Virus record (IMG/VR): IMGVR_UViG_3300031539_000039
Coordinates: 1 to 55,005 of that record
Origin: a virus
Taxonomy: Duplodnaviria; Caudoviricetes
Reading direction: 5' to 3' (one strand)
DNA: 55,005 nt
In this document: positions 1 through 55,005 of the stretch, in pieces
Layout: each line of letters starts with the position of its first letter
How positions within the stretch are numbered: the stretch's first letter is position 1
Made by a program: the position numbers and the translations under genes
Notes under the pieces: model-generated
Seen by the model: only the letters and a program-made list of their open reading frames with translations
What the model was told of the DNA's origin: nothing
Databases searched by the model: none

Positions 1-11
1 TCTGGAGCCTT

Positions 12-137
12 CTGGTTTTATGGTTTGATGTACGAGAAGGCTCCAGATGCCTGCGAGATGTTACTGGAGGCGTTGAATATGCCGATGAAATGGTCACTGA
101 ACAATCTGATCATATACATAGAGCACCCACTATTCCG
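12..137. repeat. Terminal direct repeat (left copy), 126 bp; circular assembly overlap
   Basis: 12-137 is identical to 54880-55005, and an ORF reads through the junction. Confidence 0.95.
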
Positions 138-198
138 TGGAGCCGCTAACGGATACTGGTACCCGGAGAAGAGAGAGGTACACTGGAGGTCAGAGTAA
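13..198 (+). CDS. 3' part of DUF483-like Cys-rich protein that begins at 54251 and wraps the origin
   Basis: In-frame continuation WFYGLMYEKAPDACEML...REVHWRSE*; TAA at 196-198 overlaps the next ATG (TAATG). Confidence 0.85.
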   Translation, partial: WFYGLMYEKAPDACEMLLEALNMPMKWSLNNLIIYIEHPLFRGAANGYWYPEKREVHWRSE

Positions 199-665
199 TG
201 CTGCTCGATATACAGCTGAATCACTTTGGAAGAGGTTCGTGCACTATCAATCCCAGTCAACGACTCGTCAAAATAGGAATTGATCTGGCCTTGCAAGAGT
301 GGATATTAAAACACACAGGACTGATGTATCCGAATCCGAAAACCTATGCCTTTCCGTCCTATGCCTCATATATGGAATACAGCATAGCCCACGTTATTGC
401 GCACGAGGCTCTACATCAGGTTATCTACGATGAAGAAGGCTTTAGAGCCTGTAAAATGCTAGACAACGTTGACCAGTATGGAACCATGACGATGAGATAC
501 GGATATGAAGAGGACGTGTACTGGGGGATACAGTTTCGAAGAGTCCAATGGTGGAGGATATTCGACAATGATTTTGTGTTGAGGTATGACCTCCTGAAAA
601 AATTTGATGAGGCTCAAAGTAGATTGCAGGATAGGTTTGATAGGCAGGTGGAATTAGATAAATAA
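198..665 (+). CDS. HExxH-motif protein (zincin-like metallopeptidase or HExxH tailoring enzyme)
   Basis: IAHVIAHEALHQVI motif; translationally coupled to the upstream gene. Confidence 0.65.
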   Translation: MLLDIQLNHFGRGSCTINPSQRLVKIGIDLALQEWILKHTGLMYPNPKTYAFPSYASYMEYSIAHVIAHEALHQVIYDEEGFRACKMLDNVDQYGTMTMRYGYEEDVYWGIQFRRVQWWRIFDNDFVLRYDLLKKFDEAQSRLQDRFDRQVELDK

Positions 666-1362
666 CGCAGAGAAGAATCACATCCTTTTAGGTATGGACT
701 CCTGCCGATGGGATTCATTTACAATAGCAGATACACCGAACATAGACTCCCTAGGGAAGGCCATAAAGGTTCACTCGCCCGCAGGATGGACAGCGCCATC
801 AATGTTTCATCTGCTGACAAATGCACCATATTTCGGAAATCCTCGAACGAGATTCGTCCCTACCGAAAAAGGGGTCATCTGGGTTCCAAAGACTATGGCT
901 CAAAAGGGCTATCACAACGTCTTCTTTACCCCAAACCAAGTGATATACAAATACACTCATGCATTCCGACAGGGATTTCATGAAGTGGATTGGTACTGGG
1001 GAGAGTTCAAATATACGGCTAACCGTGACGTGGATAACGTAATTCGGGTCTTAAAAGAAGTAGAACAACCTAAATTCATACTAACCCTCTGTATGGCTAC
1101 ACACAAACCATTTGCATATAAAAAGGACCTTCCGAAAGAGTTTTTTGAGTCACCCACGCAAGGGATAGAATTTCAGGTTAGATCGATCGAGTCCTTAGAT
1201 AAGGAATTCGGTAGGGTACTGGATGTAGCCGAGAACGCCATCATAACCGTGTATTCAGATCATGGAACGTTGTTTAAAGAGTTAGAGGGCTATGACGGAC
1301 ATGGTCAGTGGCTGATGCATCCCAAACTGTTCGAGGTGCCGTTCATCCGTGGTAAAGTTTAG
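658..1362 (+). CDS. Alkaline phosphatase/sulfatase-superfamily protein (Thr-nucleophile type, possible phosphoryl/phosphoethanolamine transferase)
   Basis: NHILLGMDSCRWD metal-site strand, WTAPS, THKPF, SDHG..GH, VPFI. ORF track starts at ATG 694, but the first beta strand needs the ATA at 658 behind AGGTGG. Confidence 0.75.
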   Translation: MNNAEKNHILLGMDSCRWDSFTIADTPNIDSLGKAIKVHSPAGWTAPSMFHLLTNAPYFGNPRTRFVPTEKGVIWVPKTMAQKGYHNVFFTPNQVIYKYTHAFRQGFHEVDWYWGEFKYTANRDVDNVIRVLKEVEQPKFILTLCMATHKPFAYKKDLPKEFFESPTQGIEFQVRSIESLDKEFGRVLDVAENAIITVYSDHGTLFKELEGYDGHGQWLMHPKLFEVPFIRGKV

Positions 1363-2113
1363 CGGAGTATTCAGGTGTTATAAAAGACCTAACCTCACAG
1401 AGTTGTGCCTCCGAAGGATTATGGAGATGATGGAGCCGTATGACTTTGAACTCATTATGCTCTACGATGGTGACGACGAGAAATATATCAACCGTATGAA
1501 ACGGTTCTGTGATTTCAGTCACATAGTTTCAAATCCAAATAAGAAATATACGTTGGGGGAGCAGACAAACAAGGCAGTTGACTTATGTAGTGGTAGATAT
1601 TTCATGCACTTCGAAAACGACTACTATTGGGTTCATGGGTGTATGGAAGATGCGGTGGAGGCCATGAATTACGTGGATGTCGTTCGGTTGACGATGTTCC
1701 CCTTCAGCCGGAATAATTGTGAGAAGACCATGGGGAACATCGGGGTGTTTAAGGCAAATGTGGGTTACAGATTTAGTTTGAATCCACACCTTAGAAAAGA
1801 GAGATACCCTGTTGGTAGATTCTCACATACTGGAAGCTGGGTCGTCGAACCAGAGTATGTGGAGAGATTCAACAAGTCTGATAAGGTTGGAGGGTGTCTG
1901 TTGAAAAACAACTTTATCCATCTCGGCTTATATAATTCAAACGGACATTTCAGCCCAGGGCACACATCTTATTTCTTAGGATACAACTGGAGAAAACAAC
2001 AAGATGAACTTGATCCCGTCAGAACATTCACCTCTATCTGTGACAACGAAGAGTATATAGAATTATTCGGGGAATATTTACGTAGTAGTGGTGGAGAGAA
2101 ATGGTTGAACTAA
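1349..2113 (+). CDS. Glycosyltransferase, GT-A fold (GT2-like)
   Basis: CYKRPNLTELCL, LYDGDD, N.A....SGRYFMHFEND (DxD-like), FSLNPHLR, FIHLG. Confidence 0.75.
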   Translation: MVKFSGVFRCYKRPNLTELCLRRIMEMMEPYDFELIMLYDGDDEKYINRMKRFCDFSHIVSNPNKKYTLGEQTNKAVDLCSGRYFMHFENDYYWVHGCMEDAVEAMNYVDVVRLTMFPFSRNNCEKTMGNIGVFKANVGYRFSLNPHLRKERYPVGRFSHTGSWVVEPEYVERFNKSDKVGGCLLKNNFIHLGLYNSNGHFSPGHTSYFLGYNWRKQQDELDPVRTFTSICDNEEYIELFGEYLRSSGGEKWLN

Positions 2114-2865
2114 ACGGTAAGTTATTCGATGTAGAAAACATGACCACGCAACAGCGTGATAGAGGACTAGAGATAGTTCTGGAAAACTGTGGAGAACAAG
2201 CAGAGGTTGTCCTCTGTAGCCTCACAGGATCAAGAGCCTTCGGTTGGGGCGGGGACAGATACGATATGGACATCCATGGAGTGATCGCATCCCAAGGGCC
2301 TGGTTGGGACAATATGCATACCGGTAAGTTCGGTTACGACATCTCGATGTACAACTTCGACGTGTTCCTGATGGGTATGAGAGACCGGTGGATACTGTAC
2401 GAGAATTTATCAAATCCAATCTTCATTCACAAAGACTTCGACTTCAAAGGATTCCTATCCTTCTGCTGCCCGTTCCATGTCAAGCACCAGATGGGCACCA
2501 TAGAGATGGAGTTGCATACTTTGAGAAACAAGGAGACAATGCGAAAAGCCTTACACTGCTACCGACAGTTGGCCAATTCGCTGTGGTTCTTACAAACCGG
2601 TGAGGTACAGATTGATATAGGGAAAATTTATGAGAAATTCGAGATGGGTGAGTTTCCAAAGCTCTGTGAGTTTTACAAGGCGAGACAGTTAGGAGCTAAG
2701 TTAGACTGGCAGAAGATTTGGGCTGAACTGGGTGGATTGAAAGTTCAGATGGATCAACTGTTGGAAGAAAAACAAGACATATTTGATAAGGAGAGATTTG
2801 AGGAGTGGAAACAAGAAATGGTGGTGAAATTTATTGACTACAATATCAGGCGTCCTAACTTTTAG
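2101..2865 (+). CDS. Pol-beta superfamily nucleotidyltransferase (YcgL/RlaP-like) with helical C-terminal domain
   Basis: LTGSRAFG..DRYDMDIHGV signature (hG[GS]..DxD); KALHCYR..L..GE. Confidence 0.8.
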   Translation: MVELNGKLFDVENMTTQQRDRGLEIVLENCGEQAEVVLCSLTGSRAFGWGGDRYDMDIHGVIASQGPGWDNMHTGKFGYDISMYNFDVFLMGMRDRWILYENLSNPIFIHKDFDFKGFLSFCCPFHVKHQMGTIEMELHTLRNKETMRKALHCYRQLANSLWFLQTGEVQIDIGKIYEKFEMGEFPKLCEFYKARQLGAKLDWQKIWAELGGLKVQMDQLLEEKQDIFDKERFEEWKQEMVVKFIDYNIRRPNF

Positions 2866-3664
2866 GAACTGCATCAAGACAGGGTATCCATTCCTGGAGG
2901 CCATCCTATCTGTCCTACCGATAGTAGATGAGTATCGGATAAATGACGGCGGATCAATCGATGGCACTAAAGAGTGGCTACAAAAACTGAAGGATGTATT
3001 CCCAGATAAGATCATACTTTACGACATGCAAGACTACCCATCAGATAGATGGGAGTGTGTTAGTGAGCAATATAATAAAATGATCGAGGACTCAACTGGA
3101 GACTGGATGTTTCAAGGTGACGCGGATGAGGTAATCCATGAGCAAGACATCGGCGCCCTCAAGGCTGTAATCGAAAACATCTCTGATGATGTGGATGTAC
3201 TAAGGTTCCCAAGACGAGAAATTGGAGGATGGATGAGACTATCAGGTGCCGATAAACCATACCATCCATGTCGAGCGGTTAGAAACATTCCCGGGCTATA
3301 CCAAAAATGGGAGAGCCACGGCGGCGATGAGTTCTTAGACGAAGCCGGATGGATAAAAGAGCCGCGAAGACAGAAAAGCGATGTAATGATTTGGCATTTA
3401 TATACGGTTTTCCCGGGGAACAATATGGAGAAATGGAAAAATGACGCAACATACGTTGCAACCGGTGATGATCATAGAGTTAGGATATTCGAAGAACGTA
3501 AGAACAAGAGATGGTCTTCAGGTATAGATAGAGTCATCGTTAATCCAATTCCTAACTTACCGGCACTTGTGAAGGATATGGTGGGATGGGATAAATACAA
3601 GGTTAGAGGGACGCTTTTAGATATAGATTGGTTGAATTTTGTCACTGGTCTACGTTACGGTTAG
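2834..3664 (+). CDS. Glycosyltransferase, GT2-like
   Basis: ISGVLTFRN...YPFLEAILSVLPIVDE..INDGGSIDGT; GDWMFQGDADEVIHE. Confidence 0.85.
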   Translation: MTTISGVLTFRNCIKTGYPFLEAILSVLPIVDEYRINDGGSIDGTKEWLQKLKDVFPDKIILYDMQDYPSDRWECVSEQYNKMIEDSTGDWMFQGDADEVIHEQDIGALKAVIENISDDVDVLRFPRREIGGWMRLSGADKPYHPCRAVRNIPGLYQKWESHGGDEFLDEAGWIKEPRRQKSDVMIWHLYTVFPGNNMEKWKNDATYVATGDDHRVRIFEERKNKRWSSGIDRVIVNPIPNLPALVKDMVGWDKYKVRGTLLDIDWLNFVTGLRYG

Positions 3665-4821
3665 ACATCTGCATGTATAACAAAGGGTGGGCTGTTAGTA
3701 TGTGGGGTATCGCTGAAAGGTGTGTTGCTGTGAACGTTCATGAACGGGAAGTTAACATGACTCGGATTATCAGCAAACGGAATGTTTGAGTGGTCGCCAT
3801 GGGGCGGAAAGTTTACGTGCGATGGGTTATCGGCAAACGGAACGTTTGAGTGATCACCGTGAACTGGAAAGTTTATGTGGTTATCAGAGTAGAAGGGAGT
3901 ATTTGAGTGATCACTATGAGCTGGGAAATTTACATGGCTGTCAGGATATGCTGGGGTATTTGAATGGCTATCCCTGAACGAGGTATTACTGAAGGGGCTA
4001 TTTGAGTGGTCATTGTGAGCAGGAAAGTTTACGTGGCTATCACTATAGGTAGGAACGTTTGAGTGGTCACTATAGGCTGGAAAATTGACGTGACCAACAT
4101 CTGAGTGGTTAGAGTGTGCCTGATCAGTAAATTCATCACTATGTGACGTATCAACATACGAGTGGTCAGAATGGCCTTGATCAGAAAACGCATTACTGTG
4201 TGCTGTGTTACTAAACGGTCTATCTGAATGATCGTTACTATGTGCCGTATCAGTAAACGGATGGTTACTATGAACTTGGTCAGAATAGTCATTACTATGT
4301 ACTGTATCAGAGAAAGGATGGTTAGAGTGTACTTGGTCGATATATTCGTCACTATGGGGCGTATCTCCAAACGGTTGATTAGAGTGTACTTGGTCAGTAT
4401 ACTCATTACTGTGAGGATTATCTCCAAACGGTTGATTAGAGTGTACCTGAACTGGAACATTGCTATGAGGCAAATCTCCGAATGGACAGTCCTGATGCCC
4501 AGTTTCCCGTAGCAACCTGAAAGCCCTTGGCACTCCAGCCGTCGGCTGATAATCCCACGCACTGGCCGATGGATCCGCTCGGGGGACCGTATAAATGGAG
4601 TAAGTTGTTATATTCTTGTGAACACGGGGAACTCCACCAACTCCACCAACTTCCTCAGCTGGGAGGACTAAGCATATTTCACTATTCGCTGAGTTATAAT
4701 GATCGCAGTCACTATGGCAGACATCTTGGTGAGGTGGGCCAGCAACGTCAGCAAATGGAATGTTGGAATGCACTACATCACCGTGATGGTGAATAAACAG
4801 ACCGCGATACATAGTCGGCAT
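3661..4821 (-). CDS. His/Asp/Asn-rich repeat protein with ~64 aromatic-x-D/N triplets; last gene of tail operon; candidate rSAM substrate or fibre
   Basis: Repeats HSN, HSD, HVN, HGD, FGD, FSD, FAD, YSD, YTD; starts 12 nt after the tail hub gene; stop overlaps the stop of the convergent GT. Confidence 0.85.
   Translation of the reverse strand: MPTMYRGLFIHHHGDVVHSNIPFADVAGPPHQDVCHSDCDHYNSANSEICLVLPAEEVGGVGGVPRVHKNITTYSIYTVPRADPSASAWDYQPTAGVPRAFRLLRETGHQDCPFGDLPHSNVPVQVHSNQPFGDNPHSNEYTDQVHSNQPFGDTPHSDEYIDQVHSNHPFSDTVHSNDYSDQVHSNHPFTDTAHSNDHSDRPFSNTAHSNAFSDQGHSDHSYVDTSHSDEFTDQAHSNHSDVGHVNFPAYSDHSNVPTYSDSHVNFPAHNDHSNSPFSNTSFRDSHSNTPAYPDSHVNFPAHSDHSNTPFYSDNHINFPVHGDHSNVPFADNPSHVNFPPHGDHSNIPFADNPSHVNFPFMNVHSNTPFSDTPHTNSPPFVIHADV
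3670..4500 (-). repeat. Coding tandem repeats: ~19-aa units (PFxDxxHSNxYxDQVHSNx) followed by ~20-22-aa units (SHVNFPxHxDHSNxPFxD)
   Basis: 57-bp period visible in DNA, e.g. TATCTCCAAACGGTTGATTAGAGTGTAC at 4362 and 4419. Confidence 0.9.
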
Positions 4822-4833
4822 TCAGTCTTCCCT

Positions 4834-7800
4834 CTAAAGGTCGTTCCTCAACCAGATGTCGCCACTCGCAAGAGCCGCAGGATCTGCACCAACAGATGGA
4901 ATCCGGAGATTATCAGCCACCTGCACCTTATCGGGGAGCACCCATCCAGTCATGTAGGTGTACTGGGCCCCTCCGCCGGGAACAATGTAGATGTCGTCTC
5001 CTGCACCTGATGTGAGAAGAAGATCCTCTGCTGAGGCTAACTGAAGATAAGGATTAGCCCCGCCTATGCCGTAAACCCATCCACGGAAGACCCCCGCAGC
5101 ATCATTGAAAAAGATGAAGGTTCCGTTGATTGTTATACCCAACGCATCAAGTATGACTGTACCGCCACCAGCGAGAATCTTTCCATCAGTGGCTTGGAAG
5201 AGTGCCTGTAATGCTCCAGCTGCACCCTTTCCTTTAATACCATTCCGAGTGATGATAACTCCAGGGTCCCCAATCCCATCCGTCCAAGAGACTCCATCAG
5301 AAGTTTTCATTATCTTACCTATCAGAGCGTCACCAGTGAGCAAGATGGTATCTATTACCCCAGCACCCAAGAAGTCAAGAGTTTTACTCCCTCCTCGGGT
5401 GAATACAGGGAATATAAATGGTTCTTGCCCAGCTGCAGTGGTCACCCTGGCAATTATTCCCACTGTATCTCCTACAGCATTGGCATATGTGTTAGTCAGT
5501 GTAACTCCAGCACCCGTAGTGAATATCGCCCAATAGGTGTTATCAAGAGCAAGTGTATGATCAGTTCCATTAGCAATGTTTTGAGTTGTTCCATCTGCAA
5601 ACCAAACTGCAGGAGCAGCCCCCGTCCATTTAACTGCGTCAGTAACCGATACAATCATCTGCTCATCGTCAGTATTGTCCGCACCCGCAAGGGTGGTAGT
5701 TAAGGTGACTGATGCTCCTCCGCCTCCAACAGAATCTACTATTTTACCAGTACAATTATGTAACCATGGCGGCTCAGAGTTTTGAATTAATATCACATCT
5801 CCAGCGACGAAGTCTGAAAATGGTATCCCAGCAGATGCAGTGATTACAGCCTTCCCGGCACCATTATCAACATCAATATCAAGAGTCACAGTACTAGTAG
5901 CCACTACTCTGATGGCTTCAACTAGTACTGCACTATCAAATGGCTGTATACCTTTCTTTAGCTGTGTCGCGGATAGGGTTCCCGAGATGGTTGTCGCGGC
6001 AAAGTTGATCAGCGTCCACACGCCGGTCCACTCGTACCAGAGATCGTTAGTAGTGTCGTGCCACGTATCCCCGATAACTTCTCCGTTTGCAGGCGGTCCA
6101 GGAAAGGCCCGGTGCATGGTGATAGGGCCACGTACCCAAATCCCAGCGGTTTCATCCCACCGGTACCAGACGCCCTCATTGCCGTAGTAAACTCCCGGTA
6201 CACCTACATCCGTCGTGAGGTGGTGCATGTCCTCGTTGACAGGGTCAGTTGGGAATGCGGCTCCCTCGGTGAACCCCATACGGTCGCCCGTCAAGATGTC
6301 CCCAAGGAAGAGATCCCAGTCATCCATAGAGCCCTTGAACCCACGGTTCTGGCGGCGGAGCTCAGCGAGCATAGCGGCGTTAGGGTCCGTCGACCTGATA
6401 ACCCGGCCCGCATCAGCGTCAGTCGACACAAGATCGTAGGTCGTCCAGAAGTCGAATCCCCTAACATCAGACTTCTTTCTGAGGATGTGCTGAAGCCGGA
6501 CGATGATGTACTTCGTTAGTGCGTCTACCCCATGCTGGGGTGCCCGTACATGTACATATTGAGCCGCGTACAGGGTATCCACCTGGCCCTTAGCGACGGC
6601 CTTGAACTTAACTAGGGGATACCGCTTCATGAGCAGCACCCGGTCGCCATATGCCTTCAGCTGGGGCATCGACCGGAGCTCGTTACGGTACTCAGGGTAC
6701 ATCCTGTCATCGTACAGGCCTCTGCTCCCTGCATCCGCTGTAGTGTATTTCGCCTCTAGGCTGGGGATCGTCCAGCCGTCGATCCACACTATCCCGTTCT
6801 CGGCGTGAGGGTACTTGAAACCCATCTGAACTACATTATTCCAGTTAAACGGTGCCACCGATCCGGCGGCGAAGGTCCAGTAGCCATTCATCTCGGCACC
6901 CGTGGCCCTGATCGGGTTACCGTCGTGGTCCCCAAGGGGGTACGTGATCACGCTCCACTTACCGGCGCCAATATTCCAGTCTGGAATGTCTTCGGTGATG
7001 CCTTTACTCCCAGCCCCAGACTTCCTCCGGATGAACACAATCTCCTTCCCACCATCATCTACCAGGAATGGTCTGAAGTTGAACCGATCTTCAGCATCTC
7101 TCTCGCCTTTGATAAGCACCTTCGCCTGACAGAAAGGGGACAGGTCAATGGAGCCGGTGTAGCCGTATAGTGTACCCGCGAAGTTCAGGTAGGCGCTTGA
7201 GGCGCCAGTACATGTCAACTCGATGCTGCCGAGGCCGTAGATGAAGTGGGTGGTAGTTTCGCTGGCGATAGCCCCGCCACCGCCGGCGGTCCAACCTGTG
7301 GGGTTCTCCTCGGTGTAGTGGTCCTTGACGTTTCCGGCGGAGATCTCAATGATGTTCCTAATATCCCCGCCCTCCTGCTCAAACTCGTCGAAGGAAAGCA
7401 GGTTGTTTGTGGGGTCCCCAACTAGGCTGATGAGGTCAACGGTGGAATCAATGGTGCCTGATGCGAAGATATGAAGCTCGTTAGCGTTGTCAATGTAGGA
7501 GTCGTATGCCATCAGGTCACATATCTCACGAACAGCGTCACAGAGGAAGGTTCTCTTTCCCTCATACTTGATGCTCGGGGTTCCACCTGGGTCTGCATAT
7601 GTCCAGGGGTCGTTTGCTCCTCCAAACATGGAGAATATGTCGAGGAGTATCGCCCCCCCTGGCTGGGTTTTGTACTTCTTCGTGAAGTAAAGGTCAGCCC
7701 CATACCGACCGTAATCCGTGCCAGTTATTAGGAGTTCATTGGTATAGACTCCCTTCTCAGTCAGGTATGGCACCACGTCCTTAACCTTGCCCGCGAATAT

Positions 7801-7986
7801 TGGAGCCCCATTGATGGCGAGGGCGATCGCGTCGTTTGAGGCGAATGTGCCGCCCCAGATGTCGGCCGGGTTCGCCAGCCTTATCTTGCAAGTGCCAATG
7901 TTGTTAACCTTGTTCTTCTGAACATCAGAATCCACCACATAGTTACTGACAACGTTCCCGCCTATCGTGCACGTCGTGTCAGTCAT
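4834..7986 (-). CDS. Tail tip/baseplate hub protein with fibre-like C-terminal extension
   Basis: N-terminal hub pattern (GTCKIRLAN...IFAGKV...ITGTDY...YID..NELHIF), carbohydrate-binding-like insert, Gly-rich beta C-terminus, GDTWHD/GDIWL motifs; position after tail genes. Confidence 0.7.
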   Translation of the reverse strand: MTDTTCTIGGNVVSNYVVDSDVQKNKVNNIGTCKIRLANPADIWGGTFASNDAIALAINGAPIFAGKVKDVVPYLTEKGVYTNELLITGTDYGRYGADLYFTKKYKTQPGGAILLDIFSMFGGANDPWTYADPGGTPSIKYEGKRTFLCDAVREICDLMAYDSYIDNANELHIFASGTIDSTVDLISLVGDPTNNLLSFDEFEQEGGDIRNIIEISAGNVKDHYTEENPTGWTAGGGGAIASETTTHFIYGLGSIELTCTGASSAYLNFAGTLYGYTGSIDLSPFCQAKVLIKGERDAEDRFNFRPFLVDDGGKEIVFIRRKSGAGSKGITEDIPDWNIGAGKWSVITYPLGDHDGNPIRATGAEMNGYWTFAAGSVAPFNWNNVVQMGFKYPHAENGIVWIDGWTIPSLEAKYTTADAGSRGLYDDRMYPEYRNELRSMPQLKAYGDRVLLMKRYPLVKFKAVAKGQVDTLYAAQYVHVRAPQHGVDALTKYIIVRLQHILRKKSDVRGFDFWTTYDLVSTDADAGRVIRSTDPNAAMLAELRRQNRGFKGSMDDWDLFLGDILTGDRMGFTEGAAFPTDPVNEDMHHLTTDVGVPGVYYGNEGVWYRWDETAGIWVRGPITMHRAFPGPPANGEVIGDTWHDTTNDLWYEWTGVWTLINFAATTISGTLSATQLKKGIQPFDSAVLVEAIRVVATSTVTLDIDVDNGAGKAVITASAGIPFSDFVAGDVILIQNSEPPWLHNCTGKIVDSVGGGGASVTLTTTLAGADNTDDEQMIVSVTDAVKWTGAAPAVWFADGTTQNIANGTDHTLALDNTYWAIFTTGAGVTLTNTYANAVGDTVGIIARVTTAAGQEPFIFPVFTRGGSKTLDFLGAGVIDTILLTGDALIGKIMKTSDGVSWTDGIGDPGVIITRNGIKGKGAAGALQALFQATDGKILAGGGTVILDALGITINGTFIFFNDAAGVFRGWVYGIGGANPYLQLASAEDLLLTSGAGDDIYIVPGGGAQYTYMTGWVLPDKVQVADNLRIPSVGADPAALASGDIWLRNDL

Positions 7987-8540
7987 GGTAAGTTCTCATC
8001 TCCTATATCCCATGACATGATGGCTGGTTCCGAGGGTGAAACCGTGTATCTAACGTACAGTGCCCGCATGTAATCCTCTGCCGCCGCGAAGAAGTCTCCC
8101 TTAGACTTCTCAACAGACGCCTCCCAGTCAGTCACCCAGCCAGTCTGCTCCCGGCTCAACATCTCCCACTCATCATGCGTAAGATCAAGACCATCCCGGA
8201 CCATGGTCTCATGGGCGCCTCGATCCCGAATGATCTGCTCCTCCATCCTTGCGAGCTTATCGACTAGGGTCATAATAACCTGCACGAGAAGCAGTGCCGC
8301 AGCGATTGGGCCAAGCCCTATGCCCCCCGCCTCTAGGGTGGTACCCAGTGCTTTAATCCTCTGTTGAAGCATGTTCGCCTCCCTGAGGAGGGGCAGCTGT
8401 GTGAGAACCGCCTTTGTGCTGGCGTCGAGTTTAGCTGTATCTACATCCATCTTCTTTATGCGTGTCATCGATGTGTCAAGTTTGCCGGTGAGTGCAGTTA
8501 ACTCGGTGTCGTCAATCTGGATGTAGATTCTTTCAGTCAT
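7983..8540 (-). CDS. Short helical protein with hydrophobic segment, in tape-measure position
   Basis: Coiled-coil N-terminus, GGIGLGPIAAALLLVQVIMTLV; directly before the hub gene. Confidence 0.5.
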   Translation of the reverse strand: MTERIYIQIDDTELTALTGKLDTSMTRIKKMDVDTAKLDASTKAVLTQLPLLREANMLQQRIKALGTTLEAGGIGLGPIAAALLLVQVIMTLVDKLARMEEQIIRDRGAHETMVRDGLDLTHDEWEMLSREQTGWVTDWEASVEKSKGDFFAAAEDYMRALYVRYTVSPSEPAIMSWDIGDENLP

Positions 8541-8923
8541 GTTACCACGCTCATCTTCTCTTTATGTAGCCTTCTCTCTAGGCATTCAAGTGGGTTCTGC
8601 CACGTCAATATACATCGACATGGGGCGTTGAAAAACCGGGAGGGATCACGTGCGTGAACCCGAGGATAAACGGTATAGTTACTTGCGTCAAGATTATAGT
8701 CAGGGAAGAAGGTGGGGATGGTGTCTCCTCTGAATGTTCTATCCCTCCCAAACGCCGCACAGACAGGGCACACCCTGAGGTCCTCCATTGTCTCGTAGAT
8801 CCACACCTCGTCGGCCTGAAAGGCTGGCCATCCCTCAGCGGCGCGGAGCCGCACCGTTTTGCTGACGGTCAGAGCTTGTTGTTGGACGGCTTCGAGAGAG
8901 CCGCGGATAATCATCTCACTCAT
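8537..8923 (-). CDS. MuF/SPP1 gp7-like Zn-binding domain protein
   Basis: WIYETMEDLRVCPVC...FRG...PRVH...PCRC. Confidence 0.65.
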   Translation of the reverse strand: MSEMIIRGSLEAVQQQALTVSKTVRLRAAEGWPAFQADEVWIYETMEDLRVCPVCAAFGRDRTFRGDTIPTFFPDYNLDASNYTVYPRVHARDPSRFFNAPCRCILTWQNPLECLERRLHKEKMSVVT

Positions 8924-9114
8924 GCTTCAGGCCCCCACCAGAAGCCGGTGTACCCAGGCAGAGGGCGAGGCATAATCGAATCCATGAACTCTGTGATCTC
9001 ATCCACCGTCTTCTCCATCGCCTCAGCAGCGGGGACGCCCAGGAGAAGAGGGACCTCCAGTTGATATTGAATAGCCTCATCTACGCGGCCTCGGGCAAGC
9101 AGAGCCGCCACCAC
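8920..9114 (-). CDS. Small tail-region protein (possible tail assembly chaperone)
   Basis: Fills the gap between tail tube and next gene; GTG start at 9114 or 9111 preferred over the overlapping 9246 start. Confidence 0.45.
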   Translation of the reverse strand: MVAALLARGRVDEAIQYQLEVPLLLGVPAAEAMEKTVDEITEFMDSIMPRPLPGYTGFWWGPEA

Positions 9115-9124
9115 ATCCCTAAGC

Positions 9125-10087
9125 CTAGGCTTGGCCGATGGACTTGGTTCCGTATGAGATAAAGGTGTATTCAATCGTTTCTCTTCCTGTTGCTTCGTTG
9201 ATCCTTCCCTCCTCACGCTTCGACATATAGGTCTTGGCGTGTTCATATGTCCAGGTCTCCACGGTCCCTGCTGTGTCGTCCATGGCGAAGTCTGCGAGGA
9301 AGTCGGTACCTGCCGCTGCCTGCGCCGCGATAATGTTCATCATGGAGTCGAAGACGTCCGTCTCAGAGTCCACCACCACGGTGAGCACACGGTACTTCTC
9401 ATCCTGCTTCAACCCCACGCCCTGATACGTGTTAGGAACAAACTGCGGAGTCCTCCTCATCACAAAGTCCTCCTTGAAACTCAGGATGTTCACCGCATCG
9501 ACCCCGCCTGTCCGCACGTTGTTGATCCTCTTGATCTTACCTACTCCCTGCGGTGCTCCCTCAGGAACAGGTATTACATCATTGGCTCTCAGCCTCTCCT
9601 GAAGGCAGATGAAAGTGAAGGTCACCGTCTGGTGTCGCTCGCCTGTCTCGTTGTTGAAATCAGAGGTCTCTCCGACACACCAGAGCACATTGGTATCTAG
9701 GGCTGAATAGGTGAATTTTGTGTAGGTGCCGTCATGTTCACGGACATGTACCACGAACCATTCAATGTCCGGGTTGGCTCCGTCCTCATCAATCGCCGGT
9801 AAGCCATCTGCGAGATCGACATGCTGGGTGTAAGCCCAATAATCCTCAGGAGTAGCAACGTTAGGATAATAGTTGGTGTCCAGACATAGCGTCAGCTCCC
9901 AGTACTTGTGGTTCTGATGAATCCCCGCAGGGTTCCAGGAATTAATCATACTAAGAGGGTCCACGAGGTCGCCGTCGGGGCTTATCACCTTCTCGGCGAA
10001 GTAGACCACATTGGTTATGGAACAGAAGTCGGCAGCCGTCCTCCCGATGTCCACCTGAAGAACCTTGTCATATTTCAGGTCAGCCAT
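9125..10087 (-). CDS. Putative major tail tube protein with internal two-domain duplication
   Basis: Position after neck/terminator; GIHQNHKYWELTLCLDT...NNETGERHQTVTFTFIC vs GLKQDEKYRVLTVVVDS...NEATGRETIEYTFIS. Confidence 0.6.
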   Translation of the reverse strand: MADLKYDKVLQVDIGRTAADFCSITNVVYFAEKVISPDGDLVDPLSMINSWNPAGIHQNHKYWELTLCLDTNYYPNVATPEDYWAYTQHVDLADGLPAIDEDGANPDIEWFVVHVREHDGTYTKFTYSALDTNVLWCVGETSDFNNETGERHQTVTFTFICLQERLRANDVIPVPEGAPQGVGKIKRINNVRTGGVDAVNILSFKEDFVMRRTPQFVPNTYQGVGLKQDEKYRVLTVVVDSETDVFDSMMNIIAAQAAAGTDFLADFAMDDTAGTVETWTYEHAKTYMSKREEGRINEATGRETIEYTFISYGTKSIGQA

Positions 10088-10144
10088 GTATTCTCATCTA
10101 TTAAACTGAGGGCACCCTTAAAATATTATACTTTGCCTCATCAC

Positions 10145-10594
10145 CTAAGCTTCCTTGTGTTCCACGACATACACAGATTCCCAGAGTTGGAGCCCGGCAA
10201 GCCAGCGGTCGTTGGCGCTCTCTTCTATGATTCTCAGGGTGTAGGCACCCACCTGGGCGTTCGCCGCGATGATTGCCCTCATAGCTGCCTTCATTTTCCA
10301 TTGCATCTTTGTGGCGGTGCAGAGGAGGGCGCCCGCAGCGTTGTACTTGTCGATCGTGATGATATGCACGGGGAACTCTGCGGGGTAGTAGGTAGGGACG
10401 TCCTGAAGGTGGCGTGTGGGTCGGGTGCGGGAGTCGTGGAAGGTCACGATCACGTCGTAGGTCTGGAACAGGGTCTTAAGGGTCTCGGGGCCCTCGGCGT
10501 AGAGGAAGATGATGGCGGCGGCGGTGATGTTGTCGTCCTTGGTTGTCGTGATGGCGTCGACGACGTCGAGCAGCGTGTACTTAGGGTCGCTCAT
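10145..10594 (-). CDS. Putative tail terminator/neck protein
   Basis: 149 aa; synteny between head-closure and tail tube. Confidence 0.5.
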   Translation of the reverse strand: MSDPKYTLLDVVDAITTTKDDNITAAAIIFLYAEGPETLKTLFQTYDVIVTFHDSRTRPTRHLQDVPTYYPAEFPVHIITIDKYNAAGALLCTATKMQWKMKAAMRAIIAANAQVGAYTLRIIEESANDRWLAGLQLWESVYVVEHKEA

Positions 10595-10944
10595 GTTATC
10601 CGCTCCATATCCGCTGTGTAAAAGGATGTTTTCCCACCCTTACGGTGGGCGTTTGGCTCTGATACAATGGTATAGGTCACGCCGTTGTAGACGATGCGGT
10701 CACCCCTGTGAATCGCGGAGGCCGTGTACAGTTCAGCCCGTACATCAGACTCGGGGACGCCGCCCACATCTATCCGCCTGCCCGGTAGAAGGCTTACGAT
10801 CACCTTGATCGTTGTCTCCGTGTAGGAGGCCGCCGCCCACTTCGTCGTGGCGTCCCGGGCTGCCGTGTCTAGGGCTAGGGTCTGGAGAGTGACATCCTCT
10901 CCACGGCGGGCTATGAAGGCGGGGGCACGTGGCATGTCAGTCAC
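10591..10944 (-). CDS. Head-closure (SPP1 gp16-like) protein
   Basis: GEDVTL...IHRGDRIVYNGVTYTIVS beta-rich pattern. Confidence 0.7.
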   Translation of the reverse strand: MTDMPRAPAFIARRGEDVTLQTLALDTAARDATTKWAAASYTETTIKVIVSLLPGRRIDVGGVPESDVRAELYTASAIHRGDRIVYNGVTYTIVSEPNAHRKGGKTSFYTADMERIT

Positions 10945-10946
10945 TC

Positions 10947-11510
10947 CTATGCGGGTGCTCCCTGAGTGATTAGCAGGGTTCCCCGTATGGTCGGCACGGT
11001 GATTCCTGGTGTGATCGTAAATGCGTCTCCTACCCCAGGCGCTCCGGTGAATGCCGCAGCCACGGTGACCTCCCCGTTCGTCAGAGCGTAGTCACTGATC
11101 ACTTGCGACTCCCCAGTGAGAGCGCCTGCAGTGAACGTGATCGTGAAGCCATTCCAGAAGTCGTTTGCCTCGTTTAGATTGGTCTGGAATATGGTATCCG
11201 TCCCCACGCCGGTCGCCGTGGACGCCTCTGCTTTCACCAGTTCGATGGTGAAGAAGTAGGATCTCTCGTCGCCTATGGCGATGTCGCCTGGAGCAAGATA
11301 CACCTTGACACGCCCATCCATGCCATCCGTCACGTAGGACATGTCCTTCTCGAATTTCAGGGTCGTACCGTCGTTTTCATATACCTTCAGCTGGATTTCA
11401 GTCTCATCGTAGATAGAGATGTCCTCGGCGTCTCCATTAGCGTCGTAGACCGTGAAGAAGACGGTCTTCCCGACGGTGCCCTCCACTTCCTGCCAGTCAG
11501 GGTCAGTCAT
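10947..11510 (-). CDS. Virion structural protein (BppU/Ig-like fibre anchor)
   Basis: FTVYD..G...DIS...DG.V.V.L...D...YFFTIEL; NDFWNG..ITFTAG insert; GGTGA RBS before ATG 11510. Confidence 0.55.
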   Translation of the reverse strand: MTDPDWQEVEGTVGKTVFFTVYDANGDAEDISIYDETEIQLKVYENDGTTLKFEKDMSYVTDGMDGRVKVYLAPGDIAIGDERSYFFTIELVKAEASTATGVGTDTIFQTNLNEANDFWNGFTITFTAGALTGESQVISDYALTNGEVTVAAAFTGAPGVGDAFTITPGITVPTIRGTLLITQGAPA

Positions 11511-11566
11511 ACTCTTCACCTATGAATAAACTGAACTGAAATAAAAGCCTGAGTGAGAGTCGCTTT

Positions 11567-14092
11567 CTAGGCAACTATTCTCACCACCACCTCATCTGAA
11601 GACACCTCGGCTTCTACCTCGGTGTCCATTAGGTCTGCTTCCACCTCGTCGCTGGTCAGATATACATGGATGAAGCGCCGGATCACGAAGCGCACGTCCA
11701 AGCCGAAGCTATTCTGAATATCACCTCTAAAGAATGCGGCGTCGAAGTCGGGTGTCTTCTCGACCGTTGCTTGGAATGCGGCGTCGAAGTCAGCAGGCTT
11801 CTCAATATCCTGAAGCTGGAAGGCGGCGTCAGTGTCGGAGGTTTCCTCGATGCCTTCGAGCCGGAAGGCAGCATCAATATCAGCGGTTCTTTCGACGCCC
11901 AGGGCCTTGAAGATAGCGTCAAAGTCCGGCGCCTTCTGAATGCCCTGCAACTGGAACGCTGTATCGAAGTCAGCTGTTTTCTCTATGTCCTGGAGTTGAA
12001 AGGCTGCGTCGACGTCGCGTGTTTCTTCGATGCCCAGCTTCTGGAAGGCCGCATTGATTTGTCTCCCAATCTCGGTGCGGAGAACAATGAGAGTGTCAAC
12101 ATCAAAGGTTCTCTCGACGCCCAACCTCTTGAATAGGGTGTCTACCCCTCGCTGGAGTTCTAGGCGTAATACTATAAGGGTATCAACATCAGCTGTCTTT
12201 TCAATTCCTAATTTCTTAAAGACAGCATCGATGTCAAAGGTTGTTTCAATACCTAGCTTCCTAAACGCGGCATCCACAGTTCGCTGTAACTCTGTTCGTA
12301 GGACTATGAGAGTGTCAATGTCAAAGGTCTCCGTAATACCTTGAAGTTGAATAGCAGCATCAACATCGGCTGTAACTGGAATACCTAACCTCTTGAACAC
12401 CGCATCAACATCAAAAGTCTCCTCAATACCTTCTAACTTGAAGGCAACATCAAAATCAGGAGTCTTCTCGATGCCTTGAAGCTGAATGGCTGTATCATAG
12501 CCACGTGCCTTCTCGATGCCTTGCAACTGGAAGGCGACATCGAAGTCAGGGGTTTTCGGGATAGCCTGCCTCTGGATAGCGACATCATAACCGCGTGCCT
12601 TCTCTATGCCTAACGCCTTGAAGACAACATCTACATCCCATGTTTTTGTGTAAGTTACTGGAACAACGGCTAGGTATATGAAAGCTACTTCATAGTAGAC
12701 GGGGAGGCTGCTCGCCGTGTTGTAGGTATGGTCGCTGTGGTCTCCAGGAGCAGGGGTCGTATGGTTAAGGTGGGCACCAGTGTTGCTGAGATCACCATGG
12801 TTGTGAGCGGGCCCATAATAAACAGTGCCAGCAGTACTCTGGGGCAGCCCGTTTGCTGGAACTCCTGTTAAAGTGCTATGTCTGTGGGACCACGTAGAGT
12901 TAGAATCAGCCGCATCATGTATGTGTGCGCCCTGAGCGTCAATTGTATGAGTATGATCACCAGCACCTTGAGGCGTGTGAGTGTGTGTGAGGTCGCCGCC
13001 TGTGCCGCCTGGGTTAGTTAAGGCGGTGTTGACGCCACGGATGAATTTACTTAGAAGGTTCGGGCCGCTCCCGTTCCCGTCGCACAGCTCCCATTTATCT
13101 GGGATGTTCGCGATAGTCCCTGTCCAAATACAGATAATTCCAACCTTTGGATCTGCACCGCCAGCTCCTGCAGTAATAGGCGCTAACTCATAATATGGCG
13201 GTCTCCCATCACTGGCGTTTATGGTGTGTGAGTGGCTCCCTGTACTTGCAGCGGTGTGGCTGTGCGACCCACCAGCAGTTGTTGTATGTGAGTGTGAACC
13301 AGCGTTAGTGTTACTTGCGATTTGTGTTGGCCCGTAATTCATAACAAGACTAGAAGTAAAGTGATTATGGCTTCCAGCAGAGTTCGATGTATGGGTGTGA
13401 GTTGCCGCTGCTAAAGTATGGGTATGTGCTCCAGCAGCGTTCTGAGTATGGGCATGTGAATCAGCTCCGCCTGTGCCACCTGGCTCAGTGGCTGCTGGAA
13501 CTCCTCGGAGAAACTTTGCCACTAAACTGGTATCAAGACTCCAACCAGCGGGGATATTACCGAGAACATCACTCCAAAGGGTAATTATTCCCTGGGCAAA
13601 AGTAATAGGAGTTCCATCAGAGTAAATGAAAGCTACCTGATAGTATGCGGGTCTAGTGTCAGCGTTCTGGAGTGTATGAGCATGAACTCCCTGGGAATCA
13701 ATTGTATGGGTATGTGCTCCACTGCTAGACCATGTGTGGTTGTGGTTTCCACCTGAATTGGTAATCTTATTTATCTCATTTTTATACCCAGCCGTTACTA
13801 CACCATGAGACGAATAACTATGATTTCCTGTGGAGTTCGGTGTTGTATGTGTATGTGCGCCTCCGCTACCTGAAGTTCCACCATGATTATGCGCCCCGCC
13901 AGTTCCATTCTCAGTGTGAAGGTGAGTATCAGATCCGCCCTCACCCCCAGGATCGGTTGAAATGGGAACACTCACCAAGAACTTGGCGAGAAGGTTCGGT
14001 CTACCCCCGTTGCCATCACAGAGATCCCACCCAGCGGGAATGTTAGCTATGGTTCCTCTCCATACCGCTATAACTCCCACTGGAATCGGCAT
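11567..14092 (-). CDS. Fibre protein: three tandem tail-collar/HxH needle modules plus ~21 x 15-aa shaft repeats
   Basis: G.I..W.G...NIP.GW.LCDG..PNL..KF x3, each with HxH runs ending (R/L)P.YY..A.I; C-terminal DxAF(Q/K)L.GIE.T.D repeats. Confidence 0.85.
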   Translation of the reverse strand: MPIPVGVIAVWRGTIANIPAGWDLCDGNGGRPNLLAKFLVSVPISTDPGGEGGSDTHLHTENGTGGAHNHGGTSGSGGAHTHTTPNSTGNHSYSSHGVVTAGYKNEINKITNSGGNHNHTWSSSGAHTHTIDSQGVHAHTLQNADTRPAYYQVAFIYSDGTPITFAQGIITLWSDVLGNIPAGWSLDTSLVAKFLRGVPAATEPGGTGGADSHAHTQNAAGAHTHTLAAATHTHTSNSAGSHNHFTSSLVMNYGPTQIASNTNAGSHSHTTTAGGSHSHTAASTGSHSHTINASDGRPPYYELAPITAGAGGADPKVGIICIWTGTIANIPDKWELCDGNGSGPNLLSKFIRGVNTALTNPGGTGGDLTHTHTPQGAGDHTHTIDAQGAHIHDAADSNSTWSHRHSTLTGVPANGLPQSTAGTVYYGPAHNHGDLSNTGAHLNHTTPAPGDHSDHTYNTASSLPVYYEVAFIYLAVVPVTYTKTWDVDVVFKALGIEKARGYDVAIQRQAIPKTPDFDVAFQLQGIEKARGYDTAIQLQGIEKTPDFDVAFKLEGIEETFDVDAVFKRLGIPVTADVDAAIQLQGITETFDIDTLIVLRTELQRTVDAAFRKLGIETTFDIDAVFKKLGIEKTADVDTLIVLRLELQRGVDTLFKRLGVERTFDVDTLIVLRTEIGRQINAAFQKLGIEETRDVDAAFQLQDIEKTADFDTAFQLQGIQKAPDFDAIFKALGVERTADIDAAFRLEGIEETSDTDAAFQLQDIEKPADFDAAFQATVEKTPDFDAAFFRGDIQNSFGLDVRFVIRRFIHVYLTSDEVEADLMDTEVEAEVSSDEVVVRIVA
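11700..12631 (-). repeat. ~21 tandem 14-15-aa coding repeats (fibre shaft)
   Basis: DVAFQLQGIEKARGY / DTAIQLQGIEKTPDF / DAAFQLQDIEKTADF etc. Confidence 0.9.
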
Positions 14093-14117
14093 TATCTTTC
14101 ACCTACTATTTACTTGA

Positions 14118-14417
14118 TTAAGATTCCACCATTTGGTCGATATGCCAATGTATTTGTTTCAACTCACGATAGGAAAGGAGAAGAAGTGCAACGTTCGGCT
14201 TGACCTTGAGAGTCCCAGACCAAGTTCTAGCTTCAGATAAGAGATTTTTGAGTTCCTCATATTCCTGGTTAAGCTCTTTCTTAGCCTGAATCTCTTGTTC
14301 ACCTAGTTCAACTAGGCGTTTCTCTCTTTTTTCCAAATTGGTCTCACTGATCATAACATCAGCTTTTAACGCCGTGAATGTCGCCTCAATCTCCTTCAAC
14401 TGGTTTTTAAGAGCCAT
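14118..14417 (-). CDS. Hypothetical coiled-coil protein
   Basis: Heptad-rich E/K/L sequence; coupled in operon. Confidence 0.6.
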   Translation of the reverse strand: MALKNQLKEIEATFTALKADVMISETNLEKREKRLVELGEQEIQAKKELNQEYEELKNLLSEARTWSGTLKVKPNVALLLLSYRELKQIHWHIDQMVES

Positions 14418-14420
14418 TTA

Positions 14421-14708
14421 TTACACCTCTACAGTGAATTTTGCTCCGATGTATTTCTGGGTTCGTTTCCAAATCTTATCTGGGGTCAGCTCCTCCTTCA
14501 TACCGACCCTCTGACGAACAATGTCCTGCAAGATTCCTTTGAAGTGCTGCCGAACTCCTGGTTCAGTCATTCCTCGAAGGTTCCCCACCATCTCACTGAA
14601 TCGAATCTCCTCGATCATTCCTCCTATGTTGGCCTCTACAGTCAAAGTTATCATTTGACCAGTCGGATCTGTTTCTATGTTCTTGACTACTACATTTACT
14701 TCAACCAT
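14421..14708 (-). CDS. Hypothetical protein
   Basis: GGAGGTGA RBS; operon spacing. Confidence 0.65.
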   Translation of the reverse strand: MVEVNVVVKNIETDPTGQMITLTVEANIGGMIEEIRFSEMVGNLRGMTEPGVRQHFKGILQDIVRQRVGMKEELTPDKIWKRTQKYIGAKFTVEV

Positions 14709-15105
14709 GTGTCAATCTCACCTCCTCAGGATGGATACTTCCATCCTCCCTTATCTTCAGGATCTCGCCGCCCTCTATCCCCAGCAAGTAGAGTGACGCC
14801 ACTCTGCGAGTACCGCCACCCCTAACGCTGAACTCAATATGGTTCCTCCTCACAGCGAACAGCTTATCGCCCTCCTTCAACTCAACCACATGACTCGGGT
14901 TCCTCGTCGGGATCACCACCATGCCCTTTATCTTCGCCGCCATCCTCGCTGAGAACGGGTACCAGCCGAAGCGGACCAGCTTCGAGTGATCTACCTCAGC
15001 GAAGCGATTCTCCTTCCCCGTCTCAGGATCGAACTGGGGCAATGCCTGGCCGTCGCTATACTCAGCGACCCACATATACACCAAAGGTCTATAGCCGAGA
15101 TCCAT
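14701..15105 (-). CDS. Hypothetical virion-module protein
   Basis: WVAEYSDG..LPQFDP.TG.E..F pattern; coupled to neighbours. Confidence 0.65.
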   Translation of the reverse strand: MDLGYRPLVYMWVAEYSDGQALPQFDPETGKENRFAEVDHSKLVRFGWYPFSARMAAKIKGMVVIPTRNPSHVVELKEGDKLFAVRRNHIEFSVRGGGTRRVASLYLLGIEGGEILKIREDGSIHPEEVRLTHG

Positions 15106-15106
15106 C

Positions 15107-15574
15107 TTAGTTGACCCCCTTTTTGTTTAGAACCTTCATTTTTTGATAGCACTCCTCTCGCCACTGCATCTCCTCTGGCGGTGTGACGTTGTACCCCCCT
15201 CCCGGCAACCTTCCCTTGTATACCTTTTTATTTGTATGATATTTTATGGCAAGCTTGGCCTGTTCTTTTTTCAACTTCAGATAAGGCATAATAGCTTTCA
15301 GTACATCAACTGCATCATTTGTGGTGACGCCCCAAATATACCTTGTTTTCCAACCGTCCCGAGTGAGAGTGGTTGTTATGCTTCCACAACCGAACTCCCT
15401 TAACGCCGCATCAATCACTAGACGCTTCGTGTTGCTAATACTTACCCGGATAAAGTGATAGGTTCTCCTGCCCAACTTGGTCTTACCATAGGTTCTAGCT
15501 ATACCTATTGTTCCATCGAAGTCGATCCCTGCCGCCCAATACGCCAACTCTTCAGCCCTCATATTCTCGTTCAT
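15107..15574 (-). mobile_element. Free-standing LAGLIDADG homing endonuclease gene
   Basis: LAYWAAGIDFDGTIGI motif, ISNT, FGCGSI, PYLKLKKEQA. Confidence 0.85.
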
Positions 15575-15590
15575 AGTACATGATTAGACT

Positions 15591-15610
15591 CTAACACATA
15601 TATGTGTTAG
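15591..15610. promoter_or_regulatory. Perfect 20-bp palindrome CTAACACATATATGTGTTAG upstream of the homing endonuclease
   Basis: Self-reverse-complementary with central ATATAT. Confidence 0.6.
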
Positions 15611-15612
15611 CA

Positions 15613-16224
15613 TCAGATTTCATCGTATGCAAAAGTCAACGTTTCGTCTGCCTGCAAGCCCTGGACGGCGCCGTTCGCGGCTGTGTCGAGCTTCACCTGG
15701 AGCACTGCGGCTTTGCATTTTTCCGCTATGGTGTGGTTTGTGGTGTCGACGTCCATCCTGGCGCCCGTCACGTAGCCCTCTATGTCCAGAACTGGAGGTG
15801 TCTGTCCATTGTAGTATGTATGTCCGTTCGCGCCATCCCCGATATAGTGCCCCGTAGTACCTATTGTGCCCGTCGCTACTTCGTAGCTTGCGTCCATCGG
15901 ACATCCGTGATCGCCCGCATCACGTTGCCCAACGGCAAGCAGCCCACCTGCGCCGAAGGTCCAGTCGATGGAACCATCACAGAATAGCTGGACGTTGTTG
16001 ATCTGCGTCGCGTCCTGTATATTCTCAATCTTCAGGTACACATGTATCCAGAAGCTGTAGTTGAACCCAGCCGCTGGAATTGGTATCGGATTAGCGAGGT
16101 CATCGATAACGAAGTCATCCTGAGTCTGAAGCCTGGTAGAGGTGACGATCTCATCTTCTACTGAGCCACCGCCGCCGTCTGCTCCTACTGTGAGTTGATA
16201 TACTCCTACATCTGCTACAACCAT
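15613..16224 (-). CDS. Putative virion structural protein
   Basis: PIPIPAAGFNYSFW...LTFAYDEI beta-rich; own promoter-like AT tract at 16250-16265. Confidence 0.6.
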   Translation of the reverse strand: MVVADVGVYQLTVGADGGGGSVEDEIVTSTRLQTQDDFVIDDLANPIPIPAAGFNYSFWIHVYLKIENIQDATQINNVQLFCDGSIDWTFGAGGLLAVGQRDAGDHGCPMDASYEVATGTIGTTGHYIGDGANGHTYYNGQTPPVLDIEGYVTGARMDVDTTNHTIAEKCKAAVLQVKLDTAANGAVQGLQADETLTFAYDEI

Positions 16225-16351
16225 TTATTATCGTATCTAAGTGGAGTGGGTGAATAAATAAGCCTGTCCCTCCTCTCTATTCTTAAATATTCACGTATGC
16301 CTCGAACTCACGCGCGCATCTAGCATTTTAGCCTTTGGGGGGGGCTTCTTA

Positions 16352-17236
16352 TTAGATGTGCATATACTCAGTATGATCCATATGCATTGATTCTAATCTC
16401 GGTTTACCCGTGAGCTCAGTTGCGGGAGCTGTGACGAACATAACCTTAAACTGTATTTCATGCTTACCGGCAAAGTCCGCCGCCGGGATAGTGAGGTTCC
16501 CTGTTGTATGGAATACGCTTCCAAGATCCGATGTATAGGTATCATCTATAGTCCTAGGGCTGTTTGCATGGCTTCCAGACAGTACATCTCCGTCAGTGAC
16601 TGCCAGGTACTCCACTTGGATTCTGATTTTCTTACCGTTATCATCTAATCCCGTGTCATTCGTCCAGTGGAATAATAATACTATATCAGTGCCAGGCACA
16701 TAATGTGGCGAAACTTCCCATTTATAGTGAACAATATCGGTATCAACGTCGAACTCCAGCATTAGGGTATTATCTACGGTTACAACATCCGGTGGGTTAG
16801 TATTGGGTCTTCCAAACTTCTCCGCTGGAATATGATCCCCGTGTGGTCTGGTATCATCTATTTGCTTAATCCACATGGGAACGAGAAGCATGTAGGTTGA
16901 GCCATGAGCGACACCGACAGCTTGAGAATATCCAGATGTAGTGGGCGGAGTCTGCGTGAGGCCTCCGGGGGTCGATGATGCATAGATGGGGCCGTCAACC
17001 CACGCCCAGTCTAGGTTGCTTACTAGACCGTATAGCAGGATTCTGCCTTTGTAGTTGATCGGTAGATCGCTGAGCACCATCCCATACCCAGGCATTGTCA
17101 GCTCTGCGTCCCTGTCCGCCTTGTACCATTTACCTCCCTTGATGTAGACCAGGTTGTAGTTGTCCAGGGCTTCCCCTGCCACGCCCTCAACTATGAGTCC
17201 GTCCCCTTCCCGATGCGGTTTAATCACATAAGGCAT
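16352..17236 (-). CDS. Head decoration/fibre protein (cement-like N-domain plus jelly-roll-like C-domain); paralog of 18072-18566
   Basis: MPYVIKP.REGDGLI.EG.AG..L..Y.LV....GKW.KADR shared N-terminus. Confidence 0.65.
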   Translation of the reverse strand: MPYVIKPHREGDGLIVEGVAGEALDNYNLVYIKGGKWYKADRDAELTMPGYGMVLSDLPINYKGRILLYGLVSNLDWAWVDGPIYASSTPGGLTQTPPTTSGYSQAVGVAHGSTYMLLVPMWIKQIDDTRPHGDHIPAEKFGRPNTNPPDVVTVDNTLMLEFDVDTDIVHYKWEVSPHYVPGTDIVLLFHWTNDTGLDDNGKKIRIQVEYLAVTDGDVLSGSHANSPRTIDDTYTSDLGSVFHTTGNLTIPAADFAGKHEIQFKVMFVTAPATELTGKPRLESMHMDHTEYMHI

Positions 17237-17250
17237 TTAGAACGTTGCTC

Positions 17251-17595
17251 CTATGGATTGCTATACGGGCCTGTGCACCAGTACACGTCGGCGTCTGGCT
17301 CTGCCTTCCCGCCATCATCCATCGTTATAATTGTGAAGCCCGACACTGTTTTTGTCCCAGATTTCATGTTGCAGATTATGGCGTCCGTTGACTCTCCGGC
17401 TGTTAGTTGAATGAAATAGTCTAGGTTGCCGTAGGGCGTGTTGAATATGACTACGGCCTCTGCGCTTCCATCCGAAGTGACCAAGCCCGCCTTGTCGACT
17501 AGACCGCTGCCTCCACCGCCAGGGTGAGAGTGAAGACTGGTTACTTCTCCTCCCACTAGCTCTTCATGAGCTACGGCCTCATTCTGCTTGACCAT
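17251..17595 (-). CDS. Small fibre-tip/lectin-like structural protein
   Basis: LHSH..; V.FNTPY...Y.IQLT...KT..GFTI...VYW pattern. Confidence 0.5.
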   Translation of the reverse strand: MVKQNEAVAHEELVGGEVTSLHSHPGGGGSGLVDKAGLVTSDGSAEAVVIFNTPYGNLDYFIQLTAGESTDAIICNMKSGTKTVSGFTIITMDDGGKAEPDADVYWCTGPYSNP

Positions 17596-17604
17596 TGAGC
17601 GTCA

Positions 17605-18057
17605 CTAGGGCTCTGGTACGTCGTCGTAATCCACCTTCAGCTTACCCGTTGCATCCCTCTGGACAGCGATGACCTTGAACTCGCCTGATACCGGTTCGGA
17701 GATCACTATCTTCCTGTCCGCCTCGGCTATGCCAACGATAAGATCCCTGACCTCTGGTCCTGTCTGATCCACCGTTGCGCCTTCCTCGATGCCGGTGAGC
17801 TTCGTCTTCTCTGTGTCAGACATCGCCTTCCTCGTCGAGCCATCGGGTAGCGCATCCAAGTCCGCAGGCGGAGCGCCGGTGTCGTATTTGTTCGCAGTAC
17901 CTTCCGTGATGTCGTCCGAGTCTACGGCCCCGAGGGCAGCACCGGCTATGGCGTCGGTTCTTGTAATGGATACGGCTGCGGCGTTGACCTTGCCGACGAT
18001 CTCATCATCCGTGTAAGCTTGGGCGTTCGGGTCAAGCAGAAAACTCTGTTTCACCAT
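17605..18057 (-). CDS. Fibre-associated structural protein
   Basis: DSDDITEG; MSDTEKTKLTGIEEGA motif typical of phage fibre proteins. Confidence 0.55.
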   Translation of the reverse strand: MVKQSFLLDPNAQAYTDDEIVGKVNAAAVSITRTDAIAGAALGAVDSDDITEGTANKYDTGAPPADLDALPDGSTRKAMSDTEKTKLTGIEEGATVDQTGPEVRDLIVGIAEADRKIVISEPVSGEFKVIAVQRDATGKLKVDYDDVPEP

Positions 18058-18071
18058 TTCTCTTTCCTCTT

Positions 18072-18566
18072 CTATTCGGGTGCATCATACTCAACTCTGA
18101 GTTTGGGCTCCCCTTCCACAAGTTCTACGTATAGGTTTGTGACTTTAAACATTCCGTCTGGAGCTCGTGTCATCACTGGGTTCACATCCAGCTCCTTGAT
18201 CCACATAGGAGCAAATAACATGTAGTCCGTGCCGTATGCCACCCCAATGGATTGATGCCACCCGGCCCAGTCAGGAGGTTCCTGTGTAAGCCCTCCGGGC
18301 ACCGACGAAGCGTATATGGCCCCATCCTCCCATGACCATTCGAGGTTGCTGACCAGTCCGTACAGCAGGATTCTGCCCTTGTAATTGGGGGGAAGATCGC
18401 TCAGCGCCATGCCGTAAGCTGGCAAGGTAGGAGACGTATTCCTATCTGCTTTGAACCATTTACCTGCGGTGAGGTGGACTAGATCATACTTGGCGAGAGT
18501 GTGTCCTGCGATACCCTCAGTTATGAGCCCGTCCCCTTCTCTTTTGGGCTTGATCACATATGGCAC
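18072..18566 (-). CDS. Head decoration/cement-like protein; paralog of 16352-17236
   Basis: Closely similar first ~125 aa. Confidence 0.65.
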   Translation of the reverse strand: MPYVIKPKREGDGLITEGIAGHTLAKYDLVHLTAGKWFKADRNTSPTLPAYGMALSDLPPNYKGRILLYGLVSNLEWSWEDGAIYASSVPGGLTQEPPDWAGWHQSIGVAYGTDYMLFAPMWIKELDVNPVMTRAPDGMFKVTNLYVELVEGEPKLRVEYDAPE

Positions 18567-18580
18567 ACAGGATACGACTC

Positions 18581-18919
18581 CTACCCGATGGGGCTGCTTG
18601 TCATCTTGAAGGCTATACCGCTAGAGGCAGTGGAATCAACAAGCATCTCCTTGTACATAGACTCGAGGCGCTTCAGGTTATCGGCACGGTTCTCACTGTG
18701 GCCGTCGAGGCTCTCCGACGCCGGGTCCTTCAGCATCACCCGGTACGCAGTCCAGGTCTTGCTGATAGCACGGAGAATCTTGCTATGTGTACTAGCAGAG
18801 TCGATCTTTACGTCGATAAAGGCGTCCGTCTCGTCTATGAGGTCCTGAATCTCAGCGGTCTCCATGTCGGTGTCCACGATTGCCTGCACGTCGTCGACGT
18901 TACAATAACTGGCTGTCAA
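18581..18919 (-). CDS. Head-tail connector (SPP1 gp15/HK97 gp6-like adaptor)
   Basis: YCNVDDVQAIV...IQDLID.....ID; AGGAG RBS before TTG. Confidence 0.75.
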   Translation of the reverse strand: MTASYCNVDDVQAIVDTDMETAEIQDLIDETDAFIDVKIDSASTHSKILRAISKTWTAYRVMLKDPASESLDGHSENRADNLKRLESMYKEMLVDSTASSGIAFKMTSSPIG

Positions 18920-18944
18920 GGTGTTCTCCTTTATTTAGGGGATG

Positions 18945-18972
18945 CTGAAATATATATAAGTTGAACTTCAAC
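18945..18972 (-). promoter_or_regulatory. TATA-box late promoter for neck/fibre genes
   Basis: CTTATATATATTT on the minus strand ~30 nt upstream of the TTG start, next to a GTTGAA-C-TTCAAC inverted repeat. Confidence 0.5.
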
Positions 18973-18973
18973 C

Positions 18974-19585
18974 TCAGGTTTCACCTGCCTCCTCAATAAG
19001 CCTGTATAGGACAAACGCCTCGAACAGCCTGCCTGGATGGAATGCCTTAAACGCGCGTGCCGCAGCCCGTCCCCTGATCCCCTCTATGTCATAGTAGGGC
19101 TTGTGCTCCTGGCTTCTGTGACACCTCACCGCCTTCGCCTTAACCTCGAAGTGCTCTGTGACATCGACATAATAGTTTGGCTCAAACCGCTCCGTCTGAG
19201 GAAGCTCGTAGAACAGAACCTTAGTCACATATCTACATGATGAGACGGCGATCCTCGACACCGCCCTGTGTCCCTGATGCGTATCCTCAAGGTAGGGAGC
19301 GAACACGACCTCGGGGTTGAGGGAATCGATCCGCTTCTTGAGGAGTTCGATGGAGTCGGCGTCAACAGGGATCTTCCCGTTCATGTAGCCGAATACCGTG
19401 ACCTTGGCGTCTATGAGGGCCGCACTCGCCTCCGCCTCCTTGATCCTAGTTTCCCTCGGTCCCCCGAGTTCGCCGGCACTGAAGATGAAGATGTGTACCT
19501 CGTGCGTCTTACTCAGCTTCGCCAGCGTGCCGTAGCATCCGAACTCCACATCATCAGGGTGAGCTCCGACCGCGACCACTACCAA
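18974..19585 (-). CDS. PIG-L/LmbE family de-N-acetylase
   Basis: GAHPDDVEFGC.GT, R..E...SA, DTHQGH, HRSQ, EAF; TTG start 19585 behind GGAGAG. Confidence 0.9.
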   Translation of the reverse strand: MVVVAVGAHPDDVEFGCYGTLAKLSKTHEVHIFIFSAGELGGPRETRIKEAEASAALIDAKVTVFGYMNGKIPVDADSIELLKKRIDSLNPEVVFAPYLEDTHQGHRAVSRIAVSSCRYVTKVLFYELPQTERFEPNYYVDVTEHFEVKAKAVRCHRSQEHKPYYDIEGIRGRAAARAFKAFHPGRLFEAFVLYRLIEEAGET

Positions 19586-20349
19586 GGCCGATACTCTCCT
19601 TCGTCCGCGTAGAACCGGAACCGGATGCCGCATCTGCGTAGCTGATTCTTGATCCTTTCCGTCTCTTCGGTGGAGGGGCCCTCGATAGTTCTCTCCTCCA
19701 TGTTGAAGATGGTGCCCTTGAACCTAATCTCCCTCTTGTAAAGCCGGAAAGGGAGTTGGAGATATGCGGCTATGCGGTCCACAAACAGGGTCTTCTCCCT
19801 CAGCGTAAGCTTTCTAGGGTAGACGTTCTCCTTCAGAACCTTGACGGGTATGCCTCCAGCGAGACAACCCGCCGGCAGGTCCCTGTTCACTAGGCTCATC
19901 GCCGCCACCACCACGTTGCTTCCTATGTGGACGCCAGGGTTGACCCAGGCGTGGGGAAGCCAAACCCTGTCCCCGATCGAGACTGCCTCGAACGTGACGG
20001 GGAACCCCTCATAGGCTGACAGATATGCGCCGTGGGTGAAGATGTTGGTGCCGATGCCGACGCCGCACTCGTCGCCGATAACAACCTTCCTCGCCGTGTT
20101 TATGTGGCTACCTTTACCCATGTGAAGCCAGTCGCCAGCTATGAGTTTCGACTGCAAATCAAAGCAACTCCCCCCACCTATATACGCGCCCTTGTCGAGC
20201 CAAGCCTCGCAGCCTATGTCGATATGCCTTCCCTCGATGACTGCACCGTCATTGATCACGGATCTGTCTCCTATGCTGATGTGCTCCGTGACGTTGATCG
20301 TGACATTCCTCCCGATCTTCACATCCCTTCCAAGTTCTGGCTCAACCAT
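19579..20349 (-). CDS. Hexapeptide-repeat (LbH) O-acyltransferase
   Basis: IGD..VI.., IFTHG, V.IGDRVW, V.AMSLVNRDLP...AGGIP. Confidence 0.9.
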   Translation of the reverse strand: MVEPELGRDVKIGRNVTINVTEHISIGDRSVINDGAVIEGRHIDIGCEAWLDKGAYIGGGSCFDLQSKLIAGDWLHMGKGSHINTARKVVIGDECGVGIGTNIFTHGAYLSAYEGFPVTFEAVSIGDRVWLPHAWVNPGVHIGSNVVVAAMSLVNRDLPAGCLAGGIPVKVLKENVYPRKLTLREKTLFVDRIAAYLQLPFRLYKREIRFKGTIFNMEERTIEGPSTEETERIKNQLRRCGIRFRFYADEGEYRPW

Positions 20350-21325
20350 TCTTCAGCATCTCCACGAACTCCCTAGCCCTGATCTCATGTGTGTGCCTCT
20401 TCAGGATCAGCCTTCGTCCGTTCAAGGCGATCTCCTCAGCCTCAGCCCTGTGCCTTGCGTAGTAGATCATCTTCTCCCTCCAGTCCTCCAAGCCGATCTT
20501 GATATAGTTCACACCATCCACAAAGCCGAGTTCCTCGGCCTCGGACGGCTCGTTCACCATGACCAGGCATCCGCATGCCCTTCCTTCAAAATGCTTCTGG
20601 ACGGGGCCGACATGGACGCCGGAGCCGAACGGAAGAATCCTACTCTGCCCCAGCATTTTCGCATACCTCTCCCCCACGTAATGGTTCCTGATCAGGTTTT
20701 CAACTTTCCTTTGATAAGTTTTTCCGGGGGGGGACGTTCTCATCACGTATCTGAGTCCATGCACCCCGCATAGACCTGGAAGACCTTCGTAGATGGCCTG
20801 TCTCAGAGGATATTTCCCTCCAACGGCGCCGAGGAAGCATATATCAATCGTCTTCTTTATGGGCCAGTAGTCTTCGGGGTCAATGCTCCATGGGAGAAAC
20901 AGCGGCTTAGCCTCAAGTGTCTTGAGGTATATATTCTCCGGCTCGGGAACGCCATGCACATACATATACTTCATAAAAACGGCGTCATATCCAGCCCGGT
21001 TTAGGAGCTCTATGAAGCCCGTCGCGTTTCCGATTCTCCAGTTGTATTTTCCATGCAGGTCGCTGATGAACACGCAGACCCGATAATCCCTCCGCTTCGG
21101 GGTTTTGAAGCTGTCGTTTTTGTTGTCAACCACCCAGTCAGGTGGGTCGCCTCCGTATAGCCGGTCAACCGTCTCGTTCATCTCTTCTCCCTCTCTGTGG
21201 AGCGGCCACCCCTCTCCCGCCCACATACAGTCAGCGGTTTTGGCGACGGCCCTCTCGAATCCATGATAGGTGCTGGGGGCCCCCACGCAGCCCTCCCCGT
21301 TCCTAGTCAAAAACAGTATCCTCAT
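20342..21325 (-). CDS. Glycosyltransferase GT-B (CgeB-like)
   Basis: FLPWSIDP, KHFEGRACGC, GFVDGVNY, IA.NG......HT...RA. Confidence 0.85.
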   Translation of the reverse strand: MRILFLTRNGEGCVGAPSTYHGFERAVAKTADCMWAGEGWPLHREGEEMNETVDRLYGGDPPDWVVDNKNDSFKTPKRRDYRVCVFISDLHGKYNWRIGNATGFIELLNRAGYDAVFMKYMYVHGVPEPENIYLKTLEAKPLFLPWSIDPEDYWPIKKTIDICFLGAVGGKYPLRQAIYEGLPGLCGVHGLRYVMRTSPPGKTYQRKVENLIRNHYVGERYAKMLGQSRILPFGSGVHVGPVQKHFEGRACGCLVMVNEPSEAEELGFVDGVNYIKIGLEDWREKMIYYARHRAEAEEIALNGRRLILKRHTHEIRAREFVEMLKNG

Positions 21326-22204
21326 TCAGCTCAGCCCCTCAATGGTTGTGATCCATTCCTCCGCTCTCTTCTTCCAAGTCCAGTTCTTAAGCACAAGTTC
21401 CCTGCTTCTCTCCCCCATTTCACGCTTTTTATCTGGGTTCTCCTTCAGGTAGATAAGCGCGTCAACAAACTCCTTCTTGGTGTTGCAGATGAATCCATTG
21501 CCATCTATCAGTCCCTCCCTGACATATCCTACATCCGTTGAGATGATGGGTAAGCCGCAAGCTGCGGCTTCAAGAAGCGTCAGCGGTCCCCCGGCCGATG
21601 AGAATGTACATAGAAAAACGTGTAGTTGGTTGTATCGTCTCGGCATCTTCTCACGCGGAACCCTGAATTTACCTCTCGTATCTATAAGATAACTTGTAAC
21701 TTGTGCGTTCGCGCAGATGGGGTTGAACCAATTATCTATCCTCTCCGCCCTACTCTTCCAGTTGTCCTGGTTTCCGCCTCTCCCGGTGATTCCGGCGAAG
21801 TGTCTCTTCTTAACATTCAGGGGTCGGAACATCTTTGTGTCTACGCCCGTGGGTCTGACGAAGAAGGTCGTGTACCGGAGCTTGTCGCGGATCAGGGAGC
21901 TGGACTGGGCGAAGATGTATTTGAAGATGCTCCAATCCTTTATCCTGCCGTAGGTCTTCATCCCTCCCAGCCAGGCGATGAATTTGGGGCGGATCTCCTT
22001 CTTGAAGAGCGTGGTTTCGTAGGTGTCCTGCCCGAGTAGTGGGCTGATTATCCAGTCGTATTCCCTGAGGTTCTTCGTGATCTTCTGGGTGTTGATCAGG
22101 TCGAAGGTGTAGCTGGGTCTGTCCACCCACCTCTTGAAGTCCTCCATGATGAAGTTGAAAGCCCACCGCTGGCTCCCTTCAGGGCATAGGAGGGCGATTC
22201 TCAT
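21326..22204 (-). CDS. Glycosyltransferase GT4
   Basis: PTGVDT..F.P; GGPLTLLEAAACGLPIISTDVG. Confidence 0.9.
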   Translation of the reverse strand: MRIALLCPEGSQRWAFNFIMEDFKRWVDRPSYTFDLINTQKITKNLREYDWIISPLLGQDTYETTLFKKEIRPKFIAWLGGMKTYGRIKDWSIFKYIFAQSSSLIRDKLRYTTFFVRPTGVDTKMFRPLNVKKRHFAGITGRGGNQDNWKSRAERIDNWFNPICANAQVTSYLIDTRGKFRVPREKMPRRYNQLHVFLCTFSSAGGPLTLLEAAACGLPIISTDVGYVREGLIDGNGFICNTKKEFVDALIYLKENPDKKREMGERSRELVLKNWTWKKRAEEWITTIEGLS

Positions 22205-22803
22205 CTCTTTTCCTCCCGTTTGAAGACATATATGGCCCCCCGCTTGTTATGATCCCCTGGATCTCCGCCTCTCCTATCGATAAGCTTGAACCCGCCTCTC
22301 TCGAAGATGTTCATGTATTTTTCGAGGGGGCGAAAATAATGGATTATGCCGTCTGTCACTCCGCGTCCGGGTTTGGGTTTGATCCAGTTATATAGAAGTA
22401 TGAGGGCTGTGGAGTAGTGGCAGAGGTTCTCCAGTATCTTCATGAAGACCGCTTCATCCATCTGGTGGATAAGAACGTCGAAGCAGAAGACGACGGGGGC
22501 GCGTAGCCCGTCTATCCTGTCCTCGGCGTGGCGTAGGATGAACTTCCAATGGGGTCTCGCCTTTCTGTCCCTCTCTATGATCGTATTTGAGAAGTCTATG
22601 CCTATGTAGTCGTTGCAGTCTCGGTCTTCCCAGAAGGTGAGGTCCCCGCAGCCCACATCTATCACATGGTCCACCTCAGAGACGTACTCCTCTATAATTC
22701 CCCATTTCCATTTACGGTGTTCTCCGACGGATCCGTGGCCGCTGCGCCCGCCTCTGGCGTAGTGTCTCTCCCACCACTTCTCTTCAGCTGTGCTCGCGAT
22801 CAC
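22201..22803 (-). CDS. Class I SAM-dependent methyltransferase
   Basis: WE.HY..GG.SG.GS; VIDVGCGD; YIGIDFS; FDVLIH. Confidence 0.85.
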   Translation of the reverse strand: MIASTAEEKWWERHYARGGRSGHGSVGEHRKWKWGIIEEYVSEVDHVIDVGCGDLTFWEDRDCNDYIGIDFSNTIIERDRKARPHWKFILRHAEDRIDGLRAPVVFCFDVLIHQMDEAVFMKILENLCHYSTALILLYNWIKPKPGRGVTDGIIHYFRPLEKYMNIFERGGFKLIDRRGGDPGDHNKRGAIYVFKREEKR

Positions 22804-23360
22804 AATGCCTCCTCCTTTATGAAGCTGAATATTATCGTTCCCATCTTGTCAGCGGCGTCCTGATGGAATGGTTTTAGTCCGATCCTGTTCACCGTCTTCA
22901 CTATGTCTGCGTAACGGATCTCTATTGTACCCTTGTCGTGGGCCATTATCACGTCTCCCTTCTTGAGGAGCGGTGCGTAGAGGTTGAACTCCTTTATCTT
23001 CTGCGCGTCACAGTAGATCATTGTCCGGCCTAGGATGATGAGTTTTGAGACGAGTTTCACCGCCTCATCTGACAGCACATCCATCCGCAGGAAGGTCAAT
23101 GGTATTAGAGGCTTCAGCTTGGCGTAGAGGTCCTGCAGGGGCTCACCTGATATGTCGAAGGTGTAGGCGTGTCCTCCGACGCGTAGGGCGTGTAGACCGA
23201 GGAGGAGGCTCAAGCCGCCCTTCGCCGTCCCGAACTCGATGAGTGTCTTGAATGTCTGCTCTGTGAGAACCTGATCTATGAAAGCGATCTCTGCGTAGCT
23301 GTGTTGAATCCTCTGGCCTAGAACCGTGTTTCCACGCCTGTTTCTTAGATCTGTGTTCAT
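22800..23360 (-). CDS. SAM-dependent methyltransferase (CmcI/Methyltransf_24-like)
   Basis: LIEFGTAKGGLS; TFDI; LLKKGDVIMAHD. Confidence 0.8.
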   Translation of the reverse strand: MNTDLRNRRGNTVLGQRIQHSYAEIAFIDQVLTEQTFKTLIEFGTAKGGLSLLLGLHALRVGGHAYTFDISGEPLQDLYAKLKPLIPLTFLRMDVLSDEAVKLVSKLIILGRTMIYCDAQKIKEFNLYAPLLKKGDVIMAHDKGTIEIRYADIVKTVNRIGLKPFHQDAADKMGTIIFSFIKEEAL

Positions 23361-24116
23361 CTATTTCACCTTGTAGCCCCATTTCTTCATAAAATAGTTG
23401 TTCATCCTTTCAGTCATATCAGGGGCGCCTCGCTTGTAGCCTGGAGGATTGGACACCCACTTCATCTGTCCATCGACCATCATGAGTTTGTGGTAGGCTC
23501 CAGCGTCGCCGCACACCGCCATCCTCAGCCCCCGGGCCTCCAGCTTGTTAGCGTAATCCCAATCCGTTAGGCCGACCTCGTAGTTCGGGTCGGGAATGAC
23601 AAGCGGCTCCAGCCTTATCAGCCGAAAGCCGTTGCTCACGTAGTCAGCCTCGTGAACTCCGGGCATCCACCCGTAGTTTCTGTAGTGGATACCATTCGGG
23701 TGTGGGGTCTTCCTTCCACCCAACATGTATTTTCTCCTCTTGTCTATGAGGAAACCGGAGATGGAGTGAAACTCGGGGTGCGTGTCCGCCGCCTTTACTA
23801 GGTTCTCTATCGCGCCGGGAAGCAGGCAGCAGTCGTCGTCCACGGTCACAACATACTCGTAACCCATGCCATGCGCCATCGTGAAGACTGCGGCTCTCGC
23901 CGCTCCAGGCCACTTCGCAGGTTTGTTGAGGATATAGTTCACCTCCGGCCTGCCCCGCCACTCCTCGATCACCTTCATCTGCTCCTCGCTCTCGTCGTTC
24001 TGGTTGACTAGAAAGAGCATAATGGGGATCTCCGTCCTCGCGATGCTCATGAGGCATTGGCTTAGGAACCGGGGTCGCTTCAGCGTCAGGACGGACACCG
24101 CGACTCTGGGCATCAT
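23361..24116 (-). CDS. Glycosyltransferase GT2
   Basis: VLTLKRP, YVVTVDDD, DWDY; ATG 24116 coupled by ATGA overlap; paralogous to C-half of 24943-26418. Confidence 0.8.
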   Translation of the reverse strand: MMPRVAVSVLTLKRPRFLSQCLMSIARTEIPIMLFLVNQNDESEEQMKVIEEWRGRPEVNYILNKPAKWPGAARAAVFTMAHGMGYEYVVTVDDDCCLLPGAIENLVKAADTHPEFHSISGFLIDKRRKYMLGGRKTPHPNGIHYRNYGWMPGVHEADYVSNGFRLIRLEPLVIPDPNYEVGLTDWDYANKLEARGLRMAVCGDAGAYHKLMMVDGQMKWVSNPPGYKRGAPDMTERMNNYFMKKWGYKVK

Positions 24117-24946
24117 ATCATCACACCCCAGTCGCACGCATTCCGCCTGATTGAATACTCGCTTTTCTTGATCAGTCGGTTTATCTCGTATTGACGTTGC
24201 ACGATCTCCATCCCAATCGACTGGTGTAGCCTCATCGGAGGATGCCACTGATGGTAGAACCGCATGTTAGGATCATAGTTTTCCTCTATTTCGTAGCTCT
24301 CTATTTCACGGTCTATCTCAGCTCGTCTACGCAAGTCGCCGTCCTCATGGCCATACATCTTCATCCTCTCGTCGAAACCCCTCACCTTCATCCACCAGCT
24401 TTGTGGTGCGCTCATGAAGCCTCCGACGCTTCTTTTGATATACCTCGGATTGCCGGCTCTTAGCTTCTCATAGTCTCTAGGCAGATCCATGTTTTCAACC
24501 TCAACAGTCTCGTCTAAAAGGTAGGGTGCCATCATGATCAGCCGAGGCCTCTCTATGTGAATGTTGAGGGCGCATTTAAGAACCGAAGGCATCAACACGC
24601 AGTCTGCGTCCAGTGTCGCAACGTATTCGCCTCTCGCCCTCCTCAGCCCAATGTTCCGCGAGAGTGACATGCTCCACGCGTCCATGGTTGGGAAGCGGAG
24701 CACGGTGCAGTCGAACGGCTCAAGCGTCGCCATCAACCGCCTGTGGTTCTCAGGGGTGGAGCCGTAGTCGACTACGATTACCTCAAGGCTTCCCACGGTT
24801 TGAAGCTGAAGGCTCCTCAGGCAGTTCCTCACCCTCGCGCCATAAAGGTTCCCCACGGGTACGATGATGGAGTAGATGGGCGCCTCTATCTCCTGAACAC
24901 GAACTATCTCAACATACGGGGGCCCGGACTGCCTGCGGCTCTTCAT
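24113..24946 (-). CDS. Glycosyltransferase GT2 (galactosyltransferase-like C-terminus)
   Basis: SIIVP, VIVVDYGS, SRNIG..ARGEY...LDAD, GFDE...YGHED.DL, HQWH. Confidence 0.9.
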   Translation of the reverse strand: MKSRRQSGPPYVEIVRVQEIEAPIYSIIVPVGNLYGARVRNCLRSLQLQTVGSLEVIVVDYGSTPENHRRLMATLEPFDCTVLRFPTMDAWSMSLSRNIGLRRARGEYVATLDADCVLMPSVLKCALNIHIERPRLIMMAPYLLDETVEVENMDLPRDYEKLRAGNPRYIKRSVGGFMSAPQSWWMKVRGFDERMKMYGHEDGDLRRRAEIDREIESYEIEENYDPNMRFYHQWHPPMRLHQSIGMEIVQRQYEINRLIKKSEYSIRRNACDWGVMI

Positions 24947-26418
24947 CGGGGGAGCACCCTGCGAACAGGTTTATCCCATAGCTTTGGCTGAGCTGGTTCG
25001 AATCCCCACTTCTTTTTGAAACGATCCTTAGAAGCTTCATTTCGTTTAATGTCTCGACGCAGCAGATTATACTCAGCGCTGTCATAACAGGGTATAATTC
25101 CTTTAGAGGTGACTAGATATTTATGATGGGCCACGGCGTCTCCGCAGACAGCCATCCGAAGCCCCGCCTTCCTTATCTCTTGGCTCCAGTCCCAGTCATT
25201 CCATCCAAAGTCGTATTCTGTATCGTAAGGAATAAGCGGGTCTAGTTTGAAGGCTGTGAAGCCAGAGGATACAAACTGCACCTCCGCGGTTTGCTTCACC
25301 AAGGGAAGAACGTGGTGCTGTGTTTCACCCTCTTCGTGGGTTATGTAGCCGCCTAACATTCGATTCATGCCTTTCTGGATGACGCCGCCTGCTATGGCGT
25401 GGTATTGTGGGTTTTCCGCTAACGCTCTGATGAGGGCTTCAATGCTTCCTGGGTGTGGTAAGATGTCATCATCGAGGGTTAACATGTATCTGTACCCTTC
25501 CTTTCCGAAAGCCTCCATCGCCTCTGTTCTGATCTCTGAGAGTTTTCGTGGCTCTGGGTTGTCAATGACGTCTACAGCCCATCTACCTCGCCAACACTTC
25601 AGAGCCTCCATCTGCTTGGGACTCCTGTCGCCTTGGTTGACTAGGCGAACCTTCAGGGGCATCCTGGTCCTGAAGATTGCTCTCATAACTTGGTCGATAT
25701 AGTAGGGTCGTTCCAGCGTCGCAACTAGGACCCCTACCTCTGGGTTATACGGGGTCACTCTATGGAGATTGTCCTTGTAATCCATCCGTTTCTTCGCCCA
25801 TAAATCCATGTTTCTCTGCTGGTTCGGGTGGACTCTCAGGTGGTGTTGATGACTGCCCTTCAGACCAGGCTCGTATCGAAGCCTTATGCCGCTATGGTAA
25901 CACCTCGCACCAAAGTCGTGATCCTCGGCACCCCAGCCAGAGTCGTATTCCGTGTCGAATAAACCCACGAGCTTTGCTCTGCTCCTTGAGAACAGCATAC
26001 ATCCATCCAAGGCCTTCCAGGCGCCCATGTAAGAATCATCCAGCCACCTGGAGCCCTCACCTGGTGTTGCTTGGTTCCCTGTAAACAGGACACTTGGATC
26101 AAAAACTCTGCGTGCATTCTCTAGGAAGTGTGGGTTCGGGATACAATCGGGGGCAAGGATGGTCACAGCGTCGTTCTTAGCGGATCTTATACCAAGGTTG
26201 CGTAGAGTGTTCAGCCTGTGAATGCGTTGGTCAAGTTTCGGTGGCCTCACAATAGTTAACGCCTGGCAGCCGCATATGCCTATGCCTGAGGGAGAGTGGT
26301 CGTCGACGACGATCACCTCATCGTCGGGGTTCAGCTGAAGTTTGAGTTCATTGAACGTCTTTTTGAATGCCCTCTTCTTCTCATAGAACGGGATCACTAT
26401 GCTTATGCCTATTGCCAT
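24943..26418 (-). CDS. Two-domain GT2 glycosyltransferase
   Basis: ISIVIP..VVDDHS..LRNLG..FDTEY..WGAED; second domain LTLDDD..DWDW. Confidence 0.9.
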   Translation of the reverse strand: MAIGISIVIPFYEKKRAFKKTFNELKLQLNPDDEVIVVDDHSPSGIGICGCQALTIVRPPKLDQRIHRLNTLRNLGIRSAKNDAVTILAPDCIPNPHFLENARRVFDPSVLFTGNQATPGEGSRWLDDSYMGAWKALDGCMLFSRSRAKLVGLFDTEYDSGWGAEDHDFGARCYHSGIRLRYEPGLKGSHQHHLRVHPNQQRNMDLWAKKRMDYKDNLHRVTPYNPEVGVLVATLERPYYIDQVMRAIFRTRMPLKVRLVNQGDRSPKQMEALKCWRGRWAVDVIDNPEPRKLSEIRTEAMEAFGKEGYRYMLTLDDDILPHPGSIEALIRALAENPQYHAIAGGVIQKGMNRMLGGYITHEEGETQHHVLPLVKQTAEVQFVSSGFTAFKLDPLIPYDTEYDFGWNDWDWSQEIRKAGLRMAVCGDAVAHHKYLVTSKGIIPCYDSAEYNLLRRDIKRNEASKDRFKKKWGFEPAQPKLWDKPVRRVLPR

Positions 26419-27161
26419 GTTATCCCTCTGATCTTCTCAAACAGAGTGTCTGGATGCCCCTTATAGCTTAGGGGCCACTCCGGTAGGTGACCACAGTAGA
26501 CGCCACCGTGAACTCTCACGGAGAACCCCATCTCGGCGGCGTCGATGAAGAATTGAAGCTCAGGGCCAAGGAGGTATTTTCTGTCTCGTACAATCTGGTA
26601 TCTCAACGGGGCGTGGTGGCGAGAATACCGGAGGAATGCCCGCCTCTTCGCGAGGATGCAGAAATTCCCTGTAGCCACGAAGCTGTCGTGGCCCACGACA
26701 TTGTCCTCTATGTCTATGCGTCTGTAGAAGCGCAGGGCGCCCCCGGGGAGCTGCCAGCCCACGGTTGTCTCGTTCCAGTCATTATGCGTAGGACTCACGC
26801 CGCTCGCGATGTCAACGTCCAGGCGGATCAGCTTCTCGAGGGCGTCTGGCGGCAGTTCGCAGTCGGCGTTCACAAGCCAGATGTGGGTGCAATCCGTCTC
26901 TAGGAACCTGTCGATGATGTCATTCAGCTTGCCAGCCACGAGATCCCTCTGGCTTCCCGTCGCGGCTGCTGGAGGGGTAACCCAAGGATCAAGCATCGTG
27001 ACGGCCGTCACCTGGGCCTCTATCGATCTGACGGCTTCAGGTAGGAAGGATTCACACCGTCCTCCAATACCTAAAAAGGGGATGCCTACGAAGACTCGAA
27101 GGGTGCCCTTAAGGACTCTTCTAGCTTCCGAGCTTCCCTGACCAAGTCTGCTTTTCTCCAC
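26409..27161 (-). CDS. GT-A fold glycosyltransferase-like protein (start uncertain)
   Basis: VFVGIP, FLETDCTHIWLVNAD..LPPDAL.KL...DIASG, G.FCIL..R, F.......GF......V.CGH. Confidence 0.75.
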   Translation of the reverse strand: MEKSRLGQGSSEARRVLKGTLRVFVGIPFLGIGGRCESFLPEAVRSIEAQVTAVTMLDPWVTPPAAATGSQRDLVAGKLNDIIDRFLETDCTHIWLVNADCELPPDALEKLIRLDVDIASGVSPTHNDWNETTVGWQLPGGALRFYRRIDIEDNVVGHDSFVATGNFCILAKRRAFLRYSRHHAPLRYQIVRDRKYLLGPELQFFIDAAEMGFSVRVHGGVYCGHLPEWPLSYKGHPDTLFEKIRGITWQ

Positions 27162-27580
27162 TGTGAGTCCACTTCTCCGCCACGCTGCTCAATGAACAGC
27201 CTGAGGCTCTTGACGGTCATCTCGTCATACAGTATCTCGTCTATCGGAGTTTCAGGGTACACCTTCACGGTGAGCACATCCCCCAGTTCACCTGAATGAG
27301 AAGTAAAGACTTCGCTTGCTTCACTTTCAACGTATAGGGACTTGTCCTCATCAGGAGGCGGCGCTATGTCCACGGCGTCAACCGGCACGAACATCCCCTC
27401 GATGAAGACGCTGTCCATGAGGCTCTCCTTGGGGATCACGAGGTCAGGGATTTCATCGAGGAGTTCCCACCACGCGTCCTGGGAGTACTCCAGTGGAAGC
27501 CTTCTGATCTCACCTTTCTTGTAGGCGGGTGAGTTATGCGTGGGCGTGAAGCGCATCCTGTATTTTAGTCTCTCGTCCAT
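27086..27580 (-). CDS. Hypothetical protein with C-terminal HeH/SAP/Rho-N-like domain; paralog of 27592-27891
   Basis: YDEMTVKSLR.FIEQRG......RKADLV; N-terminus MRF.P...GEI..LPLE....AWWEL.DE shared. Confidence 0.65.
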   Translation of the reverse strand: MDERLKYRMRFTPTHNSPAYKKGEIRRLPLEYSQDAWWELLDEIPDLVIPKESLMDSVFIEGMFVPVDAVDIAPPPDEDKSLYVESEASEVFTSHSGELGDVLTVKVYPETPIDEILYDEMTVKSLRLFIEQRGGEVDSQWRKADLVREARKLEESLRAPFESS

Positions 27581-27591
27581 CCTGAATCCAC

Positions 27592-27891
27592 CTATGTGAT
27601 AGGGACGCCTACGGGTGCCAGCCGTTTCGCACGCTCCGCCTCGGCTGCCCGGGCCTTCACTAGGAAGGCATCCCGTATCTTCTGATCCTTGGCCAGCTCG
27701 CCCTCGGGAACTGACTCCTCGTCCACAAGCTCCCACCACGCCTCCCAGCGCTGTTCAAGGGGAAGCATGACGATGTCGCCATCATCAGGGCATCCCTTCA
27801 CCCCAGGACGGGGAGCATTTTTCTTCATCTTTCCCTCGGCGTCGTAGGGACAGAACCTCATCTCATATCTCTTTTCTGCCAATGTTATCAC
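27592..27891 (-). CDS. Hypothetical protein; paralog of 27086-27580
   Basis: MRFCP...GDIVMLPLEQRWEAWWELVDE. Confidence 0.65.
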   Translation of the reverse strand: MITLAEKRYEMRFCPYDAEGKMKKNAPRPGVKGCPDDGDIVMLPLEQRWEAWWELVDEESVPEGELAKDQKIRDAFLVKARAAEAERAKRLAPVGVPIT

Positions 27892-27964
27892 TGAGATAGT
27901 GTTATGAACGTTATAAAAAAGGTTTGGAGAGAATTATCCTTTCAAAATTAGATACGCAGATTCA

Positions 27965-27982
27965 GGCTGTCTCGAGACAGCC
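27965..27982. terminator. Perfect 18-bp palindrome GGCTGTCTCGAGACAGCC downstream of the capsid gene (possible terminator or stability hairpin)
   Basis: Self-complementary; in 3' UTR of MCP, followed on the minus strand by T-rich sequence. Confidence 0.5.
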
Positions 27983-28038
27983 ATCCACTGCGGGGGATGC
28001 AAACCCCCAAGGGAGCTCTAAGTTCGGTGACCCCAGGG

Positions 28039-28920
28039 CTAGCCTGAGGTGATACCGGTGATCTCTGCGATACACCCTGCGTGCGCGATGACTGGAGCTA
28101 TGACTTCCCTGACCTTCCCGTGAGCGTTCCCATCCTTGTCGTACCACCATGTGGTCATAGGGGGTTGGCCCTCGACGTAGTACAGGTAGTCCGGGTCGGG
28201 TACGACGAGAAGTGCGTTGGTTGTGAGGCCTGCCGCTGTGTAGAGGCTTGTGGTCTCCATAAGGTCCGATAGGATACCGTTTTCCTCTAGGAAGGCTTGT
28301 CTATAAGTCGTTGCTGTGCCGGTGACGAATGTGTCGAGGTACTTGGCGATCGTGGGCCGCGCCACTAGGATGGGCTCATCATGGAAGCCCGCCGCCTCTA
28401 GTGCGGCTCTTGCGGTGTTGATGTTTGCCTGAGCGTTCGTCGGCCAGGCCCCGCCTACGACGGGGAGCCTGTTGAGTTTCGTGGCGAGTCCCTGGATGTT
28501 GTATGCGCCCCACCCAGTGTACTCGCCCGTGATCATTAGCTTGTCCTCTTCCTCTGCAACCTGCTTCGCGGCGTTCCTCGCATAGCGATCTAGAAGATTC
28601 GGCTGGTCTTCTTTTGATGCCTGGATGTCACGCCACTGGATGAAGATGTCCTTCGAGATGGCGGGAACCCGCACATCGTTGCCGTCGTACATCGTGACGT
28701 CGCCGGCCTGTGTGTTCCCACCCATCGTGATGACAGCCGCGCTCATGTCTGCCTCAGAGTAGTAGGTGTAGACCTTCTTCCCCACAGGGATGCTGCGGGG
28801 AGCGAAGAGCTTCCTACCGATCATGAGTTCGCCCATGGACTCGACTATCTTGCTCTCTACGTACTGGATCTGGAACTGGGTTAGCATCTCGTCTCTGCCT
28901 ACGTTACCTATTGATCTCAT
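28039..28920 (-). CDS. Major capsid protein, HK97 fold, encapsulin (Linocin M18)-like
   Basis: GRKLF, ISKD..I.WRDI.AS, AA..VAEEEDKL..TG; follows cement and scaffold genes. Confidence 0.85.
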   Translation of the reverse strand: MRSIGNVGRDEMLTQFQIQYVESKIVESMGELMIGRKLFAPRSIPVGKKVYTYYSEADMSAAVITMGGNTQAGDVTMYDGNDVRVPAISKDIFIQWRDIQASKEDQPNLLDRYARNAAKQVAEEEDKLMITGEYTGWGAYNIQGLATKLNRLPVVGGAWPTNAQANINTARAALEAAGFHDEPILVARPTIAKYLDTFVTGTATTYRQAFLEENGILSDLMETTSLYTAAGLTTNALLVVPDPDYLYYVEGQPPMTTWWYDKDGNAHGKVREVIAPVIAHAGCIAEITGITSG

Positions 28921-28932
28921 TTTGCATCAATC

Positions 28933-29400
28933 CTAAGGTATCTTGAGTTCGACGAGCACCCAGCCAGCAGCGGTGTATGTGACGACATCCTCAAGGCTCT
29001 GAGCGATTAGCTGGCACGGGTTGTCCGTGACACACTCATATGCCTTAACCTCGCCTGAAGCAGCAGGGCCGAGCATCTCGCCTCTGGCGATGTCCTGGAC
29101 GCCTGCCAGACGTAGCATTACGTTGATGGTGCCCTTGATCACCTTGACAACGTCTCCAGCGGCGTAGGCGCTTGCACGCTTCCCGCCTCGGAGGGCGATG
29201 TTGTCAACGCTGATGTCTGCGACCCCTATGATGGCGACAGAGTCGTTGGTGCCTGCCTTGATCGTCTTGTCCAGGGCGTCTGCGTTGTTGAACTCCACTA
29301 GGTCACCGGGATAGATTTCACTTGCCGCCTCGAACTCCTCGATGTGAGGAAGACCCCCCACGAAGATCGAGTGTGTTGAGGCTACTGGCCATACGGGCAT
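28933..29400 (-). CDS. Capsid cement/decoration protein (DUF2190-like)
   Basis: I.PGDLVE, IIGVA, YAAGD.V.V, I.RG..L..AA.G. Confidence 0.75.
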   Translation of the reverse strand: MPVWPVASTHSIFVGGLPHIEEFEAASEIYPGDLVEFNNADALDKTIKAGTNDSVAIIGVADISVDNIALRGGKRASAYAAGDVVKVIKGTINVMLRLAGVQDIARGEMLGPAASGEVKAYECVTDNPCQLIAQSLEDVVTYTAAGWVLVELKIP

Positions 29401-29402
29401 AT

Positions 29403-29798
29403 CTATTTCCCCCGGTTTCCGATGTAGAGGCTGTGCAGGTAGGTCTGGGCATTGAGCTTGTCCTTGCCGTGCTTGACGGCGATGTCAGCACCGGACTCGA
29501 AGCGCGGCTTCTTCGCCAGCGCCGAGATGGTGAGGATGGTCTCAAGCTCGTCGATGTCCTTACCTGCCAGTTCGTTCAGAGTCATGTTGGTCTCTCCCAT
29601 TGCTTGCTCAACGAGCCGAGCCTTCGTGTCGGCCTCGATGAGGTCGTTCGCCTGCTTCAGCTGCACGACCGCCGCGTCACGCTCCGCTATGAGAGCCGTG
29701 TTCAGAGATTCGAGAATCAAGACGCGTGCATTCAATGAAGCGACGTTCTTCTCAACTATTGGTGAAGTCTTGTCTCCAGTCTTATCTGTTTCTACCAT
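29403..29798 (-). CDS. Putative scaffolding protein
   Basis: Coiled coil immediately upstream of cement and MCP. Confidence 0.6.
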   Translation of the reverse strand: MVETDKTGDKTSPIVEKNVASLNARVLILESLNTALIAERDAAVVQLKQANDLIEADTKARLVEQAMGETNMTLNELAGKDIDELETILTISALAKKPRFESGADIAVKHGKDKLNAQTYLHSLYIGNRGK

Positions 29799-29956
29799 TT
29801 TCTTTTTTCCCCTTTCGGGTTTAGTATTTCGTAGTCCGCGCCATTCGCGGAACGGCTTTCCTTTTAGTCAGGCGCCGACAGCCTGAAGGGATTCAAACCA
29901 AGAGGTCTGGGCCCACGCCACTGTGTTAATTCTATATAGAAGTTACTTATTAGGGT

Positions 29957-30418
29957 TTATCTGATAAGTGGTCTGTACCGTGCCTTATGATCATTTAGTA
30001 GAAGCTGGGAGCGCTCCACCTCGTCCCCAATGTCCCCAAGGGGTGCGTACTCCTCCCTCTCACGGCAGGTCTTCTCCGCCTCCTCCTTCGTCCTACCCTT
30101 AGACCGCTCCTTCTTCACGCATCGTTTGAAATCGTCATCCAGCAGCTTCGCCAGAAAAGCAGAGACCAGAACGAACTGAGCAGGCTCCGGAAGGGACTCC
30201 CACACCTTCTCGGCGATGTTGAAGTAGTCCTTCATCCTCTTGTCGTCGATATAATGAGGTACAAACCAGCACCGACAATTAGGATGGACGTTCGGGCGGC
30301 CATACGTGGCGTAGGGGAAGGTCTCCGTGATCTGTTCTTCGGTGGTGAATATCCGGTTATGGTGGGTTAGACAGATGGGGCAGACTTTGAGGTCATTCTT
30401 TGTCTTGTAGAGCCAGAT
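29957..30418 (-). CDS. MuF/SPP1 gp7-like minor head protein
   Basis: Extends in frame upstream of the ORF-track ATG: IWLYKTKNDLKVCPIC...PNVHPNCRCW; only start available is ATC 30418 behind AGGTGA. Confidence 0.75.
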   Translation of the reverse strand: MWLYKTKNDLKVCPICLTHHNRIFTTEEQITETFPYATYGRPNVHPNCRCWFVPHYIDDKRMKDYFNIAEKVWESLPEPAQFVLVSAFLAKLLDDDFKRCVKKERSKGRTKEEAEKTCREREEYAPLGDIGDEVERSQLLLNDHKARYRPLIR

Positions 30419-30457
30419 GTCCGGTCACCTTCCCTTCGAGGATGACTATGTGAGGAG

Positions 30458-31798
30458 TTAATTCCTTTTGATGGGGTCACGCTTGAGGCGGGGATCCTTC
30501 AGCAGACGTTTGGAGCGTTCCACCTCGTCCTCGCCGCCTTCGCCGTCCTCGGGGATAACCCGTTCCTTGATCACTTCAGCTAGGGCTAATTTGTATGCCT
30601 CGAGTTCAGCGTATAGAACCTCGGCTTCCACGTTCTCCGGTCTCTCAGCGTAGAGTTCATCGATCTTCTTCTGGAGTTCTGCGATCTTGGCTATGAGCTC
30701 CTCCTCAGTCATGGCATCCTCACCTGCACCGCCCTCGCTTCGTTCAGGCAGAGCGGCTTTCAAGGCAGTCTTGGCCTTCGCCGACAGGGTTTCCCATACC
30801 TCTGCAGTGATGTCGAAGTGGGCACAAGCTCTCTCATCTTCGGTTCGGGCTCCCTGATCTGCCGCCTTCTGTAGCTTATCGATCTCGATTAGCCGAGCGA
30901 GGAAGATGTCGCCTGTGCTCTCCTTATGCTCGTCCACCCACGCCTGGGCCTTCGCCATCGTCCAGCCCTTAGCCTTCGAGAAAATGTAGCTGCGAACCTT
31001 CTTATCTTCGCCCCCGCCACAGTAAGTGGCCTGGATGCCCTGTTCCTCTGAGATCTGGATGGTTGCCGTGACCTCGCAGTCCCCAGCCCCGGGGTTGTCG
31101 ATTCGGATGTTCTCCTCTGTCTCCTCTGGGTCATGTCCAACGTGTGACATGTTCTTCACTTCTATTTGTTCACCCTTCTCATTTAAGGACTTCTCTAGGT
31201 TGTAGTATTGGTCGGCTCCGATGCCGCATGCAGGGTAGCTGCAGCGTCCCTTCCTGATGCCGAAGGCGGTGTGATCGTGAAACATGTTGACTTGGCGGAA
31301 GTCATAGTCCGAGCCATTCCAGTTACCTGAGGTCATCTCCTTGCCATAGAGGAAGCCGATGCTGACATCTGATAAGCTGCCATCCAGCATCCCCTTGAGA
31401 ATGTTCGGTGGAACGCGGTTGTTGAATACCTCAAGGTCTACGAGGATGCCTCGGATGTTAGGGCGTTCAGTCTTCCCATGATCCACCAGGTTCTTTATGA
31501 AGCGGGTGTTGACTGTTCTCCCTGAGATGTCGTCTGGGGATACAATGACGGGGGTTGCGGGGTGGTGTCCTGCGATAGCCCAGCGTCCTTCGACCCAGGG
31601 CCAGTAGCGTTCAAGCTCGTCAGCCGACTTGTAGGCCATCAGAGTCTTGCCGTCTATATCGTAGGGTTGAACGATCTCGCGGGCGATCACGACGTCGTGG
31701 AACACCGTCACTGGACCGTAGATTGGGTCTGTTCGTTTAGATACGTTGGCGGCGTCGACGCCGCTCCAGTAATGGTCGAATATCATTTTAGACAACAT
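30458..31798 (-). CDS. Prohead protease (DUF2213-like) fused to scaffold-like domains
   Basis: V.AREIVQPY, KSADEL, HHP, DVSIGF, Q.N...DHTA...GRC...CGIG.D; C-terminal coiled coil. Confidence 0.8.
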   Translation of the reverse strand: MLSKMIFDHYWSGVDAANVSKRTDPIYGPVTVFHDVVIAREIVQPYDIDGKTLMAYKSADELERYWPWVEGRWAIAGHHPATPVIVSPDDISGRTVNTRFIKNLVDHGKTERPNIRGILVDLEVFNNRVPPNILKGMLDGSLSDVSIGFLYGKEMTSGNWNGSDYDFRQVNMFHDHTAFGIRKGRCSYPACGIGADQYYNLEKSLNEKGEQIEVKNMSHVGHDPEETEENIRIDNPGAGDCEVTATIQISEEQGIQATYCGGGEDKKVRSYIFSKAKGWTMAKAQAWVDEHKESTGDIFLARLIEIDKLQKAADQGARTEDERACAHFDITAEVWETLSAKAKTALKAALPERSEGGAGEDAMTEEELIAKIAELQKKIDELYAERPENVEAEVLYAELEAYKLALAEVIKERVIPEDGEGGEDEVERSKRLLKDPRLKRDPIKRN

Positions 31799-31985
31799 GA
31801 ATCACCGCGAGGTAATATTGGACAAGAATGAGAATAGCTCCCATCACCGCAGAGGCGAGGTAGACACTCCAGCGGATGCTCTTCTCCATGTTCCCGATCT
31901 TCGTCTCGATGTGTCTCCTATATTCGGCGCAGAGGTCGGGCGTCACAGAACCGGGGTTGCCGTGACCGTCGCCATCTTCAGCCAT
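31788..31985 (-). CDS. Small membrane protein
   Basis: C-terminal hydrophobic helix SVYLASAVMGAILILVQYYL. Confidence 0.65.
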   Translation of the reverse strand: MAEDGDGHGNPGSVTPDLCAEYRRHIETKIGNMEKSIRWSVYLASAVMGAILILVQYYLAVIHVV

Positions 31986-31987
31986 GA

Positions 31988-33367
31988 CTATTCCTCCTCG
32001 GGGAGAGAATTAAGTACTTCTCTCATTTTCAGTCTTTCTATGCCTAAAACCATGTCGCCGCCTTCAGTTAGAGGCTTCATCCCTGCCTTCTCACGTACTT
32101 CGTCTAATGTGAGGTACTCTGTATCGTTTTTCAGTGCCATGCTTTTCTGCAGATGCACGCGGGCTTCGTCCAGCTCGTTCAGCTCGAAGGCGCTGCCCCA
32201 CTCTAGTGCGAAGGCTTTGTTCTCGTAGTCGAACTCTACCTGCCCGGTCTCCATTAGCCGCCGAACCAGCTCGATTGGTACGGACTCGACGTCGCTCTGC
32301 TCGTTGCTGATCAGCTTGGCGTACTCTCGGAGGTTTACCTCGCTGCCCGTCACGGCGCCCGCTGACACGCCTTTCAGGAGGTCCTGGGAGATGCGGCTGC
32401 CTGTGGCCATGCTCCCGTAGGCTAGGTCGACGTATTCCTTCGGGGCCACCGTGGCGCCCTCGAGACCCACGAACTTGACTGTCGCCTTCTCGTTTGACAG
32501 GAACACGCCGCGCACGAAGAAGTCCGTAAGGCCGCCGCCAGCCTCCCAGACATCGAGGTCATTCTGTGTTGCTCCCTCGAAGCTGAAGTGGGGGTATCCC
32601 ATACCGTAGCGCCATAGCATCTGGTAGAGGGCCCAGCGTATGTTTCGCCAGCCCGTGGCGTCATCCCACACAGGGTCCATCGTGCTTAATCCCTCGTAGG
32701 GGTGCTCGTCTAGGCGGGGGGCGTCATGGATGACGCGGGTCCAGTGAACTTTCAGGGCGGTGGCTTCTGAGCCCCGTGTAATGTCGTAAAACTCGGGTAG
32801 ACCGTAACGGAGATCCGAAGCGTCTTTTATCTCTTGGGTGACCTTGACCTTGTTCCAGGGGTAGGGTGTGATCTGGAGCAACTCAACGCCGTCGGGGAGG
32901 TTTCCCTCCTCATTGTATAGTGGCGCCGCCCAGTCGACCTTATCCTCTGTGGTCGAGTATGCGAGCAGCAGAATGGATGTGCCCCATCGCCTCTCGAAGG
33001 CGGTTAGCCTTGTCAGGTTCTTCTTAGCTTTCAGCTCAAGCAAGGCTTTCTGGACTGCGTCGTCCAGCGTATCATCATCCTCTTTTCCAACCTCTACCAC
33101 CTTGAAGCCGTTGTCGAAGATGTCTGAGGCGACGTAGCTGACAAGCCATTTCAGGACAGGCTCACGCTGGCTCGCGAACACGCGCTCGCTATCAGGTATC
33201 TTGCCGCCGAAGGTGCGGGTGCTTCCGTAGAGTTCGCTGCTGCTAAAGTGTCTGCCGGGGGTCATGATGTCGGCGGCTGGGGTTCGCCCTGCAACGATGG
33301 CGGTTTCCGACGCCTCCACTTCAGCGTCGTCCTCAACGGGGGATTCTTTAGAATCCATTAGTATCAA
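31988..33367 (-). CDS. Portal protein (DUF1073-like)
   Basis: R.WG.S, YGLPE.Y.I, VHWTR.IH, G.S, IS...L.G..AGA.TGSE..LREY, T.DEVRE..G..PL; follows terminase. Confidence 0.85.
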   Translation of the reverse strand: MILMDSKESPVEDDAEVEASETAIVAGRTPAADIMTPGRHFSSSELYGSTRTFGGKIPDSERVFASQREPVLKWLVSYVASDIFDNGFKVVEVGKEDDDTLDDAVQKALLELKAKKNLTRLTAFERRWGTSILLLAYSTTEDKVDWAAPLYNEEGNLPDGVELLQITPYPWNKVKVTQEIKDASDLRYGLPEFYDITRGSEATALKVHWTRVIHDAPRLDEHPYEGLSTMDPVWDDATGWRNIRWALYQMLWRYGMGYPHFSFEGATQNDLDVWEAGGGLTDFFVRGVFLSNEKATVKFVGLEGATVAPKEYVDLAYGSMATGSRISQDLLKGVSAGAVTGSEVNLREYAKLISNEQSDVESVPIELVRRLMETGQVEFDYENKAFALEWGSAFELNELDEARVHLQKSMALKNDTEYLTLDEVREKAGMKPLTEGGDMVLGIERLKMREVLNSLPEEE

Positions 33368-33466
33368 GAATTAGAGTAGGCTATACAATATATAAGATTC
33401 TTCGGGTTCACCCACCCCTTTTTACATATCGGGGGTATTTACCACCTTTATTAATTATTATCGGTT

Positions 33467-33484
33467 GTAATTACGCCCTTTATT
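33467..33484. promoter_or_regulatory. 18-bp motif GTAATTACGCCCTTTATT (copy 1), upstream of portal operon
   Basis: Identical to 51471-51488. Confidence 0.6.
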
Positions 33485-33497
33485 TTTAACTGTACAG

Positions 33498-33680
33498 TTA
33501 TCTGTATTCTTCGAGGACGTGCTGGTACGCCTGCTCCTCCTTGGCGAGCTTGAGCATCAGGATGGCGATCCTTGCGTTTAGCTCTGCCTGTTGAGCCAGA
33601 ATCCTCTCCTGCTTGCAGTCACGCTTCTGGTGGGCGAACCACCAGAGGACGAGGAAAAAGAGACAGATCAGATCGAATAT
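33498..33680 (-). CDS. Small membrane-anchored coiled-coil protein (ATA start)
   Basis: IFDLICLFFLVLWWFAHQKR...EEYR*; GGAGGGG RBS; not in ORF track. Confidence 0.55.
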   Translation of the reverse strand: MFDLICLFFLVLWWFAHQKRDCKQERILAQQAELNARIAILMLKLAKEEQAYQHVLEEYR

Positions 33681-33853
33681 GTCAACCCCTCCGTATGCGC
33701 GCGTGCTTCAGTCCTCTTCGCCAGCTTCGCCGCCCTGTGCTCCCTACGCCTCTGAGCTTTTGACAGGTCGACCCGGTCGAAGTCGGCTTGGGTCCTGATT
33801 GAGTATCCGTCTATGGTGATGTCGTATTTTCGTTTTATGGTTGTCTCGGTCAC
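33668..33853 (-). CDS. Hypothetical protein
   Basis: GGAGGAG RBS after terminase. Confidence 0.55.
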   Translation of the reverse strand: MTETTIKRKYDITIDGYSIRTQADFDRVDLSKAQRRREHRAAKLAKRTEARAHTEGLTYSI

Positions 33854-33868
33854 TTCTCTGTCTCCTCC

Positions 33869-35311
33869 CTAGCGAGGCCTCCGTGGGCTTTTGGCGACGA
33901 TTCCGCCGCGTCTCTCGAGGTGAGCCCAGACACACATGCTGAGGCTGTCGATGGCGTCGTCGTGGCTCATGTGGCCTGTGGGGGCTTGCACATGCAGCTT
34001 GTTCCCCACGTATTTCCGCTCCGCCCGGAGCATCTGGCTCAAGAACAGTTGTTTGGCTTGACTGTCAGTTAAGGGGTAGCGTATGCGGCTGTTCCCGATC
34101 TCCCGCTCCAAGAGCTTGAACATAATGTCCTGCTGGACTCCGCCCTCTGTGATGCGCTCCAGCTTTACTCGGGGGAAGCGGTTCACGAATATGTCGGCTG
34201 GGCCTTGGCCGAGTCCGATGACGCCTATGGCGAGGGTCGATACGCCTCTTTGCATAAGCCAGGGTCCGAGCTCTAATGCCTGGCTCTCGAGGTTCATGCC
34301 TTGACGATACCACCAGTCGATGATGTGGATGGGGTTCTCGCCTTCGATGACGGTGACCCAGCTGTAGTCGTTGCCACGCGCGGGATCCCACGCTGCTGTG
34401 CGGCGGAGGGGCGGGTTCTCCCTCATCAGGCCGGTGGCGGGTATGTAGTCCTCCTGCAAGCCAAGGAAGAACTCCCGGTCCATGATGAACTTGTTTGAAA
34501 CCATCTCCCACTTGAGTTCGTACTGGGCTGCGAACTCGGGGCTGTTGGGACCATAGTTTATACGCTCCGTTTCGATGAAATCGGCGTAGGTCTCATTGTA
34601 TTTGGCGGCTTCGTAGCAGTCTACCACGAACACGTCGGGGCCTCCCCGGATGCATTTGTCGAAGAAGTAGTCGTTCACGATCGAGGTCGTCGACGTCCCG
34701 TTTAGAACCCTGATCCCTCCCGTGGCGGCCGTCATGGGGAAGATGTCGTCCTTCAGCTTTGACTCGTCTGCATCCTCGGCCTGCTCGATAATTACTAGGT
34801 CTAGGGTCTCGCCTTTGATGTTTGATGTGCGGTCACTGGACATACACCTTATGCGGGATTCCATTTTGTCTCGTAGACTTGCGACATAAAACAGGCTGGT
34901 TGTCCTGCCGCTGCCGAGGTAGCTCGTCACGTTCAACCGGCGGAATAAAGGATCAAGCTCGCCGAAGCGCTCCTTAACACGGCTGCGGAACACAGCCACT
35001 GCTTGGCTCTGGGCAGGCGCGAATACACCCACATTGTATCGACGCTTCAAGACCGTTGTGAAGTAGACGCAGAGGGCGAGCACCGTTATCGTGGTAGCCT
35101 CCGTCTTGCCCGACTGCCGAGCCATCAGGCTGAGGAGCTCGTCGCCGTTCATCAGCAGCTGGGCTTCAATTATGCGGTCACTGAAAGGTATCTGGTAAGG
35201 GTAGAGTGGGCGGCCAACGGCGTGGGCGAGCATGTCCCTCAGCTTCTTGCAGCGGCGCACGTGTAGAGGGATGTCCGTAAGGCGGAGGCTGGGGCGTGTC
35301 AGGGTGCTCAA
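33869..35311 (-). CDS. terL: Terminase large subunit
   Basis: YPYQ, Walker A MARQSGKT, Walker B-like LVIIEQAED, nuclease AWDPA..ND and HDDAIDS. Confidence 0.9.
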   Translation of the reverse strand: MSTLTRPSLRLTDIPLHVRRCKKLRDMLAHAVGRPLYPYQIPFSDRIIEAQLLMNGDELLSLMARQSGKTEATTITVLALCVYFTTVLKRRYNVGVFAPAQSQAVAVFRSRVKERFGELDPLFRRLNVTSYLGSGRTTSLFYVASLRDKMESRIRCMSSDRTSNIKGETLDLVIIEQAEDADESKLKDDIFPMTAATGGIRVLNGTSTTSIVNDYFFDKCIRGGPDVFVVDCYEAAKYNETYADFIETERINYGPNSPEFAAQYELKWEMVSNKFIMDREFFLGLQEDYIPATGLMRENPPLRRTAAWDPARGNDYSWVTVIEGENPIHIIDWWYRQGMNLESQALELGPWLMQRGVSTLAIGVIGLGQGPADIFVNRFPRVKLERITEGGVQQDIMFKLLEREIGNSRIRYPLTDSQAKQLFLSQMLRAERKYVGNKLHVQAPTGHMSHDDAIDSLSMCVWAHLERRGGIVAKSPRRPR

Positions 35312-35679
35312 CGGTTATCCTTCAATATTTCATCCTGTTTGAGCATCCTGTCCAGGAGGCTCTCCACATCATAGGTGCGTACCTCGCCCTCTACCTTCTG
35401 CTCGATCTTGCTGGGCAGCAGCTTGTCAAGCAGCTTACCACGATACTTCAGCCTGAGCCCTATGTCGGCTATGGTGATGTCGGTGAGCTGCTTGCGGAGA
35501 ATCTCCTCTAGGTAATCTTTGGCCTCGGTGCTGTTCAGGTCGTTCCAGACGGTGCGCTCGCTGGCCTTGAAGCCCTCCTCCTTCATCATGTCGCTGATGT
35601 CGGGGATGGTCATGCCAGAGGTTGAGAGTTCGAGGACACGTCTCAGTCGTCGCGCGCGGTTTGCTTTAGATCCTGTCAT
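35308..35679 (-). CDS. Putative terminase small subunit (HTH)
   Basis: V.EL...GMT...I......G..ASERTVWNDL; directly upstream of terL. Confidence 0.7.
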   Translation of the reverse strand: MTGSKANRARRLRRVLELSTSGMTIPDISDMMKEEGFKASERTVWNDLNSTEAKDYLEEILRKQLTDITIADIGLRLKYRGKLLDKLLPSKIEQKVEGEVRTYDVESLLDRMLKQDEILKDNR

Positions 35680-35709
35680 TTTTATTCATATCTCGCAACT
35701 TCTCGCAAC

Positions 35710-36963
35710 TTATATCTTCTCCGCAGTCTCTCCCGTGTAGGCTTTGAAGCGGTCTAGGATGATCTGGCAGTAACGGGGGTCGAGTTCTATCATGTAGCCT
35801 TGGCGGTCTAGTTGCTCGCACGCGATGAGAGTGCTGCCGCTTCCGGCGAAGGGGTCCAGGACAATCTCCCCGGGGAGGCTGCTGTTCCCTATGGCGCGTG
35901 AACAGAGTTCCACAGGTTTCATGGTGGGGTGGAGCTTGCTCTGCTGGGGTTTGGGGATGTCCCAGACGGTGCGCTCGTTCTTCCCATAGAACTTGTGTTT
36001 GCCCATCCAGCAGTAGACGATGAGTTCATGTTTGCCCATGTAGTCCGTTCTGCCTATGACGGAGTTGTTTTTATTCCAGACGAGGACTTGGCTTAGGTAA
36101 TAGTTGTTCAGGTCCAGGGCTATGAGTAGTTCTTTGATTGTTTTTCCGGCTATTGTTATGTATATGGTGTTGTATTCTGTGAGACTGTTTTTCATAGCTT
36201 CGAGCCAGTCATGTAGGAATGCGGTGTAGTCCAGTATGGCGTCGTTTATTATCGCGGTTTGGATACGATTGCCTTTGTCAAATTTGTTTAGGAACTCGTT
36301 TTTACTGGCGTAGTCTACGTTGTAGGGCGGGTCGGTCATGACCATGTGGGCCTGCTTGCCATCGAGTATCTTGATGAAGGTTTCCTCTTTGGTGCTGTCC
36401 CCGCATAGTATCCTGTGGGGGCCCACCTTGTAGAGGTCTCCGAACTCTATGTCGGTGACCACTTCCTCTAGGGGCGGTATCCTGTATGTGTCCTCTTTGA
36501 TCTTACCCTCGAGAGCGTCCTTGATTGCCTTCTCGCCGATCTGCAGGATGCTGATAAGCTCCTTGCGTCTGCCGCCCTCTATGAGGCGCCGGTACTCGAG
36601 GAGATCCTTATCTGGGTCGTGTATGCCTCGGAGCTTGTTCGTGATCTGCCTGAGTAACCGCCTGTCCACATCGTCGACGTCGAGGCGTAGGACGGGACCA
36701 TAGTATTCCTTGTGGGCGAGGCATGTCTCTAGGCGCTGTTCGCCGTCTCCGAGCATGCCTTTCTTGTCGACTAGGATGGGGTAGACCCAGCCATATTTCT
36801 GCATGCTTCTCCAGAGACCCTCTCTGACGCGCTTGGTCATGCGATTAGGATTGTCAGAATCCTTGGTGAGTTCGCGGAGATCCTCGATGAGGGGCTTGTA
36901 CTCCTCTGGGATGTGTATCTGGGTTTTCATGTTGTTCCCTTCTTTACTAACAGGCAGGTGCAT
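35710..36963 (-). CDS. ParB-like N-domain plus N6A/N4C DNA methyltransferase
   Basis: NPN.M....L..S...YG...PILVD....GDGEQR; HRILCGDS, TDPPYN, HPTMKP, LDPFAGSGST; likely start ATG 36930. Confidence 0.9.
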   Translation of the reverse strand: MHLPVSKEGNNMKTQIHIPEEYKPLIEDLRELTKDSDNPNRMTKRVREGLWRSMQKYGWVYPILVDKKGMLGDGEQRLETCLAHKEYYGPVLRLDVDDVDRRLLRQITNKLRGIHDPDKDLLEYRRLIEGGRRKELISILQIGEKAIKDALEGKIKEDTYRIPPLEEVVTDIEFGDLYKVGPHRILCGDSTKEETFIKILDGKQAHMVMTDPPYNVDYASKNEFLNKFDKGNRIQTAIINDAILDYTAFLHDWLEAMKNSLTEYNTIYITIAGKTIKELLIALDLNNYYLSQVLVWNKNNSVIGRTDYMGKHELIVYCWMGKHKFYGKNERTVWDIPKPQQSKLHPTMKPVELCSRAIGNSSLPGEIVLDPFAGSGSTLIACEQLDRQGYMIELDPRYCQIILDRFKAYTGETAEKI

Positions 36964-37109
36964 TTCTCTAGGGCAGGGTATGCTTCAACTAGGAGGGATG
37001 CATTCTCGATGGTATCCATGTCTATTCCCAATGCTTTAAGGAGATACTTTGGTAGGGTGCATCTTCCACGGTTGTCTACCAGAACCCACTTACGGGGAAG
37101 CTCCTCCAT
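36927..37109 (-). CDS. AbrB/MazE-type DNA-binding protein
   Basis: VDNRGRCTLPKYL..ALGI. Confidence 0.75.
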   Translation of the reverse strand: MEELPRKWVLVDNRGRCTLPKYLLKALGIDMDTIENASLLVEAYPALEKCTCLLVKKGTT

Positions 37110-37117
37110 GTCTTTCG

Positions 37118-37136
37118 TTTACCCTAATTGGGTAAA
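37118..37136. promoter_or_regulatory. Inverted repeat TTTACCC-TAATT-GGGTAAA upstream of the AbrB gene (operator-like)
   Basis: Perfect 7-bp arms, 8 nt upstream of the start codon. Confidence 0.55.
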
Positions 37137-37168
37137 AGGGTATATCAGTGTTTCTTATGTGTGCTTGG

Positions 37169-37447
37169 CTATTCGCCGTTTCTTATTTGTTGGTAGGCTC
37201 CGCTGAGTCGGTGGCCTGTGACGTCGATGCCTGCCCCGATAAGTAGGGCTGAGACGTATGTCCAGATGTCTGGGTTTTCAACGCCTTGGAATATGAGGGC
37301 TGCGAGTAGGCCTCCGAGGATTGCTCTTCCTATGCTGGCCGAGAACTTTCTGGGGTTGAATGGCTCTCCTGATTCTATCCAGCCGAGAAGGGCGACGAAA
37401 AGGGCGCCGAGGACGGTGAGCAGAATTAATGTGGTTTGGGGATCCAT
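37169..37447 (-). CDS. Holin-like membrane protein (3 TM)
   Basis: Three hydrophobic helices, LGW..SGEPF..RKF. Confidence 0.6.
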   Translation of the reverse strand: MDPQTTLILLTVLGALFVALLGWIESGEPFNPRKFSASIGRAILGGLLAALIFQGVENPDIWTYVSALLIGAGIDVTGHRLSGAYQQIRNGE

Positions 37448-37495
37448 CTTGTTTCAGTTATGGTGTTAACATTCAATGATAAAAAAGTTGGGGGC

Positions 37496-37693
37496 TCAGA
37501 GGTTGTCATGGAACCGTTGATCCAAATATTCCTTAAGATTATGCTCCTGAGCCAGGGCACTATCCTGGGGATCAAGCCTATCTGCGACAGTCTCGAGACG
37601 TTCAACGAGCAGGTCTATTTTCTCTTCGTGCTCCCGGAGGATGGTTATGATCATGTCCAGGACATCTATTTTCTCGGTGTACGACATGTTCAT
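37496..37693 (-). CDS. Small coiled-coil protein
   Basis: MSYTEKIDVLDMIITILREHEEKIDLLVERLE; upstream part of the ORF-track call overlaps the MTase. Confidence 0.55.
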   Translation of the reverse strand: MNMSYTEKIDVLDMIITILREHEEKIDLLVERLETVADRLDPQDSALAQEHNLKEYLDQRFHDNL

Positions 37694-37740
37694 CTTGTTT
37701 ACATGTTTCACGTAAGGGGTTTGTGGAGCCATGATATGGA

Positions 37741-39300
37741 TTAAGGGTCTTTGAATTGGGTTAGTGGGGTGACGCCTTCGGGTCGGGGCTTGTATCTGCC
37801 ACGGATGCGTTTCTCCGCCATCTCGGCGTACTCCGGGTTTATCTCGATGCCTATGAATCTGCGACCAAGTCGGCGGGCTACTCTTAGAGCTGTGCCTGAC
37901 CCTGCGAAGGGGTCCAGAACCACGCCTCCGACCCAGTCGGCTCCGCATCCACAGTCAGACCAACCAGCCGTTTCTCTTTCATTCACATATTCAACGCCTT
38001 GTTCTCTTGCTGCTTGTCTTAATAATGCGAGGCGGTTAGCACTGGTTCCTTTCAGATATTTGCTCTCAGTTTCACCAGTGTGAAGAGTGAATTTGGGTTC
38101 AGTTATTCTTGTTCGTGGTTTTCCGCATCGGCTGCATATCCACCGGGGGCACCCTGCCTTCACGATGGGCTTGATTAATTTGGGTGGGAAGGTGGCGAAG
38201 TGGGCTCCAGGGAAGGGCGTTGTAGGGATACGCCAGAGGTCTCCGGGGTTCTTACCTTTAGGATGATAGAAGTTCTCATCATGATGGTGCTCCACCAGAT
38301 ATGGATAGTTTTCATCGGATTTTCTTCGTCGTTGTGTTCTGGCTCTTGGCGAGCCATACTTCTCTGATTCTTCACCAATACCGTCGAATTTACCTTGATA
38401 TTTCTCAGCTAATGATTTAACCATGTCAGCACTTCGTGAGCCCCTGTCTTTGGGTGATTTCTTCTTACCCCTTAACGCAATCTGTTTTTCTCCACCTTGT
38501 TGATTCATCACGTTAGGTTGAGTGACACGCTGAATTGTAGAAGCTGAATGAGGCTTCCTTATTGCGTCGAGGTCGAAGTAGTAGCGCCGTGCCTTGGCGA
38601 AGAGGAACACATGCTCGTAGGCACAGGTGAGTCGGTCTTTGACGCTGCTGGGCATGTGATTGGGTTTGTGCCAGATTATGTCGTTGCGGAGTATCCAGCC
38701 GTCGTGCTGGAGGGCGATGGCGACTCGTGCGGGGATCATGAGAAGTTGCTTAGGCTGAAGCCAGCCACCATCTGATTTTAACATTCTATTGGGATTCTGT
38801 TCTCTCGTAAGTTCCTTGAAGGCGTCTTGTGGGAGAGAGGTTGCGCCTCCACCTGGGTTGTAGCATTTTCCTTTCATTGAAGCGTATGAGTCGCCTAGGT
38901 TGATCCAGAACGTGCCCGACGGCTTCAGCACTCGTTTGATTTCAAGGCATATCTCGGCGAGGTGGTCGATGAATAATTGGGGGTGGGGTTCGAGGCCTAG
39001 GCTGCCACGCCAAGCCCCACATTCAGAGCAGAAATCGCTTTTCTGATCTTCTCCTCTTAAAGTCCCTAAGTTTGTGGATTGCTTCCCTTCCCCGCCCTGC
39101 TTATTGAATGAAGCCGTTTCCTCAGCCCACTCGTGTTCGCATTCGGGGTCGCCGCCCCACATCTTTATAGTTTCAGATCCATAGTCTCTGAGGCCCCAAT
39201 AAGGTGGGCTAGTCACCACGAGGTCGATGCTGTCCTCTGGCCACCCAGCCATGACCTCAGTGCAGTCGCCGACTATAACTTGGTTTAGGGGTAGACTCAT
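37741..39300 (-). CDS. N4C/N6A DNA methyltransferase with Zn-finger inserts
   Basis: VTSPPYWGLRDY, IIWHKPN, HFATFP, VLDPFAGSGT, IGIEIN. Confidence 0.92.
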   Translation of the reverse strand: MSLPLNQVIVGDCTEVMAGWPEDSIDLVVTSPPYWGLRDYGSETIKMWGGDPECEHEWAEETASFNKQGGEGKQSTNLGTLRGEDQKSDFCSECGAWRGSLGLEPHPQLFIDHLAEICLEIKRVLKPSGTFWINLGDSYASMKGKCYNPGGGATSLPQDAFKELTREQNPNRMLKSDGGWLQPKQLLMIPARVAIALQHDGWILRNDIIWHKPNHMPSSVKDRLTCAYEHVFLFAKARRYYFDLDAIRKPHSASTIQRVTQPNVMNQQGGEKQIALRGKKKSPKDRGSRSADMVKSLAEKYQGKFDGIGEESEKYGSPRARTQRRRKSDENYPYLVEHHHDENFYHPKGKNPGDLWRIPTTPFPGAHFATFPPKLIKPIVKAGCPRWICSRCGKPRTRITEPKFTLHTGETESKYLKGTSANRLALLRQAAREQGVEYVNERETAGWSDCGCGADWVGGVVLDPFAGSGTALRVARRLGRRFIGIEINPEYAEMAEKRIRGRYKPRPEGVTPLTQFKDP

Positions 39301-39659
39301 CTCTCCGCCTCCATCCTTGTTTCTTTAGAGTCTCTGGTCCTGAGTCTCCTTGTTTCAGGGTGCTGTAGCCAAATGTAATTATTGACGCCTTTATCATGCA
39401 TGATGAAAGCCAGCATCATGTCACCGAGGTATCTGTCGATGCCTTTGCTGTCAACTTTATATCGTCTAGTCAGTGGCGGGTGATTATGGTGGCAATAGTT
39501 GTCACGTTCACAGTGAATGCAATCATTGAAGCTGGTATAGTTCCCCTTATTACACCAGAAGCCGGATGTTTCTCCGCTGCATCCGAACTGTCTAAGTATT
39601 TTGTCTATTCGTTTAGCCTCGTTTTCATGGTGAGCTAAATATCTACTTGAAGATACCAT
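39297..39659 (-). CDS. Hypothetical Cys/His-rich protein
   Basis: Coupled ORF in early region. Confidence 0.55.
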   Translation of the reverse strand: MVSSSRYLAHHENEAKRIDKILRQFGCSGETSGFWCNKGNYTSFNDCIHCERDNYCHHNHPPLTRRYKVDSKGIDRYLGDMMLAFIMHDKGVNNYIWLQHPETRRLRTRDSKETRMEAER

Positions 39660-39860
39660 TCATTCCTCAGTCTCCTTCTCCATGAGTTTTCTGACCATTG
39701 TCTGAAAGTCTACGTTCTCGGCATGTGACAGCTTATCCATCATAGTGTAGATGCGTTCCTGGGCTTTCCGTTTTGATGTCCTCCGTAGCAGTAACCAAGT
39801 CCATTGAAGGGCATTATATTGGTTAATGCGCGTCTGTCCCTCTGCCAGTTTGCCAGTCAT
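39660..39860 (-). CDS. Hypothetical protein
   Basis: ATGA-coupled. Confidence 0.55.
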   Translation of the reverse strand: MTGKLAEGQTRINQYNALQWTWLLLRRTSKRKAQERIYTMMDKLSHAENVDFQTMVRKLMEKETEE

Positions 39861-40165
39861 TCCTTCTCGTCCTCCTTGATTCTCGGTACATCTTCAAGCC
39901 CTTTAAGGCAGTCCTGGCACCGGGTCCCTACGTCATACCAGGGCTCGTCAGGCTCCCATCGGTGCTGTAGTATGGGTATCTCGGCGTCGTAGTTCTCGGG
40001 GAAGTTGGCGTTGCAGAGGTCGCAGATGATTGTGGCATCGTCGACGACTATGTGGTCCACATCTGTGATGTTGCCTTTTTGGTCGAACCACTCGATCTTG
40101 TTGAAGCGGTTAGCCCATCGGGAGGAGTATCGGTGGGTGAGTAGGATGCGGTATTCACGGGTCAT
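39857..40165 (-). CDS. Zn-finger protein
   Basis: CDLC...CQDC. Confidence 0.6.
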   Translation of the reverse strand: MTREYRILLTHRYSSRWANRFNKIEWFDQKGNITDVDHIVVDDATIICDLCNANFPENYDAEIPILQHRWEPDEPWYDVGTRCQDCLKGLEDVPRIKEDEKE

Positions 40166-40467
40166 CTCATATCCTTCCCTTGTCTCTCTTTCACTAACTC
40201 GTTTCTGAAGGCTTCGAGTGCGAGTTCTCTATCCGAAAGTTTACCATATTTTTCGATGTCACATAGAAGATCATCGAGTCGATCCATAGCTAAAGAGAAG
40301 TTCCTTTCATAGGCTGCCGTTGGTCGTGCATTTTCTAAAATCTGCTTGGCCTTGTTTAGTTTCTTATAGAATCTCTCAACTGAGGGTGAGTCGAACTTGT
40401 CGCCTTCTTTTAACCCTTTGCAGTAGAAGAGGTATTTTATCAATCTACCAGATGGAGAGTAGACCAT
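40162..40467 (-). CDS. Hypothetical protein
   Basis: Coupled ORF. Confidence 0.55.
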   Translation of the reverse strand: MVYSPSGRLIKYLFYCKGLKEGDKFDSPSVERFYKKLNKAKQILENARPTAAYERNFSLAMDRLDDLLCDIEKYGKLSDRELALEAFRNELVKERQGKDMR

Positions 40468-40796
40468 TAGGTTTTACCGTCCCTGTGTTTACTGTATTCT
40501 TTGACGACCGCCATCTTTGTTTCCTCAAGTTTTTTGAGTGTGTCCTCTTTCTTGCTCCATATGATGAGGGTGGCCTGTTTGAACATCTCCTCGCTCACTG
40601 TGGTCACTAGGAATCTGTCGTCTCGCCGTTCTATCTTGGCCAGCCCCTCTATGAAGCCGTCCTCCCAGGTGTCCTCCGTCATCATCCGGGGCATCGTCTC
40701 AGCGACATACTCGGCGGCGGCCCTTATGTTTCGGAACACTAGGTCTCGGCGTTTGGTGCAGAGCCAATAGAGGCTACGGCCTATGTCGAGGCTCAT
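40467..40796 (-). CDS. Hypothetical protein
   Basis: ATGA-coupled with GGAGGAG RBS. Confidence 0.6.
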   Translation of the reverse strand: MSLDIGRSLYWLCTKRRDLVFRNIRAAAEYVAETMPRMMTEDTWEDGFIEGLAKIERRDDRFLVTTVSEEMFKQATLIIWSKKEDTLKKLEETKMAVVKEYSKHRDGKT

Positions 40797-41836
40797 TCTT
40801 TGTTCTCCTCCAGCTGGATTCTTATCACCTCAATCCGATACTCAACCATCTTATGGACTTCCTCCAGTTTATTGTACAGCTTGCTAAGCTCCTCCTCCGC
40901 GGCCCTGCAGGCTTCCCTAGCTTCGTCACGCTGCTTTGTGTACGTGTCCTCGTCATAGTGTTTGTTGACGGCGTCTTTGATGATCTTCCTGAAGGCGTTG
41001 GGCTGGATTGCTGCCATGGCGTCGAGTTCGACTCTGAAGACGCCGTCCTCCCACTTGTCCCAGCGTGGGTCGCGTTGCATCTTGGCTATCTCGGCGGCGT
41101 CCTCGGGTTTCCAGGGGAGATTGTACTTCATGATCTGCGCTTTGGTGAGCAGTATCTTCTCTGCGATGCAGGTCACCCCGAACTTGATGTGTAGCCGCTC
41201 CTGGACATCACGGGCTATGTCTTCTCCGCTGGGGTCGTAGTCGGTTATGATCAGGAGCTGGACTTCTCCGCAGCGTGGGTCTTCTCCGCCTTTCAGCTGG
41301 CTTAGTGAACGGATCCGGTCAGCTAACTGTTTCACGAAGGTGGTGCTTGAGTAGCCTCTAAGGGGGAATATCTCGACATCCTGCGTTTTCGTGACGCTCT
41401 GGACGGCGCTGAGTATGGCGTCCTTCTCTATGGCTATTATCACTCGTTTCGGTTGAGCTGACCACTTCGCTAGTCCGAAGTTGACGTGGGGGTCCGCTAT
41501 CGCATCGAAGGCGCTCTCAAGATCGTAGAGCTTGTCTCGGGTTTCTGTGCTGGCGTTGTATTTGGCGTCCTCTAATGTGACGTCGCTTCTCGCTCCCGTG
41601 CTTGATCGGATGTTGTCGACCATCAGGTTCCAGGGGAAGGTGCCTTCGATTCGGGCGTCGGATAGTGCCCGGCTCAGGCCCTTGTAGGCGCTCTTGGTGT
41701 TGGGGATGACCCCGATGCTTACGAGGCGGTAGTAGATGGCTCTCAGCGTCGGGGACTTGTTGTCATATTCTTGGCGGTAGGCTTCTGCCTCCTTGATCGC
41801 CTGGGGAACGATGGCAGCCCAGTTGAGGTTAACCAC
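40793..41836 (-). CDS. Topo VI-A/Spo11-like WHD-TOPRIM nuclease
   Basis: PTLRAIYYRLVS, IEKDA, RGYSS, TDYDPSGEDI, VELDA. Confidence 0.85.
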   Translation of the reverse strand: MVNLNWAAIVPQAIKEAEAYRQEYDNKSPTLRAIYYRLVSIGVIPNTKSAYKGLSRALSDARIEGTFPWNLMVDNIRSSTGARSDVTLEDAKYNASTETRDKLYDLESAFDAIADPHVNFGLAKWSAQPKRVIIAIEKDAILSAVQSVTKTQDVEIFPLRGYSSTTFVKQLADRIRSLSQLKGGEDPRCGEVQLLIITDYDPSGEDIARDVQERLHIKFGVTCIAEKILLTKAQIMKYNLPWKPEDAAEIAKMQRDPRWDKWEDGVFRVELDAMAAIQPNAFRKIIKDAVNKHYDEDTYTKQRDEAREACRAAEEELSKLYNKLEEVHKMVEYRIEVIRIQLEENKE

Positions 41837-41837
41837 T

Positions 41838-42041
41838 TTACCACCTCACCAAGTACTCGTGGTCGATGTCTGGCTCCCGTGGCATTATGATGCTCGCGGG
41901 GGTCGTATCTATTTCTAGGGAGCAAGGGCTCCCGTGTTCACACCGTCGGAAGTGTGGACATCCTAGACATTTATCCATCATCTCAGCGTCGGTAAGGCTA
42001 TACATGTTACCGAAGCATGGTGGATACTGTTGGGTCTTCAT
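41838..42041 (-). CDS. Small Cys-rich protein
   Basis: PPCFG...CLGCPHFRRC. Confidence 0.55.
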   Translation of the reverse strand: MKTQQYPPCFGNMYSLTDAEMMDKCLGCPHFRRCEHGSPCSLEIDTTPASIIMPREPDIDHEYLVRW

Positions 42042-42187
42042 CTACACCATCCCCAGGGGTAAGAAAAAATGTGGACGGTTCGCCCGCAGATCCCGCAGTG
42101 CCCAGGGGTGGGCGAGCGGGGGTGCAGGGCGACCCGGCGGAAGTTGGCGCAATCGGGGGCGGTGCAGACGCTTTTCTGGTTGGTCAT
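42038..42187 (-). CDS. Small Zn-ribbon protein
   Basis: C...DC...CGICG; ATG 42187 behind GGTGA. Confidence 0.55.
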   Translation of the reverse strand: MTNQKSVCTAPDCANFRRVALHPRSPTPGHCGICGRTVHIFSYPWGWCR

Positions 42188-42204
42188 TTTCGTCACCACA
42201 TGGG

Positions 42205-42228
42205 GGTACGGGTAACAATATTTATAAC
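42205..42228 (-). promoter_or_regulatory. Early promoter: TTATAAAT box followed by ATTGTTACCCGTACC
   Basis: 15-bp element identical to 51423-51437, in the same position relative to a TATA-like box. Confidence 0.65.
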
Positions 42229-42352
42229 TTGTGGACATGTCCTCATTGGGGTTTGGGGGTGAAATGTCTTTATACTCCTATGGGATTAGGGTAACTGACT
42301 GAGGGGGGAATCGCCTTATGATTGGCGTTTCGTCACCACCCCCTCGTCAACT

Positions 42353-42625
42353 TTACCTTGTGGTGCTGTTGATCTTTCGGTTTATGGATAGCAATAGTTT
42401 TTTGAGACGTTCCGGGTCTCTGCGGACTCTGCCCTCAAAGATGGTGTAGTATTCGTCCAAGTATTCTAGGTGCTCCACGGTGCTTTCGTAGAAGGTTGTT
42501 AGACGGTTGTCTATGTTTGGTGTGGGTTCTCCGATCTTGGTGCTCCGTATTTTGAAGTTCTCAGCGTTCCTACCTATAGCCCTCAAGGTGGCTTTTTGTT
42601 TTTCTGTGACGCCCATATCAATCAT
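42353..42625 (-). CDS. Hypothetical protein
   Basis: ORF with upstream TTTATA box at ~42647. Confidence 0.5.
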   Translation of the reverse strand: MIDMGVTEKQKATLRAIGRNAENFKIRSTKIGEPTPNIDNRLTTFYESTVEHLEYLDEYYTIFEGRVRRDPERLKKLLLSINRKINSTTR

Positions 42626-42794
42626 GTCCCTGTATTACTTTAGAGGTATAAATGTTATGTGGGTGTTAGTTTTTGGGGGGGTTGGGGGGTACCCTATGTC
42701 CCAACGTTATTTCTATGGGTTTATAATATTGAGGCATTAGTGTGACAGGGTATTCTGTGGGCGTTTAGCCTTACCTATTTGGTCTTGAGATTAG

Positions 42795-42989
42795 TTACGC
42801 ATCGGGTATGGCGGCCCTGGTTATCTTCGTGATCATGTCCTGAGGCTCATGGCGCGAGAACCGCACATAGATCACGGGGCACAACGGGTTATTGCATTGA
42901 TACTTCCCGTTCAGGGTTTCCCTCTTTAGCCATGCACCACAGTCCGGGCACCTGTGTCGCCGCTTAGATCGATCCATCTTTAATGTCAC
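42795..42989 (-). CDS. Zn-ribbon protein
   Basis: CPDCG...CNNPLC. Confidence 0.6.
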   Translation of the reverse strand: MTLKMDRSKRRHRCPDCGAWLKRETLNGKYQCNNPLCPVIYVRFSRHEPQDMITKITRAAIPDA

Positions 42990-43479
42990 CTCTACGTTTT
43001 ACGGCGGTTAGCCACATGGTTTTATGTTTGCCTGAGTTTCTTTTCGCTTTTGAACGGTACTCTTTAACATGGATTATGGTCCATCCGCAGCTTTTGAGAA
43101 GCCCCTCATAGTTCCATCTAGGTATCTCGAAGTCGCCGAACTTGGTGCAGAGCCGAGAGGAGACGCGCGTGAACTCGCAGAGTCCGGCGATAAGCAGTCT
43201 CACTAGGGCTCGTCTGGTTCTACCGGGGGTGCCCCAGTAGGTGCCTTTATTCTCCTTTGGATCGTTGTGTCTGCTTAAGATTCTGGGTATCCACGGCGGA
43301 TCGAAGAATACTACCTTGAATACATTATCCCTGAAGGGGAGATGCTGGTTATCCGCTAAGACGTGAGGAGGTCTGTTGAGGCGTGGCTCTATGTCGAGGA
43401 AGACGACCCGGTTGACTGGTTGATCCCAGTTTTTACCCCAGATGTGGCGGTTGCCGGCGGTCGCGTCCAGACTTACCAT
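42964..43479 (-). CDS. Minimal amino-DNA methyltransferase-like protein
   Basis: LDATAG.R..W, FLDI, LPF.D..F..VFFDPPW. Confidence 0.75.
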   Translation of the reverse strand: MVSLDATAGNRHIWGKNWDQPVNRVVFLDIEPRLNRPPHVLADNQHLPFRDNVFKVVFFDPPWIPRILSRHNDPKENKGTYWGTPGRTRRALVRLLIAGLCEFTRVSSRLCTKFGDFEIPRWNYEGLLKSCGWTIIHVKEYRSKAKRNSGKHKTMWLTAVKRRGDIKDGSI

Positions 43480-43486
43480 TTAGAGC

Positions 43487-43798
43487 TCACCTATCTGGGT
43501 TGAACTGCCAGGCGATGGCGGTTCGTCCTGTGATCCTGCATTCGCGGCGGCGGCTCTCTGTGAGCACCGGGTTATAGTGGAGAGGGTTGTGCTTGCCTTT
43601 GCCGCGTAGTTCGTAGACTCGGGGGGTGACCCTGTTGATGCTCCAGCCGAGTTCCTGGGCGAGCTCCATGTTGGTGAAATCAAGTACCGGGTTCTCTAGG
43701 AATATGTCGAGGACTTGTCCCTGTCTCTCTCTGAGATTAGGAAGCACCTCCCCGAAGAAGACCTCCAAGCTTGTCGACTGCATGGCTGTTCTGCTCAT
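43487..43798 (-). CDS. Winged HTH protein
   Basis: TN.ELA..LGW.INRVTPRV.ELR; C.ITGR.A..W. Confidence 0.75.
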   Translation of the reverse strand: MSRTAMQSTSLEVFFGEVLPNLRERQGQVLDIFLENPVLDFTNMELAQELGWSINRVTPRVYELRGKGKHNPLHYNPVLTESRRRECRITGRTAIAWQFNPDR

Positions 43799-43977
43799 TT
43801 TTGTTTCTCCATCTCTCGTGGGGTCTTACCGTAACGGTTAGCCTGTTCTATGGTTGATACCTTGGGATGTTCGCCTGTTATTAGTTTGTAGAATCGGGGT
43901 GACATCCACCATTCTTTGAACTCGCCACTGATCTCAATTATTCCTTTATCCTTTTGATGTTTCTTGTTTGTAGTCAT
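43795..43977 (-). CDS. Hypothetical protein
   Basis: ATGA-coupled. Confidence 0.5.
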   Translation of the reverse strand: MTTNKKHQKDKGIIEISGEFKEWWMSPRFYKLITGEHPKVSTIEQANRYGKTPREMEKQK

Positions 43978-44168
43978 TTTTTGTCGTCCTCTGTCATAAT
44001 AACCGAAACGGTGTTTCCTTGACGCTTGGACTGTTCAATAGCATATAGGTAGACCTCACAGTCAGGTGAACAGGGAACTATTACATAGTTTTTCCCGATG
44101 ACCTCGGTTTTACAGCCACATGAAAAATGGGTTTGATTACCCACCTCCCTGAAAGTGATCTGCCCCAT
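43974..44168 (-). CDS. Small Cys-containing protein
   Basis: FSCGC..PCSPDC. Confidence 0.55.
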   Translation of the reverse strand: MGQITFREVGNQTHFSCGCKTEVIGKNYVIVPCSPDCEVYLYAIEQSKRQGNTVSVIMTEDDKK

Positions 44169-44308
44169 TATATTTCCTCCTTTTTGTTTCTCCTCTGGTT
44201 CGCCGCTAACGTGCGTATCTTATCGTTCAGACAGTAGCCGCAGTGCCAGCAGATTATGACTTGGTCAGGGATCTGTGTGCCGCATTTGGGGCAGGCTATC
44301 ATCGGCAT
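44168..44308 (-). CDS. Zn-ribbon protein
   Basis: CPKCG....CWHCG; ATG 44308. Confidence 0.6.
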   Translation of the reverse strand: MPMIACPKCGTQIPDQVIICWHCGYCLNDKIRTLAANQRRNKKEEI

Positions 44309-44309
44309 C

Positions 44310-44435
44310 CTATACCGCTCCTGCTCTTTTCTCGAACCGTCGTAACCTGCGGAACACGTATATCCATGTCGCCAGCACAACTAGGGACGCAGTCCATACA
44401 ATTATGAAAGCTATTCTGAACTGGGAGTCGGTCAT
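44310..44435 (-). CDS. 41-aa membrane peptide
   Basis: MTDSQFRIAFIIVWTASLVVLATWIYVFRRLRR...; below ORF-track cutoff. Confidence 0.55.
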   Translation of the reverse strand: MTDSQFRIAFIIVWTASLVVLATWIYVFRRLRRFEKRAGAV

Positions 44436-44611
44436 TTCTCGGTCTCCTTAATGTTCTGGATATATGTGGCGCAGGGAAGGCAGACTTGACCGATTCGTAT
44501 CCACTGTGTTTTCCTGTTTTTTCCTCTTCCCACGGTCTGCTGAATATATACGGCCCTCATGTTTATGCCACAGCGGGGACACCGTTTAGGCGGAATTTTA
44601 CTTGGCGTCAG
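44432..44611 (-). CDS. Zn-ribbon protein (CTG start)
   Basis: CPRCG...WIRIGQVCLPC; GGAGG RBS; ATGA-coupled stop. Confidence 0.55.
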   Translation of the reverse strand: MTPSKIPPKRCPRCGINMRAVYIQQTVGRGKNRKTQWIRIGQVCLPCATYIQNIKETEK

Positions 44612-44918
44612 TCTCAGCCTCCGATAACGTTTTCCTTACTTGTTCAACGGCCCAATTATGACCGTGAATCCACATACCTTTTAGAAGGGCAGAAAAAGCC
44701 AAACTTTCCTGAGAAAACTCGGAAGTTTTCAATCCCTCAGGCAGTGTTCCCCCAAGGTCTGTTATTGCTTTGAAGAGAGCACCATCCTCTTCCAATGTCA
44801 TGTTTTGAAGGAGTTCAACTTCTTCTTCAGAAAGCCCTGCACCAAATCCCTTTATTCGCAAATCCATATATTTGTGGATCGCAATAAATTTTTCTTCGTT
44901 TGTCTTTATCATTTTCAT
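44598..44918 (-). CDS. Hypothetical protein
   Basis: ATG 44918 coupled to previous stop. Confidence 0.55.
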   Translation of the reverse strand: MKMIKTNEEKFIAIHKYMDLRIKGFGAGLSEEEVELLQNMTLEEDGALFKAITDLGGTLPEGLKTSEFSQESLAFSALLKGMWIHGHNWAVEQVRKTLSEAETDAK

Positions 44919-45097
44919 CCCTGAGCCGCCTCGGGTTCCACATAGACTGGGCATTTGGTGTAGTCGCCGTTGTAGCAGGCCTCGGTGCAGGGCCTGAGAT
45001 ACGTGGTGCCGCCGCCATCTAAGCCCTGCTCTTTTAGCGTGTTGGTGCAACCCTTTATGTGTTCATAACCTATGTCTACGGCGTATGGACAGGTCAT
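44915..45097 (-). CDS. Small Cys-rich protein
   Basis: CPY..C..C...C...CPVY. Confidence 0.55.
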   Translation of the reverse strand: MTCPYAVDIGYEHIKGCTNTLKEQGLDGGGTTYLRPCTEACYNGDYTKCPVYVEPEAAQG

Positions 45098-45285
45098 TTC
45101 AGCGTCTCCATTAGTTTGTTTAGGTTTGCGCCTTCCACTGGGGGGCCATCATACTTGCTGCATCTGCGGGGAAGCGTCCAGTCTGGGATGACGCTCTGCT
45201 TGGCGTAGCACCACCTGTCTGGGACATGGAATTGGCGGCACCAGGTGCAGACCGCGTTTTTCGGTTTAGGAGTGTATAGTACCAT
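45094..45285 (-). CDS. Small Cys-rich protein
   Basis: CTWC..WC..RCSKY. Confidence 0.5.
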   Translation of the reverse strand: MVLYTPKPKNAVCTWCRQFHVPDRWCYAKQSVIPDWTLPRRCSKYDGPPVEGANLNKLMETLK

Positions 45286-46299
45286 CTATCTCCACACCTT
45301 GATACCCTGCTCATGGAGGAACTGCGCCGCCAGGTCCGCGATGTCCGACCCCCTGAAAGGCATCTTAAGCTCCTTCACCTCTCGCATGATCTCGTGGTAG
45401 TGAATCTCCTGGAGCCCCTTGCTCATCCATTCCTCGAGTATCGTCTGCCCCACCTTCTCCGCCGTCCTATACTTCGGCGAGCACAGCCGCATATGCAGCA
45501 GCTGAGCCTCACGCACCTGCTCATTCGTAGCTTCCTGAAGGCCCCAGACCGTTGTGGGCTTCTTCCTGTTTCGCGCAGGTATTTGGGCACGGTGATAATC
45601 GGTGATAAGCCCAGTCATTCGCAGCTGCTCCAGCGCCTCGTAGACGGTTCGCCTCTTAGCGCTGAGCCTGAACCTGAGCGTCCACGCCGTCGCTGCGCCG
45701 TAAACAAGGAAGTACTTGGTGACGGGCCACCGTTTCTCTGAGATTAAAGTGCAAACATCTTGCACTATATCCCGGGTGAGCCCAGTGCCCTTCTCCGAAT
45801 AAGTAGTGCAAGAATGTTGCATTTTATAAATTTCGTTCAGTATATGTTCTATATATATAGTGCAAGATTCTTGCACTGACCCTGAAAGGGGTGCTGCCTT
45901 TTTCTTTAGATTCATTTCGAGGTCGTAGAACTTGTTCTCGACGGCCTTCAGGGTTCTCCCGGGGAAGTGTTTTGTAAGCTCTTCGATGCTGTTCACGGTT
46001 AGGCCTATTGTCTCAATTTTCTGTATCTCGGCGGCGGTCCATCTGGGCGTTTTGTTGATGCCGATCTGTTTTGCCTTGGTCTTTATTGCGTCATAGGTTC
46101 GATCCGGGAAGAGGGCGATTAACTGTTCTTTACTGCATTCTAGGTAACTGTTGATCAATCTCTGCTTCTCCCTGTCAGACCAGACCAGGTCATTGAATTG
46201 GTTGTACCGGGGCTGTTCATATCGTTCTGATAGGAGCGGCTCCTTGAATGGGGTTACCGGGTCAATATTAACCTGGGGTCTCAGCTTCTTCTCGACCAT
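45286..46299 (-). CDS. DNA-binding protein with two Myb/SANT-like repeats and wHTH (candidate replication or regulatory protein)
   Basis: WS..E...L.....LFPDRT..AI..K; WT..E......FPGRT..AV..K. Confidence 0.65.
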   Translation of the reverse strand: MVEKKLRPQVNIDPVTPFKEPLLSERYEQPRYNQFNDLVWSDREKQRLINSYLECSKEQLIALFPDRTYDAIKTKAKQIGINKTPRWTAAEIQKIETIGLTVNSIEELTKHFPGRTLKAVENKFYDLEMNLKKKAAPLSGSVQESCTIYIEHILNEIYKMQHSCTTYSEKGTGLTRDIVQDVCTLISEKRWPVTKYFLVYGAATAWTLRFRLSAKRRTVYEALEQLRMTGLITDYHRAQIPARNRKKPTTVWGLQEATNEQVREAQLLHMRLCSPKYRTAEKVGQTILEEWMSKGLQEIHYHEIMREVKELKMPFRGSDIADLAAQFLHEQGIKVWR

Positions 46300-46997
46300 T
46301 TCTTTATACTCTCCTTCTCAAAGACCTTGATACCGTGGTCTGTCATGGCTTTTAGGAGATATTTGTAAGTTCTCTTGTTGGGCTGGGGGATGTCGATCTT
46401 ATGCCGGTTAGCATAATTGTCGATCCCGATCTCGACGAGTTCGGGGTTTATGTTGAGCACCATGTCTCTCATGTGGTAATAGTTGAAGTGGAATAGCGGT
46501 TCAAGGCTTAGCCGGAGTCTGAAGCCCTGGGCGCCGAAGCGGAGCATAGCCTGGTAGCGGCTGTATATGGTGGGGGCGTTGCTTACTGTTTTGACGATTT
46601 CCTCGTTATCTGTCTGGATCGTGGTGCCGATTATGACCTTGTCCTGTATCCCGTCTAGTTGGGGCATGAATTGCTGGGCACGCCAAACGTTCTGTGATTG
46701 AAGGTAGAAGATGAGGCCGTCGGGTTGGTGACCGATCCAGCGTATCAGTGAGAGGATCCATTCGTCGGGTATGCAGGCGGCGAAGGTGTCGTGGGCGCTG
46801 TTCAGGAAGCAGACGCCCGTCTTCCCCCGGATGATCTGATGCTCATCTGTCTGCACCAGCTTAGGCGCGTGGCTTATAGGTCCGCCGCGCATAAACTTAG
46901 TCCAGCAATAGACACAATCGTGATCGCAGCCCTGGTAGAAAGTGGCGGTCCAATCAACCGACTTGAACATTCTACCCTTCGATGTCCTCAACTGCAC
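46281..46997 (-). CDS. Radical SAM protein (SplB/DUF5131-like)
   Basis: GCDHDCVYCW, IIGTTI, LSLEPL. Confidence 0.85.
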   Translation of the reverse strand: MQLRTSKGRMFKSVDWTATFYQGCDHDCVYCWTKFMRGGPISHAPKLVQTDEHQIIRGKTGVCFLNSAHDTFAACIPDEWILSLIRWIGHQPDGLIFYLQSQNVWRAQQFMPQLDGIQDKVIIGTTIQTDNEEIVKTVSNAPTIYSRYQAMLRFGAQGFRLRLSLEPLFHFNYYHMRDMVLNINPELVEIGIDNYANRHKIDIPQPNKRTYKYLLKAMTDHGIKVFEKESIKKWSRRS

Positions 46998-47247
46998 TTT
47001 TACTTACCTCTCTCTCTATGCGTCGCCACCTGATGGCTATGTCGTTACCGTTACTTTGGCGTTGGACAGTGCCTTCTATGCGTCCCTCGAGAGCAAGCCC
47101 CGTGAGTTGGGTTCTGTACCATTTATGTGAGTGACTCTCCTTGGTTCTTTTGGATACATAGTTTATCATCCTGAATATCTCGATGTATCCGGGGCGTTCA
47201 TTGATGTAGTCGAGGATGGCTTGGGATATGGGGCCGAGTTCAGCCAC
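46972..47247 (-). CDS. wHTH-like protein
   Basis: Helical N-terminus plus wing; RBS present. Confidence 0.5.
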   Translation of the reverse strand: MAELGPISQAILDYINERPGYIEIFRMINYVSKRTKESHSHKWYRTQLTGLALEGRIEGTVQRQSNGNDIAIRWRRIEREVSKSAVEDIEG

Positions 47248-47398
47248 GGTCCTCAGCCTCCTTCTTTCTCGGCGTGAAAGTGTCCTTCGTCCCTCTCAAT
47301 CCGCACCCGGGGCAGCGGAAGTCGCCCCACGCCTTCTCAGGGACCGGGTCGTAGAACTCGGCCCGTATTCCCTCTTGGCCAAAGTCTGGGCACTTCAT
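47240..47398 (-). CDS. Small Zn-ribbon protein
   Basis: MKCPD...FRCPGCG; below ORF-track cutoff. Confidence 0.5.
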   Translation of the reverse strand: MKCPDFGQEGIRAEFYDPVPEKAWGDFRCPGCGLRGTKDTFTPRKKEAEDRG

Positions 47399-47399
47399 G

Positions 47400-47699
47400 T
47401 CAGCCCTCAGCCTCCGCCCAAACGGGTGTTTTTATGTATTTTTCAGCACCAATATAGATGGAATGATCTGGGTTAGGTAGGTGTCGCTTATTTTTGTAAG
47501 TGTCACACTCTTCTCTGGTGTGCTGTGCCTCTTTTCCGATTATAGCCTTACCGCAAACACGGCAGATATATCCGCCTTCTAGGTAACTAAATGCCCCCAT
47601 ATAGCTAAATGGGTCGCCTCTGGCTGCAATTACATATCCTAGAACGCCTGATCCCCCAACAAAACCAGATATTAATAACCCGACGAGACAATTATTCAT
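47400..47699 (-). CDS. Membrane-anchored Zn-finger protein
   Basis: N-terminal TM, CRVCG. Confidence 0.55.
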   Translation of the reverse strand: MNNCLVGLLISGFVGGSGVLGYVIAARGDPFSYMGAFSYLEGGYICRVCGKAIIGKEAQHTREECDTYKNKRHLPNPDHSIYIGAEKYIKTPVWAEAEG

Positions 47700-47852
47700 C
47701 TACTCCTCAGCCTCCTCAGTTTCTAAATCTTTAAGGAGACTTAGTAAGACGGCCTTGATGTCCTCATTCGTTTCCAGTTCGGATTCACAATATAAGCCCC
47801 ATTTTAGAGTTTGCTGATCTTCAGTGAGAGTTTTGTCTTCCTTCCACTTCAT
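47700..47852 (-). CDS. Small acidic protein
   Basis: MKWKEDK...EEAEE*; coupled both sides. Confidence 0.5.
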   Translation of the reverse strand: MKWKEDKTLTEDQQTLKWGLYCESELETNEDIKAVLLSLLKDLETEEAEE

Positions 47853-48340
47853 CAGCTCTCAGCCTCCCTCCGGATGAAGGGCAAGGCAGGAGGCCCCCCC
47901 GTGGCGATTGTTTCCACTATGTGCTCCCTGACCGTCGGCTCCCGGCCGTCGGGCAGCATCATAACCATATGGTCGCTGAACTCCTCGACGGCGCCGCTGA
48001 TGCCCATGATCACGGCGTAGAGTCTGTGTTCCAAGTAGTCGTGGAAGAACCGCCAGCTCGTGGACTCCAGGTACTTGTTACCACTCTTCTGCTTCACATA
48101 GATCTTGGGGACCTCGAACCGGAAATGGAAGACCTTGACGTCGCCGCCGCTACGGTCCACCACCTCGAAGGCGAGTATGTCTCGACCGCCCTTGGTCGCC
48201 CAGGCCCGGGTGTCGATGCCTGCCTCGACGAGCAGGCCCTCGATCATGCCTCTGAGCCTGAGTTGACCGAGCTTGCTTCCACGGCCGGGGAGCCTCCTCA
48301 GCTGCTGCTTGGTAAGTATGATCCTGTGATCCTGGCTCAT
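47852..48340 (-). CDS. Hypothetical protein
   Basis: 162-aa coupled ORF. Confidence 0.65.
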   Translation of the reverse strand: MSQDHRIILTKQQLRRLPGRGSKLGQLRLRGMIEGLLVEAGIDTRAWATKGGRDILAFEVVDRSGGDVKVFHFRFEVPKIYVKQKSGNKYLESTSWRFFHDYLEHRLYAVIMGISGAVEEFSDHMVMMLPDGREPTVREHIVETIATGGPPALPFIRREAES

Positions 48341-48621
48341 AGCTTCTCCTCCTTTTCCTTACGGTACATAGCGTCCAGCCGTTTCAGGCCGTGGGAGTGG
48401 TAAGAGGCTTTATGGTACTGGCATAGCGGGATCACGAGAATGTCGCCTTTATCTCTGAGGTTTGGTGGGTAGTAGGCGGTTGGGTATGCGGGGCGGCCGC
48501 AGAGTAGGCATAGCTTCTCACCGTAACGCCAGGGTCCAGCATACTTTTCGTGTATTTTGAAGCCTATCTGGCTCGAGGCGACTATATCCTCCTTTGTCTC
48601 TGGGGCTGTGTTTTTATTCAT
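48337..48621 (-). CDS. Zn-binding protein (HNH-like remnant)
   Basis: CLLCG...IPLC..H...H. Confidence 0.55.
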   Translation of the reverse strand: MNKNTAPETKEDIVASSQIGFKIHEKYAGPWRYGEKLCLLCGRPAYPTAYYPPNLRDKGDILVIPLCQYHKASYHSHGLKRLDAMYRKEKEEKL

Positions 48622-48877
48622 TTTTGGTGTACTCTTCTATCTTGTATGCTTTCTTGCAATGTCCACACCGGTACTTCATGTAGTTCTCCTCCCAGCCCCG
48701 CAGATGTTGGTTGGTAGTCTCGCCGCAGTCGGGGCACTTAGGAGTTATTTTCTGCTCCTCCGTGTAGGGATTCAAGTTGCCACATTTCTGGCAGACATAT
48801 TTACCGTCCCGGAGAAAGTGGCGCACCATCATATCGCATTCCGGGCAATATAGGTACTCAGTTTCCTTAGCGGTCAT
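48614..48877 (-). CDS. Double Zn-ribbon protein
   Basis: CPEC, CQKC, CPDC, CGHC. Confidence 0.65.
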   Translation of the reverse strand: MTAKETEYLYCPECDMMVRHFLRDGKYVCQKCGNLNPYTEEQKITPKCPDCGETTNQHLRGWEENYMKYRCGHCKKAYKIEEYTKNE

Positions 48878-49776
48878 CAGCCTATCACGTCTTTTTTGTT
48901 GAGCCGCCAAACGTTATTGCGTCTGACGAAGCTGACTGCAAGCAGAACGCCGTCTACATCCGGCATGACCTCCGCCGGAATTGCCTTCACGGGTTTCACG
49001 GTGATCTTCACGTTGTCCGACTTCACCTCCCAATCAGCCACATTGAATCCGGCATGCTTCATCCAGTTCTCAGTCATCTCCTTGGCTTGGCCCCATGAAT
49101 CCTCGGCCCGGTTCAACTCATCAGTGAGCAACCAGTCCGGTATCCTGAGCTCAGCGGGCTTCACGAAGTCCACGATTTTGACGTCTGTGTCTACCTTTTT
49201 TCTTGGCGTGGTTTCAATGTCGGTGTCGTCAGCATAGACTAGCCCCATCTCCTCAGCACTCACCTCGGCGCTTCCCACATAGTTGCTCACGGCCCTGTTC
49301 CAAGCCCGAGTCTTCGCGGTCCCCAAGCAGCGATGATACCATTTCGGTGACAGGTTGTTTGTCATGGCGAGCTCGGAGATTGTGCAGGCTCCCTCACCCC
49401 ATGCATATCGGCCTGAGTCGATGTTGATCACCCGTACCTTGGCTTCGAACCCGAAGATGTCGGTGGTGAAGATCTCAGTTTTTTCTCGTCTTCTCACGAA
49501 GTGCTTGAAAGTGTATTCGACTGGTTCTTCCTCGAGAATCTTTGTGATCTCCGGCTTATCATCGCTTAGGAAGAAACCCTGGTGTAGTTTTGCAAAGCCG
49601 GACCGGCACGTGTATTGCCGGTTCCCATCGATAACGTAGTCTTTCCCCTCGACCATCAAGGTTTTCTTTACTTGGGCCACGTAGTTCGTAAGCTTGGTGA
49701 GTTCCTCGATAGGCATCATCGGGATAGCGAGCGCCAGCTTGTCAGTGTTTGCTAGGGACTTGTCCTCATCAACCAT
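48877..49776 (-). CDS. Putative single-strand annealing/recombination protein
   Basis: GKDY...SGFAKL; GEGAC...E; TAKTRAWNRAV....G..EVSAEE. Confidence 0.65.
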   Translation of the reverse strand: MVDEDKSLANTDKLALAIPMMPIEELTKLTNYVAQVKKTLMVEGKDYVIDGNRQYTCRSGFAKLHQGFFLSDDKPEITKILEEEPVEYTFKHFVRRREKTEIFTTDIFGFEAKVRVINIDSGRYAWGEGACTISELAMTNNLSPKWYHRCLGTAKTRAWNRAVSNYVGSAEVSAEEMGLVYADDTDIETTPRKKVDTDVKIVDFVKPAELRIPDWLLTDELNRAEDSWGQAKEMTENWMKHAGFNVADWEVKSDNVKITVKPVKAIPAEVMPDVDGVLLAVSFVRRNNVWRLNKKDVIG

Positions 49777-49878
49777 TGTTGTTAGCCTCCCTCTTGCTCC
49801 TTTTAACAGCCTTCCTCAAGGCATTGCGAGCATCCAGCCGAAGCCACCACTCCTCCGAATAGGGTTTAGGGTTGCTCA

Positions 49879-50127
49879 TCAGCCTTCCTCCTGGTATTCG
49901 TCGAGCTTCTTCGGAATGGCTGGCTTGAACTCAACGATGACGTCGTCCCCGGGCTCCGCGGTTCTGTAGAAGTCCTGGGCGCCCTCCTCGATGACCAGCC
50001 TTATCCTCCTGTAGAGGGGCTCACCCTTCTTACCCACGGTGTGGACGAGGGTGGTCTTGTATGTGATTCCCAGCTCTACGTCGTCGTAGAGCCGGGTCTT
50101 CCCCTTAGTCTTCAGCAGTTCCTTCAT
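49879..50127 (-). CDS. Hypothetical protein
   Basis: Coupled ORF. Confidence 0.55.
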   Translation of the reverse strand: MKELLKTKGKTRLYDDVELGITYKTTLVHTVGKKGEPLYRRIRLVIEEGAQDFYRTAEPGDDVIVEFKPAIPKKLDEYQEEG

Positions 50128-50423
50128 ACTTGCTTGGCCTCCTCTGGCGTCTGTTCGGATTTATAATAGCCTGAGATATTGTTGTAGCTAATCTCAACCT
50201 CAAACCCACGGCAAGCAGCTATTTCCTTCAGATGTTGTTCGAGGTAAGGATGAGTGCCAGTGAGTTGTACCTGAATTGCTGAATGTTGAGGTGTTTTTCC
50301 CATATTCCAACCTCCAGATAGATGAGACTCTAAAACGGGACGAAGGCACTGGAACTCATAGCAATCTACAGGCATCTTAAATCTATCAATTCCGAGAAGC
50401 TTACGAAGTCGTTTCACTACCAC
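50124..50423 (-). CDS. Hypothetical protein
   Basis: Coupled ORF. Confidence 0.5.
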   Translation of the reverse strand: MVVKRLRKLLGIDRFKMPVDCYEFQCLRPVLESHLSGGWNMGKTPQHSAIQVQLTGTHPYLEQHLKEIAACRGFEVEISYNNISGYYKSEQTPEEAKQV

Positions 50424-50932
50424 TACTCCTCAGCCTCCTCGGCGGCTTCCCATGCATCCCTGACGATGCTGAAGATGGCTTCCTTAAGCGGGTGGGTTAT
50501 GTGTATGCCTTTCTCGGTCTGTATGATGCGCTCCATCTCCTCGATCAGTGTCTCAAGCGCCAAAGAGTGGGGGTCATCCTTGTCTTCATTTTTTCCATAT
50601 TCCTTCTTCAGCTTCTTGATGAACCTCTGATAGACTGTTTCTCTGAAGTTTTGCTCGGTATCGTCTGTCGGGCTGTAGACCCGGTGGTGCCCGCCTTTGC
50701 CTGTCTTCTCTATGTAGGTTAGGAGCCCCTCGTCGGCCATGTAGTTGAGGAAGTTGATCACCGATGCCCGGCTCACGGCAACATCGCCGCCCACATCCTG
50801 TAGGTGCTGGTGAGCCTCTCTGCTGATCATGGGTTTCTTGGCGGTCCATAAGTGGCGCATGATCTCAGCCTGCCAGGGCTTGAGCACGCACAGCAGACCG
50901 TTCTGGGCTAAGTCGAATTTAAGAGTGCTCAT
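50423..50932 (-). CDS. Winged-helix transcriptional regulator (BlaI/MecI-like)
   Basis: IM..LW, SRE.H, SRASVINFLN.M...G.L....TGKGGHHRVY. Confidence 0.75.
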   Translation of the reverse strand: MSTLKFDLAQNGLLCVLKPWQAEIMRHLWTAKKPMISREAHQHLQDVGGDVAVSRASVINFLNYMADEGLLTYIEKTGKGGHHRVYSPTDDTEQNFRETVYQRFIKKLKKEYGKNEDKDDPHSLALETLIEEMERIIQTEKGIHITHPLKEAIFSIVRDAWEAAEEAEE

Positions 50933-51237
50933 GACTCCTCAGCCTCCTTCCTGCTTGCCTCGAGGCCTGCCCAGCACACGGGTCCTATCCCACGATCCAC
51001 GCTCTCCGCGACCCTAAGCAGACGACCGCAGACACGGCACCGGGAGGACCCCGACGGATCATCGATAACAGTTCTACGGCTCCTCTCCTTAGCCTCCTCA
51101 TGAAGACACTTCAAGCAGATGTTCTGGTGGCCGTGGGCGCTGGTCTTGTTCTTCGCGAAGGTGCCGAGGTCATCCTCGGTAAGCGCCTCGAGGCCGCACA
51201 CCCGGCAGACTCTTAGCGGCTTAATATCTTGGCTCAT
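50929..51237 (-). CDS. Zn-finger protein (DUF6011-like)
   Basis: CRVCGR.L...ES..RGIGPVC. Confidence 0.7.
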   Translation of the reverse strand: MSQDIKPLRVCRVCGLEALTEDDLGTFAKNKTSAHGHQNICLKCLHEEAKERSRRTVIDDPSGSSRCRVCGRLLRVAESVDRGIGPVCWAGLEASRKEAEES

Positions 51238-51410
51238 TTTCCTTTTATCTCCTCCCCGCTTCCTGCGGGGCTGTCCGGATACATTGTCCCGAGCATCTTA
51301 CGGAGTAAGTCAGGCATACTGAGACCCTCAGCCTTAGCTATGCCCTGAATCCGATCATACAGTGCGTCGGGCACGGTGACTTGTTTAAAGCCTGGTTTTG
51401 GCGTTTTCAT
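51234..51410 (-). CDS. Ribbon-helix-helix regulator, first gene of early operon
   Basis: GFKQVTVPDALYDRIQGIAKAEGLSMPDLLRKML; below ORF-track cutoff. Confidence 0.75.
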   Translation of the reverse strand: MKTPKPGFKQVTVPDALYDRIQGIAKAEGLSMPDLLRKMLGTMYPDSPAGSGEEIKGK

Positions 51411-51422
51411 CACCGATAAATT

Positions 51423-51488
51423 GGTACGGGTAACAATTATTTAAAACCACCTATTCATAAAATATGGTGGGTAATTACGCCCTTTATT
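51423..51488 (-). promoter_or_regulatory. Main early promoter region: TTTAAATA box, ATTGTTACCCGTACC element, and 18-bp motif copy 2
   Basis: Shares a 15-mer with 42205 and an 18-mer with 33467. Confidence 0.65.
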
Positions 51489-51545
51489 ATTTATTGTCTG
51501 TTGGGGCGTGACAAAAAGCCCCCTGACGCGTAGGTGAATAAAACT

Positions 51546-52547
51546 TTAGGATGGGGTAAGACTCATCCATGCGGCGTCCCCGCTGTCCCCGCCTTCCAGC
51601 ATGGCCTCTGTGAGGATCAAGTCGTCGAACTCTATATATCCGGCGCTGCCATAATTCACGATGCCGTGGGCGCAGTCATCCGTTATGACCCCTTTCGTGT
51701 ATTCGCTTGTTCTACCTACCTTGTGCAACGTGTCGCCGATGTTGGCCTCATGGATGTCCACATCGACGGGGATCCACCCCGTCTCCACTATGTTTCTTGC
51801 CTTGCAGAAGAAGCTCGCCAGATCAGAGCCAGCGAAGCCCAAACCAACGAACCCTGAGAAGTCCTCGACGCCATGAATCGCAAGTTTATAATCCACTGTG
51901 GGCTCCGCCACGGCGAAGTCTATCTTATTCTCACCCTCTACGAAGGTTGTGAATCTGCTCTGTCTACCTGCCAGTCGCGAGGTCGTGTTCAAGCCTGCCA
52001 CCACACTACGTGCGAGGGGGCAGTCACTAATGCCACCGTAAAGTTGCTTGTGCCACAGATACTCGGCGACCTGATCAGCGGGGAGATGTCCATCATCATG
52101 ACGACCAGGCTGAACTATTCTCTTCTCAAGGCTACCCGGGTTCGCTGGGTTCGATGCGAACACATGAGAATTACTTCCAAGAGCGACAGTATCCTTCTCA
52201 AAGTACCATCCAAGGGTGCCGGCGGTGATCGCCCAGTTCCCTATGCTTATCCCCGCCTCTAGGGGGCGCACCCTCTCCGTGTAGGCCTTCGGGGACGCCA
52301 TCAAGGGCGGTATAACCATCTCCCCGATGACAACCACGTCAGTCGCGACACCCTCAATTTCAGACGGTATCACATCGACAAGGGACAAGGCTGAAAGGGG
52401 CAGCTTCTCCACGACGTAGACTCTGAACACCTCCTCCTTAACGACGCGACCATCCCTGAAGCGGCTTCTCAGCTTCTTAGAGTAACCCTGAACGTTCCTC
52501 CTCCACTTTACCTTTTTCCACAGGTTTTCAAGTTTCAAAGCCTTCAT
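51546..52547 (-). CDS. Trypsin-like (S1) serine protease with N-terminal prodomain
   Basis: AGTLG, SNSHV (His), IDFAV (Asp), GGDSG (Ser), KVGRTS; start probably ATG 52547. Confidence 0.85.
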   Translation of the reverse strand: MKALKLENLWKKVKWRRNVQGYSKKLRSRFRDGRVVKEEVFRVYVVEKLPLSALSLVDVIPSEIEGVATDVVVIGEMVIPPLMASPKAYTERVRPLEAGISIGNWAITAGTLGWYFEKDTVALGSNSHVFASNPANPGSLEKRIVQPGRHDDGHLPADQVAEYLWHKQLYGGISDCPLARSVVAGLNTTSRLAGRQSRFTTFVEGENKIDFAVAEPTVDYKLAIHGVEDFSGFVGLGFAGSDLASFFCKARNIVETGWIPVDVDIHEANIGDTLHKVGRTSEYTKGVITDDCAHGIVNYGSAGYIEFDDLILTEAMLEGGDSGDAAWMSLTPS

Positions 52548-52577
52548 TCCTCCCGATTCATATGGAGGGGTGTTGGA

Positions 52578-52592
52578 CAATATATATAAAAC
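52578..52592. promoter_or_regulatory. Bidirectional TATA tract between protease and rSAM operon
   Basis: AATATATATAAAA between divergent starts. Confidence 0.5.
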
Positions 52593-52607
52593 AAGCCCAC
52601 CGCGTAG

Positions 52608-52949
52608 ATGACGGTGACGATGAATAACAAAAAGGTTATAGTGGTCGCTCTCATAGCGACGCTTCTCGGCGGAGTCATGGGCGGAGTCTTTGCGCAGCAT
52701 CAAAGGGCTGTGAAGATCAACGAACTTAAGGGAGAACTTGAAGAAACGGCTGATACATGTAGGCAGTACGGTGAGAGAATAGCAGAACTTGAGAATGCCA
52801 TAGACGTCATAGTGATGGAGAGGACGATGTACATCGAGTTGTCGTTCGCGGAGATCCAGAGGCTTAGAGTGGAACTCGAAGCCACGAAGCAGCTCCTCGC
52901 CGATTTAAACCAGACATCCTACCCTTGTTTTTATAACGTTACGAAATAG
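52608..52949 (+). CDS. Membrane-anchored or secreted coiled-coil protein
   Basis: MNNKKVIVVALIATLLGG... then heptads. Confidence 0.7.
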   Translation: MTVTMNNKKVIVVALIATLLGGVMGGVFAQHQRAVKINELKGELEETADTCRQYGERIAELENAIDVIVMERTMYIELSFAEIQRLRVELEATKQLLADLNQTSYPCFYNVTK

Positions 52950-52967
52950 CGTATAGTAGGTGATAAT

Positions 52968-54254
52968 ATGACAATCCTCATCATACCAACAGAGCACTGT
53001 CAATTCCGGTGTACCTATTGCTTCGAACCAGACTCGTTGAGGCACAAAGAAGAATATCTTGAACCAGATATTACCGCTGTTCAGCGATCTTTAGACAAAC
53101 TATGGGGAGATTCCTATCAGGGCAGTGATATTGGCATACATGGCGGTGAATGTACGACGTTACGCCCACGGGAGTTAGAGCCCTACCTGAAAATGATTTT
53201 CGACAAAATCGGGCACACAGGTATTACTACGAATGGCTATAACATTGATGATGGTTACATTCAATTATTTAAGAAATACAAAACATATGTTGGGATAAGT
53301 TGTGACGGCCCTGAAGCATTGAATACTTTACGTGGTCCGAATCCACAAGATGCAAATGGAACCAAAGGATATAATCGTAAGTTGAAAAAGATTCTTCGAA
53401 AGTTACGGAAGGCTAGAATCGATGTCAGCATGATGTGTATCCTACATACTGAGAATGCTGGGAATGAAGATAAACTAGATCAACTGAAAGAATGGGTGGT
53501 ATGGCTCTCCGATATGGGCATCACCGGCGGACGATTTAACCCACTATATGCTATGCCCTGGCAGTCGAAGTATCAACTAGATAACGATCAACTGTTAACT
53601 GCTTGGAAGGAATTAACCAACTTAACTTTTGACTACAGCCTTCGATGGAACCCAATCAGAGAGATGGAAGACAGCCTACTAGGATTCTCGGTCTCACCAT
53701 GCACATTCGGTCAATGTGACAATTTCCAGACCAGTACTATCAGCATTCTGCCTGACGGTACAATTAGCAATTGTGATCGTACATTTGAATATGGATTACA
53801 TTTGCGAAGTGAAACTGATTTATGTAGCGGTAGGTACCAGGCGCTGATAACAGATCAATGTAAAGACTGTAAGTATTGGAACTTGTGCAATGGTGGATGC
53901 CCAAGTGAAGGTGTCGATGGAGACTGGCGGAACAAGAGCAGATTCTGCGAAGCATACTACGGCTTATATGAGTACGTTGGACAAAAAATAAAGGGATTGT
54001 TTCCAAACGTTATGCTAGTTACCGAGAGCACTGAGCGAGAGCCATTCAAGTTGATGTCCTACCGTTACTCATCGAAGCCGTCGGTTTATGGAGCTGCGCC
54101 ATTAGTTGAAAATTGTCCACCGACCCCATCAACTCAACAGGTAGGGTATCGTCCCCATGGAGACCACTATGATGAGACGCAACGGATACTACAACCTGAG
54201 CAGCGCATTAATCGCCCGCACGGAGATCACTATGACGAGGCGTTACGAAGATGA
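52968..54254 (+). CDS. Radical SAM/SPASM peptide/protein maturase
   Basis: CQFRCTYC, HGGE, TTNG, GISCDGP; SPASM C....C...DGTISNC and CKDC..WNLCNGGCP...FC; C-tail RPHGDHYDE x2. Confidence 0.93.
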   Translation: MTILIIPTEHCQFRCTYCFEPDSLRHKEEYLEPDITAVQRSLDKLWGDSYQGSDIGIHGGECTTLRPRELEPYLKMIFDKIGHTGITTNGYNIDDGYIQLFKKYKTYVGISCDGPEALNTLRGPNPQDANGTKGYNRKLKKILRKLRKARIDVSMMCILHTENAGNEDKLDQLKEWVVWLSDMGITGGRFNPLYAMPWQSKYQLDNDQLLTAWKELTNLTFDYSLRWNPIREMEDSLLGFSVSPCTFGQCDNFQTSTISILPDGTISNCDRTFEYGLHLRSETDLCSGRYQALITDQCKDCKYWNLCNGGCPSEGVDGDWRNKSRFCEAYYGLYEYVGQKIKGLFPNVMLVTESTEREPFKLMSYRYSSKPSVYGAAPLVENCPPTPSTQQVGYRPHGDHYDETQRILQPEQRINRPHGDHYDEALRR

Positions 54255-55005
54255 GTAAACCCGACCTGTTCCCATTTACAGTGTTATCATGGAACAGTGC
54301 TAAGATAAAGAGGAAATGGGAGCCTATACAAAGAGAAATTCAAAATGCCGTAGCGTTTGCTGAATATGAAGGAGTAAAAAGAGGCCACCGACGCTGTGAC
54401 GTGTACCAACTTGATCCACACAGCTTCGATCACCAGATTGAGAAGGTTTTCATGGATGGATTATCCTACCTACCGATACTGCGATCACAACTATACCCTG
54501 GTTTTGGGCATCGGCACTATCTCGTAGAGGAATTGAAACAAGATACGTTTGTTTACGGGGTTGTTGGAAAGACATTGGAGGATGCTAAACTATTCAAAAA
54601 AGCCAGTGTTGGTGATGTAGATCACAACCAGATAGGAGAACTGCTAGGCTATCCAAAATGCTGTCGTGACTGGTTTTTAGAGGTTTGGTTGAAAGAAGGA
54701 AGCTGTGACCCGATGTATGAAACAGCATTGAATACGTCGAACCATGAAGTTAATGACGATGGATCTGTCACCGTCGGTGGTAATCCAAAATACAACAGGT
54801 TGATAAGGTACTTCGGGCTTCAGGCGATTCCATACTTCACCTGCAGTTATGAGTGTAAAGAATCTGAGAAGTTCATTGACTGGTTTTATGGTTTGATGTA
54901 CGAGAAGGCTCCAGATGCCTGCGAGATGTTACTGGAGGCGTTGAATATGCCGATGAAATGGTCACTGAACAATCTGATCATATACATAGAGCACCCACTA
55001 TTCCG
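54251..55005 (+). CDS. DUF483-like Cys-rich protein (continues at 138-198 across the circular junction)
   Basis: My translation: MSKPDLFPF...IGELLGYPKCCRDWF...IPYFTCSYECKES...; ATGA overlap with rSAM; missing from ORF track because it has no stop before the window end. Confidence 0.8.
   Translation, partial: MSKPDLFPFTVLSWNSAKIKRKWEPIQREIQNAVAFAEYEGVKRGHRRCDVYQLDPHSFDHQIEKVFMDGLSYLPILRSQLYPGFGHRHYLVEELKQDTFVYGVVGKTLEDAKLFKKASVGDVDHNQIGELLGYPKCCRDWFLEVWLKEGSCDPMYETALNTSNHEVNDDGSVTVGGNPKYNRLIRYFGLQAIPYFTCSYECKESEKFIDWFYGLMYEKAPDACEMLLEALNMPMKWSLNNLIIYIEHPLF
54880..55005. repeat. Terminal direct repeat (right copy)
   Basis: Identical to 12-137. Confidence 0.95.

Follow-up and report, generated by a model that had tools for sequence, protein, structure and literature searches.

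The viral sequence analyzed here (the window, 55,005 nucleotides) encodes a 386-aa repeat protein, P0001, which is quite likely the substrate of a radical SAM/SPASM enzyme, P0002, of the same phage. The functional link between the enzyme and the array protein is well supported by sequence comparison, because the co-occurrence of their genes is strongly positive and the same arrangement was found in three cultured Thermus phages. Since array proteins, radical SAM enzymes and DUF483 proteins adjoin in many other phages, the enzyme probably modifies the aromatic-x-D/N repeats chemically. Among the readings considered, we lean towards the one in which P0001 is the substrate of a phage protein-modification module that makes triceptide-type crosslinks and thereby a stiff tail appendage. 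The preliminary description of this DNA had proposed that the virus applies a RiPP-type radical SAM enzyme to a structural protein; the link between enzyme and array stands, while the remainder of that proposal, including the virion location and the mechanical role of the array, is inferred. The features of the locus are given in Table 1.

Table 1. Features of the array gene and the radical SAM operon in the window
Feature	Position	Strand	Remarks
3′ end of the DUF483-like gene, past the terminal repeat	138..198	+	
155-aa protein	198..665	+	No family; homologue in 0/76 viral loci
Short alkaline-phosphatase-superfamily protein ("Sulfatase", PF00884)	694..1362	+	T-A-P-S-M; not conserved with the module
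GT2 glycosyltransferase	1349..2113	+	Homologue in L001 only
Protein without recognised family	2101..2865	+	L079 homologue matches RlaP-type nucleotidyltransferase
GT2 glycosyltransferase	2834..3664	+	Homologues downstream of the module in 17/76 loci
Repeat protein P0001, 386 aa	3661..4821	−	64 aromatic-x-D/N triplets; putative substrate
Main array, P0001 residues 106–386	3664..4506	−	Period 19 aa = about four aromatic-x-D/N units
Non-repeat module, P0001 residues ~44–103	4513..4692	−	GGVPR..K..TT..IY.V
N-terminal mini-array, P0001 residues 13–43	4693..4785	−	HGD, HSN, FAD, HQD, HSD, HYN
1050-aa structural protein	4834..7986	−	Directly upstream of P0001; no family; weak match to L001 counterpart
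Radical SAM/SPASM enzyme P0002, 428 aa	52968..54254	+	CX3CX2C at C11/C15/C18
C-terminal tail of P0002	54150..54239	+	Two RPHGDHYDE copies, residues 395–403 and 416–424
DUF483-like protein, 271 aa	54251..55005, continuing at 138–198 across the terminal repeat	+	Invariant P-x-C-C

The Aromatic-x-D/N Array of P0001

Based on a regular-expression count, P0001 contains exactly 64 [HFY]x[DN] triplets, the number that had been estimated by hand, against 16.2 ± 3.1 in 2000 residue shuffles (z about 15). The excess was found both for H.[DN] (41 vs. 8.9) and for [FYW].[DN] (23 vs. 7.5). Other spacings (+1, 2 vs. 16.3; +3, 8 vs. 16.1) and the reversed order with D/N before the aromatic residue (14 vs. 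16.3) were not enriched over the shuffles. In the main array, 57 of the 68 aromatic residues carry D/N at +2 with a varying middle residue, in line with the preliminary description. By residue, these are 35 of 38 His, 14 of 22 Phe and 8 of 8 Tyr, with 27 Asn and 30 Asp at +2; in the opposite direction, an aromatic residue stands at −2 for 57 of the 64 D/N. Of the 386 residues in the protein, 121 are His, Asp or Asn.

The repeat copies share only 63–80% DNA identity, and in their alignment D/N is constant while the aromatic column exchanges Y, H and F and the middle residue is variable. For these reasons, the motif is under selection and not merely the product of recent duplication. Of the 128 stop-to-stop frames in the window that span 100 aa or more, only that of P0001 is of this kind.

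No family matches were obtained for P0001 in Pfam, NCBIfam or PHROGs, including the pentapeptide-repeat and other curated repeat models. Nine other array proteins were compared with Pfam, of which eight had no match and one (L034) matched only PF21722, outside its repeats. The non-repeat module of P0001 is common to L001, P0003 and L079, is also found as free-standing small proteins, and was modelled by AF2 as four short strands with low confidence. The AF2 model of P0001 as a whole (12-row alignment, pLDDT 42.2) gave no fold and is uninformative for or against any reading; the ESM Atlas model of the L066 array protein had a pLDDT of 0.45. Sequence searches with P0001 returned 2 relatives in a 5.8-billion set and 21 in a 1.84-billion representative set, so array proteins are hard to retrieve by sequence and the numbers of relatives say nothing on their abundance. 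Scans of viral contigs with the single sequences P0001 and P0002 gave no matches, and a scan with the L028 array protein recovered just the contig of that protein and one that had been found before.

The Radical SAM/SPASM Enzyme and Its Operon

The earlier assignment of P0002 to the radical SAM/SPASM enzymes was confirmed by PF04055 (57.5 bits, cut-off 29.5) and the SPASM model TIGR04085 (30.9, cut-off 27). The three cluster cysteines are invariant in 29 sequences of the family, as are eight cysteines of the C-terminal half (C245, C250, C269, C298, C301, C307, C311 and C327); the SPASM motif CX2CX5CX3C of P0002 is located at 298–311, and there is no N-terminal extension ahead of the cluster motif.

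[quoted passage not shown] In all 29 family members scanned, the best model matches were DynA, anSME, AmcB, TIGR04083, DarW, YhhB and GrrM/OscB, several of them named cyclophane-forming maturases. P0002 scored far under the curated cyclophane-synthase cut-offs (AmcB, 72.3/425; YhhB, 51.6/445; GrrM/OscB, 46.9/310; FxsB, 30/370; XyeB, 25.8/450), and the cut-offs of these models were reached by none of the 29 members. P0002 also scored under the cut-offs of the HxsB model (30.4 vs. 370) and of the anSME equivalog models TIGR03942 (64.4 vs. 349) and PRK13758 (44 vs. 441). The only solved relative of P0002 found by sequence was an anSME (PDB 4k36, E 1.2e-10), to which it is as close as to the cyclophane synthases.

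The enzymes themselves resemble the array at their C-termini. At least two H-x-D/N units, mostly H-G-D, close the tails of 57 of 69 family members, relatives of P0002 having 2–16 of them, and in one enzyme tail H and Y interchange as KP[HY]GD. Nineteen of 70 radical SAM enzymes with an array neighbour are devoid of an H-x-D/N tail.

Because the window carries a terminal repeat (12–137 = 54880–55005), the radical SAM operon runs through the window end to the array gene. The stop overlap reported between the P0001 gene and a convergent gene (TTAG, 3661–3664) is present. The convergent operon was said to adjoin the array gene, which is so only via the terminal repeat, and the P0002 gene itself lies about 4.3 kb and six genes away on the opposite strand. 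Terminase, portal and tail genes are located upstream of the P0001 gene on the same strand, the 1050-aa gene ending 13 nt ahead of it. The description of P0001 as the last gene of the tail operon thus agrees with its position, which is the sole basis for it. Homologues of the protein without recognised family (2101..2865) adjoin the radical SAM gene in L027, L078 and L079. A protease gene (51546–52703, phrog_20754) adjoins the operon, with a homologue in only 1 of the 76 viral loci, and two DNA methylases are encoded elsewhere in the window.

The DUF483-like Partner

The window DUF483-like protein scored 19.3 against PF04467, under the gathering score of 25. Since its relatives in L042 (26.8) and L055 (32.5) reach this score, it is a divergent relative of DUF483. 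The gene is present in 67 of the 76 viral loci. Fusions of DUF483 were found to the radical SAM enzyme (L084), to a class-I methyltransferase (L042, L055 and L035) and to GT2 (L046).

The AF2 model of the protein is confident (pLDDT 94.3). Foldseek gave nothing at E ≤ 0.001 (best E 0.18), and the best VIA-align row was 2guk, of unknown function (Z 6.6, rmsd 3.2 over 105 residues); for 4r29, of the NleE-like cysteine methyltransferase fold, Z was 4.8 (rmsd 2.7 over 101 residues), so that no solved fold was a clear match. Complex prediction weakly supports contact between the radical SAM enzyme and the DUF483-like protein, with a score of 0.50 vs. 0.00 for the best of three controls. Among solved complexes, 58 of 80 attain the mark used for this score, compared with 2 of 110 mismatches; only 7 of the 80 complexes, but both mismatches, do so with scores of 0.60 or less. 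In these runs, contact agreement was at least 0% and the pLDDT of the partner at least 77.

Linkage of the Enzyme and the Array in Other Loci

To the 76 viral loci, which are the IMG/VR matches of the radical SAM alignment A1, 8 MAG loci were added for BLAST clustering. A motif-rich ORF was found in 53 of the 76 viral loci and was directly upstream on the same strand in 37. Based on the clustering, the array family is present in 69 of the 84 loci, and 83 of its 87 members are encoded upstream in the same orientation; the arrays of L008 and L016 had been missed through gene calling alone. Dereplication at 90% radical SAM identity left the array in 49 of 56 clusters and the DUF483-like gene in 52 of 56, and at 60% identity the array was retained in 30 of 33. 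This is a strongly positive outcome for the proposal that the radical SAM and DUF483-like pair co-occurs with aromatic-x-D/N repeat proteins at the ends of tail operons. Up to 3 kb from the radical SAM gene, 57 of 834 ORFs were motif-rich, whereas beyond 5 kb this was true of 0 of 724. When fresh loci were picked by DUF483 alone, the radical SAM gene was found in 35 of 36 and both it and the array in 34 of 36. Three MAG loci (L077, L080 and L084) contain a radical SAM relative without an array.

In 79 distinct array proteins, D/N occupies +2 after 95% of 2860 His, 60% of 494 Phe, 46% of 924 Tyr and 44% of 261 Trp, and other offsets reach at most 45%. His accounts for 2860 of the 4539 aromatic residues. 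The arrays form the C-terminus of fibre-like proteins of 700–1400 aa at the end of tail modules; an example is L034, where such a protein has PF21722 and tail PHROGs. In a variant locus, L083, the 1444-aa upstream protein closes with four aromatic-x-K pentads.

Cultured Thermus Phages

The gene order in the Thermus phage Cumys is baseplate, tail collar fibre, array protein, radical SAM enzyme, DUF483, and the array, radical SAM and DUF483-like parts are as in Cumys in the phages phiMa and phiLo. The Thermus enzymes share 27–29.5% identity with P0002 over 96–99% of the query (tblastn), and the module enzyme carries an HGD tail. The third protein of the module is an H-x-D array with a triple GSxWxEG domain; for this N-terminal domain, Atlas scores were 0.82 or lower, and the structural rows, which pointed to clusters of phage tail-fibre type, were weak. 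Thus, the Thermus and window modules are alike in having homologous radical SAM and DUF483 proteins and an array as the third gene at the end of the baseplate or tail genes. They differ in that the array gene of the window is convergent and not directly upstream, although it is also convergent in phiLo and L001.

The preliminary description knew of no described example of such a system. In fact, a three-gene "rSAM module" has been noted in Cumys and phiMa, with DNA modification as the guessed function (PMC11437467; bioRxiv 10.1101/2024.08.14.607894), and what holds of the claim is that the passages searched do not mention the repeats for it. In PMC11437467, the third protein is called "unknown"; the main text uses "histidine" 0 times and has no "repeat" passage on the module. 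A literature search for a prior description, covering article text, found only the papers on the Thermus module, triceptides and HXS.

Proposed Mechanism and Alternative Readings

The following scheme may be suggested for the window phage. The module would comprise P0002, the DUF483-like partner and extra tailoring genes, namely two GT2, an AP-superfamily enzyme and a nucleotidyltransferase-like protein. The radical SAM enzyme would most likely remove a hydrogen atom from the D/N residue in every aromatic-x-D/N unit, and this residue would then be joined to the aromatic ring two residues upstream to give a triceptide-type three-residue crosslink. Such crosslinks, repeated tens of times along one polypeptide, could give the distal end of the tail an appendage that is stiff and resists heat and proteases. 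DUF483 is probably an adaptor through which the tailoring enzymes reach the array, and the H-G-D tail of the radical SAM enzyme may be a substrate-like element for docking, priming or self-modification. We know of no radical SAM enzyme that modifies 60–130 sites on one large protein.

Aromatic-to-Cβ crosslinking is put forward as the chemistry only tentatively, by analogy with the triceptide synthases (3-CyFEs: XyeB/XncB, GrrM/OscB, FxsB, YhhB, HaaB, HtkB and AmcB). These enzymes crosslink aromatic1-X2-X3 motifs, in HAA, HNR and HTK from His-C2 to the Cβ of residue 3, as described in PMC11499958. Both systems have a radical SAM/SPASM enzyme and a linked substrate of this type, often repeated. 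However, the putative substrate of the window family is a protein of 170–1400 aa with up to 130 motifs and not a short leader-plus-core peptide. The window system is also encoded by a virus, in tail modules; DUF483 is its partner protein, the tail of its enzyme resembles the substrate, and P0002 is under the cut-off of every curated model.

If the arrays are crosslinked, radical SAM/RiPP-type chemistry would operate on a structural protein of a virus, and with as many as about 130 motifs in one chain the site density would be one unreported for any protein in the literature searched. This would give a role to DUF483 and to a noted but unexplained phage gene module, and would extend the natural protein materials by a new class that is genetically encoded and "stapled". 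It is conceivable, if rather doubtful, that many bacterial and probably archaeal tailed phages finish their fibres with a radical SAM-stapled "poly-cyclophane" tip of tens to over 100 aromatic-x-D/N units, as a virion part proof against heat and proteases, for which DUF483, as a new adaptor domain, would recruit the radical SAM enzyme, methyltransferase and glycosyltransferase and the HGD tail would serve as a built-in, substrate-like handle. Since the complete module is present in three phages of Thermus thermophilus that are in culture (Cumys, phiMa and phiLo), the idea is directly testable.

Modification of the array by other radical SAM chemistry, such as D/N epimerisation, a change of His, a small carbon insertion of the kind reported for HxsA (+8 Da) or the priming of sites on which the methyltransferase or glycosyltransferases would then act, seems unlikely to us. 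The linkage data are equally compatible with it, no curated cyclophane model was reached, and DUF483 occurs fused to methyltransferase and GT2 domains. A precedent is the HXS anti-phage system, in which HxsA, with five H-x-S repeats, is matured by the radical SAM enzymes HxsB and HxsC with HxsD; the change in HxsA is radical SAM-dependent and amounts to +8 Da at one site, not to a −2 Da crosslink (PMC13128918). As is proposed for the window, a radical SAM enzyme, in HXS bound by a small partner, matures a full-size protein with His-x-X repeats, but HXS is bacterial and defensive and has two radical SAM enzymes, five repeats and a basic DNA-binding effector, whereas the window system has one enzyme and tens of H-x-D/N units, which are acidic, and is set among phage tail genes. 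What argues for crosslinking is the conserved aromatic residue (H/F/Y/W) with D/N at +2 and a free middle residue, which is the triceptide motif pattern; epimerisation or His-specific chemistry does not account for F, Y and W taking the place of H.

Alternatively, the arrays could be unmodified metal-binding His/Asp(Asn) ladders, with the radical SAM enzyme and DUF483 serving another function and the HGD tail binding metal or the array. The much stricter D/N at +2 of His (95%) than of Phe, Tyr and Trp (44–60%) and the abundance of His, Asp and Asn in P0001 agree with this, and H-x-D...H resembles a 2-His-1-carboxylate site. We regard such ladders as improbable, however: they explain neither the togetherness of radical SAM enzyme, DUF483 and array (49/56 lineages; 34/36 DUF483-chosen loci) nor the F/Y/W-x-D/N units and the KPYGD units of one enzyme tail. 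In addition, about half of the +2 residues of P0001 are Asn, a poor metal ligand.

The second option of the preliminary description, in which the array protein would be a very large multi-core precursor from which numerous small modified peptides are released, is very unlikely. Triceptide precursors with multiple motifs do exist (PMC11499958), and the protease gene adjoins the operon, but its homologue is confined to a single locus, the arrays are C-terminal fusions to long fibre-like proteins and close the tail modules, and no conserved cleavage site or leader is visible. Equally hard to maintain is the modification of DNA by the radical SAM/DUF483 module with the adjoining array gene being unrelated, as might be thought from the cyanobacterial homologues in deazapurine contexts, the DUF483–methyltransferase fusions (PMC11437467) and the two DNA methylases of the window. 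Apart from DUF483, no neighbour is as constant as the array gene, the tail of the enzyme repeats the array motif, the best family matches are peptide or protein maturases and anSME, and the module is located in tail modules.

The assignment of P0002 as an anaerobic sulfatase-maturating enzyme (anSME) for the "Sulfatase" gene, suggested by the solved relative, the place of anSME among the top NCBIfam matches and the PF00884 gene in the same operon, has almost no probability and was rejected. The TIGR03942 score is far under its cut-off. Sulfatases bear the formylglycine motif C/S-x-P-x-R; the PF00884 protein has T-A-P-S-M instead, its homologues occur in 0 of the 76 loci, it had no sequence relative in the PDB, and no C/S-x-P-x-R substrate is linked to the window radical SAM family. 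What P0002 does have in common with the anSME of known structure is a SPASM architecture that lacks an N-terminal recognition domain, and a substrate, putative for P0002, that is a protein and not a short peptide.

Repeat Protein P0001 and Its Motif

The gene closing the minus-strand structural block encodes P0001, a repeat protein in which [HFY]x[DN] triplets occur exactly 64 times, compared with 16.2 ± 3.1 in residue shuffles; the preliminary description had counted about 64. Only the +2 offset was enriched: neighbouring residues (+1) gave 2 pairs against 16.3 expected, the +3 offset gave 8 against 16.1, and the reversed order, with D/N before the aromatic residue, gave 14 against 16.3. Within residues 106–386, D/N stands at +2 for 57 of the 68 aromatic residues (H 35/38, F 14/22, Y 8/8), and 57 of the 64 D/N have an aromatic residue at −2. 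The repeat period is 19 aa. In the aligned copies the aromatic column exchanges (Y/Y/Y/H/F, F/F/F/F/Y and Y/H/H/H/H), D/N is kept and the middle residue varies, so the earlier remark that most aromatics have D/N at +2 around a variable residue was correct. Since the DNA copies have diverged to only 63–80% identity and the aromatic residues are swapped at constant D/N, the triplet is under selection. Among the 128 window frames of at least 100 aa, P0001 was the sole one with this property.

Array Proteins in Related Loci

Related arrays were found in three settings: behind a domain of about 100 aa with three GSxW[VI]EG..L.YID..G..R units; at the C-terminus of 700–1400-aa proteins, one of which has PF21722 and tail PHROG matches; and around a small GGVPR..TT..IY module (P0001, P0003 and proteins of loci L001 and L079), which also occurs as small stand-alone proteins. 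Across 79 distinct array proteins, the share of aromatic residues with D/N at +2 was 95% for His, 60% for Phe, 46% for Tyr and 44% for Trp, values biased upward because the regions were chosen by motif.

In a Deltaproteobacteria MAG locus (L083), the gene just upstream of that for a distantly related rSAM encodes a 1444-aa protein. Its C-terminus carries four aromatic-x-K pentads (PHIKI, PYIKA, PHVKA and PHVKG), in which Lys stands in for D/N. A short C-terminal tail of the form H-x-D-S-[EQW]-[YF] recurs in many long array proteins, and others finish with Q-P-V-[FLR]-V-G (L026, L030, L034, L037, L045 and L075); these shared tails may be conserved array end-caps.

Co-occurrence of the rSAM, DUF483-like and Array Genes

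An rSAM alignment search yielded 76 IMG/VR loci and 8 MAG loci. A motif-rich ORF (at least 15 motifs, density at least 0.09) was present in 53 of the 76 IMG/VR loci, and in 37 it lay directly upstream on the same strand. By BLAST clustering of neighbours, the array family was found in 69/84 loci, a count that leaves out L008 and L016, missed through gene calling alone; 83 of 87 array proteins were same-strand upstream of the rSAM gene, and a DUF483-like/GT2 cluster was found in 72/84 loci. When the rSAM sequences were dereplicated at 90% identity, an array was present in 49 of the 56 clusters and a DUF483-like gene in 52; at 60% identity, the corresponding numbers were 30 and 31 of 33. Among the seven array-less clusters (of 56), L018 and L035 are cut short, a short array can be seen by eye in L078, L083 has the aromatic-x-K form, and L077, L080 and L084 show no array. 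As an internal control, 57 of 834 ORFs less than 3 kb from the rSAM gene were motif-rich versus 0 of 724 ORFs more than 5 kb away.

A search by DUF483 alone gave 72 new loci, 36 of them not overlapping with the earlier ones. The rSAM gene was present in 35/36 and both rSAM and array in 34/36 (31 of 33 groups when near-identical loci were merged). The association of the rSAM and DUF483-like pair with repeat proteins, which the preliminary description had proposed to look for, holds from either starting point.

The rSAM and DUF483-like pair also occurs in three Bathyarchaeota MAG records (L078–L080, genome_contigs), which include a 2.9-Mb chromosome and may represent archaeal hosts or proviruses. 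L079 additionally encodes an array protein that shares the GGVPR module with P0001.

The rSAM Enzyme and Its DUF483-like Partner

The rSAM/SPASM enzyme of the window, P0002, has CX3CX2C at residues 11–18, no N-terminal extension before this cluster motif, and eight invariant Cys in its SPASM domain. P0002 falls below the cut-off of every curated family model scanned; the top matches of 29 scanned family members were DynA, anSME, AmcB, TIGR04083, DarW, YhhB and GrrM/OscB. Its family comprises 68 metagenome clusters (69 members with P0002), and 57 of the 69 carry at least two H-x-D/N units C-terminal to the SPASM domain, mostly H-G-D and in up to 16 copies. The P0002 tail contains RPHGDHYDE twice, and that of a relative in a further locus, L123, about 25 KP[H/Y]GD units in which the aromatic residue alternates between His and Tyr. 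The 838-aa rSAM protein of L029 has a long insert directly after CX3CX2C, which, as read from the sequence, resembles an intein that includes a homing endonuclease.

The DUF483-like protein was found in 67 of the 76 viral loci. Its AF2 model is confident (pLDDT 94.3), and no solved fold stands out in structure comparison. Fusions of DUF483 to rSAM (L084), methyltransferase domains (L042, L055 and L035) and GT2 (L046) were observed; passages of the Cumys phage paper likewise describe fusions to methyltransferase or rSAM domains (PMC11437467). Complex prediction for the rSAM and DUF483-like proteins scored 0.50 versus 0.00 for the best of 3 controls, which is weak support: of the 58 of 80 solved complexes and 2 of 110 mismatched pairs that passed the mark, 7 complexes and both mismatches did so with scores of 0.60 or less. 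We infer that DUF483 is probably an adaptor for tailoring enzymes.

Relation to Known Systems

Among 50,697 phage records, the rSAM matched three, all from Thermus thermophilus phages (Cumys, phiMa and phiLo). In Cumys, baseplate genes are followed by a tail collar fibre gene, a small ORF, gp13, rSAM and DUF483. Cumys gp13 and phiMa_29 have H-x-D arrays C-terminal to a triple GSxWxEG domain, and the Cumys and phiLo rSAM enzymes have H-x-D tails. The array protein phiLo_137 closes a run of large genes convergent with the rSAM operon, the same layout as in the window. The system of the window belongs to the three-gene "rSAM module", described as spread in prophages in passages of the Cumys paper (PMC11437467). 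The word "histidine" is absent from the main text of that paper, and no passage on the module there speaks of a repeat (PMC11437467).

The module occurs in over 100 viral contigs and also in some MAGs, among them the three Bathyarchaeota records. In the searched literature we found no prior recognition of the third gene as an aromatic-x-D/N array, no description of the substrate-like rSAM tail, and neither this spread nor the tail-fibre context. The bacterial defence system HXS, as presented in the abstract and one section of its paper (PMC13128918), is set apart by its genes, its type of repeat and its context.

Possible Function of the Module

Triceptide synthases are rSAM/SPASM enzymes that bond an aromatic ring to the C-beta two residues on (aromatic1-X2-X3), and their known His motifs include HAA, HNR and HTK, according to part of PMC11499958. 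The arrays follow the same logic: the first position is H/F/Y/W, the second is free, and the third is fixed as D/N in most lineages and as K in L083. The system of the window would work alike, yet it is a member of no curated triceptide-synthase family. This motif logic, the right superfamily and subgroup, and the motif in the enzyme's own tail make modification of the arrays by the enzyme the best-supported reading. We regard the array as quite probably the rSAM substrate. By analogy with triceptides, the enzyme would join the aromatic ring to the C-beta of D/N in each array triplet; such cyclophane formation is plausible, though we hold it at a little under an even chance. The combined statement, that the enzyme modifies the arrays and, loosely speaking, most likely does so by triceptide-type crosslinks, is slightly favoured.

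Five alternatives were weighed. The foremost is another rSAM chemistry on the same motif. Next, the arrays could be unmodified metal ladders, and, third, a multi-core precursor that is cleaved. In fourth place is an unknown DNA modification, the proposal made for the module in passages of the Cumys paper (PMC11437467). The weakest takes the enzyme for an anSME, its only solved sequence relative.

Organization of the Window

Coordinates of features in the window and in related loci
Feature	Location	Strand	Length
Repeat protein P0001	3661–4821	−	386 aa
rSAM/SPASM enzyme P0002	52968–54254	+	428 aa
DUF483-like gene	54251–55005 and 138–198	+	
Terminal direct repeat, exact	12–137 = 54880–55005		126 nt
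Alkaline-phosphatase-superfamily protein	694–1362		222 aa
Glycosyltransferase gene	1349–2113		
Nucleotidyltransferase-like protein	2101–2865		254 aa
Glycosyltransferase gene (second GT2, last of operon)	2834–3664	+	
Direct repeat, 71% identity	16952–17235 and 18282–18565		284 nt
Glycosyltransferase gene (structural module)	21329–22204		
Glycosyltransferase gene (structural module)	24946–26418		
N6/N4 DNA methylase gene (PF01555)	35713–36963		
N6/N4 DNA methylase gene (PF01555)	37744–39300		
Protease (phrog_20754, E 1.9e-44)	51546–52703		385 aa
Protein upstream of rSAM relative	L083:5629–9963		1444 aa
rSAM relative with KP[H/Y]GD tail	L123:6052–7689		
rSAM with insert	L029:8879–11395		838 aa

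The window represents a tailed-phage genome, estimated by IMG/VR as 94% complete. The minus strand carries terminase, portal, protease and tail genes, with the P0001 gene last, beginning 13 nt after a 1050-aa gene on the same strand. IMG/VR classes the record as linear despite the terminal repeat; bases 1–11 do not match 54869–54879 and lie outside it. Given this repeat, the plus-strand operon from about 52608 runs on through the window end, which cuts the DUF483-like gene in two. In order, it encodes rSAM/SPASM, DUF483-like, a 155-aa unknown, a short PF00884 protein, GT2, a nucleotidyltransferase-like protein and a second GT2. The TTAG stop overlap reported earlier is real and the operon is convergent with the P0001 gene, from which the rSAM gene itself is separated by about 4.3 kb and six genes.

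The four glycosyltransferase genes suggest that virion proteins are glycosylated, or else the array, where Ser/Thr frequently fills the middle position. The 254-aa protein has counterparts directly upstream of rSAM in L027, L078 and L079, the L079 copy with an RlaP-type nucleotidyltransferase match (PF10127, 25.5 bits). The 222-aa protein, without a homologue in related loci, has Thr at the sulfatase Cys/Ser position and Met at the Arg position; it may be of phosphotransferase or phosphodiesterase type. The methylase genes adjoin the terminase region. The 385-aa protease gene is divergent from the rSAM operon, with a homologue only in L027. The 284-nt direct repeat, within the structural gene block, suggests a duplicated domain or gene.

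What the first reader, a model, noticed from the sequence alone, without database searches (positions are those of the whole stretch)
54150..54239. The rSAM enzyme carries the substrate motif in its own C-terminal tail
Seen: after the SPASM domain, a low-complexity tail contains RPHGDHYDE twice (54150-54176 and 54213-54239). The DNA differs only at synonymous positions, suggesting selection on the peptide. It matches PHGDHSN/VHGDHSN units of the repeat protein and gives two back-to-back H-x-D triplets. Inference: self-modification, autoinhibitory substrate mimic or fused mini-precursor. This is the strongest internal link between enzyme and repeat protein.
Basis: partly seen in the sequence, partly recalled or inferred. 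Interest (0 to 1): 0.8.

Follow-up and report, generated by a model that had tools for sequence, protein, structure and literature searches.

The report
Substrate-like His-Gly-Asp tail on phage enzyme
A virus-encoded radical-SAM enzyme ends in a floppy tail of His-Gly-Asp units that echo the repeats of a neighbouring fibre-like protein it probably modifies, and this tail recurs in hundreds of related, so far unexplained, viral enzymes.

Summary
RPHGDHYDE occurs twice in the C-terminal tail of the rSAM/SPASM ORF (52968-54254). The two DNA copies differ at 5 of 27 bases, all synonymous third positions.

The tail is a family hallmark. 56 of 69 sequence-search rows, 76 of 110 standard-architecture representatives and 125 of 171 dereplicated members carry H-x-D/N units after the SPASM domain, mostly HGDxx pentads.

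In 48 of 57 related viral loci a protein with tens of (His/Tyr/Phe/Trp)-x-(Asp/Asn) units, most often 5 residues apart, lies beside the rSAM gene. A DUF483 gene lies beside it in 49 of 57. Thermus phages Cumys and phiLo carry the tail on an rSAM-DUF483 pair, and Cumys also has the repeat protein. The window's ends overlap, so the cassette is contiguous here too.

Best reading (about 0.45): the tail is a stereotyped, substrate-like segment engaged by the enzyme's own active site as self- or pseudo-substrate. By analogy with triceptide synthases the chemistry would be His-to-Asp cross-linking.

Nothing shows binding or modification. AF2 leaves the tail disordered, and whole clades keep the cassette without a tail. 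Rivals are metal binding and partner docking.

The parts
52968..54254 (+). rSAM/SPASM protein maturase, 428 aa, with no N-terminal RRE-type domain (the cluster motif starts at residue 11)
   Evidence: AF2 model pLDDT 85.8. Nearest structures are anSMEcpe 4K37 and the triceptide synthase ChlB 9GM3.
52998..53021 (+). CxxxCxxC radical-SAM cluster motif (C11, C15, C18)
   Evidence: Translation. These Cys are 90% or more conserved in A1 and invariant in A2.
53700..53948 (+). SPASM region with eight invariant Cys (C245, C250, G264, C269, C298, C301, C307, C311, C327)
   Evidence: Invariant columns of A1. TIGR04085 matches residues 252-327 above its cutoff.
54000..54128 (+). Clade-conserved linker (PNxxL..EPFKxMSYxYSxKPSxYG), residues 345-387, modelled packed on the core
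   Evidence: pLDDT falls from 88 (residues 341-350) through about 80 to 58 across this stretch. Consensus from A1 and A2.
54129..54251 (+). Disordered His/Asp tail, residues 388-428
   Evidence: pLDDT below 50. H418, G419 and D420 are 90% or more conserved in A1. Tails of homologues are listed.
54150..54176 (+). Unit 1: RPHGDHYDE (two back-to-back H-x-D triplets)
54213..54239 (+). Unit 2: RPHGDHYDE, with 5 synonymous differences from unit 1
54251..55005 (+). DUF483-family gene whose start overlaps the rSAM stop (ATGA). It runs off the record end and continues at 138-198, giving 271 aa in all.
   Evidence: Junction reading. A homologue lies beside the rSAM in 49 of 57 viral loci and in 33 of 49 genome loci, 9 of those as rSAM-DUF483 fusions.
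12..137 (.). Copy of window 54880-55005 (126 of 126 nt identical): the record's ends overlap, so the genome is circular or terminally redundant
138..198 (+). 3' end of the DUF483 gene, read across the junction
198..3664 (+). Rest of the + strand operon: unknown 198-665, sulfatase-fold protein 694-1362 (no CxPxR), GT2 1349-2113, unknown 2101-2865, GT2 2834-3664
   Evidence: The 2834-3664 GT2 has a homologue in 10 loci, downstream of the rSAM-DUF483 pair. The 2101-2865 protein has a homologue between the repeat protein and the rSAM in L019.
3661..4821 (-). Aromatic-x-Asp/Asn repeat protein (P0001, 386 aa), the last gene of the - strand tail module. It converges on the + operon and is the probable substrate.
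   Evidence: BLAST relatives lie close upstream of the rSAM in 9 loci. Repeat-type ORFs are present in 48 of 57 loci. The tail-module context comes from PHROGs.

Best explanation
The feature is the C-terminal, intrinsically disordered 'HGD tail' of a virus-encoded SPASM radical-SAM protein maturase. The enzyme belongs to a conserved cassette with three core parts. One is a large protein built of (His/Tyr/Phe/Trp)-x-(Asp/Asn) units, most often 5 residues apart. The others are the rSAM itself and a DUF483 protein, with an optional methyltransferase domain or glycosyltransferases. The repeat protein is the probable substrate. The tail repeats the same unit at the same 5-residue period in a stereotyped form (Pro-His-Gly-Asp, often doubled as HGDHxD). 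I read it as a built-in substrate-like segment that the active site of the same or a sister enzyme molecule engages. It would either be modified itself (self-substrate, as in fused borosins) or act as a placeholder that the real substrate displaces (pseudo-substrate). By analogy with triceptide synthases that join His C2 to the C-beta of the third residue of H-x-x motifs, the likely chemistry on both the repeat protein and the tail is a His-to-Asp/Asn cyclophane cross-link. Shown: the tail's existence, purifying selection, family-wide conservation, shared motif and period, and tight synteny with the repeat proteins and DUF483. Inferred: that the repeat protein is the substrate, the type of chemistry, and any contact between the tail and the active site.
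For: (1) Purifying selection on the peptide: 5 of 5 differences between the two units are synonymous.
(2) Conservation. 56 of 69 rows have at least one HGD after the SPASM motif, with 264 HGD in tails against 3 in enzyme bodies. 76 of 110 standard-architecture proteins among the best 150 of 848 representatives (E <= 1e-30) have at least 2 H-x-D/N units in the tail. 125 of 171 dereplicated members carry a tail. Thermus phage Cumys ends ...HGDYTDHGDAPHGDHWDG, and phiLo has HGDHYD...HGDHNDHGDHTD.
(3) Same unit and period as the neighbour: a spacing of 5 dominates in both tails and repeat proteins, and Pro at -1 is 34% in tails against 18% in repeat proteins.
(4) Synteny. Repeat-type ORFs occur in 48 of 57 viral loci, mostly directly upstream of the rSAM. 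They make up 66 of 566 same-strand ORFs within 5 kb of the rSAM against 0 of 211 farther away. In the window only 1 of 128 frames is of this type.
(5) The His position of the repeat proteins is often Tyr, Phe or Trp: 539 such units against 1855 His units. That fits an aromatic-x-x cyclophane motif better than metal ligation.
(6) Enzyme kinship. The top NCBIfam hits are cyclophane-forming maturases (AmcB 3.5e-20, YhhB, GrrM/OscB, XyeB, FxsB), DynA and anSME. The nearest structures are anSME and the triceptide synthase ChlB.
(7) His-C2-to-C-beta cross-links on HAA, HNR and HTK motifs are documented for HaaB, YhhB and HtkB (PMC11499958, part 1 of 3 of the text read).
(8) There is a continuum from 1-2 units to C-terminal extensions with 17-25 units (P0198, P0156, P0169). 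Some enzymes therefore carry a whole repeat domain.
(9) X2 usage of a tail overlaps its cognate repeat protein slightly more than non-cognate ones: 0.264 against 0.207 +/- 0.019, with 6 of 5000 permutations reaching the observed value. This test is not corrected for relatedness.
Against: AF2 had the tail in cis and left residues 388-428 at pLDDT 33-40, with no confident docking. The tail differs from the substrate. X2 is Gly in 440 of 688 units, X3 is Asp in 655 of 688, and only 33 aromatic-for-His units accompany 688 His units (ratio 0.048 against 0.29 in repeat proteins). Selection is therefore for His-Gly-Asp specifically, which also suits metal binding. Whole clades keep the repeat protein, rSAM and DUF483 without any tail, and no small stand-alone HGD ORF replaces it in the 6 tail-less loci examined. 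The trait changed state at least 18 times on a 171-tip FastTree. No function is evident for a modified enzyme tail. No mass, activity or structure data exist.
Confidence: 0.45

Rival explanations
1. Metal-binding tail. The His/Asp-rich HGD pentads chelate Fe(II), Zn(II) or Ni(II). They might feed or protect the three Fe-S clusters, or bridge by metal to the His/Asp repeats of the fibre protein.
For: Tails are almost purely His-based (688 His units against 33 aromatic) and 95% Asp at X3. The tail repeat region is 18% Asp, 16% Gly and 15.5% His. H-x-D is a classical metal-ligand pair: every paper found for 'His-Xaa-Asp' concerns 2OG oxygenases or metallo-beta-lactamases (search listing). His-rich storage tails on Ni chaperones are recalled from general knowledge.
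Against: The unit, its period and the Pro at -1 are those of the adjacent repeat proteins, where His is freely replaced by Phe, Trp or Tyr. There is no Cys in the tail. Tail-less relatives carry the same eight SPASM Cys. No rSAM enzyme with such a metal tail is known to me (recalled, not searched).
Confidence: 0.2
2. Docking element. The substrate-like tail binds a partner that recognises H-x-D units, either the DUF483 protein or the assembling repeat protein. This tethers the enzyme non-covalently, and other lineages achieve the same by fusing rSAM and DUF483.
For: rSAM and DUF483 genes are adjacent in 49 of 57 viral loci and 33 of 49 genome loci, and they are fused in 9 of the latter. The tail sits exactly at the junction, and the two genes overlap (ATGA). 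The enzyme has no RRE-like domain. HxsC needs the small partner HxsD in the HXS system (PMC13128918, section 9).
Against: The fusion linkers contain no H-x-D units. Clades with neither tail nor fusion exist.
Confidence: 0.2
3. Functionless low-complexity spill-over: repeat units copied from the neighbouring gene by recombination or slippage and merely tolerated.
For: The tail is labile (at least 18 state changes), variable in copy number from 1 to 25, disordered and absent from functional-looking cassettes.
Against: All 5 differences between the window's units are synonymous. The HGD(H)xD core persists down to 27-30% identity. Tail composition is distinct from, and more stereotyped than, the neighbour's repeats. 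State changes are far fewer than random: 18 against a shuffled mean of 40.8 and a minimum of 35.
Confidence: 0.07
4. Ordinary anaerobic sulfatase-maturing enzyme serving the sulfatase-fold gene at 694-1362, with the tail irrelevant.
For: anSME is the best full-length structural and profile match (4k36 1.2e-33; 4K37 TM 0.61/0.70). A Pfam Sulfatase protein is in the same operon.
Against: TIGR03942 scores 64 bits against a cutoff of 349. The sulfatase-fold protein has no C/S-x-P-x-R motif. It has no homologue in any of the 57 related loci, whereas the repeat protein and DUF483 are conserved.
Confidence: 0.03

Closest known systems
Triceptide (three-residue cyclophane) synthases: HaaB, YhhB, HtkB, ChlB, XyeB, GrrM/OscB, AmcB
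   Same: They are rSAM/SPASM enzymes. Their substrates carry repeated aromatic-x-x motifs in which His, Tyr, Phe and Trp interchange, and His-C2-to-C-beta links are documented (PMC11499958). These families give the top NCBIfam hits. ChlB is among the nearest structures.
   Different: All family scores are far below cutoff (AmcB 72 against 425). There is no RRE or leader-binding domain. The substrates are proteins of 170-1100 aa with up to 112 units rather than short leader-core peptides. The system is virus-borne, has a DUF483 partner, and carries the motif on the enzyme itself.
HXS anti-phage system (HxsA His-Xaa-Ser repeat effector matured by rSAM HxsB/HxsC with HxsD)
   Same: An rSAM enzyme matures a repeat protein rather than a small peptide, with His-x-small-residue repeats, and the rSAM works with a small partner protein (PMC13128918, abstract and section 9).
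   Different: HxsB scores 30 bits against a cutoff of 370. The repeats here are acidic H-x-D/N and number tens to more than 100 rather than 5 basic ones. There is one rSAM plus DUF483. The cassette is encoded by the virus next to tail genes, not by the host as a defence. No enzyme tail came up in what I read (abstract and section 9).
Borosins of the fused type (OphMA-like self-methylating precursor-enzymes)
   Same: The substrate segment sits at the C-terminus of its own modifying enzyme. The architecture is recalled from general knowledge; only search listings were seen.
   Different: The chemistry is SAM methyl transfer rather than radical SAM. In borosins the fused core is the product. Here a separate large substrate gene is nearly always present, in 32 of the 33 tail-bearing loci.
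Anaerobic sulfatase-maturing enzyme (anSME)
   Same: It gives the best full-length fold and profile match. It lacks an RRE, has two auxiliary clusters, and acts on a short motif within a protein (motif recognition is recalled).
   Different: The equivalog cutoff is not met and there is no CxPxR target in the cassette.
'rSAM module' of Thermus phages Cumys and phiMa (bioRxiv 10.1101/2024.08.14.607894)
   Same: It is the same cassette: rSAM, DUF483 and a third unknown protein. The paper also notes fusions of DUF483 with methyltransferase or rSAM domains (passages read). Cumys_13, Cumys_12 and Cumys_11 were read here.
   Different: The paper proposes DNA modification. Its main text has 0 occurrences of 'histidine', none of its four uses of 'repeats' concerns these proteins, and the seven rSAM passages shown do not mention the enzyme's tail.

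Membership tests
Radical SAM / SPASM maturases | CxxxCxxC cluster motif and a Radical_SAM domain | tested here: met
   C11, C15, C18. PF04055 2.5e-15, 57.5 bits against a cutoff of 29.5.
Radical SAM / SPASM maturases | C-terminal SPASM Cys motif for auxiliary 4Fe-4S clusters | tested here: met
   TIGR04085 30.9 bits against a cutoff of 27. C245, C250, G264, C269, C298, C301, C307, C311 and C327 are invariant in 35 sequences. The motif spacing definition is recalled.
Triceptide synthases (3-CyFE) | Membership of a curated cyclophane-maturase family (AmcB, YhhB, GrrM/OscB, XyeB, FxsB) | tested here: not met
   The best is AmcB at 72.3 bits against a cutoff of 425. All the others are also below their cutoffs.
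Triceptide synthases (3-CyFE) | Cognate substrate with aromatic-X-X motifs encoded next to the enzyme | tested here: met
   Repeat-type ORFs occur in 48 of 57 loci, with H/Y/F/W-x-D/N units most often 5 residues apart.
Triceptide synthases (3-CyFE) | Aromatic-ring-to-C-beta cross-link (-2 Da per motif) | not testable with these tools
   Needs mass spectrometry or NMR of co-expressed proteins.
Triceptide synthases (3-CyFE) | Leader peptide or RRE-type recognition | tested here: inconclusive
   The enzyme starts at the cluster motif with no N-terminal domain. Many repeat proteins have a three-unit GSxWxEG..L.YID N-domain of unknown role. ChlB also matches over the full length.
Anaerobic sulfatase-maturing enzyme | Equivalog score (TIGR03942) | tested here: not met
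   64.4 bits against a cutoff of 349.45.
Anaerobic sulfatase-maturing enzyme | Partner sulfatase with a C/S-x-P-x-R target | tested here: not met
   The 694-1362 product has no such motif and is not conserved with the enzyme, with homologues in 0 of 57 loci.
HXS system (HxsA/B/C/D) | HxsB or HxsC equivalog | tested here: not met
   TIGR03978 30.4 bits against a cutoff of 370.
HXS system (HxsA/B/C/D) | His-Xaa-Ser repeats in the effector | tested here: not met
   The units are H-x-D/N: 41 of 46 His in P0001, and D 74% with N 26% at X3 in the neighbouring repeat proteins of the 38 dereplicated pairs.
Fused enzyme-substrate RiPPs (borosin type) | Substrate motif at the enzyme's own C-terminus | tested here: met
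   This is a resemblance by sequence pattern only.
Fused enzyme-substrate RiPPs (borosin type) | Self-modification of that segment, and its release as a product | not testable with these tools
   AF2 gives no confident placement of the tail. No protease is identified in the cassette.
DUF483 (PF04467), for the downstream gene | Pfam gathering score | tested here: inconclusive
   The window copy scores 19.3 bits against a cutoff of 25. Homologue L046 scores 31.7, above the cutoff, and L011 scores 22.9. The atlas neighbours carry PF04467 on 16-40% of their members.

The most novel reading that the evidence does not exclude
The enzyme is autocatalytic on its own tail. It would be the first radical-SAM counterpart of the fused borosins, installing His-Asp cyclophane staples on its HGD units. 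It would do so within a widespread viral system that staples a tail-fibre-like protein at tens to more than 100 aromatic-x-Asp/Asn sites. That would be enzymatic cross-linking of a virion protein, found from Thermus phages to viruses of archaea.
Probability: 0.25. Interest if true: 0.85.

Novelty: new variant of a known kind. Interest (0 to 1): 0.68.

Why it matters
Radical-SAM/SPASM maturases are known for short leader-core peptides, and since 2026 for one host defence protein, HxsA. Here a large family sits in tailed viruses and prophages of bacteria and archaea, next to tail genes. The family has 848 representative clusters at E <= 1e-30. It appears to act on whole proteins made of aromatic-x-Asp/Asn pentads, and it repeatedly carries a stereotyped copy of that motif on the enzyme itself. 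If the tail is a self- or pseudo-substrate, it gives a new way for a leader-independent rSAM enzyme to be regulated or primed. It also gives a minimal, built-in model substrate for working out the chemistry. If the repeat proteins are cross-linked virion fibres, this is a new kind of virion protein chemistry. Cultured Thermus phages (Cumys, phiMa, phiLo) carry the rSAM, and the tail and DUF483 partner were read in Cumys and phiLo. The published guess of DNA modification can therefore be tested directly against protein modification.

Tried and rejected
- **Complex prediction.** Core 1-387 plus tail 388-428 plus SAM plus three 4Fe-4S clusters gave no verdict. The median score was 0.31 against a mark of 0.32, the three runs scored 0.02, 0.55 and 0.31, and one control scored 0.25. 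I do not use it either way.
- **The search for related loci.** The single protein found no viral relatives; alignment A1 worked.
- **DUF483 fold.** The AF2 model is good (pLDDT 92). Foldseek against the PDB found nothing at E <= 0.001; the best was 2guk, a protein of unknown function, at 0.12. The wide VIA search gave 2guk at Z 7.6 and NleE at Z 5.3, over residues about 37-164 only. That is too weak to name a fold or function.
- **PADLOC.** Only weak viperin hits for the rSAM and nothing for DUF483 or the repeat proteins.
- **PHROGs and Pfam.** Nothing for the repeat proteins, except Laminin_G_3 in the L058 one.
- **anSME-for-the-sulfatase idea.** Rejected.
- **Split-precursor idea.** I looked for a small stand-alone HGD ORF in 6 tail-less loci and found none.
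- **rSAM-DUF483 fusion linkers.** No H-x-D units.
- **Literature.** Searches for triceptide + phage, rSAM + SPASM + phage + fused precursor, rSAM + tail fiber, DUF483 + radical SAM, and HxD-repeat terms found no description of this tail or of H-x-D repeat proteins. Supplements of the Thermus phage paper could not be seen.
Full report
**1. The observation**

The ORF 52968..54254 (+) encodes a 428-aa protein that ends ...VGYRPHGDHYDETQRILQPEQRINRPHGDHYDEALRR. The nonapeptide RPHGDHYDE occurs at 54150-54176 and 54213-54239. The two DNA copies differ at 5 of 27 positions, all synonymous third positions. Five random substitutions would all be synonymous with P of about 1e-4, or 1.6e-3 for transitions only. 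The spacer between the copies is not repeated. In a 90%-identical homologue (P0002) the spacer differs while both units are kept.

The protein is an rSAM/SPASM enzyme.

**2. The tail is a family feature**

A sequence search gave 68 relatives. Counting the query, 56 of 69 rows have at least one HGD after the last SPASM Cys motif, 50 have at least two, and 26 have at least five. There are 264 HGD in tails against 3 in the enzyme bodies. The 13 rows without HGD form a few groups with other tails, plus one distant non-member, P0069.

A profile search of 1.84 billion representatives found 848 proteins at E <= 1e-30. Of the best 150, 110 have the standard architecture by my regex. Of those, 76 have at least two H-x-D/N units in the tail and 61 have at least one HGD. 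Some carry 17-25 units.

I pooled 269 sequences. I kept the 200 with a 55-200 residue C-terminal region, leaving out truncated and fused forms, and dereplicated them to 171. Of these, 125 have a tail. On a FastTree of the core domain the trait changes state at least 18 times, against a mean of 40.8 (minimum 35) in 200 label shuffles. The trait is therefore inherited in clades but also labile.

The most persistent element is a terminal doubled unit, PHGDHxD/N, within a few residues of the C-terminus. Distant viral clades have PHADHTD or HLD-type variants.

**3. The surroundings**

The window is a complete IMG/VR record of a tailed virus, with terminase, portal and tail proteins on the - strand. 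Its last 126 nt are identical to positions 12-137. The genome is therefore circular or terminally redundant, and the gene downstream of the rSAM reads across the junction to give 271 aa.

The map is thus contiguous. On the + strand the order is:
- rSAM;
- the DUF483-family gene, whose start overlaps the rSAM stop;
- an unknown gene;
- a sulfatase-fold protein;
- a GT2;
- an unknown gene;
- a second GT2.

This + strand operon converges on the repeat-protein gene, which closes the - strand tail module.

**4. Related loci**

57 viral loci were fetched with alignment A1. A homologue of the DUF483 gene lies beside the rSAM in 49 of 57. BLAST relatives of the window's repeat protein lie close upstream of the rSAM in 9 loci. 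A homologue of the second GT2 lies downstream of the rSAM-DUF483 pair in 10 loci.

I then used a composition criterion: at least 6 H-x-D/N units at a density of at least 0.025. By this criterion 48 of 57 loci hold one or more repeat-type ORFs. Most of the 9 loci without one have the rSAM close to a contig end. Such ORFs make up 66 of 566 same-strand ORFs of at least 100 aa within 5 kb of the rSAM, and 0 of 211 farther away. In the window only 1 of 128 frames qualifies.

The repeat proteins range from about 170 to 1100 aa and hold up to 112 H-x-D/N units. The units are most often 5 residues apart (785 spacings), with spacings of 7 (374) and 3 (310) also common. His is often replaced by Tyr, Phe or Trp: 539 aromatic against 1855 His units in 60 proteins. 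Many of the proteins start with three GSxWxEG..L.YID units. One has a Laminin_G_3 lectin domain.

In 49 genome loci from bacteria and archaea, DUF483 is linked to the rSAM in 33, and in 9 of those the two are fused. Repeat-type ORFs are present in 15. Long DUF483 forms carry a class I methyltransferase domain.

**5. Cultured phages**

Thermus phages Cumys, phiMa and phiLo encode the enzyme at 27-30% identity. In Cumys the gene order is baseplate genes, tail collar fibre, Cumys_14, Cumys_13, Cumys_12 (rSAM), Cumys_11 (DUF483). Cumys_13 has the three GSxW units followed by 54 H-x-D/N units. Cumys_12 ends ...PEHGDYTDHGDAPHGDHWDG. The phiLo enzyme has HGDHYD...HGDHNDHGDHTD.

The paper describing Cumys noted an 'rSAM module' of rSAM, DUF483 and a third unknown protein, and suggested DNA modification. 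Its main text has no occurrence of 'histidine' (passages read).

**6. What the enzyme resembles**

The AF2 model is confident for residues 1-344 (whole-model mean pLDDT 85.8, pTM 0.83). Confidence falls from 88 to 58 across the clade-conserved linker 345-387. It is below 50 for residues 388-428.

The closest solved structures are anSMEcpe (Foldseek 1.7e-15, TM 0.61/0.70; profile 1.2e-33 over the full length) and the triceptide synthase ChlB (1.2e-13, TM 0.62/0.71). SuiB, SkfB and CteB follow. NCBIfam ranks the cyclophane-forming AmcB first, then DynA, anSME and others, all far below their cutoffs. There is no N-terminal recognition domain.

The sulfatase-fold neighbour has no C/S-x-P-x-R motif and has no homologue in any of the 57 related viral loci. 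An anSME role is therefore unlikely.

Triceptide synthases link the ring of an aromatic residue to the C-beta of the third residue. His-based HAA, HNR and HTK motifs are documented (PMC11499958, part 1 read). An aromatic-x-Asp/Asn unit with interchangeable His, Tyr, Phe and Trp fits that pattern. This supports 'works like a triceptide synthase on a protein-sized, leaderless substrate'. It does not support membership of any curated family.

The HXS defence system is the nearest case of an rSAM-matured His-repeat protein (PMC13128918, abstract and section 9). It differs in enzymes, repeat type, copy number and owner.

**7. What the tail does**

The tail shares the unit, the 5-residue period and the preceding Pro with the repeat proteins. 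It is, however, a stereotyped version. X2 is Gly in 440 of 688 units, against 10% Gly and 53% Ser/Thr in the repeat proteins. X3 is Asp in 655 of 688 units. Aromatic replacements are rare, at a ratio of 0.048 against 0.29.

The X2 usage of a tail overlaps its own neighbour's slightly more than that of others: 0.264 against 0.207 +/- 0.019, with 6 of 5000 permutations reaching the observed value. Related loci were not corrected for, so this is only suggestive.

A separate repeat protein accompanies 32 of the 33 tail-bearing viral loci. The exception has the rSAM at the contig start. The tail is therefore an addition to the substrate, not a replacement for it. Sixteen loci with a repeat protein have a tail with fewer than two units, and I found no stand-alone small HGD ORF in the 6 such loci I examined. 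The core reaction therefore does not need the tail.

My ranking is:
- substrate-like segment engaged by the active site, as self- or pseudo-substrate: about 0.45;
- metal binding: about 0.2;
- docking to DUF483 or to the repeat protein: about 0.2;
- no function: about 0.07;
- anSME with an irrelevant tail: about 0.03.

A leaderless enzyme that recognises a short motif, with 40 or more disordered residues carrying that motif on its own chain, would be expected to meet it. Whether it then turns the tail over is open. The His-Gly-Asp stereotypy is the main argument for the metal rival.

**8. Limits**

No binding, mass or activity evidence exists. The only co-folding job gave no verdict (see Tried and rejected). 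ORFs in the loci were called mechanically, and antisense shadows of the repeats were seen; they do not change the per-locus presence counts. Tail counts rest on regex definitions stated with each call.

**9. Verdict**

The tail is a conserved hallmark of a large, mostly viral rSAM family. The enzyme's link to the repeat protein is established by synteny across very distant viruses. The mechanistic reading as a self- or pseudo-substrate is plausible but unproven. The finding is a new variant of known kinds (rSAM repeat-protein maturation and enzyme-substrate fusion), and it can be tested directly in cultured Thermus phages.

Noticed in passing
window 12-137 and 54880-55005: The record's two ends share an identical 126-nt stretch. 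The first 11 nt of the record do not match the corresponding bases before the end copy. IMG/VR classes the record as 'linear', but it looks circular or terminally redundant, and one gene reads across the junction.
   Followed up: yes
window 198-3664 (+): The operon after the rSAM-DUF483 pair holds two GT2 glycosyltransferases, a short sulfatase-fold protein without CxPxR, and two unknown genes. Repeat proteins have Ser/Thr at X2 in 53% of units while the enzyme tail has Gly, so glycosylation of the repeat protein but not of the tail is conceivable.
   Followed up: partly
window 16352-17236 (-), residues about 128-134: A 294-aa protein of the virion module contains a single TRPHGDHIP, the same RPHGDH hexapeptide as the tail units. 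PHROGs gives only an unknown-function family (1.1e-6). It could be chance or an extra target site.
   Followed up: partly
window 21326-22204 (-) and 24943-26418 (-): There are further glycosyltransferase-like genes inside the structural module (PHROGs 1.6e-8 and 1.4e-10). That is an unusually large number of glycosyltransferases for a 55-kb virus.
   Followed up: no
window 35710-36963 (-) and 37741-39300 (-): Two DNA methyltransferase genes sit next to the terminase, one with a ParB-like N-terminal part (PHROGs 1.5e-94 and 4.9e-65).
   Followed up: no
L002, L012, L024, L043, L059 (Cumys_13) and others, N-termini of the repeat proteins: Many repeat proteins begin with three copies of a roughly 35-residue unit, GS(I/V)W(V/I)EG..L.YID..G..R, which has no Pfam or PHROGs match. 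It could be a recognition domain for the rSAM or DUF483, or a virion attachment domain. The window's own repeat protein lacks it.
   Followed up: partly
L045, L047, L051, L052, L054 (viral loci): Up to five tandem paralogous repeat-protein genes (HTD/HTN/HSN/FSN units) precede one rSAM whose tail has a single PHADHTD unit.
   Followed up: partly
P0112, P0136, P0181, P0185, P0187, P0193 (representative proteins): These proteins of 680-780 aa have a CxxxCxxC motif near the N-terminus and the family match in the second half. This suggests tandem double-rSAM fusions.
   Followed up: no
P0134, P0152, L005, L017, L067 (tails): A variant tail uses a roughly 9-residue unit, HxDG(I/V)xHxDG, as in IEHLDGxIRHLDSN, instead of HGDxx pentads.
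   Followed up: no
L061, L062, L081 (genome loci): The closest cellular-genome relatives of the window enzyme (37-40% identity) are in a Polyangiaceae MAG and two Bathyarchaeota MAGs. Both Bathyarchaeota loci have an adjacent DUF483 gene, and one (L062) has an Asn-rich tail instead of HGD. The host of the window's virus was not resolved.
   Followed up: no
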